Assembly: GCA_963787255.1 (NCBI GenBank)
Contig: CAWBCJ010000029.1
Span: 576,001-640,000, forward strand
Reading direction: 5' to 3'
DNA: 64,000 nucleotides
From: Methanobacteriota archaeon
GTDB taxonomy: Archaea; Methanobacteriota; Methanobacteria; Methanobacteriales; Methanobacteriaceae
Shown: positions 1 through 64,000 of the stretch, piece after piece
Position numbering within the stretch: position 1 is the stretch's first letter
Layout of the letters: each line of letters starts with the position of its first letter
The notes under the pieces: model-generated
What the model was told of the DNA's origin: nothing
Seen by the model: only the letters and a program-made list of their open reading frames with translations
The model's database searches: none
Translations under genes and position numbers: made by a program

Positions 1-2
1 AT

Positions 3-200
3 TTATTAGGCCCTCAAACAGTTGAAAAATTGATGGATGCTGGTATTGATGCAGTTTACACACTTGATGGTAGATTGGTAACTGAGGGTGTGGTATTAAA
101 TGATGAAAATAAATCAGTAAAGCCATGTCCCGTAAATGGAAAATGTATTCTTTTTGTTGATGATAGTGAAGGGATGCTCACTGCCATTAAACGAAATTAG
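3..200 (+). CDS. 3' end of a hypothetical protein (truncated by window edge)
   Basis: Open frame from base 3 (LLGPQTVEKLMDAGIDAVYTLDG...AIKRN) ending TAG at 198-200; convergent with fwdB. Confidence 0.6.
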   Translation, partial: LLGPQTVEKLMDAGIDAVYTLDGRLVTEGVVLNDENKSVKPCPVNGKCILFVDDSEGMLTAIKRN

Positions 201-383
201 ATTTATAAACAATATTTTTAATGTTTAAGTGCTATGGATCCGGAATAATAATGGCTATAGTTAATTATTCCGATGTTTATTTTTAGTTTACTCTTTTTCA
301 TTCAGCAAATACACATACTCGCTTGCAAAAATAATGATGAAACAATATTAAAATATAACATTGGACTATAAAAGTTAATTTTT

Positions 384-423
384 AAAAAAAAATAGAAATT
401 ATTAAGCCCAATAAGGGGCTTAA
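384..423 (-). terminator. Putative terminator of the fwd operon
   Basis: Inverted repeat TTAAGCCC(402-409)/GGGCTTAA(416-423) just after the fwdB stop, followed on the minus strand by a T9 run (384-392). Confidence 0.6.
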
Positions 424-429
424 ATGGGT

Positions 430-1728
430 TTATTTAGATGCCTGAAGTTCTTTAACTTTAGCTCTGATCCTTTCAAGGATTTGCTTGTCAGTTAAAAGAT
501 CTGAGTTAACGACTTTCCGCATTTTTATAGGCACACCTTCCATCCTATATGCAGTTCCCTCAGCTTCTAAACCTACAATTGCTGGCGGGATAATAATATC
601 TGCCATTTCAGTGGTTGGAGTTTTGTGAGGTTCAATTGCAATAACAGGAATCTCTGCCATTCTTTCCAGCGCTTTTTGAGGGAAATGAGCACCAGGGTCT
701 GATGCAATTACCATCATTGCGTCGGTTTCCTTGTTTTGAAGCAGATCATTTGCTCCTGTTTCACCAGGATTGTATCTTGGGTATCCCATTGAGAAATCAA
801 CACAGTATGGATATCCACTTTCCCATGTACATACCTGATTGAAACCTGTTACGTTGTAGTGACCTCTCATTGGAATTAGGTTCCATTTGGAGTATTCATT
901 AAGTTCCTGAGTTAAACATATTGCAGTGTCTATGTTCCTGTGTTTTCCTCGGCTGTGGGTTATACCCATTCCGAAGAAGAGGATACCAAAGTGGGCGTTT
1001 TTAAGCGCTTCTGCTACTTCATATATTTGTTCTCTTGGAATACCTGCTACTTCATCGTATAAGATATCTTTACCGCGTACAACGGTTCTTATGGCATCTA
1101 AGAGCTCGTAATCCTGGTCGTAATCTAACTGCAAGTGTATATCAGCTAATTTTGATGAATCTGATTTTCTTGGATCGACTACAATAAGGGTTCTGTCAGC
1201 TCTTCCTCTTTCTCTGAAGAATCCTCTTGAGAAAACGTTTCTTGATAAGTGTCTTGGGTGAGCGTGCATTGGGTTACATCCCCAGTATACAACAACGTCT
1301 GCTCGGTTTTTAACTTCACCAAAGGTACAGATTGGGTATCCCACATCTTGGAGACCGAGTACTGATGGTCCGTGGCATACTGATGCTGTGTTATCAATTA
1401 CAGCTCCTGTTTGTTCTGCTAAATCGACACCTACTGCCTGTGCGTCACAATCTGTACAGCTCCATCCGTACATTAGAGGCCTTTTTGCTTTTACAATCAC
1501 TTCAGCAGCTTTGTCGATTGCTTCATCGTAACTGACTTCTACAAATTCGCCGTTCTTTCTCATCAATGGTTTTTTCCATCTCATTGCACCTTCAGTGTGC
1601 ACAAATTTACTGTGCCCGATTCTACATGCGTTCATGGTACCTACAATTTTGTCATTTTCGACTTTACAGACGATATCATCACAAAGAGTACCGCAAAATG
1701 GGCATACAACATTTTTTACTAGTTCCAC
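430..1728 (-). CDS. fwdB: Tungsten formylmethanofuran dehydrogenase subunit B (Cys-type, not Sec)
   Basis: CPFCGTLCDD 4Fe-4S motif, DNTASVCHGPS metal-ligand Cys, PMRGHYNV; last gene of fwdHFGDACB order. Confidence 0.97.
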   Translation of the reverse strand: MELVKNVVCPFCGTLCDDIVCKVENDKIVGTMNACRIGHSKFVHTEGAMRWKKPLMRKNGEFVEVSYDEAIDKAAEVIVKAKRPLMYGWSCTDCDAQAVGVDLAEQTGAVIDNTASVCHGPSVLGLQDVGYPICTFGEVKNRADVVVYWGCNPMHAHPRHLSRNVFSRGFFRERGRADRTLIVVDPRKSDSSKLADIHLQLDYDQDYELLDAIRTVVRGKDILYDEVAGIPREQIYEVAEALKNAHFGILFFGMGITHSRGKHRNIDTAICLTQELNEYSKWNLIPMRGHYNVTGFNQVCTWESGYPYCVDFSMGYPRYNPGETGANDLLQNKETDAMMVIASDPGAHFPQKALERMAEIPVIAIEPHKTPTTEMADIIIPPAIVGLEAEGTAYRMEGVPIKMRKVVNSDLLTDKQILERIRAKVKELQASK

Positions 1729-1754
1729 AACTATTCCTCCTGTGTCGGGTAATC

Positions 1755-2567
1755 TTAAGGAGCGATATGTGCATTACCTCTAGTTGCAGCGTATACTAAT
1801 CCGCCGGCTCCTTTGGTTGCATTATCTCCTTTAAATTTGAAGAAATTACCTTCTATTACTTCTCCCTCTATATCTATGTCTTTTTCAACTCCGAGGAATT
1901 CGAATCCAGGTAAGAATTCGTCTATAATTCCTTTAACGACGATGGTACCACCTTTCATTTCTCCGCCGGTTCTGGCTTTGACGTTACCTTCTATTATTAT
2001 ATTTCCACCGTTCATGTGCACTCCAGGCATGATGGTGACGTTTCCTTTAACTATAAGTTTTCCACCGATCATGTATTCGCCTATTTCGTTACCTGCGTCA
2101 CCGTAGACTGTGAGTAAGCCTCCGCTCATTCCTCTCCAGTCACCACGGTAGGCTGATCCGACATAATCTCCGGCGTTACCCATTATGGTAAGTTCTCCGC
2201 CTTTCATATCTCTTCCAGCCCATGGACCTGCATTTCCTTCTACAGTGATCTTTCCACCTTGCATTTCGACACCAATGTACATACTAGTGTCTCCTTTGAT
2301 GACTATTTCACCGGTGGTCATGCCCTGTCCTATCCTTTTGGTGTTGTTTACATCTCCATCGATTATGATTTTTATTTCTGATGCATTATCACTGGATTCA
2401 CCTTCAACATCAAAGAAGTCAGACATAGGTACTTTTTTGTTACCGAACCAGATTTCTATATCTTTGATTTCATCAATGGTTTTACCTGCAAATGCGTCAG
2501 GAGTTATATTTTCTGCCTCTAGTGGTACTTGAGGCTGTGCTTTGGGTTTTAATATTATTTCACTCAT
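1755..2567 (-). CDS. fwdC: Formylmethanofuran dehydrogenase subunit C
   Basis: GXGXXMXGG beta-helix repeats; operon position. Confidence 0.97.
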   Translation of the reverse strand: MSEIILKPKAQPQVPLEAENITPDAFAGKTIDEIKDIEIWFGNKKVPMSDFFDVEGESSDNASEIKIIIDGDVNNTKRIGQGMTTGEIVIKGDTSMYIGVEMQGGKITVEGNAGPWAGRDMKGGELTIMGNAGDYVGSAYRGDWRGMSGGLLTVYGDAGNEIGEYMIGGKLIVKGNVTIMPGVHMNGGNIIIEGNVKARTGGEMKGGTIVVKGIIDEFLPGFEFLGVEKDIDIEGEVIEGNFFKFKGDNATKGAGGLVYAATRGNAHIAP

Positions 2568-4327
2568 TTAGATGCACCTTCAGCAGCTGATACGGATCCT
2601 GGAATTTTTTCATCCACGGAATCTCCAAGTAATGGTACTGATCTTGGAATATAGTTTTCCTGTACTGGGTAATTTTCGAAGTTTACTGAGTAGTACTGTC
2701 TGAACCATTTTTCAACGTCAACTAATACTTCTGCTTCTACTTCCGGTTTAAAGTGGGTGTTTATCCAATATGTTCTTCCATATTTGTTTGGGTTTACCAT
2801 GGTACCGTCTAAAACCACAACTTCTCCATCTTTAAGCACGCATGCAGCATTTGAAAATGCTTTTTCAACTGCCATGTACTCTGCAGATTGGTCTTGTGTT
2901 TCAGGGTTAAAGTCATATATTGCAATATCAGAGTCTGCACCGACTCCGAGGTGTCCTTTGGTGCCGCTTAAACCAAGTACTTTAGCCGGTGTAGCTCTTG
3001 TAACTTGAGCTATTTCGTATAATGAGTATTCACGGTCTAATGTGGCCACGCTGGTCTTGGTTTGAGCCCATTTGTGGAGTTCGTTTTCAATTAAGTTCAT
3101 TCTGTACTTGTTACTCATTAACCATGCCATAACTCTTGGATATCTGGTGAATGGTCCAGCATTTGGACTGTCTGTGGTCATACATATCTTACTTGCGTCT
3201 TTAGTAAGTAAGAATAGTTCCATACCAATTCCCCATTGTGATGCTGGAACTGGAGCTTTAGCTGCGTATATAAATGGAACTACACCTGATCCGGTTTCCA
3301 TTTCAACATCACAGTTAGCCCATTTAAGACCATTTAAGGAGTGTAAATCATATTCCATTGGACCGTCTGCAGTCATTGTGGTTGTTTCATCAAGAGTTAC
3401 TTGACCAACATCAATTATAATGTGGTCGTTTTTGTTTACGTAGTCTGCAACTTTAGGTGCTGCGGACTTGAAGTCTCTCCAGTTGGTTCCGTCGTAGGAG
3501 TGGAACTGAACGTGGGTAGCGTAAAGAACTTTGTCTCTGCTTCCGTATTTTGGAGTTGGTTTGATATTTTTAGGTACATCAAATGATGCTATGGTTGTTT
3601 CGTAGTTTCCTGGGTGTCCGAGGTCGTTACAGTGTAAGTGTATTGCATGTGGTAGTCCTAGCATTTCGTTTACTTCAGCTAGTCCTTTTATGATTTCTGC
3701 ACCTGTTACATCGAAGTATGGTACTGGATCGTTTATTCCGTGTACGTTTCCTCCCCATGCCCATGCTTCTGTACCTGCAGGGTTTACAATCTTTATTGCG
3801 TATCCTTTGGTGGCTCTTAGTAACCATGCGGAGTATGCTGCTGTTTTATCTATGTCACCATCTTTTAGGTAGTTCATTACAAACCAGTTGTTACCGAATA
3901 AGGGGTAAGCAGCGTGGTCAAGAATTGGCATATCATGGAATTCTTCGTGGGTGTGTCTTGCAAGTAATGGTGGCATAGCTGCTTCCATTGCGGTTGTGTA
4001 ACCCATTTGAGCGTATCTGTAACCGGTCATGAATGTTGATGGAACTGAGAAACCACTTCCAGCTCTCATACCGCCTCCTCTAGACATTACATCTTTTTTA
4101 CTGTCTTCTGGACGGTACATTCTTCCTACATTAACTTTTGCACCTGCAATGTGTGTGTGAGGATCGACACCTCCCGCCATTACGATTTTCCCAGAAGCGT
4201 CTATTACTTCCGCGTCATCACTAACGCTGTCCACTATTTTACCATCCTGTATACAGATGTCCATCTTGTCTCCATCGATGTTGTTTAGTGGATCATAAAC
4301 CATTCCGTTTTTTATAATCTTTTGCAT
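2564..4327 (-). CDS. fwdA: Formylmethanofuran dehydrogenase subunit A (amidohydrolase fold)
   Basis: GGVDPHTHIAG, HLHCNDLGHPGN, TTDSPNAGPF motifs. Confidence 0.97.
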   Translation of the reverse strand: MQKIIKNGMVYDPLNNIDGDKMDICIQDGKIVDSVSDDAEVIDASGKIVMAGGVDPHTHIAGAKVNVGRMYRPEDSKKDVMSRGGGMRAGSGFSVPSTFMTGYRYAQMGYTTAMEAAMPPLLARHTHEEFHDMPILDHAAYPLFGNNWFVMNYLKDGDIDKTAAYSAWLLRATKGYAIKIVNPAGTEAWAWGGNVHGINDPVPYFDVTGAEIIKGLAEVNEMLGLPHAIHLHCNDLGHPGNYETTIASFDVPKNIKPTPKYGSRDKVLYATHVQFHSYDGTNWRDFKSAAPKVADYVNKNDHIIIDVGQVTLDETTTMTADGPMEYDLHSLNGLKWANCDVEMETGSGVVPFIYAAKAPVPASQWGIGMELFLLTKDASKICMTTDSPNAGPFTRYPRVMAWLMSNKYRMNLIENELHKWAQTKTSVATLDREYSLYEIAQVTRATPAKVLGLSGTKGHLGVGADSDIAIYDFNPETQDQSAEYMAVEKAFSNAACVLKDGEVVVLDGTMVNPNKYGRTYWINTHFKPEVEAEVLVDVEKWFRQYYSVNFENYPVQENYIPRSVPLLGDSVDEKIPGSVSAAEGASK

Positions 4328-4345
4328 GAAAATCCTCCTTTGAGG

Positions 4346-4738
4346 TTATATCATCTGTGCCTTTTTATAAACCTTCATTAAGGTAGGCATGTCTAAAACG
4401 TCTTCTTCTGTTGGTGTGATTTCCACAGGAACGTTTTTGAAACTTGGTGTTGCTGTACTGTCAGTATTAGCACGTATAACTCTGTTTGCCCATGGACCCA
4501 TAGGTATGTATATCATTCCTTCAGGAAGGGTTTCATTGGTGGCTACAACTTTAACAATAACGTCTCCGTAATCAGAAACAACTTTTAGGCTTCCGCCAAC
4601 TTTTACACCTAACTCTTCCATCATTTTTTTGTCCATGTAGCATATGGCTGCAGCGTCAACGTACATTTGAAGATCTTTACCAGATTCTATAGCTTGACCC
4701 TGCCAGATTGTTCTTCCTGTGTTTAGTATGACTTTCAT
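4346..4738 (-). CDS. fwdD: Formylmethanofuran dehydrogenase subunit D
   Basis: LNTGRTIWQG, IPMGPWAN molybdopterin-dinucleotide-binding motifs. Confidence 0.96.
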   Translation of the reverse strand: MKVILNTGRTIWQGQAIESGKDLQMYVDAAAICYMDKKMMEELGVKVGGSLKVVSDYGDVIVKVVATNETLPEGMIYIPMGPWANRVIRANTDSTATPSFKNVPVEITPTEEDVLDMPTLMKVYKKAQMI

Positions 4739-4739
4739 T

Positions 4740-4985
4740 TTATACTTCCTCCAGTGTTATGGCGTTAACAGGGCATGCTTTAATGCATGTTGCACAATCT
4801 GTACATTCTTTTAGCTGTTTTATTTGGACAGCTCCGTCTTCTACGATTATGACGGGGTTAACGTCTTCTTGTGGGCCTTTCCCACCTGCAATTTCTGTAC
4901 TTTTGGAAGCATTTACTGGGCATGCAATGACGCAATTACCGCATCCGTGGCATAGTTCTCTGTGTACTACTAATTGGTAGGCCAT
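4740..4985 (-). CDS. fwdG: Formylmethanofuran dehydrogenase subunit G (2x[4Fe-4S])
   Basis: Two CxxCxxCxxxCP motifs, GGKGP; operon position. Confidence 0.93.
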   Translation of the reverse strand: MAYQLVVHRELCHGCGNCVIACPVNASKSTEIAGGKGPQEDVNPVIIVEDGAVQIKQLKECTDCATCIKACPVNAITLEEV

Positions 4986-6098
4986 CTATTTACCCTCCGA
5001 TTTGGCTTTCGCTTTCGCACTGCTCTTTGTCGCTGATTTTTGATCTGAAAATTTGAGTGATTCCACTGCTTTTTGCCATGCTTTTGATTTTGTTGGTGTG
5101 ATGTTCACGCCAGTTCTTTTAACTTCAATGGCAGATGTAGGACACGCATTTTCACATGCTCCGCAGTATATGCAGTATTTTTCGTCTTTGTGTAACCTTT
5201 CAGCTATTTTACCGGATTCAGAAGACTCTGGGAATGATAGTACGTTACATGGACATACTTCAACACATGTTTCGCATCCCTGGCATGCTTCCTGGTTTAT
5301 GGTTATTTCACCTTCAAATGGTTTTTCAACTTCGATGACGTCTTTAGGACAGATTTCTTGGCACCATCCGCAGTTAACACATGCTTCTTCGTCTATTACT
5401 AAGTTACCTTTAACTTCTGCTTCTTCGATTTCGTATTCGCCGTAAGGACAGGCTTTACATATGACTTTTATAGCGTCAACAGGACATACTCGCTTACATA
5501 CGCCGCAGTATACACATGCATCTTTGTCTACTACTATATCTGATGCTATTTCAGGATTTGCAGATGTTGGAATTTGTTCTTCTAGGTATATTGCGTCTGC
5601 AGGACACATTTCTTCACACATTCCGCATGAAACACATGCGTCCTTGTCTACTTCTATTTCACCAGTTACAAGTTTTGCTCTTTCTGGTAATTCCCTTATA
5701 ACCTTAATTGCGTCTTGTGGACATGCTATATCGCAGGCACCACAGTATATACAGTTTTCTTCTTCAGGGGTGATGGATTTAATTAGTCTTGGGTATTCTT
5801 CCATTTCCTTGATAGGTTTGCCGTCTATTGTAAAGTCTATTGCCTCTACAGGGCATCCTACGCTACACATACCACAAAGTACACATTTATCTTCGTTTAT
5901 ATCGATTTTTGAAGTATCAATTTTGTCTCTTACAATTGCGCCTATTGGACCAAGTTCGATTGCATCCACAGGGCATATTTGTTCACATATTCCACATCCG
6001 ATACATGTCTCATTTTCAAAGGAAAGTTCCCTGTTTTCTTCGGCTTCCCGTTTAATTGAGATGTTCTTTTCTTCTGCGGTTTTTTTATTTGCTACCAT
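4986..6098 (-). CDS. fwdF: Formylmethanofuran dehydrogenase subunit F (polyferredoxin)
   Basis: Eight CxxCxxCxxxCP motifs counted; operon position. Confidence 0.95.
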
Positions 6099-6549
6099 TT
6101 TTTACCTCCAAAATTTCAATTGAGGTGGTTGGACAACTTGATTCACACATACGGCATCCGCAACACCAGTTGGGATCTATCTGTGCTTTAAGGTTGTTTA
6201 ACTCTACAGCTTTCATTAAGCATGTATCTACACAAAGTCCACAGCCAATGCATCCATCTTTTATGATGGGGTTAAATTGACTTTCCATAATTGTTTTTAT
6301 TATTATCCTTGTCTTTTGACTGTCTTTTGTAAGTGCATAAGTCATTTTCAAAAAATCTTCAGGACATAGGTTACTTATGGTTTCAGCAATTTCAATGGAG
6401 TCCCAGGATATGTTTCTGCCGTTAATGTAATGAGAAACTGTCAATCGGTCCATTCCAAGAGCTTCAGCTATCTCCTTTTGAAGATAACCTTCTTCTCTTA
6501 GTTTGATTGCTGCTAGATAATTTAACCCTGAGATGATATGTTTAGGCAT
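6085..6549 (-). CDS. fwdH: FwdH: N-terminal helix-turn-helix plus C-terminal 2x[4Fe-4S] domain
   Basis: [24 protein letters not shown]; [11 protein letters not shown] and [12 protein letters not shown]; first gene of the operon. Confidence 0.88.
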
Positions 6550-6560
6550 GAACTCACCAT

Positions 6561-6703
6561 GTGTATTAATTACACCTTTCTTGATATCTATATATATACA
6601 TTTTTACTAAAATCAAATAGAAAGGCTTAAATATTAAAGTGTATTATCCACACTTCCACAATCTTTCTTGTGTTACTTCACTCTAAATGTGTATTAACAA
6701 CAT
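6561..6703. promoter_or_regulatory. fwd promoter region with three 15-bp imperfect palindromes (GTGTATTAnnnACAC/T)
   Basis: GTGTATTAATTACAC 6561-6575, GTGTATTATCCACAC 6639-6653, GTGTATTAACAACAT 6689-6703; TATA-like TATATATA run at about 6589-6598. Confidence 0.65.
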
Positions 6704-6816
6704 AAACAAAAAAAATAAAATTTAATGCAACAAATTCTTTTAAACATAAAACAGGATAAAAAAACACAAAATAAAATATATTAGTTAATAAAATTGATTT
6801 AATATATTAAATCAAA

Positions 6817-7095
6817 TTATTCGTCTTTAGCTTCAAGGGTGCATTTTTTATCTTCACATTCGTGTTCAACCTCAATAATAAAATCTTTGGATTTTTCTAA
6901 ATCAATGCAGGTTAACCCTTTAATTGTTTCGCCTTGCACTTCAAGTTGAATAATCCCATCATTGTTGGTTATTACTCTACCTGGAATATAACATCTTCCA
7001 AGAGATAATCTTATAATATCTCCAGGTTTAACTTCTTTTTCCACATATTCGCATATTTCATCACAGCTTACGCAAACATTTTCCTCTTTTTTCAA
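6817..7095 (-). CDS. Conserved methanogen hypothetical protein (DUF2097-like)
   Basis: VKPGDIIRLSLGRCYIPG pattern; probable TTG start at 7095 behind a GGTGAT RBS. Confidence 0.7.
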   Translation of the reverse strand: MKKEENVCVSCDEICEYVEKEVKPGDIIRLSLGRCYIPGRVITNNDGIIQLEVQGETIKGLTCIDLEKSKDFIIEVEHECEDKKCTLEAKDE

Positions 7096-7315
7096 GATAT
7101 CACCTATTGAAATTGGATACTGTAATTTATTGTTTTTCATGATTAAAAAACATACTATAAATTTCAAAAATTAACTTTTAAATCATCATTAACTTTTTTA
7201 GATATTTAGATTGCCTTTTCATAGCTTCACACTTTTAGACAATTCATCTTCTAAATCATTAAAATTAAAAATTTTTGGAAAAAAAACAATAATATCTAGG
7301 TGATAATAAATTATT

Positions 7316-9028
7316 TTAGAATTCTTCCATTTCTTCCAATTTCATTAAACTTTCAACAGCTTTAACCTCAACAGGAATACCCTCTTCCATAATAGCTGCT
7401 ATGGGATTTAAACCACCAGGAGTCACAATACCTACATGATATCTTTCTATTTTGGCATTATAAACAAGTTCACTGGGTTCTCCAATTTTAAGTACTGAAA
7501 AACCTGAATCCCTAATTTTTTCTATAACTTCAATAGCCTTAGGGCGGGCAAGATATGGAATTTCCCTTAAACTTGCAAGAATCCTTCCAGTTCCGTTTAG
7601 GGTGTCTAGAACTGATGTCATATTCTTTGAAATGTAAATTTCGTGTGGATCAAGAGATGAACCACTATATGCGGTTAATTCTACAAAACGAGGGTTTTTT
7701 TCTTCAATTTCGAGAATTCCTCCGTATCGGGGAGTTGTTAAAATTTCATTCTTGGTTAATATTCCATCCACGGTAAAACTGCATACTGTTGCAATTCCTG
7801 TCCTATTCCCGTCTGAATGTGGCAGTATTTTATAAAATTTACTTGTACAGTATTCGGGTCTGGAACGGAAGACATTGTCAATGATTTCAAGCGCATCATC
7901 AAGGTTGTCGTTATTTATGTAGGAAACATTTACAATAACTTTGCCCTTATGGGATTCTACATCTAAATCAACATTGTATATTAGGTTCCATGCCTTTGAA
8001 AGTAAAAATTTGACTTTTTCACTGGTTTCAGGGCCGGTTGTCTTTAATACAGGCTTTGTAGAAGTTAATTTATCCATTTCTTGAAATTCCATTATATTTT
8101 CTGCTAATTTAATGTTAACATCGCATCCTGCTTCTTTTGCAGCGCAAAGTGGGGCTATTCCCCCTGTTATTGCAATACCTACCATGTCATCATCTACAGG
8201 AATGCCTAAAACGGATTCTCCACTTTCACCAATCTTTAAAAGTCCGGAGACACTTATTTTTTGAAGCTGCTGGAATAATTTAACAGCACTATCCCTAGCT
8301 GCAGCTGGAATTATCCTGAAATTTGCAGGAATCATCCCATCACCTTCTCTTGCTACTTTAAGGACTGAAGTCATTTGTTTTGCAGTAAATGCTTCAAGGG
8401 GAGTCATGGATGTATGTTTATATGCTATAAGTTCGGTAAATCTAATTGGAACGTAATCTTCAACTTTTATTAGGCCTCCATACTGGGGAATTACTGGTAT
8501 TCCTTCTCTTAAAAGCATTCCGTCTATTGTAGTTCCGCAAATAGTGTCTAATCTAACTTCATTTTGGCCCGATGCATTTGCATTGTCTGATTCTATTTTA
8601 GAAAGTTTAACGTAGGGGCTTACTGCAATGTTTTTTCCAAAAACTTCTTTAATTATGTCAATAACCTTTTCATCGTAAATAAATCCGGATGTATTCACAA
8701 CAACAGTTCCTTTACCGTTTCGTGGGTTTAAAGAAGTTTGATATATCATTCCTTCAAATTTAGAGAAAGCAAAATCAACTTGATCATAAATAAGTCCTTT
8801 TTCAAGTTCTTTTAATCCCTTTTCTGTAATTTCTCTACCTGCGTATCCGATACGTTCTGTAAATCCTTTTTCATCCAGTATACGCATGTGATATCGCACT
8901 GCACGCTCTCCAAGATTATAACCTTTACGTTTTAATTCTTCTGCAATTGTCTTTGCACCTAGTACTTTATCTTGGTCTGCAAGTATTCTCAGGATTTCTA
9001 TCATTTTACGATCGGTTTCATCAGGCAT
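7316..9028 (-). CDS. nrpR: Global nitrogen repressor NrpR (wHTH plus two NRD/DUF128 domains)
   Basis: GERAVRYHMRILDEKG wHTH; duplicated YGG..RFxELxAY and GGxxPxxAxxE motifs; adjacent to glnA. Confidence 0.93.
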   Translation of the reverse strand: MPDETDRKMIEILRILADQDKVLGAKTIAEELKRKGYNLGERAVRYHMRILDEKGFTERIGYAGREITEKGLKELEKGLIYDQVDFAFSKFEGMIYQTSLNPRNGKGTVVVNTSGFIYDEKVIDIIKEVFGKNIAVSPYVKLSKIESDNANASGQNEVRLDTICGTTIDGMLLREGIPVIPQYGGLIKVEDYVPIRFTELIAYKHTSMTPLEAFTAKQMTSVLKVAREGDGMIPANFRIIPAAARDSAVKLFQQLQKISVSGLLKIGESGESVLGIPVDDDMVGIAITGGIAPLCAAKEAGCDVNIKLAENIMEFQEMDKLTSTKPVLKTTGPETSEKVKFLLSKAWNLIYNVDLDVESHKGKVIVNVSYINNDNLDDALEIIDNVFRSRPEYCTSKFYKILPHSDGNRTGIATVCSFTVDGILTKNEILTTPRYGGILEIEEKNPRFVELTAYSGSSLDPHEIYISKNMTSVLDTLNGTGRILASLREIPYLARPKAIEVIEKIRDSGFSVLKIGEPSELVYNAKIERYHVGIVTPGGLNPIAAIMEEGIPVEVKAVESLMKLEEMEEF

Positions 9029-9113
9029 TTCTTCACCATTAATTTGAATTGTAATGTTATTATTATATTGTAAAAATTAAAATAAAAACCTTTCAATAAA
9101 TTTAAAGAAAAAA

Positions 9114-9165
9114 GCCCTCAAACACAAAAGTGTTTGGGGCACTGAAAATCAAAGATTTTCAAGTG
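9114..9165. terminator. Tandem hairpins between glnA and nrpR
   Basis: GCCCTCAAACAC-AAAA-GTGTTTGGGGC and TGAAAATC-AAA-GATTTTCA, followed by T-tracts on the minus strand. Confidence 0.55.
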
Positions 9166-9180
9166 ATGAAAAACGGGGAA

Positions 9181-10509
9181 TTAGATGTATAAGTATTTCT
9201 CTAATTCGTAATCGAATACTTGTATTCTGTAGTCATCCCATTCTTTTTTCTTAATATCCCTAAATTGAGTGTATATGTGGTCACCTAAAGTGGATTTTAC
9301 TATTTCATCCTTTTCAAGTGCGTGATATGCTTCCCATAGACTGGATGGTAAAGTGCTTATACCCATTTCTGCAAGTTCTTCGATGCTTTTTCCGAAAACA
9401 TCGATTTCTGTTGGTTCTCCAGGGTCAATTTTGTTTTTCATACCGTCTAAACCAGCTTCTAACATGGCAGCAAAGGCCAGGTAAGGGTTACATGATGGGT
9501 CAGGCATTCTTAATTCCACACGAGTACCGTTTCCACGGGATGCAGGGATCCTAACAAGGGTTGACCTATTTTTAAGACCGTAAGCCACATATACTGGAGC
9601 TTCGTATCCAGGTACTAAACGCTTGTATGAGTTAACAGTAGGAGCACAAACTGCTGTTAGGGCTGGAGAGTGCTTTAAGAGACCGCCCATGAAGAACATT
9701 GCTTCTTCAGATAATTGTGTTGGGGTATCAGGGTCGTAGAAAACGTTTTTACCGTTTTTAAATAAAGACTGGTGACAGTGCATTCCGCTTCCGTTTTCTC
9801 CAAAGAATGGTTTTGGCATGAATGTTACTATGTATCCCATATTGTCTACAATTGCTTTTATAGCTTGTTTAAATGTAATTACCGCATCAGCAGTCTTTAA
9901 CGCATGATCAAACTTGAAATCAATTTCATGCTGACCTGGTGCCACTTCATGGTGGCTGACTTCCACGTCAAAGTCTAAAGCTTCAAGATCCATGACAAGT
10001 TGTCTTCTTATATCGGTACCTTGGTCTACAGGCTCTACATCGAAATAAACACCGTTATCATGAGGAATTAAGCGTCCCTCTTCATCTTGATCCATTATGA
10101 AGAATTCTGGCTCAGGGCCGACGTTGTATTCATATCCTGCTTTTTCCGCTTTTTTCAATGCTTTTTTAAGCATGTATCTTGGGTCACCTTCATAAGGCTT
10201 TCCTTCTGGCCAGTATATATCACAGATAAATCTGCAAACACCTTGTTCTTCAGGCCTCCATGGGAGAGCTGAAAAAGTATCAGGGTCTGGTTTTAAGATC
10301 AGGTCACTGTTGTTAATATCTGCAAATCCTTCAACAGAGGAACCGTCGAATAAAAGACCGTCTTTTATTATATCTTCAATTTGATCTGGTTTGTTTAACG
10401 GAATTGCCATGTTTTTTGGAGTTCCGTGTATGTCTACAAACTGCAGCCTTACAAACTTTGTGCCGCACTTTTCAATATTTTCAATAACTTGTCCTATTTT
10501 GTCTGACAT
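9181..10509 (-). CDS. glnA: Glutamine synthetase type I
   Basis: [52 protein letters not shown]. Confidence 0.98.
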
Positions 10510-10547
10510 TGTTTACCTCCATAGTAAAATTAGAGTAAATGTACACC

Positions 10548-10578
10548 GGAAAGAGATTTCCTTTTACTGGTATATAAA
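10548..10578 (-). promoter_or_regulatory. glnA promoter with NrpR operator GGAA-N6-TTCC
   Basis: GGAA-AGAGAT-TTCC at 10548-10561, lying just downstream of the minus-strand TATA box TTTATATA (10571-10578). Confidence 0.88.
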
Positions 10579-10661
10579 TGTTTCCAAACAGATTTCAAAA
10601 GAAATTAGAATAGTTCAATTAATAACAAGCAATGCTTAGAATTTAGTTTAAAGGTAAAGAA

Positions 10662-11414
10662 TCAGAATTTAACGGTTGAAAAAGGTTCTTTACCAAGTAG
10701 ATCAAACATCAAAACATCCGGAGCCATGATTGAATCGCCCTGAAGAGTTATAAGTTTAAATGCTTCAAATGCCTGTAAACAGCCAACAATGTTTGGAACA
10801 GGCGCAATAACTGGGGGAACTTCAGCACCCATTTCCTTAACTTCAGATATGACTTTTTCAGTTAAATCTTTGCCTAGAGAAGGTAATCTGAACAGTTCCT
10901 CGTAAGTAGGAGTGTCCTCTGTGAAAACACTTACTTGGCCCATTGTTCCGTGAATTGCACCGTGAATAAAAGGAATTCCTGAATCAAAAGTGTGTCTACT
11001 GACTGTAATTCTTGTTACAAGATTATCAAGTGCATCTATAACAATGTCACTGCCTTTAATGATTTTTTCAACATTATCTTCTTTCAATTCTTCTTCGAAG
11101 GCAGTGATGTTTACAAAGGGATTTATTGACTTTAAAATTTCATAAGTGGTATTTACCTTAGACTTTCCAACGCTGTAAAAACTGCTCATGAGTTGGCGGT
11201 TAATATTAGAAACGTCAAAGGTGTCCTTATCAATTATGGTGAGATTTCCAACACCCATTCTAACCAGCATTTCTGTTGTGGCACCGCCAATTCCTCCACA
11301 CCCAATAACTGTGATATTAGCATCTCTAAGCCTTTTCTGCTCTGATTTAGTTACAACTCCCATCTGTCTGCTTACAATTTCCCAGTAGGCCATTCCTTCA
11401 TATCTTCTTGGCAT
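10662..11414 (-). CDS. HesA/MoeB/ThiF family E1-like adenylyltransferase
   Basis: VIGCGGIG, DKDTFDVSNINRQ, DALDN. Confidence 0.9.
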   Translation of the reverse strand: MPRRYEGMAYWEIVSRQMGVVTKSEQKRLRDANITVIGCGGIGGATTEMLVRMGVGNLTIIDKDTFDVSNINRQLMSSFYSVGKSKVNTTYEILKSINPFVNITAFEEELKEDNVEKIIKGSDIVIDALDNLVTRITVSRHTFDSGIPFIHGAIHGTMGQVSVFTEDTPTYEELFRLPSLGKDLTEKVISEVKEMGAEVPPVIAPVPNIVGCLQAFEAFKLITLQGDSIMAPDVLMFDLLGKEPFSTVKF

Positions 11415-11693
11415 TATATTCCACCTTTTCTATATTTCAAAATAATATTTTTATCTAACTTGTCCACACGTCTGATGTAATTTCTGAACTTTTTTTGTGT
11501 CTGATAAGAAAATATCTAAAACCAGATAAATAAATTGTTCTGTTAAGTATAATATACATGTAATTAGGTCAAGAAAGCAAATAATTTCTAAATATCTATA
11601 AAATTAATCAAAAATTAAAATGAGATGTGTTTAAAAAAACGCAAAAAAAAGTTAAAGAAGTTTTTTAGATAATCTTCAAAAACTCATTTTATA

Positions 11694-12641
11694 TTACATT
11701 TTGCCAATGCCATCAGCAATTTCCTCGTAAGGCTGAACAATTACAAAACCATTACCTTTAAATGACATTTGGAAGGTTTCACCACTTCCCCTGCCTAATA
11801 ATGTGCCTAAATTCACGTCTGATTTGTAATCAAGGGATAATCCGTCAGACCATGCCACAGTTGCGTTTGGATCAGTGAAAACAGGTCTATCTGGAGTTAC
11901 TGCGAGTGTAATAGGGGTGTAATGGGTTGTTATCGCGATCATTCCATGTCCATGGAGTCTTATGTTGAAAAGTCCTCCGGACATCATGCCTGCGCTTGAC
12001 ATCATCTTAATTTTCCAGTCAATGTTTTCTTCAAATGCAAGAACGTCATTTCCATTAACGTACATTTTATCGCCTTCAAGGTTTAAAATGGTAATTTTCT
12101 TTCCTTTATCGGCCATATAAACGTGTCCTTGTCCTTTTGCGGACATAAGTTTGGAATTTTCGCCACTTATCTTCTTCATTAAAAACTTGTCAATTCCGCC
12201 TTCAAGGGAACTCTGTTTTTTAAATCTCACGTCGCCTGTGTAAGCTACCATAGCTCCCAATTTGGTCCATACTTTTCCATCTAAATTGATATCTAGTAAA
12301 TAATCGTTTTCAAGTTCGAATACCTCTTCACCGACATTTTTTTCAGCAGTTCTATCTAAAAATTCTTGAACTGAATATTTACTTGTGTAATAAGGTTCTG
12401 CTTTCTCATAAACTTCTACATTGACATCTTCTTCATCTTCTTCTACTGGGATTAATTCTGTTTTTCCACCACAATCAGGGCAGAAATTGGCTTCTCCCAC
12501 TTCTACATTACAGTCTGGACAGTATTTTTGTTCTGAAACTTCTTCAGTCACTTCTGCAACCACTACTTCTTCAACTTTTGAGCCACATTCAGGACAAAAT
12601 TTAGCTTCTCCAACTTCTTCTCCGCAACTTTGACAATTCAT
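11694..12641 (-). CDS. AIM24 family protein with N-terminal double zinc ribbon
   Basis: Four CxxC motifs at the N-terminus; [32 protein letters not shown]. Confidence 0.85.
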
Positions 12642-13064
12642 CAAACCACCAACATTATATTAAATTGATTATCAAGAATTGATATGCATTTTATGTATTT
12701 ATACTTTCTCTAACCTTTAAAAAGCTAATTGAATGATTAATCATTTAGAAATTCTTTTTTTCAATAATTTTAATTTCTCTGGGAGTTAAATCCTAAAATC
12801 ATAAAATATTTTGTCAATCTGCACATTATTTACATTTATCTAGCGTCCATGACAATTTAAATCATTATAATGTTATTTTGTAAATATCGAAAATAGATTT
12901 AAAGATTATAGAAATATTTTAATATTCAAATAAATCATAAGATTTAAAAAGATTTATAAAATTAAAATATAAATAAACACGGTTAAATACTTTAAAATAC
13001 TTAGTTCTAATTTTATAATATAGAAAAGTTTAAATTCAATAAAATTTAATGTAGGATAAGCCAC

Positions 13065-13174
13065 GCCGGGGTGGCTCAGTTGGTTAGAGCGCACGGCTCA
13101 TAGGGTATTTAAGCAGTGCTCTGACTTTTTCCTGGGATACCGTGAGGCCGCGGGTTCGAATCCCGCCCCCGGCA
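13065..13174 (+). tRNA. tRNA-Met(CAT), elongator type, with a 36-nt intron at 37/38 (13103-13138); CCA not encoded
   Basis: GCCGGGG/CCCCGGC acceptor stem, CACGG/CCGTG anticodon stem, GGTTCGAATCCC T-arm; bulge-helix-bulge CTCA/TGGG with TAG and ATA bulges. Confidence 0.92.
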
Positions 13175-13252
13175 CTTAACTCACACAATTCATAGTCCCA
13201 GAATTAAATTTCATTTTATTGCATTTAACTTTAAAAAAATACTTTATTTTAT

Positions 13253-13955
13253 TTACCAGACATGAGGAATAAGTCTATATTTTACCTTCTTTTTGTATTC
13301 ATCATATCCCTTTAATTCTTCCAACAAAACTTTTTCTTCGCCAAATATCCTTCCACAAACTAAAAAAAATACTACAACACCAATTATAATTCCATAAACT
13401 GAACCAAGGAGCAAAGGTGTCCCTATAAAGGACAATATACCTCCAAGATACAGGGGATGTCTTATAAAGCTGTAAACTCCTGTTGATACTACTTTTTGCC
13501 CCCGTTCTTTTTGTATTCTTACAAGTGGTGATAGATAAGTGTTATCCATATATGAATGGATAATAAAATATGCAGATATGATTAAAGCTATTCCTCCAAC
13601 TACTTCAAGCCATAATGGGAAGTTTAGGGTCCACATGAATCGTTTTAGCGTCTAAAGGCATGATTATAAACCAAACAAGAAACAATATAAGTATAGCATA
13701 TACAAAATATTTGTCCCATCTTTTTTCGCCCCCTGTTCCAGGTCTTCTAAACCTTTCAAGGAGTAAATCAGGATCTTTACGGTATAGATAAAAAACAGCC
13801 CCAAAACTAAGCGCTAAAAACCAAATACTGAAGATCCAGCCTTCAATCCAAAACCAGTCACCTGAAATGAAAAGTAAAATTGCTGGAAAGATTAAGATAT
13901 AAATTATGGTCAAGAAAAGTCTGATTTTAGTTATTTTTGGTTTTTCAGTTTCCAT
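13253..13955 (-). CDS. Isoprenylcysteine carboxyl methyltransferase family membrane protein (one frameshift near 13645)
   Basis: Two overlapping ORFs join on removing one base of an A4 run (..PLDAKRFMWT..); VSTGVYSFIRHPLY, EEKVL, YRLIP motifs. Confidence 0.8.
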
Positions 13956-14136
13956 AGGAACATCTCAGTTGGATTTATAGTATTTACTTAAATCTTATTT
14001 TGCTGCGGTTCCAATCAATTTTTCATGAGACTATGATTTTTAAGTGGAATGTTTTGGATCCTTTGTATTATATTGTCCAGTTTAGGGCAGTATAACCTAT
14101 TTTCATCAAACTTTCTAAAGAACGTAAAATTGATTA

Positions 14137-15003
14137 TTAAATTTTTCTCTTTGATTCAATGAGTGTTTCTAATTTCTGTATATCAACTTCTCTTTTATAT
14201 AATGGAGATTTAACTTTGCTGTAAGCTGTTAATGTTTCTTCGAAGGTTAGTTTGTTTTCATTTTTGTAAAAAATGCCTAATGGATATTTTTCAGTTTCTG
14301 TTGCCCTTTTAAATGCTTCATTTTTATCGTATGGGTCGTGGGAGTCTTCCAGTTTGTATGTATTTTCTCTAAACCACTGGTAAGTATTTATTTTGTTGAA
14401 AGTGACACAGGGCTGGAATACATCAACAAGGGCGAATCCTTTATGTTTTATAGCTTCTTTCATAATATTTTTCATGTGTTCCATGTCGCCGGCAAATGTT
14501 CTGGCCACAAATGATGCATCGAGGGCAATTGCAACTGCCAATGGATTAAATGGTTCTAAAGACACTCCTTCAACTTGTAACGGTGTTTTCATTTCTATAC
14601 TTGATGTAGGGGATGCCTGACCTTTAGTTAGACCGTAAACCATGTTATTATGCACTATACTGGTTATATCTGGATTTCGACGGATTGTATGCATGAGATG
14701 ATTTCCTCCTTCTCCGTACATATCCCCATCGCCACTTGTGACTATTACCCTAAGCTCCTTATTTACAGCTTTAATCGCTGTTGCAGGTGAGAGCGCTCTG
14801 CCGTGAAGACTGTTATATGTATGTGATTTAAGGTAATGTGGAAGCTTACCGGCCTGCCCTATTCCAGATACAAGGACAAGCTTTTCCTGGTCAATTTCAA
14901 GTTCTGCAAGTGCAGTTTTTAGTGTCCTTAAAATTAGGAAGTCCCCACAGCCCGGACACCATGCTACATCGGCACCTTCAACGTCAAAGATTTTAGGATC
15001 CAT
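14137..15003 (-). CDS. 2-oxoacid:ferredoxin oxidoreductase beta subunit (TPP-binding)
   Basis: [38 protein letters not shown]. Confidence 0.93.
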
Positions 15004-16721
15004 TATAACTCCTCCAGAAGGCTTTTTAAGTATTCTGTAACTTCTTCAACAGAAAATGGCATTCCATTATACTTCAATGCCTTTTTATGGATTTCAAAAC
15101 CAGTGTTGAGTTTTATCAAGTTTCCAAATTGTGAATTTGCATTATTTTCAAAGATTATGGTCTTTCGAGCCTTTTCAAGATAATCCTGTGTGCTTTCATG
15201 CAGTGGATAAACCTGTTTGAAATACAAAAAGGCAATATCCTTGCTCTGCAGGTTATCCAGGGTTTCTTTAATTGGTCCATAAGTGGATCCCCAACCAATA
15301 ACCAGAATTCTATAATCTGATGGTCCAATGAGCTCAGGAGGCACCACATCTTTTTTGATCCCTTCAAGCTTTTTCAGGCGTTTTTCAACCATTTTATCCC
15401 TTAAATGGAGATCTTCTGTAATATGTCCCTCTTCATCATGTTCATCTGAATCTACAACTACGAGACCCTTACCAAATCCTGGAATTCCCCTTGGAGAGAT
15501 ACCATCATCAGTAATTTCATACCTTCTATAATTCTCATCTGTTTTTACAATATAATCTTCAATTTCCACGTCTTTAGTTACTAAAGAAGGCAGGTTATAA
15601 TATATATCAGCTAAATACTGGTCTGAAAGTATGAAAACAGGTATTTGGTATTTATCTGCGATGTTAAATGCCCTTTGAGTCATGTAAAATGCATCTTCAA
15701 AATTACCTGGAGCAAATATTGCTTTTGGAGTTTCTCCAGGCCCGGAATAGAGTACTAAATCAAGATCCTCCTGTGCTGTTCTTGTGGGAAGTCCCACGGC
15801 AGGACCGGGGCGCTGACCAATATAAAGTACTATTGGTGTTTCTATCATTCCTGATAAACCTACAGCTTCGGTCATAAGGGCAAATCCACTTCCGGAAGTT
15901 GCTGCAAGTGCCCTTGCTCCAGCATAAGCGGCTCCAAGCCCCATGTTTATTGCAGCTATTTCGTCTTCAGCTTGCTCAAAAATAACCTCAAAATCCTTTG
16001 ATTGATGCGCAATAAAAACTTGAAGAGATGTTGTAGGCGTCATGGGATAAGAAGACATGAATTTAACTCCACCTGCAAGGCAGCCGTATCCAAAAACGTC
16101 TATTCCATTTAAAAGTAGCTCATTTCTAATTTCAGAGTCTTTTTCTATGTTTATTTTAATCTCTCCTGATTTTAATAGATCTTCTCCAACTTTATATCCT
16201 TCTTCACCAGCCTTCAAATCGCCTTTCAGGATTTTTTCTCCCTTTCTCGAAAACATTGCAGTTATACATTCCTCGAATATTTCTTTATTAATATTTAAAA
16301 TTCTTGAAAGTGCCCCTGCAGCTATTATATTTGCAAATATGGGGCCTCCAATATCTTTTGCAATTTTTAAGAAGGGAATTTTTATTACATTGGGTATATC
16401 AACATCTTTCAGTGTATCTTCATCCCCAATTATGAGGGTATTATCAGATATTCTCTCTTTAAGGTGATCTATAGCTCCTTTACTAATTGCAACCAGTATA
16501 TCAATCCTGTCAACATATGCAGATATTCTTTTTGAAGATACTCGTATTTGAGTTGAATTTTCTCCTCCTCTTACTCGTGACATGTATTCTTTTGAGGAAA
16601 ATACGTTGTATCCTCCAAGTTTAATAGCCTGTACCAGTATAGCCTCAACAGTTTGAATTCCCTGTCCTGCTTCACCGCAAAGGACTATTGAAACATCTTC
16701 TCCAGATAAAAATTCAGACAT
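15003..16721 (-). CDS. 2-oxoacid:acceptor oxidoreductase alpha subunit (gamma-alpha fusion)
   Basis: [38 protein letters not shown]. Confidence 0.93.
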
Positions 16722-16936
16722 GATATCACCCGCTAAATAACAAAAATTTCAAGATTTATAATAATATATTAAGGGTTCATTTTTACTTAAATTTTGGCAT
16801 TCATGCTTAATTTATTGAATTTTGAATTTGAAAATAAATCTCTTAAAACATATTATAGTGTAATACTTTCATTTAAAAAATAAAAATAAAATTAATAGAT
16901 AATCAGTAAAAAAAAGGAAAAAAAATATTTAAAAAT

Positions 16937-18379
16937 TTAATTTAAACTTTCCATTGCCAATTCTGCCCCAGCTTCAAGTATTTCCAGGTTTATTGGAATT
17001 AATTTGGGTTTTTTAGAGAAAGTGTGTTCTATTGCCTTTTTGAATACTTCATCAGGTAGTTCAGTACATCCCAAGGCCATTAAAACCCCAAGCAATACGG
17101 TATTTCCCGCCTGTTTAACACCATGTTCTTTAGCAATCTTAAAAGCAGGTACAGATACAGCTTTAACACCCTCAGGAGCTTTAAATTCACCTATTGCAGA
17201 ATCATAGAGAATTAAGCCTCCTTCTTTTACTTCACCGTTGAATTCTTCAAGTGAAGGTTTATTTAGCGCAACAAGAACGTCAACTTCGTGAACCGCTGGA
17301 GAACCTATAACTTCGCCAGAAATAACCACTACACAATTAGAGGCCCCACCTCTCTGTTCAGGACCGTAAGATGGATAATATGACACGTGACGCTTTGCTT
17401 TCATCCCTGCTTCTGCCAGAGTAAGTCCCATACTTAAAACTCCCTGACCGCCAAATCCTGCAATTTTAACGCTTTTTTCTGCAAAATCCGGATCATCCAC
17501 AGCATCTCCTGCGCTTTCCATGGTAACATTGAAGATTTTATCAAGTGATTCCTTGGAAAAGTCACTTTCACCCCTGCAAAGCGGTTCAACTTCTTTGATT
17601 TTATCTCTAAAATTTTTAACAGGGAATTCCTTCTCCATCTCTTCATTGATAAACTTTTCAGCGCCAACTGCATCCTGTCTGAGGTTTGTTGGACAGGGAG
17701 ATAGTACTTCAACAAATGCATATCCTTTACCATCTCTTTGCACTTCAAGAGCTTTTTTAACCGCTCTTTTTGCTTTACGTATATTTTTAACATCTGAAAG
17801 TGATACTCTTTCAATATAAACTGGTGCATTCAAGTTATCGATGAGTTCACACATATGTAATGGATATCCGGCAAATCTGGGGTCTCTTCCTTCAGGACAG
17901 GTCACTGTAACCTCTCCAATTAAGGTTGTTGGGGCCATCTGCCCGCCAGTCATCCCATAAACAGTATTGTTTATGAAAAATACTGCTAATTTTTCCCCAC
18001 GGTTTGCAGCTTGAATTGTTTCGTTAAGCCCTATTGAAGCTAGATCTCCATCTCCCTGGTATAATATGACTATGGCACTGTCTTCTGCCCTTGATAATCC
18101 TGTTCCAACTGCCGGTGCCCTTCCATGAGCCACCTGAACATTCCCACAATCAAAGTAGTAATAAGCAAATACTGCACATCCTACGGGGCTTGTCATAATT
18201 GCTCTTTCCTGTATTCCAAGCTCATCTACTGCTTCTCCAATGAGTTTGTGTAGTATTCCGTGGCCGCAGCCGGGACAGTAATGTGTTGCTGTTGGGGAGC
18301 TTCCGCCTTTTCTCTTGAATTCATCGAGTATTGATTTAGGTTTTCCAATGATTTTCTCTGTCACTTCAGTGTTTTTCAT
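16937..18379 (-). CDS. vorA: Ketoisovalerate oxidoreductase VorA (beta-gamma fusion)
   Basis: [18 protein letters not shown], then GFGGQG and YGPEQRGG; ATG at 18379 after GGAGGT RBS. Confidence 0.88.
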
Positions 18380-18380
18380 C

Positions 18381-19436
18381 TTATTTACCTCCCGCAACTT
18401 CTCTAATTTTATCCATTACATCGTTAAGTTCAATAATATTTCCACCCATCCGATTTACAAGTTCTACGTTCTTGCATTCAATAGCCATCTTTATATCTTC
18501 CCGCATCTGGCCGTTGCTCATCTCTACAGATATGAAATTAGGGTTTTTGTTATCTGCAATTTTCTTTAATTCTTTTTCGGGGAAGGGGAACAGTGTTTTT
18601 GGCCTGAAAAGTCCTACTTTAATTCCATCTTCCCTTGCAACATCTACCGCCGATCTTGCTGTTCTGCTGCTTATTCCATAGGATACAAGAACTATTTCAG
18701 CATCTTCAATCTGGTATCCTTCATAATCAACTTCATTTTCTTTTATTTTTTCATATTTTTCCTGAACTTTAAAGTTAAATTCTTCTAGTAAATCAAAATC
18801 AAGGAATATAGATGTAACAAGGTTATTCATTGTTTTTGCATTTCCGCAGACTGCCCATGAAGTGTCGATTTCAGGTTCAAAAGCTTTTTCCGGAAAATGA
18901 AGTGGTTCTATCATTTGGCCGAGAACGGCATCTGCAATGATTATTACGGGATTACGCCATTTTTCTGCAAGTTCAAATGCCTTTATGGTGCAATCGCACA
19001 TTTCCTGAACAGAATTTGGAGCTAAAACAATATTTTTGTAGTTTCCGTGACCTCCACCTTTTACAAGCTGGTTGTAATCACCTTGTTCAGGTCCAATATT
19101 CCCAAGCCCTGGACCGGCTCTCATAACATCTACTATAACGCAGGGCAGTTCTGCACCCGCTAAAAAGGATATTCCTTCCTGTTTTAGACTTATTCCCGGA
19201 CCTGAGGATGCTGTCATCACTCTGTGTCCTGCTGCAGCGCCTCCGTATACCATGTTTATGGCAGCTTCTTCTGATTCTGCCTGTACAAATTTTCTTCCCA
19301 CCATGGGGAAGTATTTAGATGCTTCGTGAAGAATTTCGCTTGCAGGGGTGATCGGATACCCGAAATAGCAGTCACAGCCGGCATACATGGCCCCTATTAT
19401 GACTGCTGTATTTCCTCTTATAAGTTGAGTTGCCAT
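18381..19436 (-). CDS. vorB: Ketoisovalerate oxidoreductase VorB
   Basis: [29 protein letters not shown]. Confidence 0.9.
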
Positions 19437-19438
19437 GT

Positions 19439-19690
19439 TTAATCCTCCTGTTTTTTAGGTTTTTGGGGAATGTGAACTTCAATTGCTAATGGTTCTGGGC
19501 AGGTATAATAACAGTCTCCACATCCTGTACACCCTTCACCTTCATAAATTACGTAGTGATACCCTCTTTCATTTGTATCATCGCTCATCTTTAAAATGCT
19601 CTTTTTGCATGCTATTATACATCTTTCACATGCTTTGCATTCTAAAGCGTTGATTACGGGGTAAGGTTCTCTATTTTCTGATTTAGACAT
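19439..19690 (-). CDS. vorC: Vor ferredoxin subunit (2x[4Fe-4S])
   Basis: [25 protein letters not shown]; operon context. Confidence 0.82.
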
Positions 19691-19729
19691 AAGTATATCC
19701 TTCTAAAAATTTAATTAATTTAAAATTAA

Positions 19730-19753
19730 TAAAGGGTTTAAGTTTACCCTTTA
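19730..19753. terminator. Intergenic hairpin between the acyl-CoA synthetase and vorC
   Basis: TAAAGGGT-N8-ACCCTTTA inverted repeat. Confidence 0.4.
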
Positions 19754-19759
19754 TACTTT

Positions 19760-21430
19760 TTATTCCTGATCTTTGCTTCGTATTTCTACTCTCCTTATCT
19801 TCCCGCTTATTGTTTTAGGAAGCTCTTCCACAAATTCAATAACACGAGGGTATTTATAAGGTGCTGTTACATTTTTAACGTGGGCTTGAATCTCTTTTTT
19901 CAATTCTTCAGACGGTTGATAATTATTGGTAAGTACAATCGTTGCTTTCACAACTTGACCCCTTACAGGATCAGGAAATCCTGTTATAGCACATTCTAAA
20001 ACTGAAGGATGAGATAAAACTGCACTTTCCACTTCAAATGGGCCAATTCTATATCCTGAACTTTTAATCATGTCGTCAGTTCTTCCAACAAACCAGATGT
20101 ATCCATCTTCATCCATCCAGGCTGTATCGCCTGTATGATAGTATCCATCGTACCAAACTTCCTTGGTTTTTTCAGGATCTAGATAATAACCTCCAAAAAG
20201 GCCTATTGGATTATTATCACCGGTTTTAATGACTATTTCTCCTTCTTCTCCAACATCTGATTGTTTATTTTCTTTATCTACTATTGTAATGTCATATATT
20301 GGCGCTGGTTTCCCCATTGATCCAGGTCGTGGGATCATCCATGGAAAATTGGCAACAGACACAACACTTTCTGTCTGACCGAAACCTTCCATTAATCTTA
20401 ATCCAGTAAATTCATAGAATTTATTGTAAACTTCAGGATTTAAGGGTTCACCGGCAGTAACTGCATATTCGAGGGTTGAAAAATTATATTTGGATAGATC
20501 TTCTTTTATTAAGAACCTATAAATTGTGGGTGGGGCACAGTAGGTTGTAACGCCGTATTTAGAAGCTTTTTCAAGCATTTTACCTGCATCAAACCTTTCA
20601 TAGTCGTATATGAAAACTGCACTGCCGGATATCCACTGTCCGTAGATTTGGCCCCAAACTGACTTTGCCCAACCGGTATCTGCAACGGTATAATGAATTC
20701 CATCGTCAACAACGTTTTGCCAGTATTTTGCAGTTATAATATGGGCTAATGGATAGGTAAAATCGTGTTGAATCATTTTAGGGAGTCCTGTAGTCCCTGA
20801 TGAGAAGTAAACAAGTGACGTATCATCATTTGTAGTATTTTTATTTCCAGATGGACGTTCAAATTCAAGAGGAGCATCTTCAATTTCTTTCCTGAAATTA
20901 AACCATCCTTTTCTATCTTCATCACTAACTATGGCTTTTGTGAGCTTTAAATCTTTCAATTCTTCATCTGCCTCGTCAAAGTACTCTGGAACTCCCTCTT
21001 CGGCAATACATATTACCATTTTGATTTTAGCACTCTCTATTCTATATACAATATCTTCAGTTCTAAGCATGTGTGTCGCGGGAATGGCTATTGCACCAAT
21101 TTTGTGAAGACCTAGAAGGCAGAACCAGAATTCATAGCGTGCTTTAAGAGTAAGCATTACAGTATCGCCTTTTTTTATTCCGCACTTCATGAAGAAGTTC
21201 GCTGCCTTGTCACTGTAATATTTCATATCTGCAAATGTAAATACGCGGTCATTATCATTGTCGTCGCACCAGACCATTGCAATTTTATCTGGAATATCCG
21301 CTGCGTATTCATCAACAACATCGTAAGCGAAATTGAAATTTTCTGGAACATTTATCTTAAAATTTTCTTTAAAATCTTCGTATGATTCAAATTCAACTTT
21401 TGAAAGAAATTTAGTTAGTAATGATGACAT
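19760..21430 (-). CDS. AMP-forming acyl-CoA synthetase
   Basis: [39 protein letters not shown]. Confidence 0.93.
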
Positions 21431-21473
21431 TATTATTACCTCATATCGCGATTAATCGTTATTAAGTTATCAT

Positions 21474-22028
21474 TTACATTATTATTGCTAGAAATTTAGC
21501 GGTCTTATTGTTTAAAGCTTCCATCGCATGATCCTGGGAAGAATCAAAGAATATTGAATCTCCTTCATTTAGAATAATCTCATTATTGTGAATGTAATAT
21601 TTTAAAGATCCTTCAAGGACGTAATTAAACTCTTGTCCTGGATGTGAATTTTTTGATGGTTGTCCTGTACTGTCTTTTGGTTCAACGGTAACGATGAATG
21701 GTTCGGCCTTTTTATGAATGAATTTTTCAGCAAGATTTTCGTATTTATATTGCTTGCGTCTTTCTACCGCAATTCCTTTATCCTTTCGTGTAACGGTGAA
21801 AAAGTGCATTCTGGTTTCTTCTCCTGTAAGTAGCAATCCCATATCCACGCCAAACTTATGTGCAATTTCAAAAAGAATACTTGCTGGTATGTCTGAAACT
21901 CCTTCTTCATATTCTTTGTAGGTTTCAACGTCGATTTTTAGATATTCTGCCATTTCTTCAGTGCTTATATCTGATAAGTCTCTTAATTCGAAGATACGTG
22001 ACCCGATTTCTTTCATCTTTTCTTTCAT
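21474..22028 (-). CDS. XRE-family HTH plus cupin transcriptional regulator
   Basis: N-terminal HTH; [12 protein letters not shown] and GDSIFFDS..H cupin motifs. Confidence 0.9.
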
Positions 22029-22436
22029 TCTACCACTCTTTAAAATTGAAGCTAAATCCTTAACTTATTATCATTTCAAATTATTATTAATTGTTCTGAA
22101 TTATATTGAATTAAAAAAATACAATGTTAAATAATATTAGAATTATATTAGATTTAAACTATATATAATGATTATTAATGACAATTAGGTTAACTGATAT
22201 TTATAAATTATCCTTACAAATTATTGAATAACAATGAATAAATTAAATGTAAATAATGAAAGTTTAGGAACAGACAATTATTTTAGGGTATGGTATAATG
22301 CTGATTTTCCCATTCAAAAAAAATCATCATAATGAATTAATTTTTTTTCAATTGCTTTTAAACGAACTTTTGGAGAATATGGCGTTTAACAGGGGATAAA
22401 TTTTTAAAAAAGAAAAAAGAAAGAATATCAGCCGAT

Positions 22437-24596
22437 TTAGAAAGGTAATGATGCATAACTGCCTTTCATAATGGCTGTATCTGTGTTCCAATTATTTATT
22501 ACGCCAAATGTATTTTTAGTGCTTGTTCCATCTGCGCTATACCATTGATCGTTTACCCAAACTTGAGCCCAGACATGTCCATAAACGCTTCCACTACTGA
22601 AGGTACAGGTTCCATGCATGTATTTTGCCGGAATTCCTGTTGCTCTTTCTAGAGCGATTAATAAGTGCGTAGTGTCCACACAATTTCCTTTCATATCGTT
22701 ATAAGTTCTTATGGCTCCTCTTTGAGTATTATAGTAGAATGAATAATCTATGTTATCTCGTACCCAGTTGAATATTTTCACTGCTTTATCATATTGAGAA
22801 GTTGCACCACTTGTTATTTGAGCTGCCAGTGCTTGGATAACTGGATCATTAGCCTGACAGTTTGCAGTTGTTTCCATGTATGGAACTAGATCAGATGAAA
22901 TATTTAAGGAAACAGCTATCCATGGTCTCATTGTTGCAAAGTCAGCCATTTTACCACTAGTATTGTAGTAATCCAGGATCATAGTGTACAAGTAGACTAT
23001 ACTTTGAAATCCTAGGTATGTTCCTAGGCTTGTTTTGTATGCGTAGTCTGGTGTTTTACCTGTATTATCCATGTAGTTTTTGATGTCGTTTGCAATTTTT
23101 AGGTATTCTGTTTTGTAAATATTTCCTGCAGTTATGCTGTCTTGTGGACTTGTTGGGGCAGTGAAATTCATTAATGGCATCGAATTGTTCTTTCCACTGT
23201 TAATCTGCAATAAAGCACTGGTTAATAATTCTAGGAATTGTGACATAGTAACTTGGTTTGTTCCAATTTGTACATAGTTTGGTAGTTTGCAATTAGTTTC
23301 AATTTGATCTCTTACAGTTGATGCAGCGGCCTTAATTTGATCTATACTGAATTTTGGTGCATTTGGATCCACAACAGGTTTTGGTACCATAACGCTCCAT
23401 GGTTCCATTCCTGCCCAGTCAGCCACCTTACCGCTGGTGTTGTAGTAATCTAGGATCATAGTGTACATGTAGACTAGGTTTTGGAATCCTAGACATGTTC
23501 CTAGGCTTGTTCCGTATGCAAAGTCTGGTGTTTTACCATTACTGTCCATGTAGTTTTTGATGTCGTTTGCAATTTTTAAATATTCTGCTTTATAGATGTT
23601 TCCTGCATGAATGTTGTCTTTTGGGCTTGTTGGTGCGGTGAAATTCATTAATGGCATCGGATTGTTCTTTCCACTGTTAATTTGCAATAAAGCACTGGTT
23701 AATAATTCTAGGAATTGTGACATAGTAACTTGGCTTGACCCTATTAATACAGAACCAGGTAAAACATGATTAGACTCAATTTGATCTCTTACAGTTGATG
23801 CAGCGGCCTTAATTTGATCTATACTGAATTTTGGTGCATTTGGATCCACAACAGGTTTTGATACTATAACGCTCCATGGTTCCATTCCTGCCCAGTCAGC
23901 CACCTTACCGCTGGTGTTGTAGTAATCTAGGATCATAGTGTACATGTAGACTAGGTTTTGGAATCCTAGACATGTTCCCAGGCTTGTTCCATATGCAAAG
24001 TCTGGTGTTTTACCATTACTGTCCATGTAGTTTTTGATGTCGTTTGCAATTTTTAAATACTCTGCTTTATAGATGTTACCTGCTTTAATGTTGTCTTTTG
24101 GGCTTGTTGGTGCGGTGAAATTCATTAATGGCATCGGATTGTTCTTTCCACTGTTAATTTGCAATAAAGCACTGGTTAATAATTCTAGGAATTGTGACAT
24201 AGTAATTTGGGTTGTTCCAATTTGTACATTGTCTGGTAACTTATGATAAGTTTCAATTTGACCTCTTACAGTTGATGCTGCATTTTTTATCTGATTGACA
24301 GTGAAAGTAGTTGTATTTTGTGAATTGATAAAGAAAGAATTGTCAATATTAGTATAGGGATTCTCACCTGCTGCTTGATCTGTTGTATTAGTGATATTAC
24401 TTGTGTTTTCGCTGATTATTGTGGTATTTACTGGATTTGATGTACTGTTGTCTATTAGTAAATCAGATATTTCCTGATTTTCTGTTAAATTAGTTCCATT
24501 CTCTGTTTGAGTTTCATTAGTGGCGTAATTAACACATGAGCTAAATAAAGCCATGATAAATACGATTAGCACTGTAAAGAGTATTTTCTTCGTAAT
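22437..24596 (-). CDS. Secreted protein with pseudomurein-binding repeats and a C-terminal transglutaminase-like domain
   Basis: Signal peptide (KKILFTVLIVFIMALF), three ~159-aa repeats, GNCVD / GHVWAQ / ADGT Cys-His-Asp triad; start uncertain (ATT at 24596 proposed). Confidence 0.85.
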   Translation of the reverse strand: MTKKILFTVLIVFIMALFSSCVNYATNETQTENGTNLTENQEISDLLIDNSTSNPVNTTIISENTSNITNTTDQAAGENPYTNIDNSFFINSQNTTTFTVNQIKNAASTVRGQIETYHKLPDNVQIGTTQITMSQFLELLTSALLQINSGKNNPMPLMNFTAPTSPKDNIKAGNIYKAEYLKIANDIKNYMDSNGKTPDFAYGTSLGTCLGFQNLVYMYTMILDYYNTSGKVADWAGMEPWSVIVSKPVVDPNAPKFSIDQIKAAASTVRDQIESNHVLPGSVLIGSSQVTMSQFLELLTSALLQINSGKNNPMPLMNFTAPTSPKDNIHAGNIYKAEYLKIANDIKNYMDSNGKTPDFAYGTSLGTCLGFQNLVYMYTMILDYYNTSGKVADWAGMEPWSVMVPKPVVDPNAPKFSIDQIKAAASTVRDQIETNCKLPNYVQIGTNQVTMSQFLELLTSALLQINSGKNNSMPLMNFTAPTSPQDSITAGNIYKTEYLKIANDIKNYMDNTGKTPDYAYKTSLGTYLGFQSIVYLYTMILDYYNTSGKMADFATMRPWIAVSLNISSDLVPYMETTANCQANDPVIQALAAQITSGATSQYDKAVKIFNWVRDNIDYSFYYNTQRGAIRTYNDMKGNCVDTTHLLIALERATGIPAKYMHGTCTFSSGSVYGHVWAQVWVNDQWYSADGTSTKNTFGVINNWNTDTAIMKGSYASLPF
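22930..24300. repeat. Three near-identical ~477-bp intragenic tandem repeats
   Basis: e.g. TCTATACTGAATTTTGGTGC at 23341 and 23818 (offset 477). Confidence 0.9.
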
Positions 24597-25252
24597 TGTA
24601 CCGCCTCCGAATCCAAAAACACACCTATGGGGCATCATAATTTTTGAAAGTATTTTCTTAATTATTGAAACCTTTATAATGCTTTTGGACAAGATTATGT
24701 TCATTTTCACAGCTTATATAAAGTTTTTGGTTTTAAATTGTGAAAAAAGGATTATTAAAACTTATTTTTTCATTATAAACTCTATTAAAAGTTTTTAAAA
24801 TGATATATTAAGTTTAAAAACCCTGGATAAGTATTTTTAATAAATAAGGTTTAATTAAAACCATATTGGAAAAAGAAGCATTAATTAATGTTATTACATT
24901 GGGGTTTTAAACCTTCAAATACATTTTAGACTTATATTTGCCTTAAATTGAAAAAAAAGGAATATGATTACCTTTTAAATCTGTAAATCATTTTATAATG
25001 CTTATCTAAATTATGTAGTGTGAGCCAATGTTATTCATTTTTAATTAAACTTATTTGTAAGCCTTAAAAAAAACCATTAAAACATTTAAATAATTTAAAA
25101 TCATTTTTAGGTATTTCTAGATGTTTAATCATTTTTATTAAACTTAAAGGTTATCGTTTATATTTAGACATCAACATTTAAATTGTCAGTACAGTTTGTT
25201 TAATGAAATTAGAATCCATAAATTAATACATTAAAAAAGATAAAAACATTAA

Positions 25253-25753
25253 ATGGGGATAAAAATGGAATTTAATACTATAATTGTTAAACTGGAAGCT
25301 CCTGAAGGATGTAACTTAATTTTAGGGCAGAGTCACTTTATTAAAACTGTTGAAGACCTGCATGAAGCAATTATAAACACAGTGCCAGACGCTGAATTTG
25401 GACTTGCATTCTCGGAGGCATCAGGAGATTGCCTTGTAAGGAAATCAGGCAATAATAACACTCTTGTTAAAACTGCAGCCGAAAAAATGTTTGAAATAGG
25501 ATGCGGGCATTCATTTTTAATATTTATTAAAAAAGCTTTTCCAATCAACGTTATTCAGCGTATAAACACCGTACCTGAAGTCGTAAATCTTTACTGTGCA
25601 ACTGCAAATCCGGTACAAGTATTAATTGCAGAAACAGAGCAAGGAAGAGGAATATTAGGTGTAATTGATGGATTAAAGCCGAAAGGAATTGAAAATGAAG
25701 AGGACGAAGAAACAAGAAAAAAATCGCTAAGGGAATGGGGTTATAAACTCTAA
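25253..25753 (+). CDS. Adenosine-specific kinase / DUF355 family protein
   Basis: [42 protein letters not shown]. Confidence 0.85.
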
Positions 25754-25912
25754 TATTGATTAAAAATCTTTAAATTTACTTAATTGTCCTTTTTTAAAAC
25801 TTTTTCATATTTATTTTAATTTTAATTTTAAATTGAAAGGATTAGTGGATAGGTAATATTTTATACTTTTACTGCCATAATTATTAACAATAATCCATGG
25901 GAGGATTTATTT

Positions 25913-26245
25913 ATGGGAGAATCAAATGTTGTTTTTCTAAAGGATTCAGGACAGGAAAAACGTGGAGAAACCAAAACTGTAATTAAAGAAGATTATGTCA
26001 AATTCTTAAATAGAACCGGTGGTGTAGTTGAAATTAAATTTAGAGCTCCTAGAGAAGAATTAATTGACGCATACCAATTTTTCAGCGGCGTGAATGATAT
26101 GGAATCACTAGGAATGGACATTGCAGCATCCGGCGATAGGTGGAACCATTATTTTAGAGGAGTATCTCCACTTGTAGAGGATGAAGATGGAACTGGATAC
26201 AAATTCCAGGTTACTTTGCAGATCAGGGATGCAGCACCGCGCTAG
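25913..26245 (+). CDS. Hypothetical protein (110 aa)
   Basis: GGAGG RBS, coding-like composition, no recognised motif. Confidence 0.7.
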   Translation: MGESNVVFLKDSGQEKRGETKTVIKEDYVKFLNRTGGVVEIKFRAPREELIDAYQFFSGVNDMESLGMDIAASGDRWNHYFRGVSPLVEDEDGTGYKFQVTLQIRDAAPR

Positions 26246-26278
26246 TTTAGCTTGATTTTAAAAATAAAATTATTATTT

Positions 26279-26845
26279 TTAATTTTTAGATGAATGCTTC
26301 TTAAAAACATCCATTATTTCTTCAGGAGTTCTTAATATATTTATTCCCATATTTGCAAGTTTTTCAACATGTTCAACGTCTTCTTTTCTTATTGTCAGTT
26401 CAAGATCGCGCCCATCAGGAAGCTGTGTAACTACAACTCCCTCTTCAAAATCAGAAGGTAATAAATAGATTGGAATACCTGCTTTTTGGCCCATGATAGC
26501 TGCATTTGGAATTAAAGCGTCACCAATTCGCAGTGAAATTTTGGCAACTGTATTGGATGTTGTTGGTGCAATTAACATAAATTCAAACTGACCTAACTGT
26601 ATTTGCCCTGCTAAAAATGGAGCATTTGCATTAACTTCAACCCATGTCCTGTCAAATTCCACTTCCAATTCTTTAAATAGTCCATAGTATTTTAAAACCT
26701 GATCTCCAGCCTTTGAAATGTATATGCGAATGTCGTATTCATCGATGTATTTGTCACGTATTTTTTGCATGATATTTACTGTTTCTATTATTTTATCCCC
26801 GCTTCCAGTAATTCCCCAAGCTATTTTCTTTTTTTTAGCTGTCAT
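26279..26845 (-). CDS. afpA: Archaeoflavoprotein AfpA
   Basis: IAWGITGSG, NANAPFLAG, IAPTTSNTVAK, LPSD. Confidence 0.88.
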   Translation of the reverse strand: MTAKKKKIAWGITGSGDKIIETVNIMQKIRDKYIDEYDIRIYISKAGDQVLKYYGLFKELEVEFDRTWVEVNANAPFLAGQIQLGQFEFMLIAPTTSNTVAKISLRIGDALIPNAAIMGQKAGIPIYLLPSDFEEGVVVTQLPDGRDLELTIRKEDVEHVEKLANMGINILRTPEEIMDVFKKHSSKN

Positions 26846-27038
26846 GGTTCTTATTATTGTTTTTAAAATATAATTAGTTTTTGCCTTTTAAATAGTTTTA
26901 TAATAAAATTTAAGTTAAATCTGAATTATAGTACTGATAATGAAATTATTTTAAAAGTTAGTTTATTTAATCTCAAAAATACAGCTTGAATCATGAATTT
27001 GAGTTTTTTTTGTATATTATCAATTTAAGGTAGTTAAC

Positions 27039-27245
27039 ATGGAACATACTAAAAAAGAAAAAATAGAAGAAAATAAAAAAGATATTGAATCAGTTCAGAA
27101 ATTAGAAGAAAAACCAGAAAAAATTGAGGTCTGCTTCATCTGCCATAAAAAATTTGACATAAATAAAGATGATGATAGCTATTACCGGCATGGAAAATAC
27201 CCTATGTGTGCATATTGTGCTGAATTTTATGGATTTTACAGGTAA
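27039..27245 (+). CDS. Small protein with CxxC...CxxC zinc-binding motif
   Basis: AAGGT RBS; CFIC...CAYC. Confidence 0.6.
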   Translation: MEHTKKEKIEENKKDIESVQKLEEKPEKIEVCFICHKKFDINKDDDSYYRHGKYPMCAYCAEFYGFYR

Positions 27246-27481
27246 AAACTGAAATAGAGATTATCTCTATTAATATTTTTTTTATAAATAATCATAAATT
27301 ATTTATAATTTGAAAATCATAGTAGTGCCTGGAAGAAGTATTCATTAAAACCAAAAGATTGACCTTATGATTATTCAGCATAAAAAACTGAAAAATTAAA
27401 AAAAGGAAAAATCCAAGGAATTAATGGATATTTTTCCACCATAATACTATTTTAAAATCAAATTTTTAAACTAAAAAGGAT

Positions 27482-28832
27482 TTATTTATTTAAATGTTTT
27501 TTAATAAGAGATATACCCCATTCGGCCATTTCTTTAGCTTCTTCTTTCGTTTTAGCCTCTGCAAAAGCATCTGAATATTGGTTCTGTGCCCGAAGGCCTG
27601 ATTATAACCCATCCTTCATCTTTGATTATTTTAACACCGTCGGTGGTATCTACTTCAAATTCACTTGTTTCAGCAGCAATTTTCTGCATTATTTCCTGTT
27701 TAATGTCGTCTGGGCATTCAATTTTCATTTTTTCAGAATAATAAACCGGTAATTCTTCCACAAGCTTGGAGAGAGGTTTTCCTTCCTTGGCAAGTATTTC
27801 AACAACTTTAGCAGCTGAAAGTGCAGCGTCCCGTCCATAAACAAAATCAGGGAATATTAATCCACCATTTTCTTCGCCACCGAATAGACCGTTTTTATCT
27901 TTTAATTCCCTAGCAACAATTAAATCTCCTACTTTAGTTGCTGTAACTTCACCGTTATATTCATTTGCTATATCATAAATTGCAGTGGAAGTTGCAACTG
28001 TAGTAACGATTAAACCGCCGTTATTTTCTTTAAGCATGTATTTTTCCACAAGTGCAAATGATTTATCGCCAAAAACGAAATTTCCATCCTCATCAATACA
28101 AATAGTACGGTCTGCATCTCCATCATGTGCAAAACCAACATTTGCACCAGTTGCCTTTACAACTTCAATTAATTCCTTAAGATTGGGTTCGGTTGGTTCA
28201 GGATCTCTACCTGGAAAAAATCCGTCCGGCTGACAATTCATGGTAATAACTTCACATCCAAGCTCTCTTAAGATGTATGGTGTTGTAAAACAGGCAGCTC
28301 CACTTCCACAGTCAACAATTACCTTTAGTTTTGCTTTTCTAATTTCATCTTCATCAACCCGTTTTATAACTTCTTGAATGTATTCTTCAAGGATGCTAGA
28401 GTTGTTTTCTACCTCTCCAATTTTATCCCAGGATACCCTATCCGGATTATCATTAAAGAACATTTCTTCTATCTCTATTTCTGTTTCATCGGGAGTTCCT
28501 ATCCCGTAAGAATCAACCAACTTTAATCCATTGTATTTTGGAGGATTATGTGAAGCTGTAATAATAATTCCTGCATCATAGTAATTCCTGACTGCATACT
28601 GGACAGCAGGGGTAGGTAAATATCCTAAATCGACCACATCACATCCTGAAGAGAGTAATCCAGATATTACTGCATGTTTTATCATTTCTGTAGATGTTCT
28701 GGTATCTCCTCCAACTGCAACCTTTCCTTTTACAAGTGTTCCATAGGATGCAGCGATTTTTGACGCGAATTCAGGCGTTAATTCTGTATTAGCCAACCTT
28801 CTAACTCCAAATGTTCCAAATAATCGTTTCAT
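27482..28832 (-). CDS. glmM: Phosphoglucosamine mutase / phosphomannomutase (frameshift near 27565)
   Basis: FGTFGVR, TASHNP, DGDADR, GEENGG, RPSGTEP; removing one T restores C-terminus ..CFAEAKTKEEAKEMAEWG.. Confidence 0.88.
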
Positions 28833-29067
28833 AATTTTCACTGTCCTGATTTTAATACGATGTTAAAAGCGTTAATTATACTCTTTTTAATATTTTTATA
28901 TTAATATTTTATAACCAAAGATATTAATCAATTTTGTTTAATGATGGCAAAGAATTTTAATAGATTTCAGAATAAACCTTTCCAATGGGCATTTTCTAGA
29001 CATTTTAATTATATAAATAGATTTATAATTATTTATTATACATTAAAAATAAAAAAGATGAAAACAT

Positions 29068-30748
29068 TTAATTTCTAGCATTGAATATGGATTCAACACG
29101 ATCTACAGTATCAATATCATCCAAACTCAAATCTTCCCTGATTCTCTTAACGACAGGGAATCTAAGGGAATAACCGCTTTCATACTCAGGACTTTTAACA
29201 ATTTCGCTGAAGGCCACTTCAATGATGATTTCTGGCTTTGCCTTTACTTTTCTTCCTTTTTTTTCTGTCATAATGCTTTCTACTTTGTTTGAAAGCTCGA
29301 GAAGTGTGGCATCGTCAAGACCTGTGGCTGTATAGGCCATAGTTTTTAAATTTCCTTCTTCATCCTGTGCGGCCATTAGATATGAACCTATAAGATTTGC
29401 TCTTCTGCCTCTACCATATGTCCCCCCGACAACGACTAAATCAAGTGTTTCAGGCTCGGCTTTGAACTTAAGCATCTTTTTTCCCCTTATTCCGGGCATA
29501 TAAGGGGCATAAGGATCTTTTATCATTATTCCCTCGTGGCCACTTTTAATAGAACTTTCAAATAGTTTCTGAGCTTCGTCAACATTTTCAGGAGTAACTA
29601 TAACCTGCTGACTGAGTTCAAATTTGGAAGGCTTGAACTGCAGCAATTTCCTGCAATATAACACGTCTTTCACCAAAAGGCATGTCAATTAGAGGCTCTT
29701 TATAATAAAGAACATCAAATAGGTACATAATAAGGGGAACTTCCTGTCTGAGCCTATCAATTTCATACTTCCTCCGAACCCGTTGTAGAATGTATTGGAA
29801 GGAAATAGGAAATCCTCCCTTTGTTGCTATTATTTCTCCTTCTACAATAAAATCTTCTTTAGGAAGGCATTTTTCTATATATTCTACAATTTCAGGGACT
29901 GCATCTTTTATATTATCAAGTCTTCTGGTGAATATTTTAATATCATTCCCATTTCTGTGAATTTGAACTCTGAATCCATCATATTTTGTTTCACAAATTG
30001 CAGCACCCATTTCTTCTACTGATGTCTTAATATCTGGTGAAAGCTGAGCAAGCATTGGTTTAACGGGTTTACCTGGGTTTAAGTTAAGTTTTTTAAGCCC
30101 TTCTTCTCCTTCACTTTTTGCAACTTCTGCAATAAGTCCTGGATTGTTTGTAAGCATTAAAGCTCTTTCAACAAGTTCCTTATCTACATTAAAAGCTTGC
30201 GAAATGGAATCTTTCAGAGTTCCTTCACCAATTCCTACTCTAAGCTCTTCAACAACAGTCCTTGTAATATATTTTGCTTCTTTTGGCGAAGCAGAAGTTA
30301 AAAGTTCAATGAGAATTCTTAATTTTTTTTGCACAGCATTTTTTCCAGATACATCTGCTATTTTTACCATATTATTGTAAACTTTGCTTATGGTCAATGG
30401 TCTTGTAAAAAGGGTTGATTGAAGTCTGTTACCAAAAAGATGCTCTGAAGCAAGGCCAATATCTCCTTTATCCCTAACACTGTCTTCAACAGTATCTGTA
30501 CTAACACCTACAACTAGAGATATGGCTTTCATTAGCAATTTTAATCCTATACCCATTTCTTTTTCGCTCCATGTGGGAAATACTTTTCCTAAGGATAATA
30601 AAGTGACAATTGGGAGTATTTTAGGGTCAGCGTCCTTTAAAAATTCTGCAAGTATGCTTGTTTTTTCAAGCCTTTTGGTTGTAGAAGTCAGCTCTTCATA
30701 GATGTCTACAAGTTTCTGATACCTCATTTCGCTTTCTAATTCGGGCAT
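29068..30748 (-). CDS. lig: Housekeeping ATP-dependent DNA ligase (frameshift near 29635)
   Basis: PMLAQ, ETKYDGFR, EGEI, EGIMIK, LRFP across two overlapping ORFs. Confidence 0.92.
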
Positions 30749-30901
30749 TTTATCACAGCGTGAATATTAATAATTAAAAATCTCTAACTATTATAGATGG
30801 AATGTTACTCATAAATTTAATTGTTGTTTCTTCCGAATTAAAAAAAAATTTTTAAATTAAAATGTAAAAATATAATTAAAGAGTTATTTAATGGGATTAA
30901 T

Positions 30902-31690
30902 ATGCCGGAATTACCTGAAGTGGAATCATTTGGAAGATATCTTGAAAAGACGTCTCTTAATAAAAAAATCGAAGAAGTAGAAGTAAAAAGTCCTGAACTC
31001 CTGCAAAATATTGATGTTGATAGTTTAAAGGATAAATTGGAAGGCAGCATCTTTAGGCATACTAAAAGACATGGTAAATATCTTTTCGTACTTTTAGATA
31101 ATGATTCGTGGCTTATCTTGCATTTTGGAATGACTGGCAGTTTTAAATATTTCAAAAATGGTGATGAAAAGCCGCTATATGATAGAATACTCTTTAATTT
31201 TGAAGATGATAGTCATCTTGCCTTTAATGATCCGAGGAAGTTTGGAAAGATTCATTTAACTTTTAAAATCTTGGATTTCATTAAGGAAAAGAAATTAGGG
31301 CCAGATGCACTGAATATAGACTTAAAAACCTTTAAAAAGTTATATAATAAACGAAGAGGTGCCGCAAAATCTGCTTTGATGAATCAGCATGTGATGGCTG
31401 GTGTTGGTAATATCTACTCTGATGAAGTACTTTATCAGGCTTGTGTTCATCCTAAAACTTCCTTTAATGCTTTAAACGATGCTAAAATAACAGAAATATT
31501 CAATATAATGAAAAAAGTTTTAGATACAGCAGTATATAGGCAGATGCATGGTCAGAAACTTCCAGATTCTTATTTGATTCCTAATAGGATAAAAAATGGT
31601 AAATGTCCTGATTCGGATATAAAGTTAAAAACACTTAAAATTGCAGGTAGAACTTCTTATTATTGTCCTGAATGTCAAAAAGAAGATTGA
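30902..31690 (+). CDS. Fpg/Nei (MutM-like) DNA glycosylase/AP lyase
   Basis: N-terminal PELPEV, RHGKYL, HFGMTG, DPRKFG, H2TH AGVGNIYSDE, GRTSYYCPECQ. Confidence 0.92.
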   Translation: MPELPEVESFGRYLEKTSLNKKIEEVEVKSPELLQNIDVDSLKDKLEGSIFRHTKRHGKYLFVLLDNDSWLILHFGMTGSFKYFKNGDEKPLYDRILFNFEDDSHLAFNDPRKFGKIHLTFKILDFIKEKKLGPDALNIDLKTFKKLYNKRRGAAKSALMNQHVMAGVGNIYSDEVLYQACVHPKTSFNALNDAKITEIFNIMKKVLDTAVYRQMHGQKLPDSYLIPNRIKNGKCPDSDIKLKTLKIAGRTSYYCPECQKED

Positions 31691-31909
31691 TCAAATTTTT
31701 TTTTATTATTTTGTATTTAAAGGAGTTTTATTGTTGGAAATTAAGATTAACACTTATTTTTCTTTGAATATATTTTATTCCATTTTTATTTTTAAATGTA
31801 GGGGTTTAAATGTTGTTATTTGCTTGTTATGGGGTGATAAAAGCTTTAGTAATACTATTAACTAATAAAGTAATAGAATATAAATATTATGAAAAACAAA
31901 GAATAATGT

Positions 31910-32215
31910 ATGAATTTCGATGCAATATGGCTTTTTGCAGTTTCTGCATCAGTAATAGTATCTATTGCAATAACTGGTTTTATTGCACTAAAAATTGGAA
32001 TATTTTCCTTTAACATTGTAATGGATGCAGTAATAGCCGCAAAGGGCATAGAAAATATGGAAGGCCCCATTGAAAGACCTAAATATGCCGTTTCAGATAT
32101 AAAAGAAGAAAAAGACGTAATATCTTTGTTCATTGACTACATAAATAATTTCAGAAAGGCTAAAGTAAGAAAGAACTATACCAAACACGCATATATGCAG
32201 TTGTTTAAAAAATAA
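31910..32215 (+). CDS. Hypothetical protein with N-terminal hydrophobic helix
   Basis: ORF ends 6 nt before udg; hydrophobic residues 5-40. Confidence 0.5.
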   Translation: MNFDAIWLFAVSASVIVSIAITGFIALKIGIFSFNIVMDAVIAAKGIENMEGPIERPKYAVSDIKEEKDVISLFIDYINNFRKAKVRKNYTKHAYMQLFKK

Positions 32216-32221
32216 TTAAAT

Positions 32222-32767
32222 ATGAAACTTAAAAGACTTTGCGAAATTGCCAGTACCTGCACAGAATGCCCTCTACATGAAAGCAGAACCAAAGTAGTTT
32301 TTGGCGAGGGTCCTGAAGATGCAAAAATCATGCTTATTGGTGAAGCACCCGGAAAAAACGAGGACGAAACCGGAAGGCCCTTTATTGGAATGGCTGGGAG
32401 ATTATTAAGCGAAATACTCCATGAGGCAGACCTTGATCGGTCTGAAATTTACATTACATCCATAGTTAAGTGTAGACCCGAAGGGAATAGAAAGCCTAAG
32501 AAACCCGAATACAGCACTTGCATAGCGCTTTATCTGGAGAAGCAAATCGAGATAATAAATCCAAATATAATTGGATTGCTCGGAAACAGTGCAGCATATG
32601 CTTTAATTGGTAAAAAGAACATTAAGCAAATCCATGGAAAAACCTACGAATTAAACGGTAGAAAATACATGGCATTGTTCCATCCTGCTGCAGCTTTATA
32701 TTCTCGTGCACTCCTTCCTCAATTGAAAGATGACATGATAACTTTAAAAAGACAGATTAAATCTTAA
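32222..32767 (+). CDS. udg: Family-4 uracil-DNA glycosylase
   Basis: CTECPL, GEAPG..ED..GRPF.G.AG, KCRP, HPAA. Confidence 0.93.
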   Translation: MKLKRLCEIASTCTECPLHESRTKVVFGEGPEDAKIMLIGEAPGKNEDETGRPFIGMAGRLLSEILHEADLDRSEIYITSIVKCRPEGNRKPKKPEYSTCIALYLEKQIEIINPNIIGLLGNSAAYALIGKKNIKQIHGKTYELNGRKYMALFHPAAALYSRALLPQLKDDMITLKRQIKS

Positions 32768-32887
32768 TTTTCCTTTTTTTATGAATTATAGATTATATAT
32801 AAAATGATAATTTACTTTTATAATCGTTTTAAAAAATAGCAAGATATTCTTTTAAACATGGTTAAAGAATGAATCTCAAAATTTTAG

Positions 32888-33616
32888 TTAGGAATATACT
32901 ATTTCTTTTAAAGCCAAACAGTTTTTGGGAGCATTGGCTTTATAATCATTATTAAAATAACAGAAACTTTTTTTTGAATCTAATTTTTTAATATTTTTTC
33001 CCCATTTCTCCAGCTCTTTTTGTGAATAGGAATAACGGTATCTATCAGGACCTTTACCGTGAAAACGGACATATGTAATATCTGAAGTGGTTATAATTTC
33101 TTCTGGAAGGTCAGAAGATGAAATTGAACAGAATCCTACATTAAATTCTTTTAAAAGCTCGTAAATTTCATCATCAAACCAGCTTAAATGTCTGAACTCT
33201 ATAATGTTGCTTTTTGAGGAATCTAACTGGTGGAGTGCATTTTTTAAAAAATCAATATCTTTAGACTTCTGGGGAGGAAACTGGAATAATATACAGCTTA
33301 ATTTGTTTTCAAGGATTTCTGCAAGCCTATAAAACCGATTTATTGCGCTTTCTGTATTTTTAAATCTTTTTCTATGTGTAATAATCTGATTAGCTTTTAA
33401 AGTAATCAAAAATTTATCTGGCGTCCTATTATACCATCCCTTAACAGTTTTTTCTGTTGGAAAGCGGTAAAATGTGTTATTCACTTCTATGGTGTTAAAA
33501 TACCTTGAATAATATTCCAGCCATTTTGATTTACTTAATTTTTCAGGGTAAAAACGCCCTTCCCAGTCGTTATAGTACCAGCCGGAACAACCTAGAAAAT
33601 ATCTATTCTCCGTCAT
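32888..33616 (-). CDS. DUF72 family protein
   Basis: GCSGW.Y..W, EVNNTFYR.P, KA..ITH, LFQFPP, EFRH.SW, YVRFHG, YFNND. Confidence 0.92.
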   Translation of the reverse strand: MTENRYFLGCSGWYYNDWEGRFYPEKLSKSKWLEYYSRYFNTIEVNNTFYRFPTEKTVKGWYNRTPDKFLITLKANQIITHRKRFKNTESAINRFYRLAEILENKLSCILFQFPPQKSKDIDFLKNALHQLDSSKSNIIEFRHLSWFDDEIYELLKEFNVGFCSISSSDLPEEIITTSDITYVRFHGKGPDRYRYSYSQKELEKWGKNIKKLDSKKSFCYFNNDYKANAPKNCLALKEIVYS

Positions 33617-33669
33617 TATGCCTTATTTTTTTATATAATTATTTAAAATAAAAAAAGGAAATTTTTTAA

Positions 33670-33948
33670 TTATTTTATTCCATGCTGTTTTTCGTAGTTT
33701 CTCCATGATTGTGCTACTTCAGGTGCATCGCTTTCCAGGTCGTTTATTATCTCGTTTCTAAGTTCTTTAGAGCTTATTTCGTTTCGATTCATTGCAAGTT
33801 TTTCTGCATCTCTTGTAGCGTGTTCAATTGCTTTCATTTGCTTGGTTACGGTAAATCCTGCGTCTGTAACAGCACTTTCAATGGATTTCCTTAATTTTTG
33901 GGGTTTGAATTGTTCTTTTTTTCCATTTCTTTTAATAACATCTGTCAT
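33670..33948 (-). CDS. Stand-alone ATP-cone domain protein
   Basis: VIKRNGKKEQFKPQKLRKSIESA signature. Confidence 0.85.
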   Translation of the reverse strand: MTDVIKRNGKKEQFKPQKLRKSIESAVTDAGFTVTKQMKAIEHATRDAEKLAMNRNEISSKELRNEIINDLESDAPEVAQSWRNYEKQHGIK

Positions 33949-34089
33949 TTTTTTTCACCTCTCATTTTTTTAATATTATTTTAAAGTTTTTTATTACTAT
34001 GAAAAAAGAAGTATAAATATAATTTCAAACGGTAGCAAAATTAATTTTAATCAATAAACTTAAAAAATAAAAGAAAATATAATGGAATT

Positions 34090-34371
34090 TTAATATTTCA
34101 TTCCATGAGTTCTTTCGTAGTTTCTCCAGGCCTGGGCAACCTGCTGATCATCCTGTTCCAGATCCCTTAATACAGTGTCCCGTATTTGTTTAACTTCAAT
34201 TTGGTCCATTCCTCTGGCCATTTGGGTAGCATCCTGTGAGGCGTGCTCTATAATTTCTCTTTTTTCGCTAATATCGAATCCTGCATCTTTAACAGCGCCT
34301 TCTACGGACATTCTTAATTTTTCTTCTCTAAACATTTCTCTTTGGCCGTTTCTCTTTATAACATCTGTCAT
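34090..34371 (-). CDS. Stand-alone ATP-cone domain protein (tandem paralog)
   Basis: VIKRNGQREMFREEKL; GGAGGT RBS before ATG 34371; shares VAQxWRNYE..HG ending with neighbour. Confidence 0.85.
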   Translation of the reverse strand: MTDVIKRNGQREMFREEKLRMSVEGAVKDAGFDISEKREIIEHASQDATQMARGMDQIEVKQIRDTVLRDLEQDDQQVAQAWRNYERTHGMKY

Positions 34372-34576
34372 ATAATACCTCCTTAAATCGGATCGCAAAA
34401 AATGATTTTGCAATACCAATTATATTAAATTATTTTAATTTAGTATTACTTTTTTATGATCATCAAAATATAAAAGAGTTTACATTGGCCCTAGAAAAGT
34501 ATTAAAAATAAGTGATTTAAGGGAATTATTAGGCTCAAAAAAAACCATAAATTTCTGTTATATAATAATTAGAGAT

Positions 34577-36344
34577 TTAAATTCCTTTATACATCTGTAA
34601 AATTTCATCTGTAGTGGTCGCCTGTTCGGGAGACTTTTCAGCACGCCATCTAATGAAACGGGGGAACCTTAAAGCCAGCCCCTGCTTTTCAGTGCTGTTC
34701 CAGTTGCAGGTGTGAACAGGACTTTTAGTAATTTCAGATCCAAGAACTTCTACAACATATTTTGGATTAAACCAGAAATCGGGCTCCATTTCACGAGAAA
34801 CAATAGCCCTCGCGGGTTTTCGATCTACTCTTGCATCAAGAAGCTTTTGAGGCATTTTTTCCAGTTCATCATCAGAAAATCCAGTTCCCAGCTTACAAAC
34901 AGTCTGGAATGTATCATCATCAAAATTATAAGCAGCACATAAAACCGCACCATAAGTACCGCTACGCCGACCACGTCCGGAATAAGCTCCTAAAATGACT
35001 AAATCAAGGGTATCTGAGAGTTTGGACATGTATTCTTTTTTCCATTTAATCCATGTCCAGTCTCTTCCTCCAGCATGGTAAAAAGAATCTTCTGCACATG
35101 ATTTACAGACAATACCTTCCAAATTCTTATTTAAGCATTCCTGGAAGAATTCATCTATATCATCAAGGTTGGAACTGACTTTTCGATGGGCTAAAGTAAT
35201 GTACTTTGATTTTTCTATTGTTGTTTCAAGTTTTTCACGCCTTTCAGGGTAGCTTGTATGTAAATAAGATTTTCCATCAGCATAAAGAATATCAAAAAGC
35301 ATGTATCTAACTGGAATAGTTTTCTGGTATTCCACGACTTTATATTTTCTTCTTCTCTGCATTAACTCCTGGAAAGACCCAAATATATCATTTTCAAAGT
35401 CATAAGCCATTGCTTCTCCGTCTAAAATCGTTTTTTCTATTTTAACGTACTTTTTAATGTTGTCAACAAGATCAGGAAACTGTTTGGTAACATCGGTCAG
35501 TCTACGGGAAAAAAGTTTCACATTATCATGGGATTTATGTGCCTGGATTCTCTCGCCGTCAAACTTTTCCTCAGCAGAGATATCATGGGACTTGATTTTA
35601 TGGCGTATTTCTTCAAATTTAGATACTCTTTGGGCCAGCATGGCTTTAATAGGCCGGTTAATGGTAATTTTTATATTTTTTACTCCTTTTAATCCACTTT
35701 CCTTTAAAACCTTTGCCACAAATCCTATATCTGAGCTAATGTTGTAGGCATGTTCAAGTTCTGTTTTTTTCTTTTTAGAACCAAAAAATGAGACTGACAA
35801 AGCGTTAAGAATGGTCATATCTCCTGCACCAAGCCTCATAGTGCCTTCAGCAAATCTAGCTATGTATTTTTTACCAATTTCACAGGCTTCAATAAGCATT
35901 GAAGCCAAAGTTCTGATTTTAATTTCTTGGGATCCCTTTCCTCTTGTTAAAGCGATTTTTCTAAAACCTTCAAATACATCCTTAACAGATAGTTCTCCTT
36001 TATAATCAAAATAATCTTTAAATGGATTGGGTCCCTTTTTAATCATTTGAGCGGCTACTTGCCCAATATCGCCAATGTTGCGAGTTTTTTCTTCAACTTC
36101 ACTTTTGGGAGTACTGCTTGCAAGTGATATTGCTGATTGAACCGTTTTTTCGCTTAAACCAAGCACAATATCCTCATATCCTGGTGCAATTCTGCCCATC
36201 AGCAGGTAGCAAATTTCATCTATCTCATGAGACACCTGATTTTTTAAAAATAGCAGCTAGAATGTCAACCATTTCATTTTGTGAGCTTGTTTTTTCAAGC
36301 ATTTCCAAATTCTTTGCAAATTCTTCGAATTTAATTTTTATCAC
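34577..36344 (-). CDS. Second full-length ATP-dependent DNA ligase (frameshift near 36240)
   Basis: KFEEFAKNLEMLEKTSS N-terminus in alternate frame; AMLAQ, EEKFDGER, DGEA, EGIVCK, WIKWK, LRFPRF. Confidence 0.9.
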
Positions 36345-37282
36345 CTGAATCTTTCAGGTAAATTCTTTTCAAATTGGTTCAGATTTTCAATAATGTTTGG
36401 GGGTTTACAATTTACCAGTTTTTTTGCTAAATCTTCCTCATAAAGCATTTTTTCCTTTAGAGGCAAAGATACTCCGTCTATGGTTTTTGCATCTTTCATG
36501 TGCAGAGAACCTAATGGAACACGGCTTAACTTACCTGAAGGGGTCTGTGATGGGTCTATATTAATCGAATTTCCACGTCTTTCGTGACCGCCCACAACTC
36601 TAAATTCTACCTGCTCATCAACCTTTTTAGCCCATTTACCGGTGAAATTACGTTCTGGGTCCTGCTTTGAATACTGGAAATATTTTTCATAGAATGAATT
36701 TGGTTTAGTTTCATCTAAAAAGAAGAAAACGTGGAATGAATTACCAGTCCAGCTAATAAATGGCTCAAAGTTTTCCATAAGTTCTTCAAATTCATTATCT
36801 TCATTTATAGTTTCAATAAACAAACGTGTGGCTTTCTGGACCTGTTCCGCAGAAATTCCTTCGACTCTGTCTATATCAAAGAATATACGATCTATTTCTT
36901 TACCAGGGCCTTCAGAGTTGGTGGCGTAAAAGAAATCTGCAAGTTTTCTAGGGAGAAAATACTGCCAAACTTTATTTTGGATATCATCCAACTCTTTTTT
37001 TGCATCTTTTAGATGTTCTTCTCTTGATCTAAGCTCTAAAAATTCTAAATCAACGGCTTCTATAAGTTCGTCCACGTATAAAGGCTTTAATTTGGACCCT
37101 CTTTTAAGTAAATATCTTACTTTTCCACGGGGCATCCATATCTTGCCTGCAAGTTCTTTATCCTTTAAATATTTCTTTAATTTTGTTGCAGAAACTGCAT
37201 ATAGCAGTAAAACGTCAATTTCTCCAAAAGGAGTTATCAATTTATCTAGATTTTTTTTGGCAAAGTTTAAAAGTGATGTCAT
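36341..37282 (-). CDS. Divergent archaeo-eukaryotic primase (AEP) superfamily protein, putative primase-polymerase
   Basis: Motif I FFDID, motif II WTGNSFH, motif III NIDP..RVPLGSLH; stop abuts or overlaps the ligase start. Confidence 0.68.
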   Translation of the reverse strand: MTSLLNFAKKNLDKLITPFGEIDVLLLYAVSATKLKKYLKDKELAGKIWMPRGKVRYLLKRGSKLKPLYVDELIEAVDLEFLELRSREEHLKDAKKELDDIQNKVWQYFLPRKLADFFYATNSEGPGKEIDRIFFDIDRVEGISAEQVQKATRLFIETINEDNEFEELMENFEPFISWTGNSFHVFFFLDETKPNSFYEKYFQYSKQDPERNFTGKWAKKVDEQVEFRVVGGHERRGNSINIDPSQTPSGKLSRVPLGSLHMKDAKTIDGVSLPLKEKMLYEEDLAKKLVNCKPPNIIENLNQFEKNLPERFR

Positions 37283-37468
37283 AAAAATCAGCTCAATAAA
37301 GATTCAAGCTAATATATTATTATTAGTTAAATAATATTTATTATTTTCTTTTTAATAATTCAAAAATAGATGAAGATTTAAATTAAATATCATTAAAAAT
37401 GGAAAAGTCAAAATTATCTTAAAAATAGGCTTTATTAACCAAAATAAGAGTTTAATGAAATAATTAAT

Positions 37469-37978
37469 TTATACAAATTTTTTGAAACGTTCCTTTCCCA
37501 CTTTACATATTGGACATACCTCGGGTGGTTCTGCTCTTGCACATAGATATCCACAGACACTGCATCTAAATATTGGGAATTCAAGTGAAGATATTACTCC
37601 TCCAGATGGTTCTCCTTTCATTTGTTCTCGCTCTTGAGGCGCTGGTCTCCTTTCGGGGATAGATGTTAACTCTTTTTTACCCTTTAAAATATCTCCTGAA
37701 ACATAGAGGCCGCAGTAACATGTATTATATTCATTTAAATCTGGATCTCTGTAATCGCAGGGGCAGATAATATCCAGGTCTTCTTCTTTATTTCCTGATG
37801 CAAGCCTACAAGGACAAGCGCCGTAACCATATCGCTTATCATTTAATAATATATTTTTTAAAAGATATTTAGTGAATTCTACATCAGGATTCAGGTGGTA
37901 ACCGTGGGCTTCAACATCTTTTTTGACTTTTTGGTAGAATTTTTCCAGCTCTCCATCACTAATGTCATTAAAGCTCAT
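37469..37978 (-). CDS. Ferredoxin:disulfide reductase (FTR catalytic domain plus rubredoxin-like domain)
   Basis: CPCR, CPC, CYCGL; C-terminal CSVC...CPIC. Confidence 0.9.
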   Translation of the reverse strand: MSFNDISDGELEKFYQKVKKDVEAHGYHLNPDVEFTKYLLKNILLNDKRYGYGACPCRLASGNKEEDLDIICPCDYRDPDLNEYNTCYCGLYVSGDILKGKKELTSIPERRPAPQEREQMKGEPSGGVISSLEFPIFRCSVCGYLCARAEPPEVCPICKVGKERFKKFV

Positions 37979-38256
37979 TGAAGTTTCTCCCTTATTTCAT
38001 CCTCTTTAAATCCTGTAATAACGTCTTCATTATTAATTACAACAGTGGGGAATGAAAGTTGAGGGTTCCATTTTTGTACTTCATTTATAACCTCCGATCT
38101 CTCATCGCCGGTTAAAAGATCAACATAGATATATTTAAAATCAATTCCTAATTCTTCAAGAAGCATTCTAGTCTTTTTGCACCATCCACATGTACTTAAA
38201 GCAAAAAGAACAACTTCTCCTTTGTTTTTTCCTTCAACATGTTCCATTTTCACCAT
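37975..38256 (-). CDS. Glutaredoxin-like protein (methanoredoxin type)
   Basis: LSTCGWCKK, SFPT; ATGA overlap with the reductase. Confidence 0.88.
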   Translation of the reverse strand: MVKMEHVEGKNKGEVVLFALSTCGWCKKTRMLLEELGIDFKYIYVDLLTGDERSEVINEVQKWNPQLSFPTVVINNEDVITGFKEDEIREKLQ

Positions 38257-38384
38257 GATCACTCCTAATATTACTCTATAAATTAAGATTTGTAATAAGA
38301 TATACAAATAACTATTTAATTATGAAATAAAACCAGAATTTTATCTGTTCAAGAAATAGAATTTTTTAATAAAATAATGTAAAG

Positions 38385-38567
38385 TTATTCTATTATCTTT
38401 TCAATTATGGATCCGCATCCAGGACATTCAAAAACTTCTAACCATCCAGTGGGATAGTCATACTCATCTATTTTTATTAATCCGCCAGATCCACAAGTTG
38501 GACATGAATCAGAGGAGTAACCACCTGTTTTTCGCATCATATTTAATCTGGATCTCATAATAATCAC
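38385..38567 (-). CDS. Small CPxCG zinc-ribbon protein
   Basis: CPTCG...CPGCG; GGTGAT RBS; exact start uncertain. Confidence 0.6.
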   Translation of the reverse strand: MIIMRSRLNMMRKTGGYSSDSCPTCGSGGLIKIDEYDYPTGWLEVFECPGCGSIIEKIIE

Positions 38568-38691
38568 CAGTAATACTATTTGTATGTTTTAGTATTTTAT
38601 TTTTTCGAAGTGAGATCATAGTATTATTAAAAAATAAAATAATTAATACAAAAATAATAGAACCATAGATTAAAATAAAAATAAGAAGCTT

Positions 38692-39966
38692 TTAACCTAA
38701 ATTATCCCTTACAATCCTTAAAGCGCAAAATTCACCGCACATGGTGCACATATCTCCAGGAGTAGATTTACTTTCCCTGTATTTACGTGGTGTTTCACTA
38801 TCGAAGGCAAGTTCAAACTGTTTTTCCCAATCAAAACATCTTCTAGCCTTGGCCATTTGAAGTTCATTTTTCCAGGCGCTTTTTATTCCATTTGCCACGT
38901 CAGCAGCCTGTGCAGCGATTTTAGACGCAACTACACCTTCTTTTACCGCTTCAACATCGGGAATGGAAAGATGTTCTCTTGGAGTAACATAACAGAGGAA
39001 ATCTGCCCCTGAAGACGCAGCTATTGCCCCGCCGATTGCAGAAGTTATGTGATCATAGCCAGGAGCAAGATCAGTTACTATAGGGCCTAAAACATAAAAT
39101 GGAGCTCCTTTACAGATCGTTTTTTGAATTTTCATGTTTGCTTGAATTTGATCAATTGGAACGTGCCCTGGACCTTCTACCATTACCTGAACTCCTGCCT
39201 CTCTTGCCCTTTCAACAAGCTGGCCAAGTATAATGAGTTCCTGCATTTGGGGAATGTCTGAAGCGTCTGCAAGACATCCTGGCCTTAAACCGTCGCCTAA
39301 ACTAAGTGTAACATCGTATTCTCTTGCCACTTCAAGTAAATAATCATAATTTCTGTAAAGCGGGTTTTCTTCTTCGTTTTGAAGTATCCATGCTGCTAAA
39401 AATGCTCCTCCACGGCTTACAATACCCATAATTCTTTCAGATTTCTTCACTTTTTCCACGGTGTCTTTAGTTATTCCACTGTGGATGGTCATAAAATCAA
39501 CCCCTTCTTTGGCCTGATTTATTATGGCATTGAACATGTCGTCTTCATCCATGTTTATAACTGCCCTTTTTTCTTCTGAAGCGCCTACAGCAGCCTCATA
39601 TATGGGTACGGTTCCAATAGGGACATTAATTGACTGCATAATCTTTTGGCGAACTAATTTTAAATTAGGACCGGTACTCAAGTCCATTACTGCATCAGCA
39701 CCGTATTCCACAGCTATTTTTGCTTTTTTAACTTCTGTTTCTATATCTTCTATTTCTGAAGACGATCCAACATTAGCATTAATTTTAGTGGTTAATCCTT
39801 TTCCAATACCTTTAGGAACAGTTTTACTGTTTAAATTCTTTGGAATTGTAATATATCCTTTTGATATTCTTCTTATAAGCTTTTGAACGTCAATATTTTC
39901 TTCTTTGGCGACTATTTCCATTTCACCGGTGATTTGACCTTTTCTGGCGGATTCTAATTGAGTCAC
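38692..39966 (-). CDS. thiC: Phosphomethylpyrimidine synthase ThiC family
   Basis: KINANVG, MDLSTG, SRGG, LGDGLRPG, EGPGH, GYDH, CTMCGEFC. Confidence 0.9.
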   Translation of the reverse strand: MTQLESARKGQITGEMEIVAKEENIDVQKLIRRISKGYITIPKNLNSKTVPKGIGKGLTTKINANVGSSSEIEDIETEVKKAKIAVEYGADAVMDLSTGPNLKLVRQKIMQSINVPIGTVPIYEAAVGASEEKRAVINMDEDDMFNAIINQAKEGVDFMTIHSGITKDTVEKVKKSERIMGIVSRGGAFLAAWILQNEEENPLYRNYDYLLEVAREYDVTLSLGDGLRPGCLADASDIPQMQELIILGQLVERAREAGVQVMVEGPGHVPIDQIQANMKIQKTICKGAPFYVLGPIVTDLAPGYDHITSAIGGAIAASSGADFLCYVTPREHLSIPDVEAVKEGVVASKIAAQAADVANGIKSAWKNELQMAKARRCFDWEKQFELAFDSETPRKYRESKSTPGDMCTMCGEFCALRIVRDNLG

Positions 39967-40081
39967 TTTTTATCCCTCGTGGTAAAAAAATTTAGATATA
40001 AAATAATTGTAAACACCTTAAATTTGTATTATGATTTTTCTTTCCTTATCTTAATATATAACTTAAAATACATTAAATTCT

Positions 40082-40459
40082 ATGATTAAAAAGCTAAATG
40101 CAGAGGACATAATGATTTCAGATGTTCATGTAACATCCCCAAATGACCTTGTTGCAGCCGCTAAATTGAAAATGATGCGTTGTAATGTGGGAGGATTGCC
40201 TGTTGTGGATGATAAGAAGCTCGTGGGAATTATAACTCATCGAGATGTCCTTTTAGCAGGTGGAGAGGCTCTTGGACTTAAAGTAAATGATCTTATGACT
40301 AAAGATCTTTACGTAGCAAATAAAGATACTCCTATTCTTGATATTACAAAGACAATGGCAGATAAAGGCTATCAAAGAATCCCTGTAGTTGAAAATGGGA
40401 ATCTAATCGGCCTTATAACTCAAAGCTCCCTTATACGTGCACTTGCAGGGTTGGATTAG
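40082..40459 (+). CDS. CBS domain pair protein
   Basis: LPVVD..LVGIIT..D and IPVVE..LIGLIT. Confidence 0.9.
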   Translation: MIKKLNAEDIMISDVHVTSPNDLVAAAKLKMMRCNVGGLPVVDDKKLVGIITHRDVLLAGGEALGLKVNDLMTKDLYVANKDTPILDITKTMADKGYQRIPVVENGNLIGLITQSSLIRALAGLD

Positions 40460-40502
40460 CATCTAATATTTTTAAATATTAAAAAGAAATCAATTTTTAT
40501 TT

Positions 40503-41342
40503 TCAAATTAAAGGATCAGGTATTTTAGCGTCAGGTTTATCTTTTAATCCACCAATTTTTTCTATTCTTATTTTTAAAAAGTTTTTTCCAGCATCCGTAA
40601 CTCCGTAAATAGGTATGGAAGATCCTGCCTTGAAAACATGTCTTTTCTCACCAACTTCTCTTACATATTTAGAAGCACAGCCCGTTACAACATCAGCATT
40701 ATCAAATAAAGATTCTGCATCTCCTAGGGACATTTCGCTGACATGAGCAGCGAATATATAAATTTTAACATCTTTATGCTCATTTTCAATTTCTCTGAGC
40801 TTTTTAGCATCATCCGGAGATAATATCGTAACTGCTATATTTTTGTAGCCCATTTCAATGGCCTTTAATGCTCCTTTAATTTGATTGATTTCAGCACTTT
40901 CAGGATCAAGGACGTTATGGACCCCTACAGTATCTATAATTTTTATAATGGGGGATGTGCTTAAAAAAGCAGATATACGACCGGCCATGCCCTGAACAAA
41001 CTCAGGATCAGTCACAATTACCGTTCCGCATCCTTCACTAACAATAACAGCACAATCAATTATATTTTCATCAAGAAGAGTACCCAGTGTTTCTGATACT
41101 CCAAAGGATAAAAAATCCTTCATTTTAAGCTTTCTCTGTGGAGTACACATTCCAAAATCATGAATCCTAAATTCTATATTTTCTTTGGCTGCTTCAGGAG
41201 TGATCTCTTTAATTCCCCTATATTTATCAAAAAGAGGACAATAATTGATTTTTGGCTCTCCAACTTCCACAACTTTCCCTTTTCTTACAATAATTCTTGT
41301 TTTTCCAAGTGCTTCAATCACATGTTCGTCTTCTTTTACCAT
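40503..41342 (-). CDS. Methanogenesis marker protein 8 (DUF2099)
   Basis: EHVIEALG, YCPLF, DFGMCT, FGVSE, GCGT, CASK. Confidence 0.88.
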   Translation of the reverse strand: MVKEDEHVIEALGKTRIIVRKGKVVEVGEPKINYCPLFDKYRGIKEITPEAAKENIEFRIHDFGMCTPQRKLKMKDFLSFGVSETLGTLLDENIIDCAVIVSEGCGTVIVTDPEFVQGMAGRISAFLSTSPIIKIIDTVGVHNVLDPESAEINQIKGALKAIEMGYKNIAVTILSPDDAKKLREIENEHKDVKIYIFAAHVSEMSLGDAESLFDNADVVTGCASKYVREVGEKRHVFKAGSSIPIYGVTDAGKNFLKIRIEKIGGLKDKPDAKIPDPLI

Positions 41343-41504
41343 GTAGCCACCATTTAAAAAAATTTGTTTATCATTTTCAATTTATAATGGTAATTATATT
41401 TAATTTCATGGATTAAATTATTAAGCAGTACAGATGAATATGTAACTAAAGAAGATTTTTTTCTAAATTTTTATAAATACATTAATGATAAAAAGAGTGA
41501 TTTT

Positions 41505-42818
41505 ATGAGTTACAAGGGAGCTTCCAAGGCATTTTTAGAATCAGCAGGTATTTCTATTGGTGACAGTGTTAAAATAATTAAGAAGGATATTTGTTATGAA
41601 GGTATGATTTTGGATAGGTCAGAAGATGCAGATGATAAACACGTGGTTTTAAAACTTGAAAATGGTTATAATATTGGTTTAGAGATAACCAATGCAGAAA
41701 TAGAACTCGTTAAAAAGGGTGAAAAACCAAAAATTGAATTAAAACATCTTAAAATTGAAAAAAATCTTAATAAACATGATATATCAATTATATCTACTGG
41801 CGGAACTGTTGCATCGGTTATTGATTATAAAACTGGGGCTGTTCACCCGGCATTTACTGCAGATGACCTTATTCGGGCAAATCCCGAACTTATGGAACAT
41901 GCAAATATTAAAGGAAACGCAGTTTTGAACATTTTAAGCGAAAACATGAAACCAGAATACTGGGTTAAATCAGCCAGGGCAGTGGCAGACGAAATAAACG
42001 ATGGAGCTCAGGGTGTTGTTGTTGCGCATGGAACAGACACCATGCATTACACTGCAGCGGCATTAAGCTTTATTTTGGACACTCCAGTTCCGGTAGTAAT
42101 TACAGGAGCACAGAGAAGCTCTGATAGGCCATCATCCGATGCATTTTTAAATCTACTAAATTCTGTAACTGCTGCTAAATCGGACATTGCGGAGGTAATG
42201 GTTTGCATGCATGCAACAGAAAATGACTCTTTCTGCCTTTTACATCAAGGAACTAAAGTGAGAAAGATGCATTCGACAAGAAGAGATGCTTTTAGAAGTA
42301 TAAATGTTTCTCCAATTGCAAAGGTTCAAAATGGCAGTGTTAGGATCCTGGATAAAGAAATGAAATATAATAAAAGAAATGAGACAGAATTAAAGCTTCA
42401 TGATTCAATTGAACCTAATGTAGCATTTATTAAGAGCTATCCTGGAATTTCTGGAGAGTTAATTGACTACCATGTGGATAAAGGATATAAAGGGATTCTT
42501 TTAGAAGGAACGGGGCTTGGACACTGTCCAGAGGATATAGTTCCTTCCTTGGAGCGTGCTAAAGACAGCGGAATACCCGTAGTAATGACTTCTCAGTGTC
42601 TTTATGGAGAAGTTAATATGCATGTTTATAGTACTGGAAGAAAGCTTATATCTGCTGGTGTGATTTCTGCAGGGGATATTCTGCCTGAAACTGCTTTTGT
42701 AAAGCTCATATGGGCTCTTGGGCAGACAGATGACATAAAAGAGATCAAAAATATAATGAAGACTAATATTGCAGGAGAAATTCAAGACAAATTGTCTTTA
42801 AAATATTTTTTAGTATAA
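41505..42818 (+). CDS. gatD: Glutamyl-tRNA(Gln) amidotransferase subunit D
   Basis: [36 protein letters not shown]. Confidence 0.96.
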
Positions 42819-42838
42819 TGAAACTTATGGTGATTTAA

Positions 42839-44708
42839 ATGTTTGATTATGAAAAACTTGGACTTAAAATGGGTCTTGAAGTACACCAACAATTAAATAC
42901 GAATGAAAAGCTTTTCTGCCCATGCAAATGCAATTTAACTGATAAAAAACCAGAATTTAAGATTTTAAGGAACCTCAGGCCAACACAGAGCGAGCTTGGG
43001 AAAATTGACAGAGCAGCATTTGAAGAGTCAAGAAGGAAATTAAATTTTATTTACGAAGCATATACTCATGAAACATGCCTTGTCGAAGCAGATGAAGAGC
43101 CACCTCACCCTTTAAACTTAGAAGCACTTGAAATATCTCTTATATTGGCAAGCTTACTTAACATGCATGTTGTAGACGAATTTCACCTCATGAGAAAGCA
43201 GGTTATTGATGGAAGTAACACTGGAGGTTTTCAAAGGACAGGATTAGTTGCAACCGAAGGAATTCTTGAAACAGAGTACGGTGAAGTTGTAATTGAGAAC
43301 CTTTGTCTGGAAGAAGATGCTGCTAGAAGAATAGGGCATGAAAAAGGCATGGTTACATTTAGACTGGACAGACTTGGAATTCCTCTTGTAGAAATAACTA
43401 CATCTCCCTCAATGAAACATCCAGAGCAAGTAAAGGATGTAGCATATCAAATTGGTCAAATATTAAGAAGTACTAAAGTTAAAAGAGGTTTAGGCACTAT
43501 ACGTCAGGATTTAAACATTTCAATTAAGGAAGGCGCAAGGGTGGAAATAAAAGGAGTTCAAGAATCTTGATCTAATGCCAAAAATGGTTGAAAATGAAGT
43601 TAAAAGGCAAATAAATCTTTTAAAAATAAGAGATGAACTACTGAAAAGAGATGCATCAGTTGAAGATGACTTGTACGATTTGACAGATGTTTTAAGTGAA
43701 ACAAGCTCTAAAATCATATCAAAAGCTGAAAGTGTCTTTGCAATTAAACTTAACGGATTTAGAGGATTAATTGGGATGGAAATACAGCCGGGAAGAAGAT
43801 TTGGAACAGAACTTGCAGTATACGCTAAAAAAATGGGAGTATCTGGCCTTTTCCATACAGACGAGCTACCAGCATATGGAATCACAGGAAGTGAAGTAGC
43901 AGCCTTAAATGATTTTATGGGCATTGGTGAAGAAGATGCATTTATTTTAGTTGCTGATAATCTCGAAAAGGTTGAAAATGCCCTGCAGGAAGTCCAAAGA
44001 AGGGCAAGAATGGCTTTAAAAGGAGTACCTGAAGAAACACGAAAAGTAACGCCTGAAGGAAACACTGAATACTTGAGACCTCTTCCCACAGCAAGTAGAA
44101 TGTACGTTGAAACGGATATTCCGGCCAAAAGTATATCCCGCGGCTTGCTTGAAGATATTAAAGCTAATTTACCCGAACTTCCAGAAGAAAAAAAAGCTAG
44201 AATAATTAAAGAGTACAATTTAAGCGAAGATCTTGCAGCACAGCTTGTAAGGACTGATAGAGTAAATAGTTTCGAAGAAATTAAAGCAGAAACAAATGCA
44301 GACTCTACAACGCTTGCTTCAACGCTTGCTTACACTTTAAAAGAATTAAAAAGAGATGGATGTTCTGTAGAGGAACTAAACAATAATGCAATGGTTGAGG
44401 CATTCAATCTTTTAGGAAATAGTAAAATTTCTAAGGATGCAATCCCTCAAATTCTGGAAAATGTATGTAAAAAAGGTAATTCGCCACAAAAAGCAGCAGA
44501 AAGTCTTAATTTGATCATGCTATCTGCAGAGGATGTTGAAAAGATAATAATTGAGATAGTAGAGTCCAATAAAGCAATGGTGGATGATCGTGGAATGGGT
44601 GCAATGGGGCCGCTCATGGGAGTGGCAATGAAAAAACTTAAGGGAAAGGCCGACGGTAAGCTGGTGAATAAACTTTTGAAAGATAAAATACAGAATATAA
44701 TAAGTTGA
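42839..44708 (+). CDS. gatE: Glutamyl-tRNA(Gln) amidotransferase subunit E (frameshift near 43563)
   Basis: [32 protein letters not shown]; removing one A gives ..GVQDLDLMPK..; RMYVETD, Yqey tail. Confidence 0.94.
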
Positions 44709-44806
44709 ATATCAAATCTAAAAAAAGACTTAAATGAAAAAAATAAAAAGCATTTAAATTATTAAGAAAAGCCATATTTTAGATAATAAAACATTATGGT
44801 GATAAA

Positions 44807-45718
44807 ATGGACGATTATGATATTATTATTATTGGATCGGGACCTGCAGGATTAACGGCAGGTATTTATGCTGGAAGACAGGGATTAAAAACTTTAATTC
44901 TTGAAAAGGCAGTTACAGGTGGGGCTGCATTAATGGTTCCTAATATGGAGAATTATCCGGGATTTGAAATAATTTCAGGCAAAGAATTAATTGATAGAAA
45001 GAAGAAGCAGACACTAAAATACGCCCAGATAAATGAACTTGAAGAAGTTAAAAAAATAGAAATAGAGAATGAAAATGAAATAATCGTATCATCCCAAAAA
45101 AATGATTATAAGGCTAAATCAGTTATTCTGTGTACAGGAACTACTCATAGAAAACTGGGGGTGCCAGGAGAAGCGGAATTCCTTGGAAGGGGGGTTTTTT
45201 ACTGTGCAGTCTGTGATGGGCCTCTTTTTGTAGGTAAAAGGATTTTGGTAGCTGGTGGGGGAAACACAGCAGTGCAAGGTGCTTTATATCTTGATAATAT
45301 TGGATCTTATGTGGCAATTGTTCACAGAAGAGATGAACTTAGGGCTGAAAAGTATTTGCAGGAAAAATTAAATGATAGAGAAATTGCAGTAATTTGGGAC
45401 ACTGTTATAGATGAAATAAATGGTGATATGGTCGTAGAAAAAGTTGTACTGCATAACCGGAAAACCGATGAAGAAAATGAATATGATATAGATGGAATTT
45501 TCATAGCAATTGGAGAAATACCTTCTAACAGTTTAGCAGCAGACATGGGAGTGGAAATCGATCAAGGAGGATATATATTAACTGATAAAAGACAAAAGAC
45601 CAATATCCCACGAATTTATGCTGCAGGAGACAATACTGGTGGATTTAAGCAGTGGATAGTTGCAAGTGGTGAGGGTGCTGTAGCGGCACTATCTGCCTAT
45701 GAAGATTTGCAAAAATAA
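44807..45718 (+). CDS. trxB: Thioredoxin-disulfide reductase
   Basis: GSGPAG, ENYPG, CAVCDG, GGGNTA, HRRD, AAGD. Confidence 0.9.
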
Positions 45719-45774
45719 GTTTCCTTTTTTATTTTAGACCATTAAACAAAATAATTTAAACGCGGTGAATTAAT

Positions 45775-46920
45775 ATGGAATGCCAGGATTACGCATTAAC
45801 AAGAAACACAGAAAGAGATAATTTAAACTTAAATCCTCTCCAGCGTGGTGGAGTACTGCCTGTAGAAGCGAGAAAAGCATTAATGGAGTATTCAGATGGG
45901 TACAGTGTCTGTGATTACTGTGCAGGTAGACTTGATCAGATACCAAATCCCTCAATAACTGGATTTTTAGACGATCTGGCCGGATTTATAAATGTTGACG
46001 AGGCAAGAACCACTCATGGTGCAAGAGAGAGTAAGTTTGCCATAATGCATGCCTTATGCGAGCCAGGAGACACAATTATTGTGGATGGAAATGCTCATTA
46101 TACAACTCATCTTGCTGCTGAACGAAACAAGCTTGAAATGATTGAAGTTCCAAATAATGGGCATCCTGAATACAGTATAACACCACAAAAATATCAGGAA
46201 ACTCTGGAAAATGCTGTTGATAAAGGAATAGATATAAAATTGGCTTTACTTACTCATGTTGATGGTAATTACGGTAATCTTACAGATGCCAAGGAAATTG
46301 GCAAAGTTGCACATAAAGCAGGGATTCCTATAATTTTAAACTGTGCATATTCAATGGGAAGACTTCCAATAGATGCTAAAGATATGAATATGGATTTCGT
46401 GGTTGGGAGCGGTCATAAAAGTATGGCGGCGTCAGGTCCAATCGGTGTAATTGGAATGAAGGAAGAATACGCTGAAACAGTGCTTGGATTATCTAAAAGA
46501 CATGCAGTTAAGGAGATTGAAATGCTTGGATGTACAAGTAGAGGTGCACCAATAGCCACCTTGATGGCATCACTTCCTCATGTTGTAGAGAGGGTCAAGC
46601 ATTGGGACGAAGAAGTTCAAAAGACACGGAATTTTGTAAGTCAAATGGAGGAAATTGAGGGGATCACACAGGTTGGAATTCGACCTAAAGAGCACGACCT
46701 CACCAGATTTGAAACTCCAGTTTTTGATGAAATAGCTCAAAAACATCCACGAAGAGGATTTTTCTTATATGAAGAACTTAAAAAGAAGAATATTGTAGGA
46801 ATAAAACGCGGACAAACAAAATGGTTTAAATGCAGTGTTTACGGATTTAGTGAAGAACAGGTAAGTTATATTGCAGACTCATTTAAGGAAATCGTTGAAA
46901 AATATAAAGAATATCTTTAA
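45775..46920 (+). CDS. pscS: O-phosphoseryl-tRNA:Cys-tRNA synthase (SepCysS)
   Basis: [32 protein letters not shown]. Confidence 0.93.
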
Positions 46921-46971
46921 ATTTTATTTTTTCATATTTAATTTACTAAAAAAAGGAAATATAGGGTTTTA

Positions 46972-49900
46972 TTATAGTCCTGTTGTGAAACTGAATGTGT
47001 AAGCTGCACAATTGTTTCCTGCGCTATCTTTAATAGCTCCTGCTGGAATGTACACTTGGAATAATGTGCTAGCTGCTCTTCTATTTGTTGAGATTGTTAA
47101 AGTATTTCCTGAAATTAATTTGCTAATTGAAAGTACACTTCCTGTTTTCATGTTTTTAACGTATATTTGTGACCAATTAGTGCTTGATTTAATATTTTCA
47201 CCGAATTGAATAACTATGTTACTTCCTCTTGAAACTCCAGTAGTTCCATTTTTAGGAGTAATAGAGACCACTATCGGTGCTGTTTTATCTATTGTATATG
47301 TTTCAGTATAAACTGGAGAATGATTACCTGCTAAATCATAGGCAATAAACTTCAAGGTAGTAGTTGAACTTATTGTTATAGGTCCAGTGTACATTAAGCT
47401 TGTTTTAGTTGGTGTAGTTCCATTTAACGTGTAATAAATTGTTCCTGCTTCATTCATTGTAAGGGTAATTAATTTATCAACATTATATGTCCCTGTTTTG
47501 ATGTCTGCACTTGCTGTTGGGGGTGTGGTGTCTTGAATTGTGGTGAAATTGCTGCTGAAAGCAGTTATGTTATTTCCAGCTAAGTCAGTTATTGAGTTTG
47601 CTGGCAAATTAATAATGTATTTAGTTCCTAGAGCGTAACTTGCACTGTTAGTTAGTGTTAAAACATTACCACTAATGGATTTGGTTATGCTTGTTACTAT
47701 TGCGCCGTTATTGGTTATGTTGATATTATTGTATGCTGTTCCTGATTTTATTGCTTCATTAAAGGTTATTTTGATTATTTTGTTGACTGCAACGTTTGTA
47801 GAACCATTAGCTGGATCTACACTTGTAATGCTTGGAGCAGTTGTATCTGTAACAGGATTACCTGCTACTTCATGGTACCATTCGTTAACAGTTAATGTTT
47901 TAACTCCAATTTGAGAAATATATTGGATTAAACCACTGAAGTTGGATATGGTCCATTGCCAGTCATTAGGGTTACTTGCAACTATTTCGTGTAGTAGTAT
48001 CATGGCGGTTGTGTTTGCTGATATTGCACCATCAACAATTGATTTAGCCTGATCTAAAGTATGATATCCGGTGATTCCATTAATTTCTTTATCTGGAAGC
48101 TGTAGTAAATCCGCAGGGGGATTAGTTATATAACCTTCGTTTATTGTTCTATGAATCAGTACTCCCAATTCACGTAATACTCCTAGTAACTCATCATTAT
48201 ACGCTCCATAAGGGCTTGCAAAATAATAAGCACCATCTGAAAATCCGTTATTATTAAGCCAAGTTATAGCTGTCTGAACTTCAGAAACTTTAGCTGTCCT
48301 ACTTAATGTCGTAAGATCTATATGCTCATTGGCATGGCTTGCTATAGTCCATCCGGCATTATGTAATTCCTGAAGTTCTGCTAAAGTCATATACCAAGGA
48401 GTTCCGATATATGCAGTATTAATAAATACGGTTCCTTTGATTCCGTATTGTTTCATTATTGGGTATGCATTTAGATATATTGATTCAGCTCCGTCATCAA
48501 AGGTTATAACTATCTTGGGGGTTATGGCAGGATTTGCAGCGTTCATTGTAGTGAAATTGCTGGTAAATGCGGTTATGTTATTTCCTGCTAGGTCGGTTAT
48601 TGAATTGGCTGGCAAGTTAATAACGTATTTAGTTCCTATAGCGTAATTTGCACTATTAGTTAATGTTAAAACGCTACCGTTAATGGATTTGGTTATGCTT
48701 GATACTACTGCACCGTTATTGGTTATAGTTGATGCTATTGTATGCTGTTCCTGCTTTTATTGGTTCATTAAATGTTATGTTGATAATTTTATTAAGTGGA
48801 ACGTTTACTGCATTGTTTACTGGGTCAATACCTGTTATTGTAGGCGGTACATTATCTTGAATTGTGGTGAAGTTGCTGGTGAAGGCAGTTATGTTATTTC
48901 CTGCTAGGTCGGTTATTGAGTTTACAGGCAAGTTAATAACGTATTTTGTTCCTATAGCGTAACTTGCGCTGTTAGTTAGTGTTAAAACATTACCAGCTAA
49001 TGGATTTGGTTATGCTTGATACTATTGCGCCGTTATTGGTTATATTGATGCTATTGTATGCTGTTCCTGCTTTTATTGCTTCATTAAAGGTTATTTTGAT
49101 TACTTTATTGACTGCAACGTTTATAGCACTATTAGCTGGATCAACACTTGTAATATTTGGAGCAGTTGTATCTGTAACAGGATTACCTGTTACTTCCTGG
49201 TACCATTCGTTAACGGTTAATGTTTTAACTCCAGTTTGAGAAATATATTGAATTAATCCATTAAAATTAGCTTACACTCCACTGCCAGTTCGCCATCTTC
49301 ACCAGAAGCAATTACTGGAAGTATTTCGTGTAGTAGTATGATAGCGGTTGTGTTTGTGGATATTGCACCATCAACAATTGATTTAGCCTGAGCTAAAGTA
49401 TGATATCCGTCAACTCCATTTATTTCTTTATCTGGGAGTCGTAATAAATCAGCAGGAGGATTTGTAATGTAACCATCTTCTACTGTTCGATGGATTTTTA
49501 TTCCTAATTGACGTAATACATCCAATACTTCATCATCGTATGATCCATATGGTCTTGCAAAATAATATGCACCATCTCCAAATCCATTACTATTAAGCCA
49601 ATTTATAGCTGTTTGAACTTCAGAAACTTTATTTGCTCTACTTAATGTTGTAAGATCTAAATGTTCATTTCCATGGTTTGCTACGGTCCATCCGGCATTA
49701 TGTAATTCTTGAAGTTCTGCTAGGGTCATATACCAATCGTCTCCAATAAAAGCCGGATTGACAAATACGGTTCCTTTGATTCCGTATTGTTGCATTATGG
49801 GATATGCGTAGGTATATACTGATTCAGCTCCATCATCAAAGGTTAAAACTATTGTTCCATTTACACTGTTGGCTGCAGCTAATGCTGATACACTACTTTC

Positions 49901-50260
49901 AGTGTAAGTTAATTCTTGGGTTGGACTAGAACTAGTGGTTACTGCCGAATTATTGGAAGAATCAGCCACATCTTCATTAGTTTTTTGTGTAGGCGTTGTA
50001 TTTGAGGATGCAGTAGTTAGTGTTTTGTTTGATTCGCTTGTTGGTGTAGGGGACGAATTTTGGGTATTATCATAATTTGTGGTGTTCGTTATTGTAGAAT
50101 TGTTATTTCCAGAATCATTAGCATAAGTATTGTCTCCAGTAACTGCAGAAACTTCACTAATACTTATGCTGAATGCCAAAGTCAGGAGCAACAAAAAAAT
50201 AATGATTTTATTTTTATGTCTAAAATTTGTAAAATTACTTAAAATTTCACGATTTTTAAT
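46972..50260 (-). CDS. Large secreted protein: two polysaccharide deacetylase (CE4/NodB) domains, several Ig-like repeats and a chitobiase-C-like domain; several frameshifts
   Basis: TFDDG, HxNEH, LLHE twice; repeated SITDLAGNNITAF.SNFTT; TIYYTLNGTTPT; frame breaks near 49290, 49270, 48995, 48720. Confidence 0.8.
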
Positions 50261-50656
50261 TCATATTCCCTCCAATCGCTTTTTTAGATAAAAACTTGAT
50301 TTATTAAAAGTTATTTTGTTTAATAAAGAGATTAAATATCTAAAATTTAAGATACAGCCCGTAATTTTAGATATTAATATTATGGTAGTATATTATTACT
50401 AATATATAATAAATTAAGGTAATAAATAGTTAACTATTAGTAATAAAATAAAGAATATTATTTTTTTAAAGGAGACACTTTTTTACGGTATCTTGCAAAG
50501 TTTAGACTTGTTTATCAGGCAAAAATGGAAATAAATAATGATAAAAATATTAAAAAGTTGATAACTCAACTCGCTTATGAAAACATAAGTCGACATATTC
50601 CTCTATCTAACATGAATTACAAATTAAATATACAAAACTAATTAGGATTTTAATAT

Positions 50657-51460
50657 ATGAAAATTCGAGAAATAGAATCTAAATCAATTTTCTCAAAAAC
50701 CGGAATTCCAGTTGCAGATTATGTAATAAATCCTTATGTAGGTTGCATTCATTCTTGTATGTTCTGTTACGCACGTTTTATGAAAAGATTTACTGGACAT
50801 CAAGAAGAATGGGGAGACTTTATAGATGTTAAAATAAATGCCCCTGACTTAATCCCTAAAAAAGCCACTAAATATAAAGGTAAATACATCTTTCTTTCAT
50901 CTGTAACTGATCCATATCTACCTTTAGAACGTAAATACAAACTAACACGTAGAATAATAGAAAAATTAATTCCATTAAAGCCAGTTTTAGGAATTCTCAC
51001 CAAATCGGATTTAATTTTAAGAGATATTGATTTAATAAAACAATTCCAATCATCAGAGGTTGGATTTTCATTTTCAACCCTTGATGAAAAAATAAGAAAG
51101 AAAGTGGAACCCGGAGCAAAACCTGTTAAAATGAGAATAAAAGCATTAAAAGAAATTCATGATGCCGAAATAAAAACCTATGTTTTTATAAGTCCTATTT
51201 TACCTTATTTAACAGATTGGGAAGATATAGTTGAAAAAACAAGAGATCATGCTGATTATTTCATGTTTGAAAATCTAAACGTCACTGGAACTGTATGGGC
51301 TTCTGTTAAACGTTTTTTAGAAGAAAAATATCCGGATTTGACTCAAAAATACAGAGAAATCTATTTTAAAGATAATCCATACTGGGAAATTGTTGAAGAA
51401 GAAATAATTGAATTTTGTAAAAATGAGAATCTTGAATGCAAAATGTATTTCCATCACTAA
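50657..51460 (+). CDS. Radical SAM protein, spore photoproduct lyase-like family
   Basis: INPYVGCIHSCMFCYA, SSVTDPY, LTKSDL..RD, ISPILP. Confidence 0.85.
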   Translation: MKIREIESKSIFSKTGIPVADYVINPYVGCIHSCMFCYARFMKRFTGHQEEWGDFIDVKINAPDLIPKKATKYKGKYIFLSSVTDPYLPLERKYKLTRRIIEKLIPLKPVLGILTKSDLILRDIDLIKQFQSSEVGFSFSTLDEKIRKKVEPGAKPVKMRIKALKEIHDAEIKTYVFISPILPYLTDWEDIVEKTRDHADYFMFENLNVTGTVWASVKRFLEEKYPDLTQKYREIYFKDNPYWEIVEEEIIEFCKNENLECKMYFHH

Positions 51461-51474
51461 AAAAAAGGAAATGG

Positions 51475-51939
51475 TTATTTATTAATTTTAATTACTGGAA
51501 ATTGTACCTCTGTAAGCAGTTCTTCAGGTTTTACTTCGTTTGGACTATTTAGATAAACCTCAGTAACAGGTCCTATTATGTCATAACCATTTTCTATAGC
51601 ATATTTAGCTAATCCATCAATTATTGGTCCTACTTGGTCATAAGGACCATTATGCATGGTTGCAACTACTGTATGCTCTGGAATTATTTTAACCTGAACG
51701 TTTCCTTCATCACTAGCAGTACCTTCAAATGAAGCCCCTATTTCATAGAAAAGTTCTTCTGGCGGTACATCATCAGGCCTATTGAAATAAGCTCCGTAAA
51801 TCATTCCGGTCATATTAAGGTTTTTATTCATCACCCATTCTATTACTTCGCCCATAAGTTCTGGAATCTTATCATAAGGTCCTCTATATCTTATAAATGC
51901 CACTTGTGTGTCTTGCATCCTTTTTTCTTCTACTTCCAT
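51475..51939 (-). CDS. GyrI-like small-molecule-binding protein
   Basis: GPYD repeated, EVYLNSP...LLTEVQFPV. Confidence 0.88.
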   Translation of the reverse strand: MEVEEKRMQDTQVAFIRYRGPYDKIPELMGEVIEWVMNKNLNMTGMIYGAYFNRPDDVPPEELFYEIGASFEGTASDEGNVQVKIIPEHTVVATMHNGPYDQVGPIIDGLAKYAIENGYDIIGPVTEVYLNSPNEVKPEELLTEVQFPVIKINK

Positions 51940-52237
51940 AATAAAATCCTCCAGTAAACTTTTGAATATTGAACTTTAATAATTTTTTGGATACTGAACT
52001 ATTTTCAATTATAAAAGTCATAATATATTTTTCAGCTACTTTTTTTGAGTTTAATTGCAAGATTTGACCTTTCCATGGCCAAACCCAATTTGTAAACATA
52101 TTGAACTCAGATTTTCAAGAAAGCTTCACTTATAATGTCCATTTTGCCATACAATAAATAGTTACATCCTAAGATGGAAATAAGGTATTTAAATGTATAT
52201 TATAGTATTAAAAAAGTAAATTAAAAAAAATTGAATT

Positions 52238-52501
52238 TTATTCTACAATTCTAACTTCCTGTATTGCAGGTTTGGCTATAGCTCTAGCAATAATTACTGT
52301 TGCTACAACTGCAATTATGGTAATTAAAACTGCATAAATAAGCAGACCAGTAATTCCGCCCTGTTTTGGGAATAATTCCAGAATGATTGCTTTAATTGCT
52401 TCATTCCATGCTAGTGCGGCGATTAATCCAAAAGCGGTTGTCATTAATGTTGCTATTGTTGCAAGCACCTGGCCTTTCATTTCTACAACTGTTTCTTTCA
52501 T
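52238..52501 (-). CDS. Small two-TM membrane protein (DUF5654-like)
   Basis: AFGLIAALAWNEAI, YAVLIT. Confidence 0.75.
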   Translation of the reverse strand: MKETVVEMKGQVLATIATLMTTAFGLIAALAWNEAIKAIILELFPKQGGITGLLIYAVLITIIAVVATVIIARAIAKPAIQEVRIVE

Positions 52502-52639
52502 TTTAATATACCTCCTAAAAATAAAAGTTAGTATTATATTACTATGTTAGTAAATAAATACATTTTGGTTTTTAAGGAGTATTATTTATTTATAAGTTGA
52601 TTTTAGAAATTTTATACGGATATAACTGATATTAATAAA

Positions 52640-53353
52640 TTATTTACCATCATTATCCTCGTAATCAGTCATGAGTTCGATTTCCTCGTCTAAAAGTGAC
52701 GGTCCGCCTTTTTTCTCATGTCTAATTAAGAGCCATAAACCAAAAGTAGCACCTATAAGTGCACCCACTATGTCTAGAATCAGATCAGTCATTGTATCAG
52801 TAAAAGGGTCTAATATTGGAGATCCTTGAGTTAAAACACCTCTAGAGATATAAAAATTCGTAGCAGGACCTATAAACTGATCATAAATATATTCTATTAC
52901 TTCTATTATGCCTCCAAGCCCAATTGTAACCAGAACTATTATACCAAATGCCAATGCATAACTGGCTTTGAATTTACCGAATCGATAACCAATATAAACC
53001 AGCAGCATTCCTACAAATGATGTTATAGTAGGAACCAGGGCATGCTGAAACTTGTCATAATATTCAAATCTCCAATAAAAACCCAATGAATTAGCAATTA
53101 CATACTCAAAGGTCACTATTAAAAGGAAAAGAATTTCAACTTCAAGGGGAATAAAGATATGCTGACGTGTTAAAATTGTAGGAAGCAGAATAAGAAACAC
53201 TGCAATAAGGATCATAATGCCAAAAACAGGAAATCCAAAGAGGATCTCATAAATTCCAAACGATATAAGAAATATCCTCAAACTCCAGGCAACAGTAACA
53301 CTTGTTTTGTGATTTTTAAAGAGAGAATTTTCCATTTCAAACATATTCTGCAC
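52640..53353 (-). CDS. Multi-pass membrane protein with D..H / E..E / DT..D motifs
   Basis: YDKFQH, IEVIEY, DTMTDL in a hydrophobic ORF. Confidence 0.7.
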   Translation of the reverse strand: MQNMFEMENSLFKNHKTSVTVAWSLRIFLISFGIYEILFGFPVFGIMILIAVFLILLPTILTRQHIFIPLEVEILFLLIVTFEYVIANSLGFYWRFEYYDKFQHALVPTITSFVGMLLVYIGYRFGKFKASYALAFGIIVLVTIGLGGIIEVIEYIYDQFIGPATNFYISRGVLTQGSPILDPFTDTMTDLILDIVGALIGATFGLWLLIRHEKKGGPSLLDEEIELMTDYEDNDGK

Positions 53354-53557
53354 CTGAAATATTTGATATTGAGGTTATAGTACTACAATTATAATAGATT
53401 TTTCTAATTTTTTTTGCTTAAATTGATTTTTTTTCAATCATTCTTTTATTATCTATTTTTAAAAGAAAAAAAATATTATCTGTAAATTTATAAAATAAAT
53501 TAGGAAAAAGAATATGATTTAATATTCTATGAGATAATGCCTTTTTGAAAAATAAGA

Positions 53558-54055
53558 CTATTTAGCAGCTCCAGGATTTGCATCAGTATTTAAGACTATT
53601 GCATTGTCTGCAGAGTTTTTTAAGGCTATGCTGAAGCCTGGTTCGGCGCCAATAACTATGGTTTCTTTTCCATTTTCTTTAGCGATGTTTATTAAAGGTA
53701 AAAAGTCTGCATTACGTGTCATCAATGCAATAACATCTATATTAGGATTATAAATTAGTTCGAAAGCCTCTACAGCTAGCTGAACATCAACATCGCCTGC
53801 AACTATTATGGGGGAAAAACCTTGGTTTACAACAGCTTCAATTAGCTTATCTGAAGCATACTGGTTCATCAAAACCTTTGCCACTTTTAATTTACCTGTT
53901 TCGTTTACTATCTCTTTTATTATTTCCAAATCCAGATGGAATTCATTCCGGAGCATATTGGGTCCATCTATTAATAATCCCACGTTTTTATCTCCAGATT
54001 TTCGTGTTAAGGGAATATACTCCTTAAACGAAGTTAATTTTTCTAAATTACGCAC
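53558..54055 (-). CDS. NYN domain protein (TIGR00288-like)
   Basis: IDGPNML, GDVDV, RNADFLP, GAEPGFS. Confidence 0.88.
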
Positions 54056-54304
54056 GTTTTCACTCCTATGGTTTTAAATTGTTTGATGATTATAACATTA
54101 AATTGAATAAATTAAATGTTCATACTTTTTTATATGTATTAATATATGTGTTCAAAGCCTATAAATATATGCCAAGTTCTCACCAAAATTCAAAAAGGAA
54201 CTACTAAAAAAATTTGAGTAAAATACATTAAAATGATTTATGGATACTTAAAATATGCTCAATTCATTTATAACCGTATTTTAAGTTATTTTATACTATA
54301 TTAA

Positions 54305-54878
54305 TCATTTGTGCACTTTGTTTTTCTTTAAAACCATAAATACGTCTTTTCCATCCTTACAGTCTCCAGGTGCATATTCTTCAATATGTTCTTGTCTATA
54401 ATATTTTTCAGGTTCAAAAACGGACTCAACAAATCCTATTTTCTTATATGATTTTATAGCCCGAATATTTTTTGCGCAGGGTCTGATAATCAGAGTATCA
54501 AAGATTTTCTTCAACAATTCAGAGCTTAAAATCTTTAAAGCAGATGTTCCGTATCCTTTACCTGTGTAATCAAGTGATTTAAGCCATATGTCTAGTTCAG
54601 CAACGCCTTCCATTAAACCAAAACCGGTATAGGATATAAATCCAATTTCTTTTTCTTCATCATTCTCTTTTAGTATAATTATGTAAGCGCGCCCTTTTTC
54701 TGGGCTTGAATCATTAAAAAAGAAATCTTCGTAATCGTCTTTAAATTCCTGAAAAGCTGGAATAGTATCGGGGGAATATCCCGTTAATTCATTGAGGAAT
54801 GGGGAGAAAGTCTGAGAAATATAGCCATTCATATGCATTTTTCCTATCCTCTAGTCCTGCGCCTTTTAAATAGATCAT
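54305..54878 (-). CDS. GNAT family acetyltransferase (frameshift near 54809)
   Basis: ELDIW...GKGYG, N.RAIKSY.K.GF; AGGTG RBS and MIYLKGAGLEDRKNAYEWL N-terminus in alternate frame. Confidence 0.8.
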
Positions 54879-55056
54879 GTTACACCTATAAATCTGATTA
54901 AAGCAATGGATTTAATTTTGGTTTTGATACTTATTCAAGATTTCGAAAGAACCAAAAAAGATATATATTTTAACCTACTTATTATTCTTAACTTTCAGAA
55001 AATACTGAAAATTATAAAAGTAATGAAAGTTATTAATATGTTCAAGGTGAAAAAAA

Positions 55057-55608
55057 ATGAATCCCATATTAGAAAATATAAAAAACAGAAGAAGCGTACG
55101 AAAATACAAAAATGAGCAAATAAAGGACGAAGAACTGGATAAAATATTAGAAGCAGCCATATATGCACCCACAGGACATAATGACCAGCCATGGCACTTC
55201 ACCATAATCCAAAATGAGGATCTAATCAATAAAATTAGTGAGGGTGCAAAAGCAGTGATGAGAAAGATGGATATAGAATGGATAGCGCAAATGGGCGCAA
55301 TGGAAACGCTAAATATATTTCATAGGGCACCTACAGCCGTAATTGTATCTGGAAAGAAAAATGCAGTTACTCCAATGGTAGACTGTTCGGCTGCAGTTCA
55401 AAACATGCTTCTTGCAGCTGAAAGCATGGATATAGGATCCTGCTGGATAGGATTTGCCAAGTTCTTTTTCATGAACCCCGAAAACATGAAAAAATTCAAA
55501 ATTCCAGAAGATCACGAAGTCCATTTCGGAGTATCCTTAGGTTACAAAGTAAAAGAAAACCCTAAAGCTCTAAAAAGGAACAAAAATGTATTTAATTATT
55601 TCAAATAA
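55057..55608 (+). CDS. Nitroreductase family protein
   Basis: RRSVRKY, APTGHNDQPW, QNMLLAA, GSCWIG. Confidence 0.92.
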   Translation: MNPILENIKNRRSVRKYKNEQIKDEELDKILEAAIYAPTGHNDQPWHFTIIQNEDLINKISEGAKAVMRKMDIEWIAQMGAMETLNIFHRAPTAVIVSGKKNAVTPMVDCSAAVQNMLLAAESMDIGSCWIGFAKFFFMNPENMKKFKIPEDHEVHFGVSLGYKVKENPKALKRNKNVFNYFK

Positions 55609-55633
55609 CCATTTAAACCGGATTTGATAAAAA

Positions 55634-56134
55634 ATGGCATTTAAAAAAGTATCTCCCCAAGAAGAATTCAGAGAAGTAGTATATGAAAGCTGCAAAGCGC
55701 TTGGACTGGAAGATTTCCCTTCCAGGCTACTTTCAGTCCTTCAAAGCGAGGCGAAAGAAATATCCTTAGGCGAACTTGCAGAAATAACAGGATACAGCTT
55801 ATCCGGACTCAGCACGACCCTAAAAGCCCTAGAACAAAGAGGGCTGGTAAAGCGGTTTAAAAAACCAAAGTCAAGAAAGGTCTTTATTTCAATGGATAAG
55901 GATATAACTACCTATTTCATCATGTTACAAAAAAATAGGCTTATAAATAGCATGAAAACTTCTTTAGAAAAAATTCCAGTCATAATAGAAAAATATAAGA
56001 AAATGGAAGACGTTGGGGAAGAACTAGAAATATTAGAAGACTATTACGAGCAGGTGCTGTTAATTGCAGAAGAAAGCAGGAAATACATTGAAGCTCTAGA
56101 AAAAAGGAGAGAAGAATTTAGAAAATTGAAATAA
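55634..56134 (+). CDS. GbsR/MarR family transcriptional regulator
   Basis: SLGELAEITGYSLSGLSTTLKALEQRGLV wHTH, SRK wing. Confidence 0.82.
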   Translation: MAFKKVSPQEEFREVVYESCKALGLEDFPSRLLSVLQSEAKEISLGELAEITGYSLSGLSTTLKALEQRGLVKRFKKPKSRKVFISMDKDITTYFIMLQKNRLINSMKTSLEKIPVIIEKYKKMEDVGEELEILEDYYEQVLLIAEESRKYIEALEKRREEFRKLK

Positions 56135-56155
56135 AAATAAATTAGAGGTTTAAAT

Positions 56156-57091
56156 ATGGAAACAAAAATTAAGAACATCAATACTCAATCAGACATAAAA
56201 AATAGCGCTAATTGTTCTCCAATTAGTTCTATAGTCTCAAATGTTAAAATTAGAATTACTGGAGGATTAAATGAAAAAGATCTAAATGAACTTTACAAAT
56301 GCAATTTATGCAACAACTGCCACATGGCAGGCTTTAATCATGGTGCAAGGGAAAGAGCAGTGAATAAAAGTATTGTAATGCCCCATCTAAATGTTATCCG
56401 ACAAAATATCAGCGAGTTTGGTAATCCTTACGGTATAGACCACATACGTGAAGGTGATGGAAAAGAAAATATTGAAACTGTGCTTTTTAGAGGATGCACA
56501 CCGTCATACAAAACTTCAGAGACACTTGAATCTGTAAAAAGCCTACTTAATCGCGAAAGCATAAATTATGGCTTGATAGATAATGAAACATGCTGCGGTA
56601 ACATTTTATTTAATCTGGGAGACAATGAATCAGGATTGGAGGTAGTAAAGAAAAATGTGGAAAAATTCAAAGCATCAGGAGTTAAAAGAATTATAACAAT
56701 ATGTCCTGGTTGTTATAATGCATTTAATAAATATTATAAAGGATACAACGGATTCAATCCTGAAATCATACTTGCTGTTGATCTATTAGATGAATTATCA
56801 ATTTCTGGAGAATTTATTGTTCAAGATCCATGTCATGCTAAAGAAAAAAGCAGTACCGTACGCAGAATACTTGGGGATGCAAAAAATGGAAACTTAAGTC
56901 AATGCTGCGGGGCTGGAGGTGGTGTAATCGCACATGATGAGCAGACAGCTATTTCAAGAGCAACAAAAGCCGTTGAAAACAGTTCTAATAAAATAGTCAC
57001 CTACTGTCCATTTTGCTATCTTAACCTATCATCTGTAAATTCTGATAAAGTAATAGATATCTACATGTTGTTAAATGAATCTGGTTATTAA
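56156..57091 (+). CDS. CCG-domain Fe-S protein (HdrB/HdrD-like)
   Basis: CNLCNNC, FRGC, TCCG, CPGC, DPCH, CCGAGGG, CPFC. Confidence 0.85.
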   Translation: METKIKNINTQSDIKNSANCSPISSIVSNVKIRITGGLNEKDLNELYKCNLCNNCHMAGFNHGARERAVNKSIVMPHLNVIRQNISEFGNPYGIDHIREGDGKENIETVLFRGCTPSYKTSETLESVKSLLNRESINYGLIDNETCCGNILFNLGDNESGLEVVKKNVEKFKASGVKRIITICPGCYNAFNKYYKGYNGFNPEIILAVDLLDELSISGEFIVQDPCHAKEKSSTVRRILGDAKNGNLSQCCGAGGGVIAHDEQTAISRATKAVENSSNKIVTYCPFCYLNLSSVNSDKVIDIYMLLNESGY

Positions 57092-57276
57092 ACTGGTGTT
57101 ATAATGGAACGGAATTTAAAATTATGTTTGAAGAATTGAAAAATCAAAAGATGGTATACATTATCCATCTTTTCAAAAAATAGAAGTAATTAAATTTAAG
57201 GATTTTTTTTAAAATTTGTATATAATTTTTACTTGTTTTTTATTTTTTGGTGTTGAACTTACATTTTAGGAAAAAC

Positions 57277-57303
57277 TTTAAATATTAAACTGACTAATCA
57301 GTC
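57277..57303 (+). promoter_or_regulatory. TATA box plus palindromic operator upstream of the tetR gene
   Basis: TTTAAATA (57277-57284) then ACTGA-CTAA-TCAGT (57289-57302), overlapping GACT-N4-AGTC. Confidence 0.6.
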
Positions 57304-57346
57304 TACTAAATAAAATATTATGCATAAAAATTAGGATGTCAAAAAA

Positions 57347-57908
57347 ATGAAGGAAAAAGAACGAAAAATACTGGATACATCCCTTAAACTTTTTGTTGAA
57401 AGAGGATTTCACGGAACTATCCACTGCAGAAATTGCAAAAACTGCAGGAGTCGCTACTGGCACGCTTTTCCACTATTTTAAGACCAAAGAAGAACTCATT
57501 GACAACCTATACATCTACACTAAAGAAAGCATACTAGAAGAAGTAGACAACGATTACAACAGTGAAAAAACATTTAAAGAGAATGTTAAATCATTATGGC
57601 TGAAATTTGTGTGTTTTGGTATAAAAAATCCCTATAAATTCAGTTTTATACTTACATTCCACTGTTCCCCATATATTACAGCATTTACAAAAGAAAGGAT
57701 AGAAAACAGATTTGCAGAACTCCTTGAAGTATATAAAAAAGGCTTTAGAGAGCATGAAATCAAGGAAATGTATGATGAACTCCTCATTGACTATTTCTGG
57801 GGAAATATATTCAATACAGTAATGCATTTTGAGAAATATCCTGATAAAAAGATTGAAGAGAATATAGAACTTTCATTTAAACTCTTCTGGAACGGAATTT
57901 CAAAATAA
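57347..57908 (+). CDS. TetR/AcrR family regulator (frameshift near 57419)
   Basis: [24 protein letters not shown] then [26 protein letters not shown]. Confidence 0.88.
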
Positions 57909-57967
57909 ATATTTTTTTGACAAATTTTTAATTTGATTATTTAATCTTAAAAAAATGAGGTATTAAG

Positions 57968-59208
57968 ATGCAATATAGAAAGATTGAAAAGAACGGTGAT
58001 GAAATTTCGGCACTTGGATTCGGTGCAATGAGGCTTCCCACAAAAACCGGTAGGATTGATAAAGAACACGCAAGAGAACAAATATATTACGCAATAGACC
58101 ACGGCGTGAACTTTATTGACACTGCATTTCCTTATCATGGCGGTTCAAGTGAATCATTTTTAGGAGAAATCCTTAAAGACGGATACCGGGAAAAAGTAAA
58201 GCTCTGCACCAAAATGCCTTCATGGTCCATTAAAAAATACGAAGACATGGAGAAATATCTGGAAATACAACTTGAAAAGCTCCAGACGGACCATATTGAC
58301 TATTATCTGATCCATGCTCTAGGTAAAGGTAGCTTTGAAAAGCTTAAAGAAATTGGAGTTTTAAAGTTTTTAGAAGAAGCTAAGACAAATGGAAAAATAA
58401 AAAATATTGGATTCTCTTTTCATGACAACAGCGAAGCATTTAAAGAAATAGTGGACGCTTACAACTGGGATGCATGTTTAATCCAGTATAATTATTTAGA
58501 TGAAAAGAATCAGGCAGGTACTGAAGGAGTTAAATATGCAGCTTCAAAAGGAATGGGAGTATTTATTATGGAACCTTTAAAAGGCGGTATTCTCGCTGGA
58601 GAAGTGCCTGAGGAAGCACAAAAAATATGGGATAAAGCAAGTGTTAAAAGAAGTGCTGCAGACTGGGCTTTAAGATGGGTATTAAACCATCCTGAAGTTA
58701 CATGTGTAGTTTCTGGAATGGGCGAATTAGACCAAATTAAAGAAAATATTGGCGTAGCAGAAGAAACTTTGCCCAGTTCATTAACTGCAGATGAGTTAAA
58801 ACTCTATGATGAGGTCAAAGAAGTTTATAATGGTCTTATGAAAATTGACTGTACTGCATGTGGTTACTGTATGCCCTGCCCTAGTGGAGTGGATATACCT
58901 GAATGCTTCAATGTATATAATCATAAATACATGTTTAAAAAAAGAGGAGCATCTTTTATATATATACAACGTTTTGGGGGCTTATTCAGTGGAAATGAAT
59001 CACATGCAGGGCTTTGTACGAATGTGGAGAATGTGTGAAGGCATGCCCGCAAAAACTAGAAATTCCTGAGCTTTTAGGGGATGTTTCCAAAGAATTAGGG
59101 GGAAGAGGATTTAAATACAAAGTAAAAATTGCTGAAACTGTCCTGGTACCTCTTATGAACACACTTTTATCTTTAAATGATAAACTTTCAAGAAGATCTA
59201 GTTCATAA
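57968..59208 (+). CDS. Aldo/keto reductase with C-terminal Fe-S domain (frameshift near 59019)
   Basis: [38 protein letters not shown], [12 protein letters not shown]. Confidence 0.9.
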
Positions 59209-59315
59209 CAAAAAAAATAGTTTATATTAAAAAAACCCTGAAAAGGTCTAATTGTTTTCAAAAAGATTTTGGTGGGGGATATAAATAAATAAACTAATGC
59301 CCAATATTAATATAG

Positions 59316-59603
59316 GTGATATTGTTGGTAAAAGTAGTAAAAAGAAAGGGCAAAATTGAATCATATACTCCTAATAAGATTAGAGGCGCTCTCGAGAAAG
59401 CGACCATCGATGCTGGTTACACTGTGGAAGAAAAGAAGGATTTAATAGATGAAATATATACTAAAATCAATAAAAAGTTTGAAAAAGAAGGGAAAATTAA
59501 GAGCGAAAATATCAGGATGTGTCTTCTAACTGAACTGGATGAATGCGAACCATACATAGCTAAATCGTGGAGAACATTTGACAAAAGATATAAATCACAA
59601 TAA
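59316..59603 (+). CDS. Stand-alone ATP-cone domain protein (third copy)
   Basis: VVKRKGKIESYTPNKIRGALEKA, IAKSWRTFD. Confidence 0.82.
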   Translation: MILLVKVVKRKGKIESYTPNKIRGALEKATIDAGYTVEEKKDLIDEIYTKINKKFEKEGKIKSENIRMCLLTELDECEPYIAKSWRTFDKRYKSQ

Positions 59604-59855
59604 ATCGCATCTAAAAAATTTATTTAATTTATCCATCTTCTTTTATTAATTCTATAAACTTATCCATATCTTTAACATTGAAAATAAAGTTATGAGCCGC
59701 ATTTTTGGGCCATGGACATTAAACAGCACACAGCAGATTCCCTTTGAAAATGGTCAAAAATACTTTCAAACCACTCTGCATCTTATTTCCTTTTTAAATG
59801 TAATTTCCATAATATTCGAATGCTTCTTTATAGTACAATTTTTATTCTTTAATAC

Positions 59856-60565
59856 TTATTTTAATTCAGGATTATTTATGATGTTGATTAAGGCGAGTAT
59901 GGCTACAAATACCATGGTAAAGATGGTTATCAGGGCCATATCTATTGTAATATCATTAAACTGGTAAAATATGGATAATATAGTGCCTAGAGCCATTATG
60001 CCATAAAGTACTGGTGCTTCACTCCAGAAAGGTTTATTAGAAAGATAATATGATTTTTTCAGTGTAATATAGTCACGTTTGGAAAGATATAACGCAATTA
60101 TCTGGAAGAAGATGTATACAACTAAGAACCATCCGAAGTAATTGGAGATAGGAACGCCGAAATATGCTCGGGATTTGTCCATACCCAGAGGCCTTGTAAA
60201 GTTGCAGAAATGGAATCAATGGTTAAGTCCCACATTACCATTATAAATGTCGCTATAAATGGTACTAAAATATTTGTTTTTCTTCAAGTTTTTTACTATA
60301 CTGTCCAGTTAATATGTTTGCTAAAATCCATGATAGATATCCCATTGCAAAATATTCAAAGATTATGATTAGGGGAACAGGTAAAATCCCTAAAGTAGAC
60401 CAATAATCCTATAATTCCTATAAGTAACTGCCAGAGCCACGTAGGCTGAAAATACCAGTATAGGGCCGGATTTAAATAGGAAATCAGCCAGTTAAATGCT
60501 CCTACTATTGCTGCTAGAATCAGGCCGGGAACCCAAAATTTGCCAAAATTATTTCTTATTTCCAC
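59856..60565 (-). pseudogene. Degraded CruF/DUF422-like membrane protein gene
   Basis: Fragments VPLIII.YFAMGY, MVMWDLTID, YFGVPISNYFGW in different frames with at least three breaks. Confidence 0.65.
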
Positions 60566-60948
60566 AAAAATCCCTCCATTTTCAAATAATAGTTTTATTA
60601 TTTAATTAACTTAAATCTGCAGATCTTTTTGTTTTAATTTCTCTTTCCGATAAGTTTTAAATGATGCATAAGTGATTCCCAGTGCCAAAGGAGCCTATAA
60701 ATGTGGTCATGAAACTAAAATTGCCAACACGGTGATTAAAGATTAGACTCGTTATTAAATTATCAATAAAAGAATTAAAAAGCTAAAAAACTGGCACAAA
60801 TTACATTTTTATTTGCTTATTTTTACTAGAAATACGTATATTGTTTATATATTGATTTTGATAGTAAGTATTAGTTTATAACTGACACGAAATTAAATTT
60901 AGTTAGAATGTGTATTTAATCTAATTCAACATTAATAAGGAGGATAAA

Positions 60949-61245
60949 ATGGCAGATTACGGTGTTACAGGTGTTAAATATAATGGTATAGGGAAATACA
61001 TTGAATGGGTTAAAGTAGGTAAATTCACAGGCAGTTCATTTGGGATGCGCGAGAATTGGCTGCGAACTAAGGTTATCTCAGAGTTAGAAAACGGTAAAAC
61101 ATTCATAACAGTTCTTAAACACGGCGATAGATTAAAAAAAGGCGCAGAAATCCATGTAATTAATGTGAATGGAAAAAAATATATACGTACTGATAATGAC
61201 AACGATGCTTCTGATAATCTGGAAGGTCTGCCTGAATTTGTATAA
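60949..61245 (+). CDS. DUF3892 family protein
   Basis: GKKYIRTD.D...DNL..LPEF C-terminus; AGGAGG RBS. Confidence 0.82.
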   Translation: MADYGVTGVKYNGIGKYIEWVKVGKFTGSSFGMRENWLRTKVISELENGKTFITVLKHGDRLKKGAEIHVINVNGKKYIRTDNDNDASDNLEGLPEFV

Positions 61246-61260
61246 TGATAATACTTAGTA

Positions 61261-61860
61261 TCATTTTAATTTTGGAATTAACATTGGAGTCTTTTTTGCA
61301 TAGTTCTCGTAATCTTCTCCAAATTTAGCAATTAATTCACTTTCTTCTTTTCTTATTCTAATTCTTAAGGCAATTAAAACTAGAATAAAAAATAGAAGAC
61401 CGTAAAAGTTCCAGGGAATAACTGCAATTCCCAGAAATATAATCAAAATAGACAGATAAAATGGATGCCTCACTCTCGAGTAAATACCTTCAGTAACAAG
61501 CTCTTGATTTTCTGTTGTTTTTGAAAGAGGAACCCAATTTTTCCCTAAATTTGCCCTTACAATGAAGTTAAATCCCATTCCAATAAACATCAGTATAAAA
61601 CCAATTAATACTGGAAGCAGCTCATAAATTCCGTTATAGAGGACGATTATCACGTTGAAAAAAAGACCTGTTTGAGGAATTACAAGAAGAAAGAGGGTAT
61701 AGTCTCTAGTTCTTATTGCAGTTGGCCAACCTACTATCTTAGCGCCGTATTTGCGTGAAATATACAATCCAATGTAACTATAGGCTAAAAAAATTATAAG
61801 AAAGGAATAAAGTAAAATTTCGTTTTCTGTCACTAAAATACATCCACTATTTCTTTTCAA
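61261..61860 (-). CDS. Isoprenylcysteine carboxyl methyltransferase family protein
   Basis: [24 protein letters not shown]...TPMLIP; start uncertain. Confidence 0.85.
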
Positions 61861-61896
61861 TCAATACTATCTGTTAGCTCTATAAAAGTCTAAACT

Positions 61897-62250
61897 TCAT
61901 TTTGGAGCTGTTTTTACGCCATGATATTTTATATAGCCGTAGAACCATCTTATGGACCATAAAAGATGGAATGCAGACCACCACCAAATTCCAATATAAA
62001 TATAAGAAATTACTCCCATAAAGACGTTTAATAAAGCTATCAGCAGAAATGTAATGGGATTTCTAATAAAAAATGAGAAAGTGCCGATAAAACTTTGAAT
62101 TCCTGATGAATAAATCAGTGTGGGAGAAATACCTGTAAAAAACCAAAATAAAAAGATTAAAAAGCCAAGAATTATTCTAAATACTGCCTTAGGCCGGGAT
62201 ATTTCTTTATCCATCTTTGAATATAGTTCTTTGTTATTTTTATCAGTCAT
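61897..62250 (-). CDS. Hypothetical membrane protein
   Basis: GAGG RBS before ATG 62250; three hydrophobic segments. Confidence 0.6.
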   Translation of the reverse strand: MTDKNNKELYSKMDKEISRPKAVFRIILGFLIFLFWFFTGISPTLIYSSGIQSFIGTFSFFIRNPITFLLIALLNVFMGVISYIYIGIWWWSAFHLLWSIRWFYGYIKYHGVKTAPK

Positions 62251-62306
62251 AAAACCCTCTATAGAAATATTTATCAAATTTAACTTTTCATTTTTTTTGA
62301 AATATC

Positions 62307-62975
62307 TCACCAGTATCCGTCGGTGAACCTGATTCTAACCCAGTCTTCTCCTCTGCTTGTAAGGTAACCTCCCAGGGCAATAAGATAGAAGAGCACGGGA
62401 TAGACAATGAATCTTTCAGTGCCGCCAATACCTAAAAAGGCTATGAGCGGATTAGTGGTTCCAGAACCTAAAATGAATAAGGATAAAATAAGTAAAAGGG
62501 ACATTAAACCTGTTACCATGGACACTATGACCATGGGGATATTAAGGCCCAGCCGATAGCTGAATATGGCTGCCAGACTTCCAAAGAGGAATGTTAACAG
62601 AGCAAAGAATATATGGGCGCTTCCAGTGTATTCTGGGAATAATCCAACTCCTACAGCACCTATTGAAGAAATAGCAAGACAGGATGAGAAAAGACGACAG
62701 CCGCCGCTTTTGAGGATTAAATAAACAGTTACAAGGCCTAAAATTCCAAGAATAATAACGCTGATGTTGAAAATGATGGCTGATGGTTCTACAGGAGGTA
62801 CTGTTCCTCCAAGATCGCTTAAAGTGTTTTTTGCAACGCTATAACCTGGAAACTGTGTTTCGGCCAAATTAACTGCCAGAAGAAATTGTAAGCATCCTAT
62901 TAGTAGAATAATTCCTGCAATTTTATAGTATTCCTTTTCAGGTTTGAATATACTTCCTCTTTGAAATTTCATCAC
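62307..62975 (-). CDS. DUF998 family membrane protein
   Basis: PGYS...TLSDLG, GVGLFP, H..FA, GGTER. Confidence 0.82.
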   Translation of the reverse strand: MMKFQRGSIFKPEKEYYKIAGIILLIGCLQFLLAVNLAETQFPGYSVAKNTLSDLGGTVPPVEPSAIIFNISVIILGILGLVTVYLILKSGGCRLFSSCLAISSIGAVGVGLFPEYTGSAHIFFALLTFLFGSLAAIFSYRLGLNIPMVIVSMVTGLMSLLLILSLFILGSGTTNPLIAFLGIGGTERFIVYPVLFYLIALGGYLTSRGEDWVRIRFTDGYW

Positions 62976-63035
62976 TTCACCCTCCCTATAATGAATATCT
63001 TCTGATTATATATTCGTGTATGGGGTTCACTATTA

Positions 63036-63755
63036 TTACATTTTATGCTTAGCGTATTGCTTTTCAAGCAATTCACGGCTAATTCCTTTCCCATGGCCCG
63101 GTAAAAATAACTTACAATCAGTTTCAAGAAGTTTTTTCCAGCTTTCAATCATGGTTTCAGTGTCATCTGCAAAAGGTGGAAATATTGAATTTCCAAACAC
63201 ACCAAACATGGTATCACCTACAATAGCTATTTCATCATCAATAATAATACTCATAGAACCTTTAGAATGCCCGGAAGTGTGAATTATATGCGTATTGAAT
63301 CTAAATACGTATAAATCAAGTTTTTCACCCACAAGAGTGTCAGGGCTGGTAGATTCATATTTATATCTTGATTGCATCTTTTTTCCAAGTACATCTACTA
63401 TGAATCCGGTGACTAAATTGGCACCTTTTGGTAGGGGTGCATTGCCGCGTTTTAAATAGTCTGCTTCGCTTTCATGAACAATTATTTTGCAATTATATTT
63501 CTTTTTTAAGCGATTAGCGTTTTCAACATGGTCAAAATGAGTATGGGTTAATATTAAGCAGGATAATTCATTTTCACCTAAAAGCTCTTCAAGTTTGGCG
63601 GTTAGTTCTTTCCATGAGTTTCTACGACCAGTATCAATAAGAATGTAGTTATTTTCTTGATTAACTAAAAAGGAATTACTTCTGCCTTCTAAAACTTGGT
63701 AAATTGTGCAGTTGCTTGTAGTCCACTTTTGCATGTTTTGATTATTTGATCTCAT
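63036..63755 (-). CDS. Metallo-beta-lactamase fold hydrolase
   Basis: LIDTG, THTHFDH, GHSKG, GD, PGHG. Confidence 0.9.
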   Translation of the reverse strand: MRSNNQNMQKWTTSNCTIYQVLEGRSNSFLVNQENNYILIDTGRRNSWKELTAKLEELLGENELSCLILTHTHFDHVENANRLKKKYNCKIIVHESEADYLKRGNAPLPKGANLVTGFIVDVLGKKMQSRYKYESTSPDTLVGEKLDLYVFRFNTHIIHTSGHSKGSMSIIIDDEIAIVGDTMFGVFGNSIFPPFADDTETMIESWKKLLETDCKLFLPGHGKGISRELLEKQYAKHKM

Positions 63756-63796
63756 CTAAAAAAAGTTTTTATGGTTTATTTAGAAAAAAAGTTATT

Positions 63797-64000
63797 ATGA
63801 ATATTTATTATTTAATAGTTGGAATAGGTTTTGTAATGGTATCAATAGCACATTTTTTATCGATAAAAAAAGGACGTGGAATTTATTTCTGGGATAAATA
63901 TTCAAGTTATGAATCAACAAAGCGAGATTTTAAAGTTTTAATTTTATTTGAGCTTTTAACTGGCATTGTGCTTATTTTTTTGGCTATTATTCCTATTTAA
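63797..64000 (+). CDS. Small hypothetical membrane protein
   Basis: ATG 63797 to TAA 64000; two hydrophobic helices. Confidence 0.5.
   Translation: MNIYYLIVGIGFVMVSIAHFLSIKKGRGIYFWDKYSSYESTKRDFKVLILFELLTGIVLIFLAIIPI

Follow-up and report, generated by a model that had tools for sequence, protein, structure and literature searches.

A divergent primase-polymerase gene overlapping a DNA ligase gene in a methanogen: a probable pair for gap filling and sealing

Introduction

What is the function of an archaeal gene that encodes a 313-residue protein named as hypothetical and whose stop codon overlaps the start of a DNA ligase gene? The two genes lie in a stretch of 64,000 nucleotides of a methanogen genome (hereafter the window), for which a sequence-only reading had proposed a primase-polymerase of the AEP type coupled to a second ligase. 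To our knowledge, it is unclear in most archaea which polymerase fills excision-repair gaps. For the stand-alone LigD-type 3'-phosphoesterases (PE) of archaea, which are end-cleaning enzymes, passages of an earlier study report no Ku, no clustered repair partners and a pathway that could not be guessed (PMC3082917). No published description of the polymerase family or of its gene linkage was found in open-access papers and preprints, and one may exist in subscription journals. The analysis presented here points to a probable role of the methanogen gene pair in filling small gaps in DNA and sealing them.

A Conserved Polymerase Gene

The putative stand-alone, divergent LigD-type primase-polymerase is encoded on the minus strand by an ORF of 313 codons that starts with ATG (36341..37282). 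The catalytic motifs of AEPs are defined as DxD (motif I), a His in a sequence of the sGxGxH type (motif II) and an Asp (motif III). The ORF read from this ATG contains, in the AEP order that had been recognized earlier, FFDID (D136, D138), WTGNSFH (H184) and IDPSQ..RVPLGSLH (D243). Residues D136, D138, W178-T179-G180, S182-F183-H184, D243 and R254/P256/L260/H261 are invariant across 40 homologues, and in 43 homologues of greater diversity each of these positions is either invariant or conserved to at least 90%, evidencing that these motifs did not arise by chance. The ORF is a real, conserved gene, with 355 homologues at E<=1e-3, and belongs to an archaeal family that forms about 50 clusters of full-length sequences at 50% identity. 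The expectation that it would be annotated as hypothetical was borne out, as "hypothetical protein" is the source name of every one of the 120 listed homologues; none of these 120 carries a precomputed Pfam domain, and scans of the 313-residue protein against Pfam (E<=0.1) and NCBIfam gave no match.

The AF2 model of the protein (pLDDT 91.8) displays the AEP fold and retains the catalytic motifs, as the sequence-only reading had predicted. In structural comparisons with VIA-align the closest folds were the LigD PolDom entries of M. tuberculosis and P. aeruginosa, 2iru (Z 15.0, rmsd 4.0, 223 aligned residues) and 2fao (Z 14.9), the Prim-PolC entry 6sa0 (Z 14.9, rmsd 3.6, 237 aligned) and the NHEJ polymerase of Methanocella, 5dmu (Z 14.4, rmsd 3.5, 234 aligned), and the primases PriS/Pri1 ranked next after these LigD-type folds (Z 8.9-10.6). 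The best 13 VIA-align rows, from Z 15.0 to 6.6, are AEP-type primases or polymerases by entry title, the one exception being HP0184 (2atz), whose title names no function. The best Foldseek matches were all M. tuberculosis LigD PolDom (E 1.2e-6), and the 21 listed matches at E<=0.001 were AEPs.

Profile comparisons point to the same lineage. When the polymerase family was aligned with 24 sequences of PF21686 (LigD_Prim-Pol) using hhalign, a probability of 96.1% was obtained (E 3.2e-9, 229 columns), and motifs I to III, like the N-terminal segment, were in register with LigD-Pol. A diverse family alignment matched one LigD-type polymerase at 92.5% (E 4.8e-7), against 47.8% (E 1.9e-4) for the comparison with the PriS of the window's own genome; a diverse alignment was needed for the LigD-type match, since a low-diversity one scored only 6.65% against a single LigD-type polymerase. 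Searched individually, 25 of 43 family members match PF21686 at E<=1 (best 1.4e-12) and the window protein does not at this threshold, indicating that the family touches the edge of the model; in the nearest ESM Atlas cluster, 11% of the members carry PF21686. A sequence search of the PDB with the 313-residue protein and its low-diversity profile returned nothing meaningful (best E 0.12 and 0.72, unrelated proteins), and a profile run against 1.84 billion representatives recovered the family itself (111 matches at E<=0.001) and no distant kin. PF01896 (PriS) does not match the protein, and the genome encodes a separate canonical PriS (PF01896, E 4.8e-15). The earlier suggestion that the RxPxSLH stretch resembles PriS more than LigD-Pol is therefore contradicted, both by fold (Z 14.4-15.0 vs 8.9-10.6) and by profile (92.5% vs 47.8%); the stretch is in register with the "PYSLR" motif of LigD.

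Altogether, the protein probably belongs to the lineage of LigD-type primase-polymerases within the AEP superfamily, as a stand-alone member that has diverged strongly, an assignment that forms part of the joint gap-repair reading graded below. An invariant LigD-Pol lysine in the N-terminal segment (alignment position 21), which we take to be part of the 5'-phosphate pocket, falls in a gap of the polymerase family, so gap recognition may differ from that of LigD-Pol. The sequence N-L-D-K of the window protein aligns with N-L-D-K of LigD, in a stretch that varies across the family. In Prim-PolC the 5'-phosphate-binding pocket consists of an Asn and two Lys near the N-terminus, according to passages of PMC5663958.

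The Partner Ligase and a Broken Reading Frame

The gene downstream of the polymerase encodes ligase 2 (34577..36344, minus strand), a three-domain ATP-dependent DNA ligase that is 588 residues long in relatives and is distributed over two frames here. Pfam models DNA_ligase_A_N, A_M and A_C were all found, confirming that the partner has an N-terminal DNA-binding domain; the DNA-binding, adenylation and OB domains are thus all present, the first 39 residues being in the other frame. The protein scores 478.8 bits with TIGR00574 (cut-off 217.8), and its best solved relative, 2hiv, is a full-length match (E 1.2e-151). LigC and LigD ligases normally lack the N-terminal DNA-binding domain, LigC consisting of two domains.

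The polymerase stop (TGA, 36343-36341) and a GTG ligase start (36344-36342) share two bases in the sequence GTGA (36341..36344, minus strand). GGTGA is kept in all six aligned sequences, and a 4-nt overlap between polymerase and ligase was called in five loci (L002, L003, L005, L008 and L013). The overlap had been described as involving an in-frame GTG, and it is this second part that does not hold in the window: the span from 36344 to 34577 measures 1768 nt, and the ligase body is not read in the frame of this GTG. The frame of the GTG encodes 39 residues, matching positions 1-33 of the 174 of the Pfam ligase N-terminal domain, and then reaches a TGA stop; the body of 552/559 residues (34577..36235/36256) is read in a different frame.

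Compared with relatives and metagenome contigs, the frame is broken by one extra base at 36232..36234 (minus strand). The window is one base longer than five Methanobacterium relatives in the region of the ligase 2 start, and P0351, an intact 588-residue protein 99% identical to ligase 2, reads across the junction. The two metagenome contigs that cover the site, from two studies, have one base fewer (X2 at 36234, X6 at 36232), and one of them otherwise shows 0 mismatches over 436 nt; the sequencing runs found contain at most 48% of the sampled words each and are kept as contigs, which bear on the presence of the extra base and not on expression; X1 and X7 do not extend over 36232-36234. Based on these contigs and the intact protein, the extra base is most likely an assembly error and not biology, and the ligase described as full-length (about 590 residues) is so in relatives and split in this assembly. 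That the frameshift is real, leaving a pseudogene or a gene read through by slippage and a pair that is non-functional here, would agree with the assembly as given, in which the base is present; it is nevertheless very improbable in view of the contigs and of the intact protein, and because other genes of the window, those for GatE, ligase 1 and a surface protein, look split likewise. Methanogens need GatE. The surface protein (46975-50260) is in four pieces. Programmed frameshifting at an A-run was considered and rejected, as repairing the break requires one base to be skipped and the intact relative places the extra base in GGTGTCT, outside the A-run.

About 33 nt after the ligase stop there is a run of eight T (34537..34544, minus strand), a candidate archaeal oligo-T terminator by its sequence, which possibly ends the polymerase/ligase transcription unit. 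A complex prediction for the polymerase and ligase 2, run without controls, returned "no answer" with a score of 0.00 in two runs.

Genomic Context and Distribution

Several genes related to DNA repair surround the pair. As had been stated, the region holds another ligase, ligase 1 (29068..30748/30766, minus strand), which is split by a frameshift near 29633-29655 and is 31% identical to ligase 2; by the ligase tree, its kind is found elsewhere in the order. On the plus strand follow a bifunctional DNA glycosylase of the Fpg/Nei type (30902..31690; PF01149, PF06831) and a protein of the uracil-DNA glycosylase (UDG) superfamily (32222..32767; PF03167), the latter with counterparts in 13 of the 14 Methanobacterium loci as well as in L043. 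The minus strand encodes a DUF72 protein, a TIM barrel resembling xylose isomerase (32888..33616; PF01904, E 1e-68), and a tandem pair of stand-alone ATP-cone proteins (PF03477) downstream of ligase 2, the first at 34090..34419 and the second at 33670..33948; ATP-cone genes follow the polymerase/ligase pair in all 14 Methanobacterium loci. DUF72, UDG and Fpg are located within 6 kb of the polymerase and, with ligase 1 included, all lie within 7 kb. The DUF72 model (pLDDT 88.5) matches solved DUF72 structures (Z 26.6 and 24.7), and its scores against AP endonucleases and UVDE (Z 13.5-15.4) tie with those against sugar epimerases/isomerases (Z 14-16.5), so that the fold does not decide its function.

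The pairing of polymerase and ligase that had been put forward is conserved, with the ligase directly downstream and co-oriented in 12 of the 14 Methanobacterium loci, ligase 2 being absent from L001 and L012. A ligase follows the polymerase in two of 66 other archaeal loci (L032 and L043), and in 62 of these 66 no ligase-like sequence was found in the flanking DNA covered, which reached up to 6 kb on each side; a ligase next to the polymerase is a feature of a single subclade. Outside it, the neighbour seen most often is the stand-alone PE (12 of 80 loci), whose gene immediately precedes that of the polymerase, in the same orientation, in L019, L021, L037, L043 and L064. Other repair neighbours include an HhH-GPD glycosylase (7 of 80 loci), UvrB downstream in L022 and L030 and FEN1/XPG upstream in L031, and in L043 the operon order is DUF72-PE-polymerase-Fpg-ligase with UDG just upstream. 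Around 47 of the 66 loci outside Methanobacterium show no recognized repair gene near the polymerase, in a survey that compared 69 neighbour ORFs with Pfam and the remaining neighbours with a few profiles and the query proteins. ThiC, glutaredoxin and ferredoxin-thioredoxin reductase are among the housekeeping and repair neighbours found in conserved order.

In a sample of 151 genomes of the order the polymerase occurs in 9. DUF72 is present in 10 of the 151, namely the nine that bear the polymerase, in which it lies 1.3-5 kb from it, plus one other; PE occurs in 8 of these nine vs 7 of the 142 others, and Fpg is common in genera that lack the polymerase (41 of 142 genomes). As the genomes of the order that encode the polymerase all come from a single genus, these co-occurrences do not represent independent events. 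The genome of the window encodes PE elsewhere, and Ku (PF02735) was not found in this genome (95.05% complete) nor seen among the scanned neighbours of the polymerase. The Hydrothermarchaeota genome of locus L047 contains a canonical PE-Pol-Ku operon (L095) together with a member of the divergent polymerase family, suggesting that the two are not redundant and that the divergent family is a separate lineage.

Proposed Function and Its Alternatives

Enzymes of the Prim-PolC/LigC type fill short gaps, preferably with ribonucleotides, in a reaction that a 5'-phosphate stimulates. The gene order in the window is of this type, with a ligase that is adjoining and co-oriented and with linkage to base-excision genes such as Fpg. 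Passages of the mycobacterial study describe Prim-PolC and LigC as co-transcribed with FPG in some species; there, FPG leaves a gap with 3',5'-biphosphate ends, EndoIV takes off the 3'-phosphate, Prim-PolC fills gaps of 1-3 nt and LigC then seals (PMC5663958). Based on the fold and homology of the polymerase, its intact catalytic residues, a conserved gene order and the co-inheritance of DUF72, it is proposed that the polymerase and ligase 2 constitute a Ku-independent module that fills and seals excision-repair gaps, like mycobacterial Prim-PolC/LigC. We infer every enzymatic step, the co-transcription and the preference of excision repair over end joining, and give the whole reading a probability of about 0.6.

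In the proposed pathway, the polymerase and the three-domain ligase would be produced from one transcript, in which the ligase start overlaps the polymerase stop (GTGA). A glycosylase encoded within 6 kb, Fpg/Nei or UDG, would take out the damaged base, Fpg being expected to leave a one-nucleotide gap flanked by phosphates. The blocked 3' end would then be cleaned, the candidates being the stand-alone LigD-type PE of the genome or the neighbouring DUF72 protein, after which the primase-polymerase would fill the short gap and the nick would be sealed by ligase 2 or, in loci that lack it, by ligase 1. The tandem ATP-cone proteins, whose genes lie between those of the ligase and DUF72, might adjust the pathway to nucleotide pools. 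More doubtfully, the island may represent a complete excision-repair route common to Methanobacterium, Hadarchaeota-like archaea and many DPANN archaea, composed of a glycosylase (Fpg/Nei, UDG, HhH-GPD), PE and/or DUF72, polymerase and ligase, and undescribed so far in archaea.

The same enzymes could act mainly in Ku-independent repair of double-strand breaks, by microhomology-mediated end joining as LigD PolDom does. NHEJ polymerases (2iru, 2fao, 5dmu) are among the closest folds, the PE found in 12 of 80 loci is a module of LigD in NHEJ, and an archaeal primase is reported to be able to mediate break repair (PMC12019639). Against this, no Ku was found in the 95%-complete genome, the L047 genome possesses the PE-Pol-Ku operon in addition to the divergent polymerase, and the neighbours are glycosylases, UvrB and FEN1 and not end-binding proteins, which makes end joining an unlikely main role. 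A function in damage tolerance as in PrimPol, with repriming or lesion bypass at stalled forks and an incidental ligase next to it, is less likely still: the predicted AEP fold with an intact catalytic centre and the stand-alone polymerase of most loci agree with it, but the protein has no zinc-finger, PriCT or helicase module, its 313 residues being covered by the LigD-Pol-like fold, the overlap with the ligase start is conserved, and the commonest neighbour, PE, is an end-cleaning enzyme and hence fits gap repair.

It is highly improbable that the polymerase serves an integrated plasmid or virus as its replication primase. Its restriction to one genus within the order could be so explained, and many AEP families are reported to belong to mobile elements (PMC5862659); however, 2.9 million viral contigs (IMG/VR) contained no relatives, structure matches in BFVD were weak (best E 1.2e-4, TMq <=0.37), the housekeeping and repair neighbours keep a conserved order and neither an integrase nor a helicase adjoins the polymerase. 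The gap-filling and sealing module is the preferred reading.

Significance

If this reading is correct, polymerase, ligase, PE, Fpg and DUF72 would provide a testable set of partners for archaeal excision repair, and an archaeal family labelled hypothetical could be assigned to the LigD primase-polymerase lineage. The widespread DUF72 family would become a candidate DNA-repair enzyme. Should the full route be true, DUF72 would gain its first function, AP-endonuclease-like or in the cleaning of 3' ends, and archaeal PE would gain the partners that were not found in 2011, when these enzymes were studied. In practice, the enzyme pair is possibly useful as a compact system to fill and seal gaps.

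Comparison With Known Systems

PriS/Pri1 (PF01896) have the fold of the superfamily in common with the archaeal polymerase, and likewise motifs I and II of the catalytic centre, but the match is weaker in fold (Z 8.9-10.6) and profile (47.8%) and no PriL-type partner adjoins the polymerase. The NHEJ polymerase of Methanocella paludicola (5dmu) is likewise archaeal, stand-alone and of the same fold. It acts with Ku, PE and ligase as a canonical NHEJ set; the genome of the window, in contrast, yielded no Ku, and its polymerase belongs to a separate lineage.

LigD PolDom (2iru, 2fao; PF21686) provides the best matches in fold (Z 15.0 and 14.9) and in profile comparison (96.1%), and PE and ligase modules also occur as neighbours of the archaeal polymerase. 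It differs in that the archaeal polymerase and ligase are separate proteins and that the genome of the window gave no Ku, in the replacement of the motif III arginine by the invariant histidine H261, in its invariant N-terminal lysine, which has no aligned partner in the archaeal family, and in that the window protein falls outside the PF21686 model.

Mycobacterial Prim-PolC/LigC (5op0, 6sa0) also consists of a stand-alone LigD-type primase-polymerase beside an ATP-dependent ligase, with linked genes for Fpg and other excision-repair proteins, and the window's genome, in which no Ku was found, is similar in this respect. In sequence, the resemblance between Prim-PolC and the archaeal polymerase is seen by profile methods only, and the archaeal ligase, unlike LigC, carries an N-terminal DNA-binding domain as one of its three domains. 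The hosts of the pair described here are archaea, and its conserved extra partners are a stand-alone PE and DUF72.

A divergent primase-polymerase of the LigD type

The 313-aa ORF located at 36341..37282 (minus strand, ATG start) contains FFDID, WTGNSFH and IDPSQ...RVPLGSLH in the order that the sequence-only reading had claimed. Domain scans gave no Pfam or NCBIfam match for this polymerase, and sequence and profile searches of the PDB sequences returned no meaningful match. Homologs are numerous (355 at E<=0.001); all of the 120 listed bear the source name "hypothetical protein", as that reading had expected, and none of them has a Pfam domain. When 1.84 billion representatives were searched with a profile, only 111 matches emerged, all of them family members or fragments; the family is therefore small, with sharp limits.

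The AlphaFold model of the polymerase is confident (pLDDT 91.8, pTM 0.89) and upheld the proposed AEP fold, the top Foldseek match being Mtb LigD PolDom (E 1.2e-6) with the replicative primase small subunits PriS/Pri1 at E 0.016 or worse. The same reading had considered the protein more similar to PriS than to the LigD polymerase, a view contradicted by VIA-align Z scores of 15.0 (2iru), 14.9 (2fao), 14.9 (6sa0, Prim-PolC) and 14.4 (5dmu, Methanocella NHEJ Pol) for LigD-type structures vs 8.9-10.6 for PriS/Pri1 primases, and by the hhalign comparison of 43 diverse family members with one LigD-type Pol sequence (92.5%, E 4.8e-7) vs the single PriS sequence encoded by the genome of the window (47.8%, E 1.9e-4). 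Aligned to 24 sequences of the Pfam family LigD_Prim-Pol (PF21686), the family reached 96.1% probability (E 3.2e-9, 229 columns), with FFDIDR on FFDIDP (motif I), WTGxSFHV on TSGKKGLHV (motif II), IDPSQTPSGKLxRxPxSLH on VDYxQNSHGRTMxCPYSLR (motif III) and the N-terminal segments aligned as well. Direct PF21686 matches at E<=1 were obtained for 25 of the 43 members (best 1.4e-12), the polymerase of the window itself having none at this threshold. In the ESM Atlas, PF21686 is carried by 11% of the 230 members (98% Archaea) of the nearest cluster (score 0.98). The predicted fold, the profile comparisons and the direct matches of its relatives thus identify the 313-aa protein as a divergent primase-polymerase of the LigD type that is not PriS-like.

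The adjacent ligase and its reading frame

The stop codon of the polymerase (TGA, 36343-36341) overlaps a GTG (36344-36342), as had been noticed from the sequence; the GTG is not in frame with the body of ligase 2 in this assembly, since 36344 to 34577 spans 1768 nt. The frame opened by the GTG encodes 39 aa before a stop, with a match to positions 1-33 of the N-terminal ligase domain in Pfam (E 0.0031). The body (34577..36235, minus strand; 552 aa from the first start, 559 aa from stop to stop) lies in a different frame and contains the rest of the N-terminal domain followed by the adenylation and OB domains (Pfam; TIGR00574, 478.8 bits), its best solved relative being 2hiv. The domains of the predicted full-length enzyme of about 590 aa are thus present, and relatives reach 588 aa, but here they are split into two frames.

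The same stretch is one base shorter in five Methanobacterium relatives. L002, L003, L005, L008 and L013 have the ligase as a single ORF of 587-588 aa, with a 4-nt overlap between its start and the end of the polymerase gene. The 588-aa ligase P0351, 99% identical to that of the window, reads straight through the junction and places the extra base in a GGTGTCT stretch at about 36232-36234. Among contigs from four soil-metagenome runs of four studies, only two cover these positions, and both lack one base: X2 at 36234 (0 mismatches over 436 nt) and X6 at 36232 (15 mismatches over 727 nt). Single-base frame changes apparently interrupt or shorten several other genes in the window, whose genome is a 29-contig assembly (95% complete), including GatE (42839-44705, plus strand; two ORFs that overlap, an additional T being apparent near 43551-43567), a Big_5/polysaccharide-deacetylase surface protein (46975-50260, minus strand; four overlapping ORFs), a PEMT-like gene (13256-13964, minus strand; two ORFs) and phosphoglucomutase (27555-28862, minus strand; last domain truncated); ligase 1 (29068-30748, minus strand) looks split too. 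Such a pattern suggests that the assembly contains indel errors. Comparison of these sequences suggests that the frameshift in ligase 2 is probably an assembly error, a real lesion being highly improbable. The promoter and terminator of the pair are putative, as they were recognized from AT-rich and oligo-T sequence.

Distribution of the family and ligase pairing

From 102 genome stretches encoding a relative of the polymerase, 80 loci were kept, 14 of them from Methanobacterium. The others include DPANN archaea (Micrarchaeota, Aenigmatarchaeota, Woesearchaeota, Pacearchaeota, and Nanoarchaeia), Altiarchaeales, Hadarchaeota, Hydrothermarchaeota and Bathyarchaeia, as well as single bins of Methanocellales, Methanosarcinales and Archaeoglobales. 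In 151 genomes of the order Methanobacteriales the polymerase was present in nine, all of the genus of the window (9 of 10 genomes), and in none of the 141 genomes of 26 other genera; a wider sample (11 of 201 genomes) again yielded one genus. The Methanobacterium polymerases form one clade in the family tree (support 99), within a supported set of 22 that also comprises the Hadarchaeota-like L032 and L043, two Altiarchaeales and three uncultured archaea.

The polymerase is immediately followed by a ligase in 12 of the 14 Methanobacterium loci. L001 has no ligase 2, the polymerase being directly followed by ATP-cone genes, and L012 retains only a C-terminal remnant (about 120 aa, 35% identity, L012:7097-7447), the extra ligase thus being dispensable in some strains. 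Outside this genus the arrangement occurs in 2 of 66 loci (L032 and L043), with partial or minimal ligase-like matches only in L019 and L045. In the ligase tree, the phylogenetic comparison proposed earlier, the AEP-adjacent enzymes group with ligases of Lokiarchaeota, Bathyarchaeota, Thermoproteota and Methanomicrobiales (100/100). Outside this clade lie the only ligases of four DPANN genomes, as well as Methanobacterium ligase 1 (31% identical to ligase 2).

Repair-gene neighborhoods

Neighbors were examined by a Pfam scan of 69 ORFs and, in the remaining loci, with HMMs for the LigD-type 3'-phosphoesterase (PE) and HhH-GPD and phmmer searches with ten query proteins (Fpg, UDG, DUF72, ATP-cone, UvrB, FEN1, ligase, metallophosphoesterase). 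Stand-alone PE is the commonest neighbor outside Methanobacterium (12 of 80 loci), being immediately upstream of the polymerase on the same strand in L019, L021, L037, L043 and L064, and an HhH-GPD glycosylase is found near the polymerase in 7 of 80. UvrB follows on the same strand in two Altiarchaeales bins (L022, 6704-8665; L030, 7000-8940), which hints at a link with nucleotide excision repair in that lineage; FEN1/XPG occurs in L031 and RadC in L047. Altogether, a recognized repair gene flanks the polymerase in at least 19 of the 66 loci outside Methanobacterium, the others showing varied housekeeping neighbors.

The most telling locus is L043, where UDG (2941-3486), DUF72 (4176-5432), PE (5150-6004), the polymerase (6001-6948), Fpg/Nei (6899-7738) and a 588-aa ligase (7743-9509) are tightly packed on one strand, the five genes from DUF72 to the ligase forming one operon. 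These families recur in the window, differently arranged: polymerase, ligase 2, two ATP-cone genes, DUF72 (32888-33616, minus strand), UDG (32222-32767), Fpg (30902-31690) and ligase 1; stand-alone PE is encoded about 120 kb away, and the genome also has a canonical PriS. Five other polymerase-bearing genomes all gave a PriS-type match (three above the cut-off) and have at least one full-length ligase elsewhere. In the order sample, DUF72 was detected in 10 of 151 genomes (9/9 with the polymerase, each 1.3-5 kb away, and 1/142 without), PE in 15 (8/9 and 7/142) and Fpg in 50 (9/9 and 41/142); as a single genus is concerned, these counts reflect co-inheritance of the island, not independent events. 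DUF72 is a xylose-isomerase-like TIM barrel (Z 26.6 of the model to solved DUF72 structures), followed by AP endonucleases and sugar isomerases, whose Z scores resemble each other.

The ATP-cone genes form a stand-alone tandem (about 92 aa each; 33670-33948 and 34090-34419, minus strand) between ligase 2 and DUF72; two or three follow the pair in 14 of 14 Methanobacterium loci, and the window has a third copy at 59316-59600 (plus strand). Their products could be sensors of ATP or dATP that control the repair genes.

Seven Woesearchaeota/Pacearchaeota loci encode a protein of about 129 aa, 1-4 genes downstream of the polymerase on the same strand (L039:7736-8119, L040:7138-7527, L050:6880-7272, L052:3157-3522, L061:6885-7274, L045:7799-8203, L059:3635-4012). 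All three scanned matched PF18894 ("putative phage metallopeptidase"); the protein may conceivably be connected with DNA-protein crosslink repair.

Proposed function and relation to known systems

By analogy, the polymerase and ligase would fill and seal gaps during excision repair, a reading to which we assign a probability of roughly 0.6. Ku-independent end joining by the two enzymes is a distinctly weaker candidate: Ku was not found in the genome of the window (95% complete), and the Hydrothermarchaeota genome of L047 has, besides its family member, a canonical operon of PE (212 aa), LigD-type Pol (271 aa) and Ku (265 aa) (L095:609-3267). Two polymerase lineages therefore coexist there, and the family does not simply take the place of the NHEJ polymerase.

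Repriming or lesion bypass by the polymerase is unlikely. The odds are small for a mobile-element primase, no relatives of the polymerase having been detected in viral contigs, and likewise for a truly broken pair.

If gap filling in excision repair is the role of the pair, PE and/or DUF72 would act as the 3'-end cleaner. PE has been shown to be a 3'-phosphatase and ribonucleoside-resecting enzyme, and the same 2011 source states that archaeal PEs had neither known partners nor known clusters with repair genes (PMC3082917). DUF72, a candidate DNA-repair enzyme, is described as closely related to UV-damage endonuclease and enriched near polB2 (PMC11791011), and an endonuclease-IV-like role has been predicted for it (PMC3828134).

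In the literature searched, we found no description of this unannotated archaeal polymerase family, of its pairing with a three-domain ligase or of its linkage to orphan archaeal PE and DUF72. The kind of system, a LigD-type polymerase with a ligase in excision repair, is already known from mycobacteria, where Prim-PolC and LigC provide the closest functional model. As described in PMC5663958, several mycobacteria co-transcribe both genes with FPG, and UvrB is encoded nearby; the 3',5'-biphosphate gap left by FPG loses its 3'-phosphate to EndoIV, Prim-PolC binds the 5'-phosphorylated gaps of 1-3 nt and fills them with ribonucleotides, and the remaining nick is closed by LigC. The archaeal island has candidates for each of these roles.
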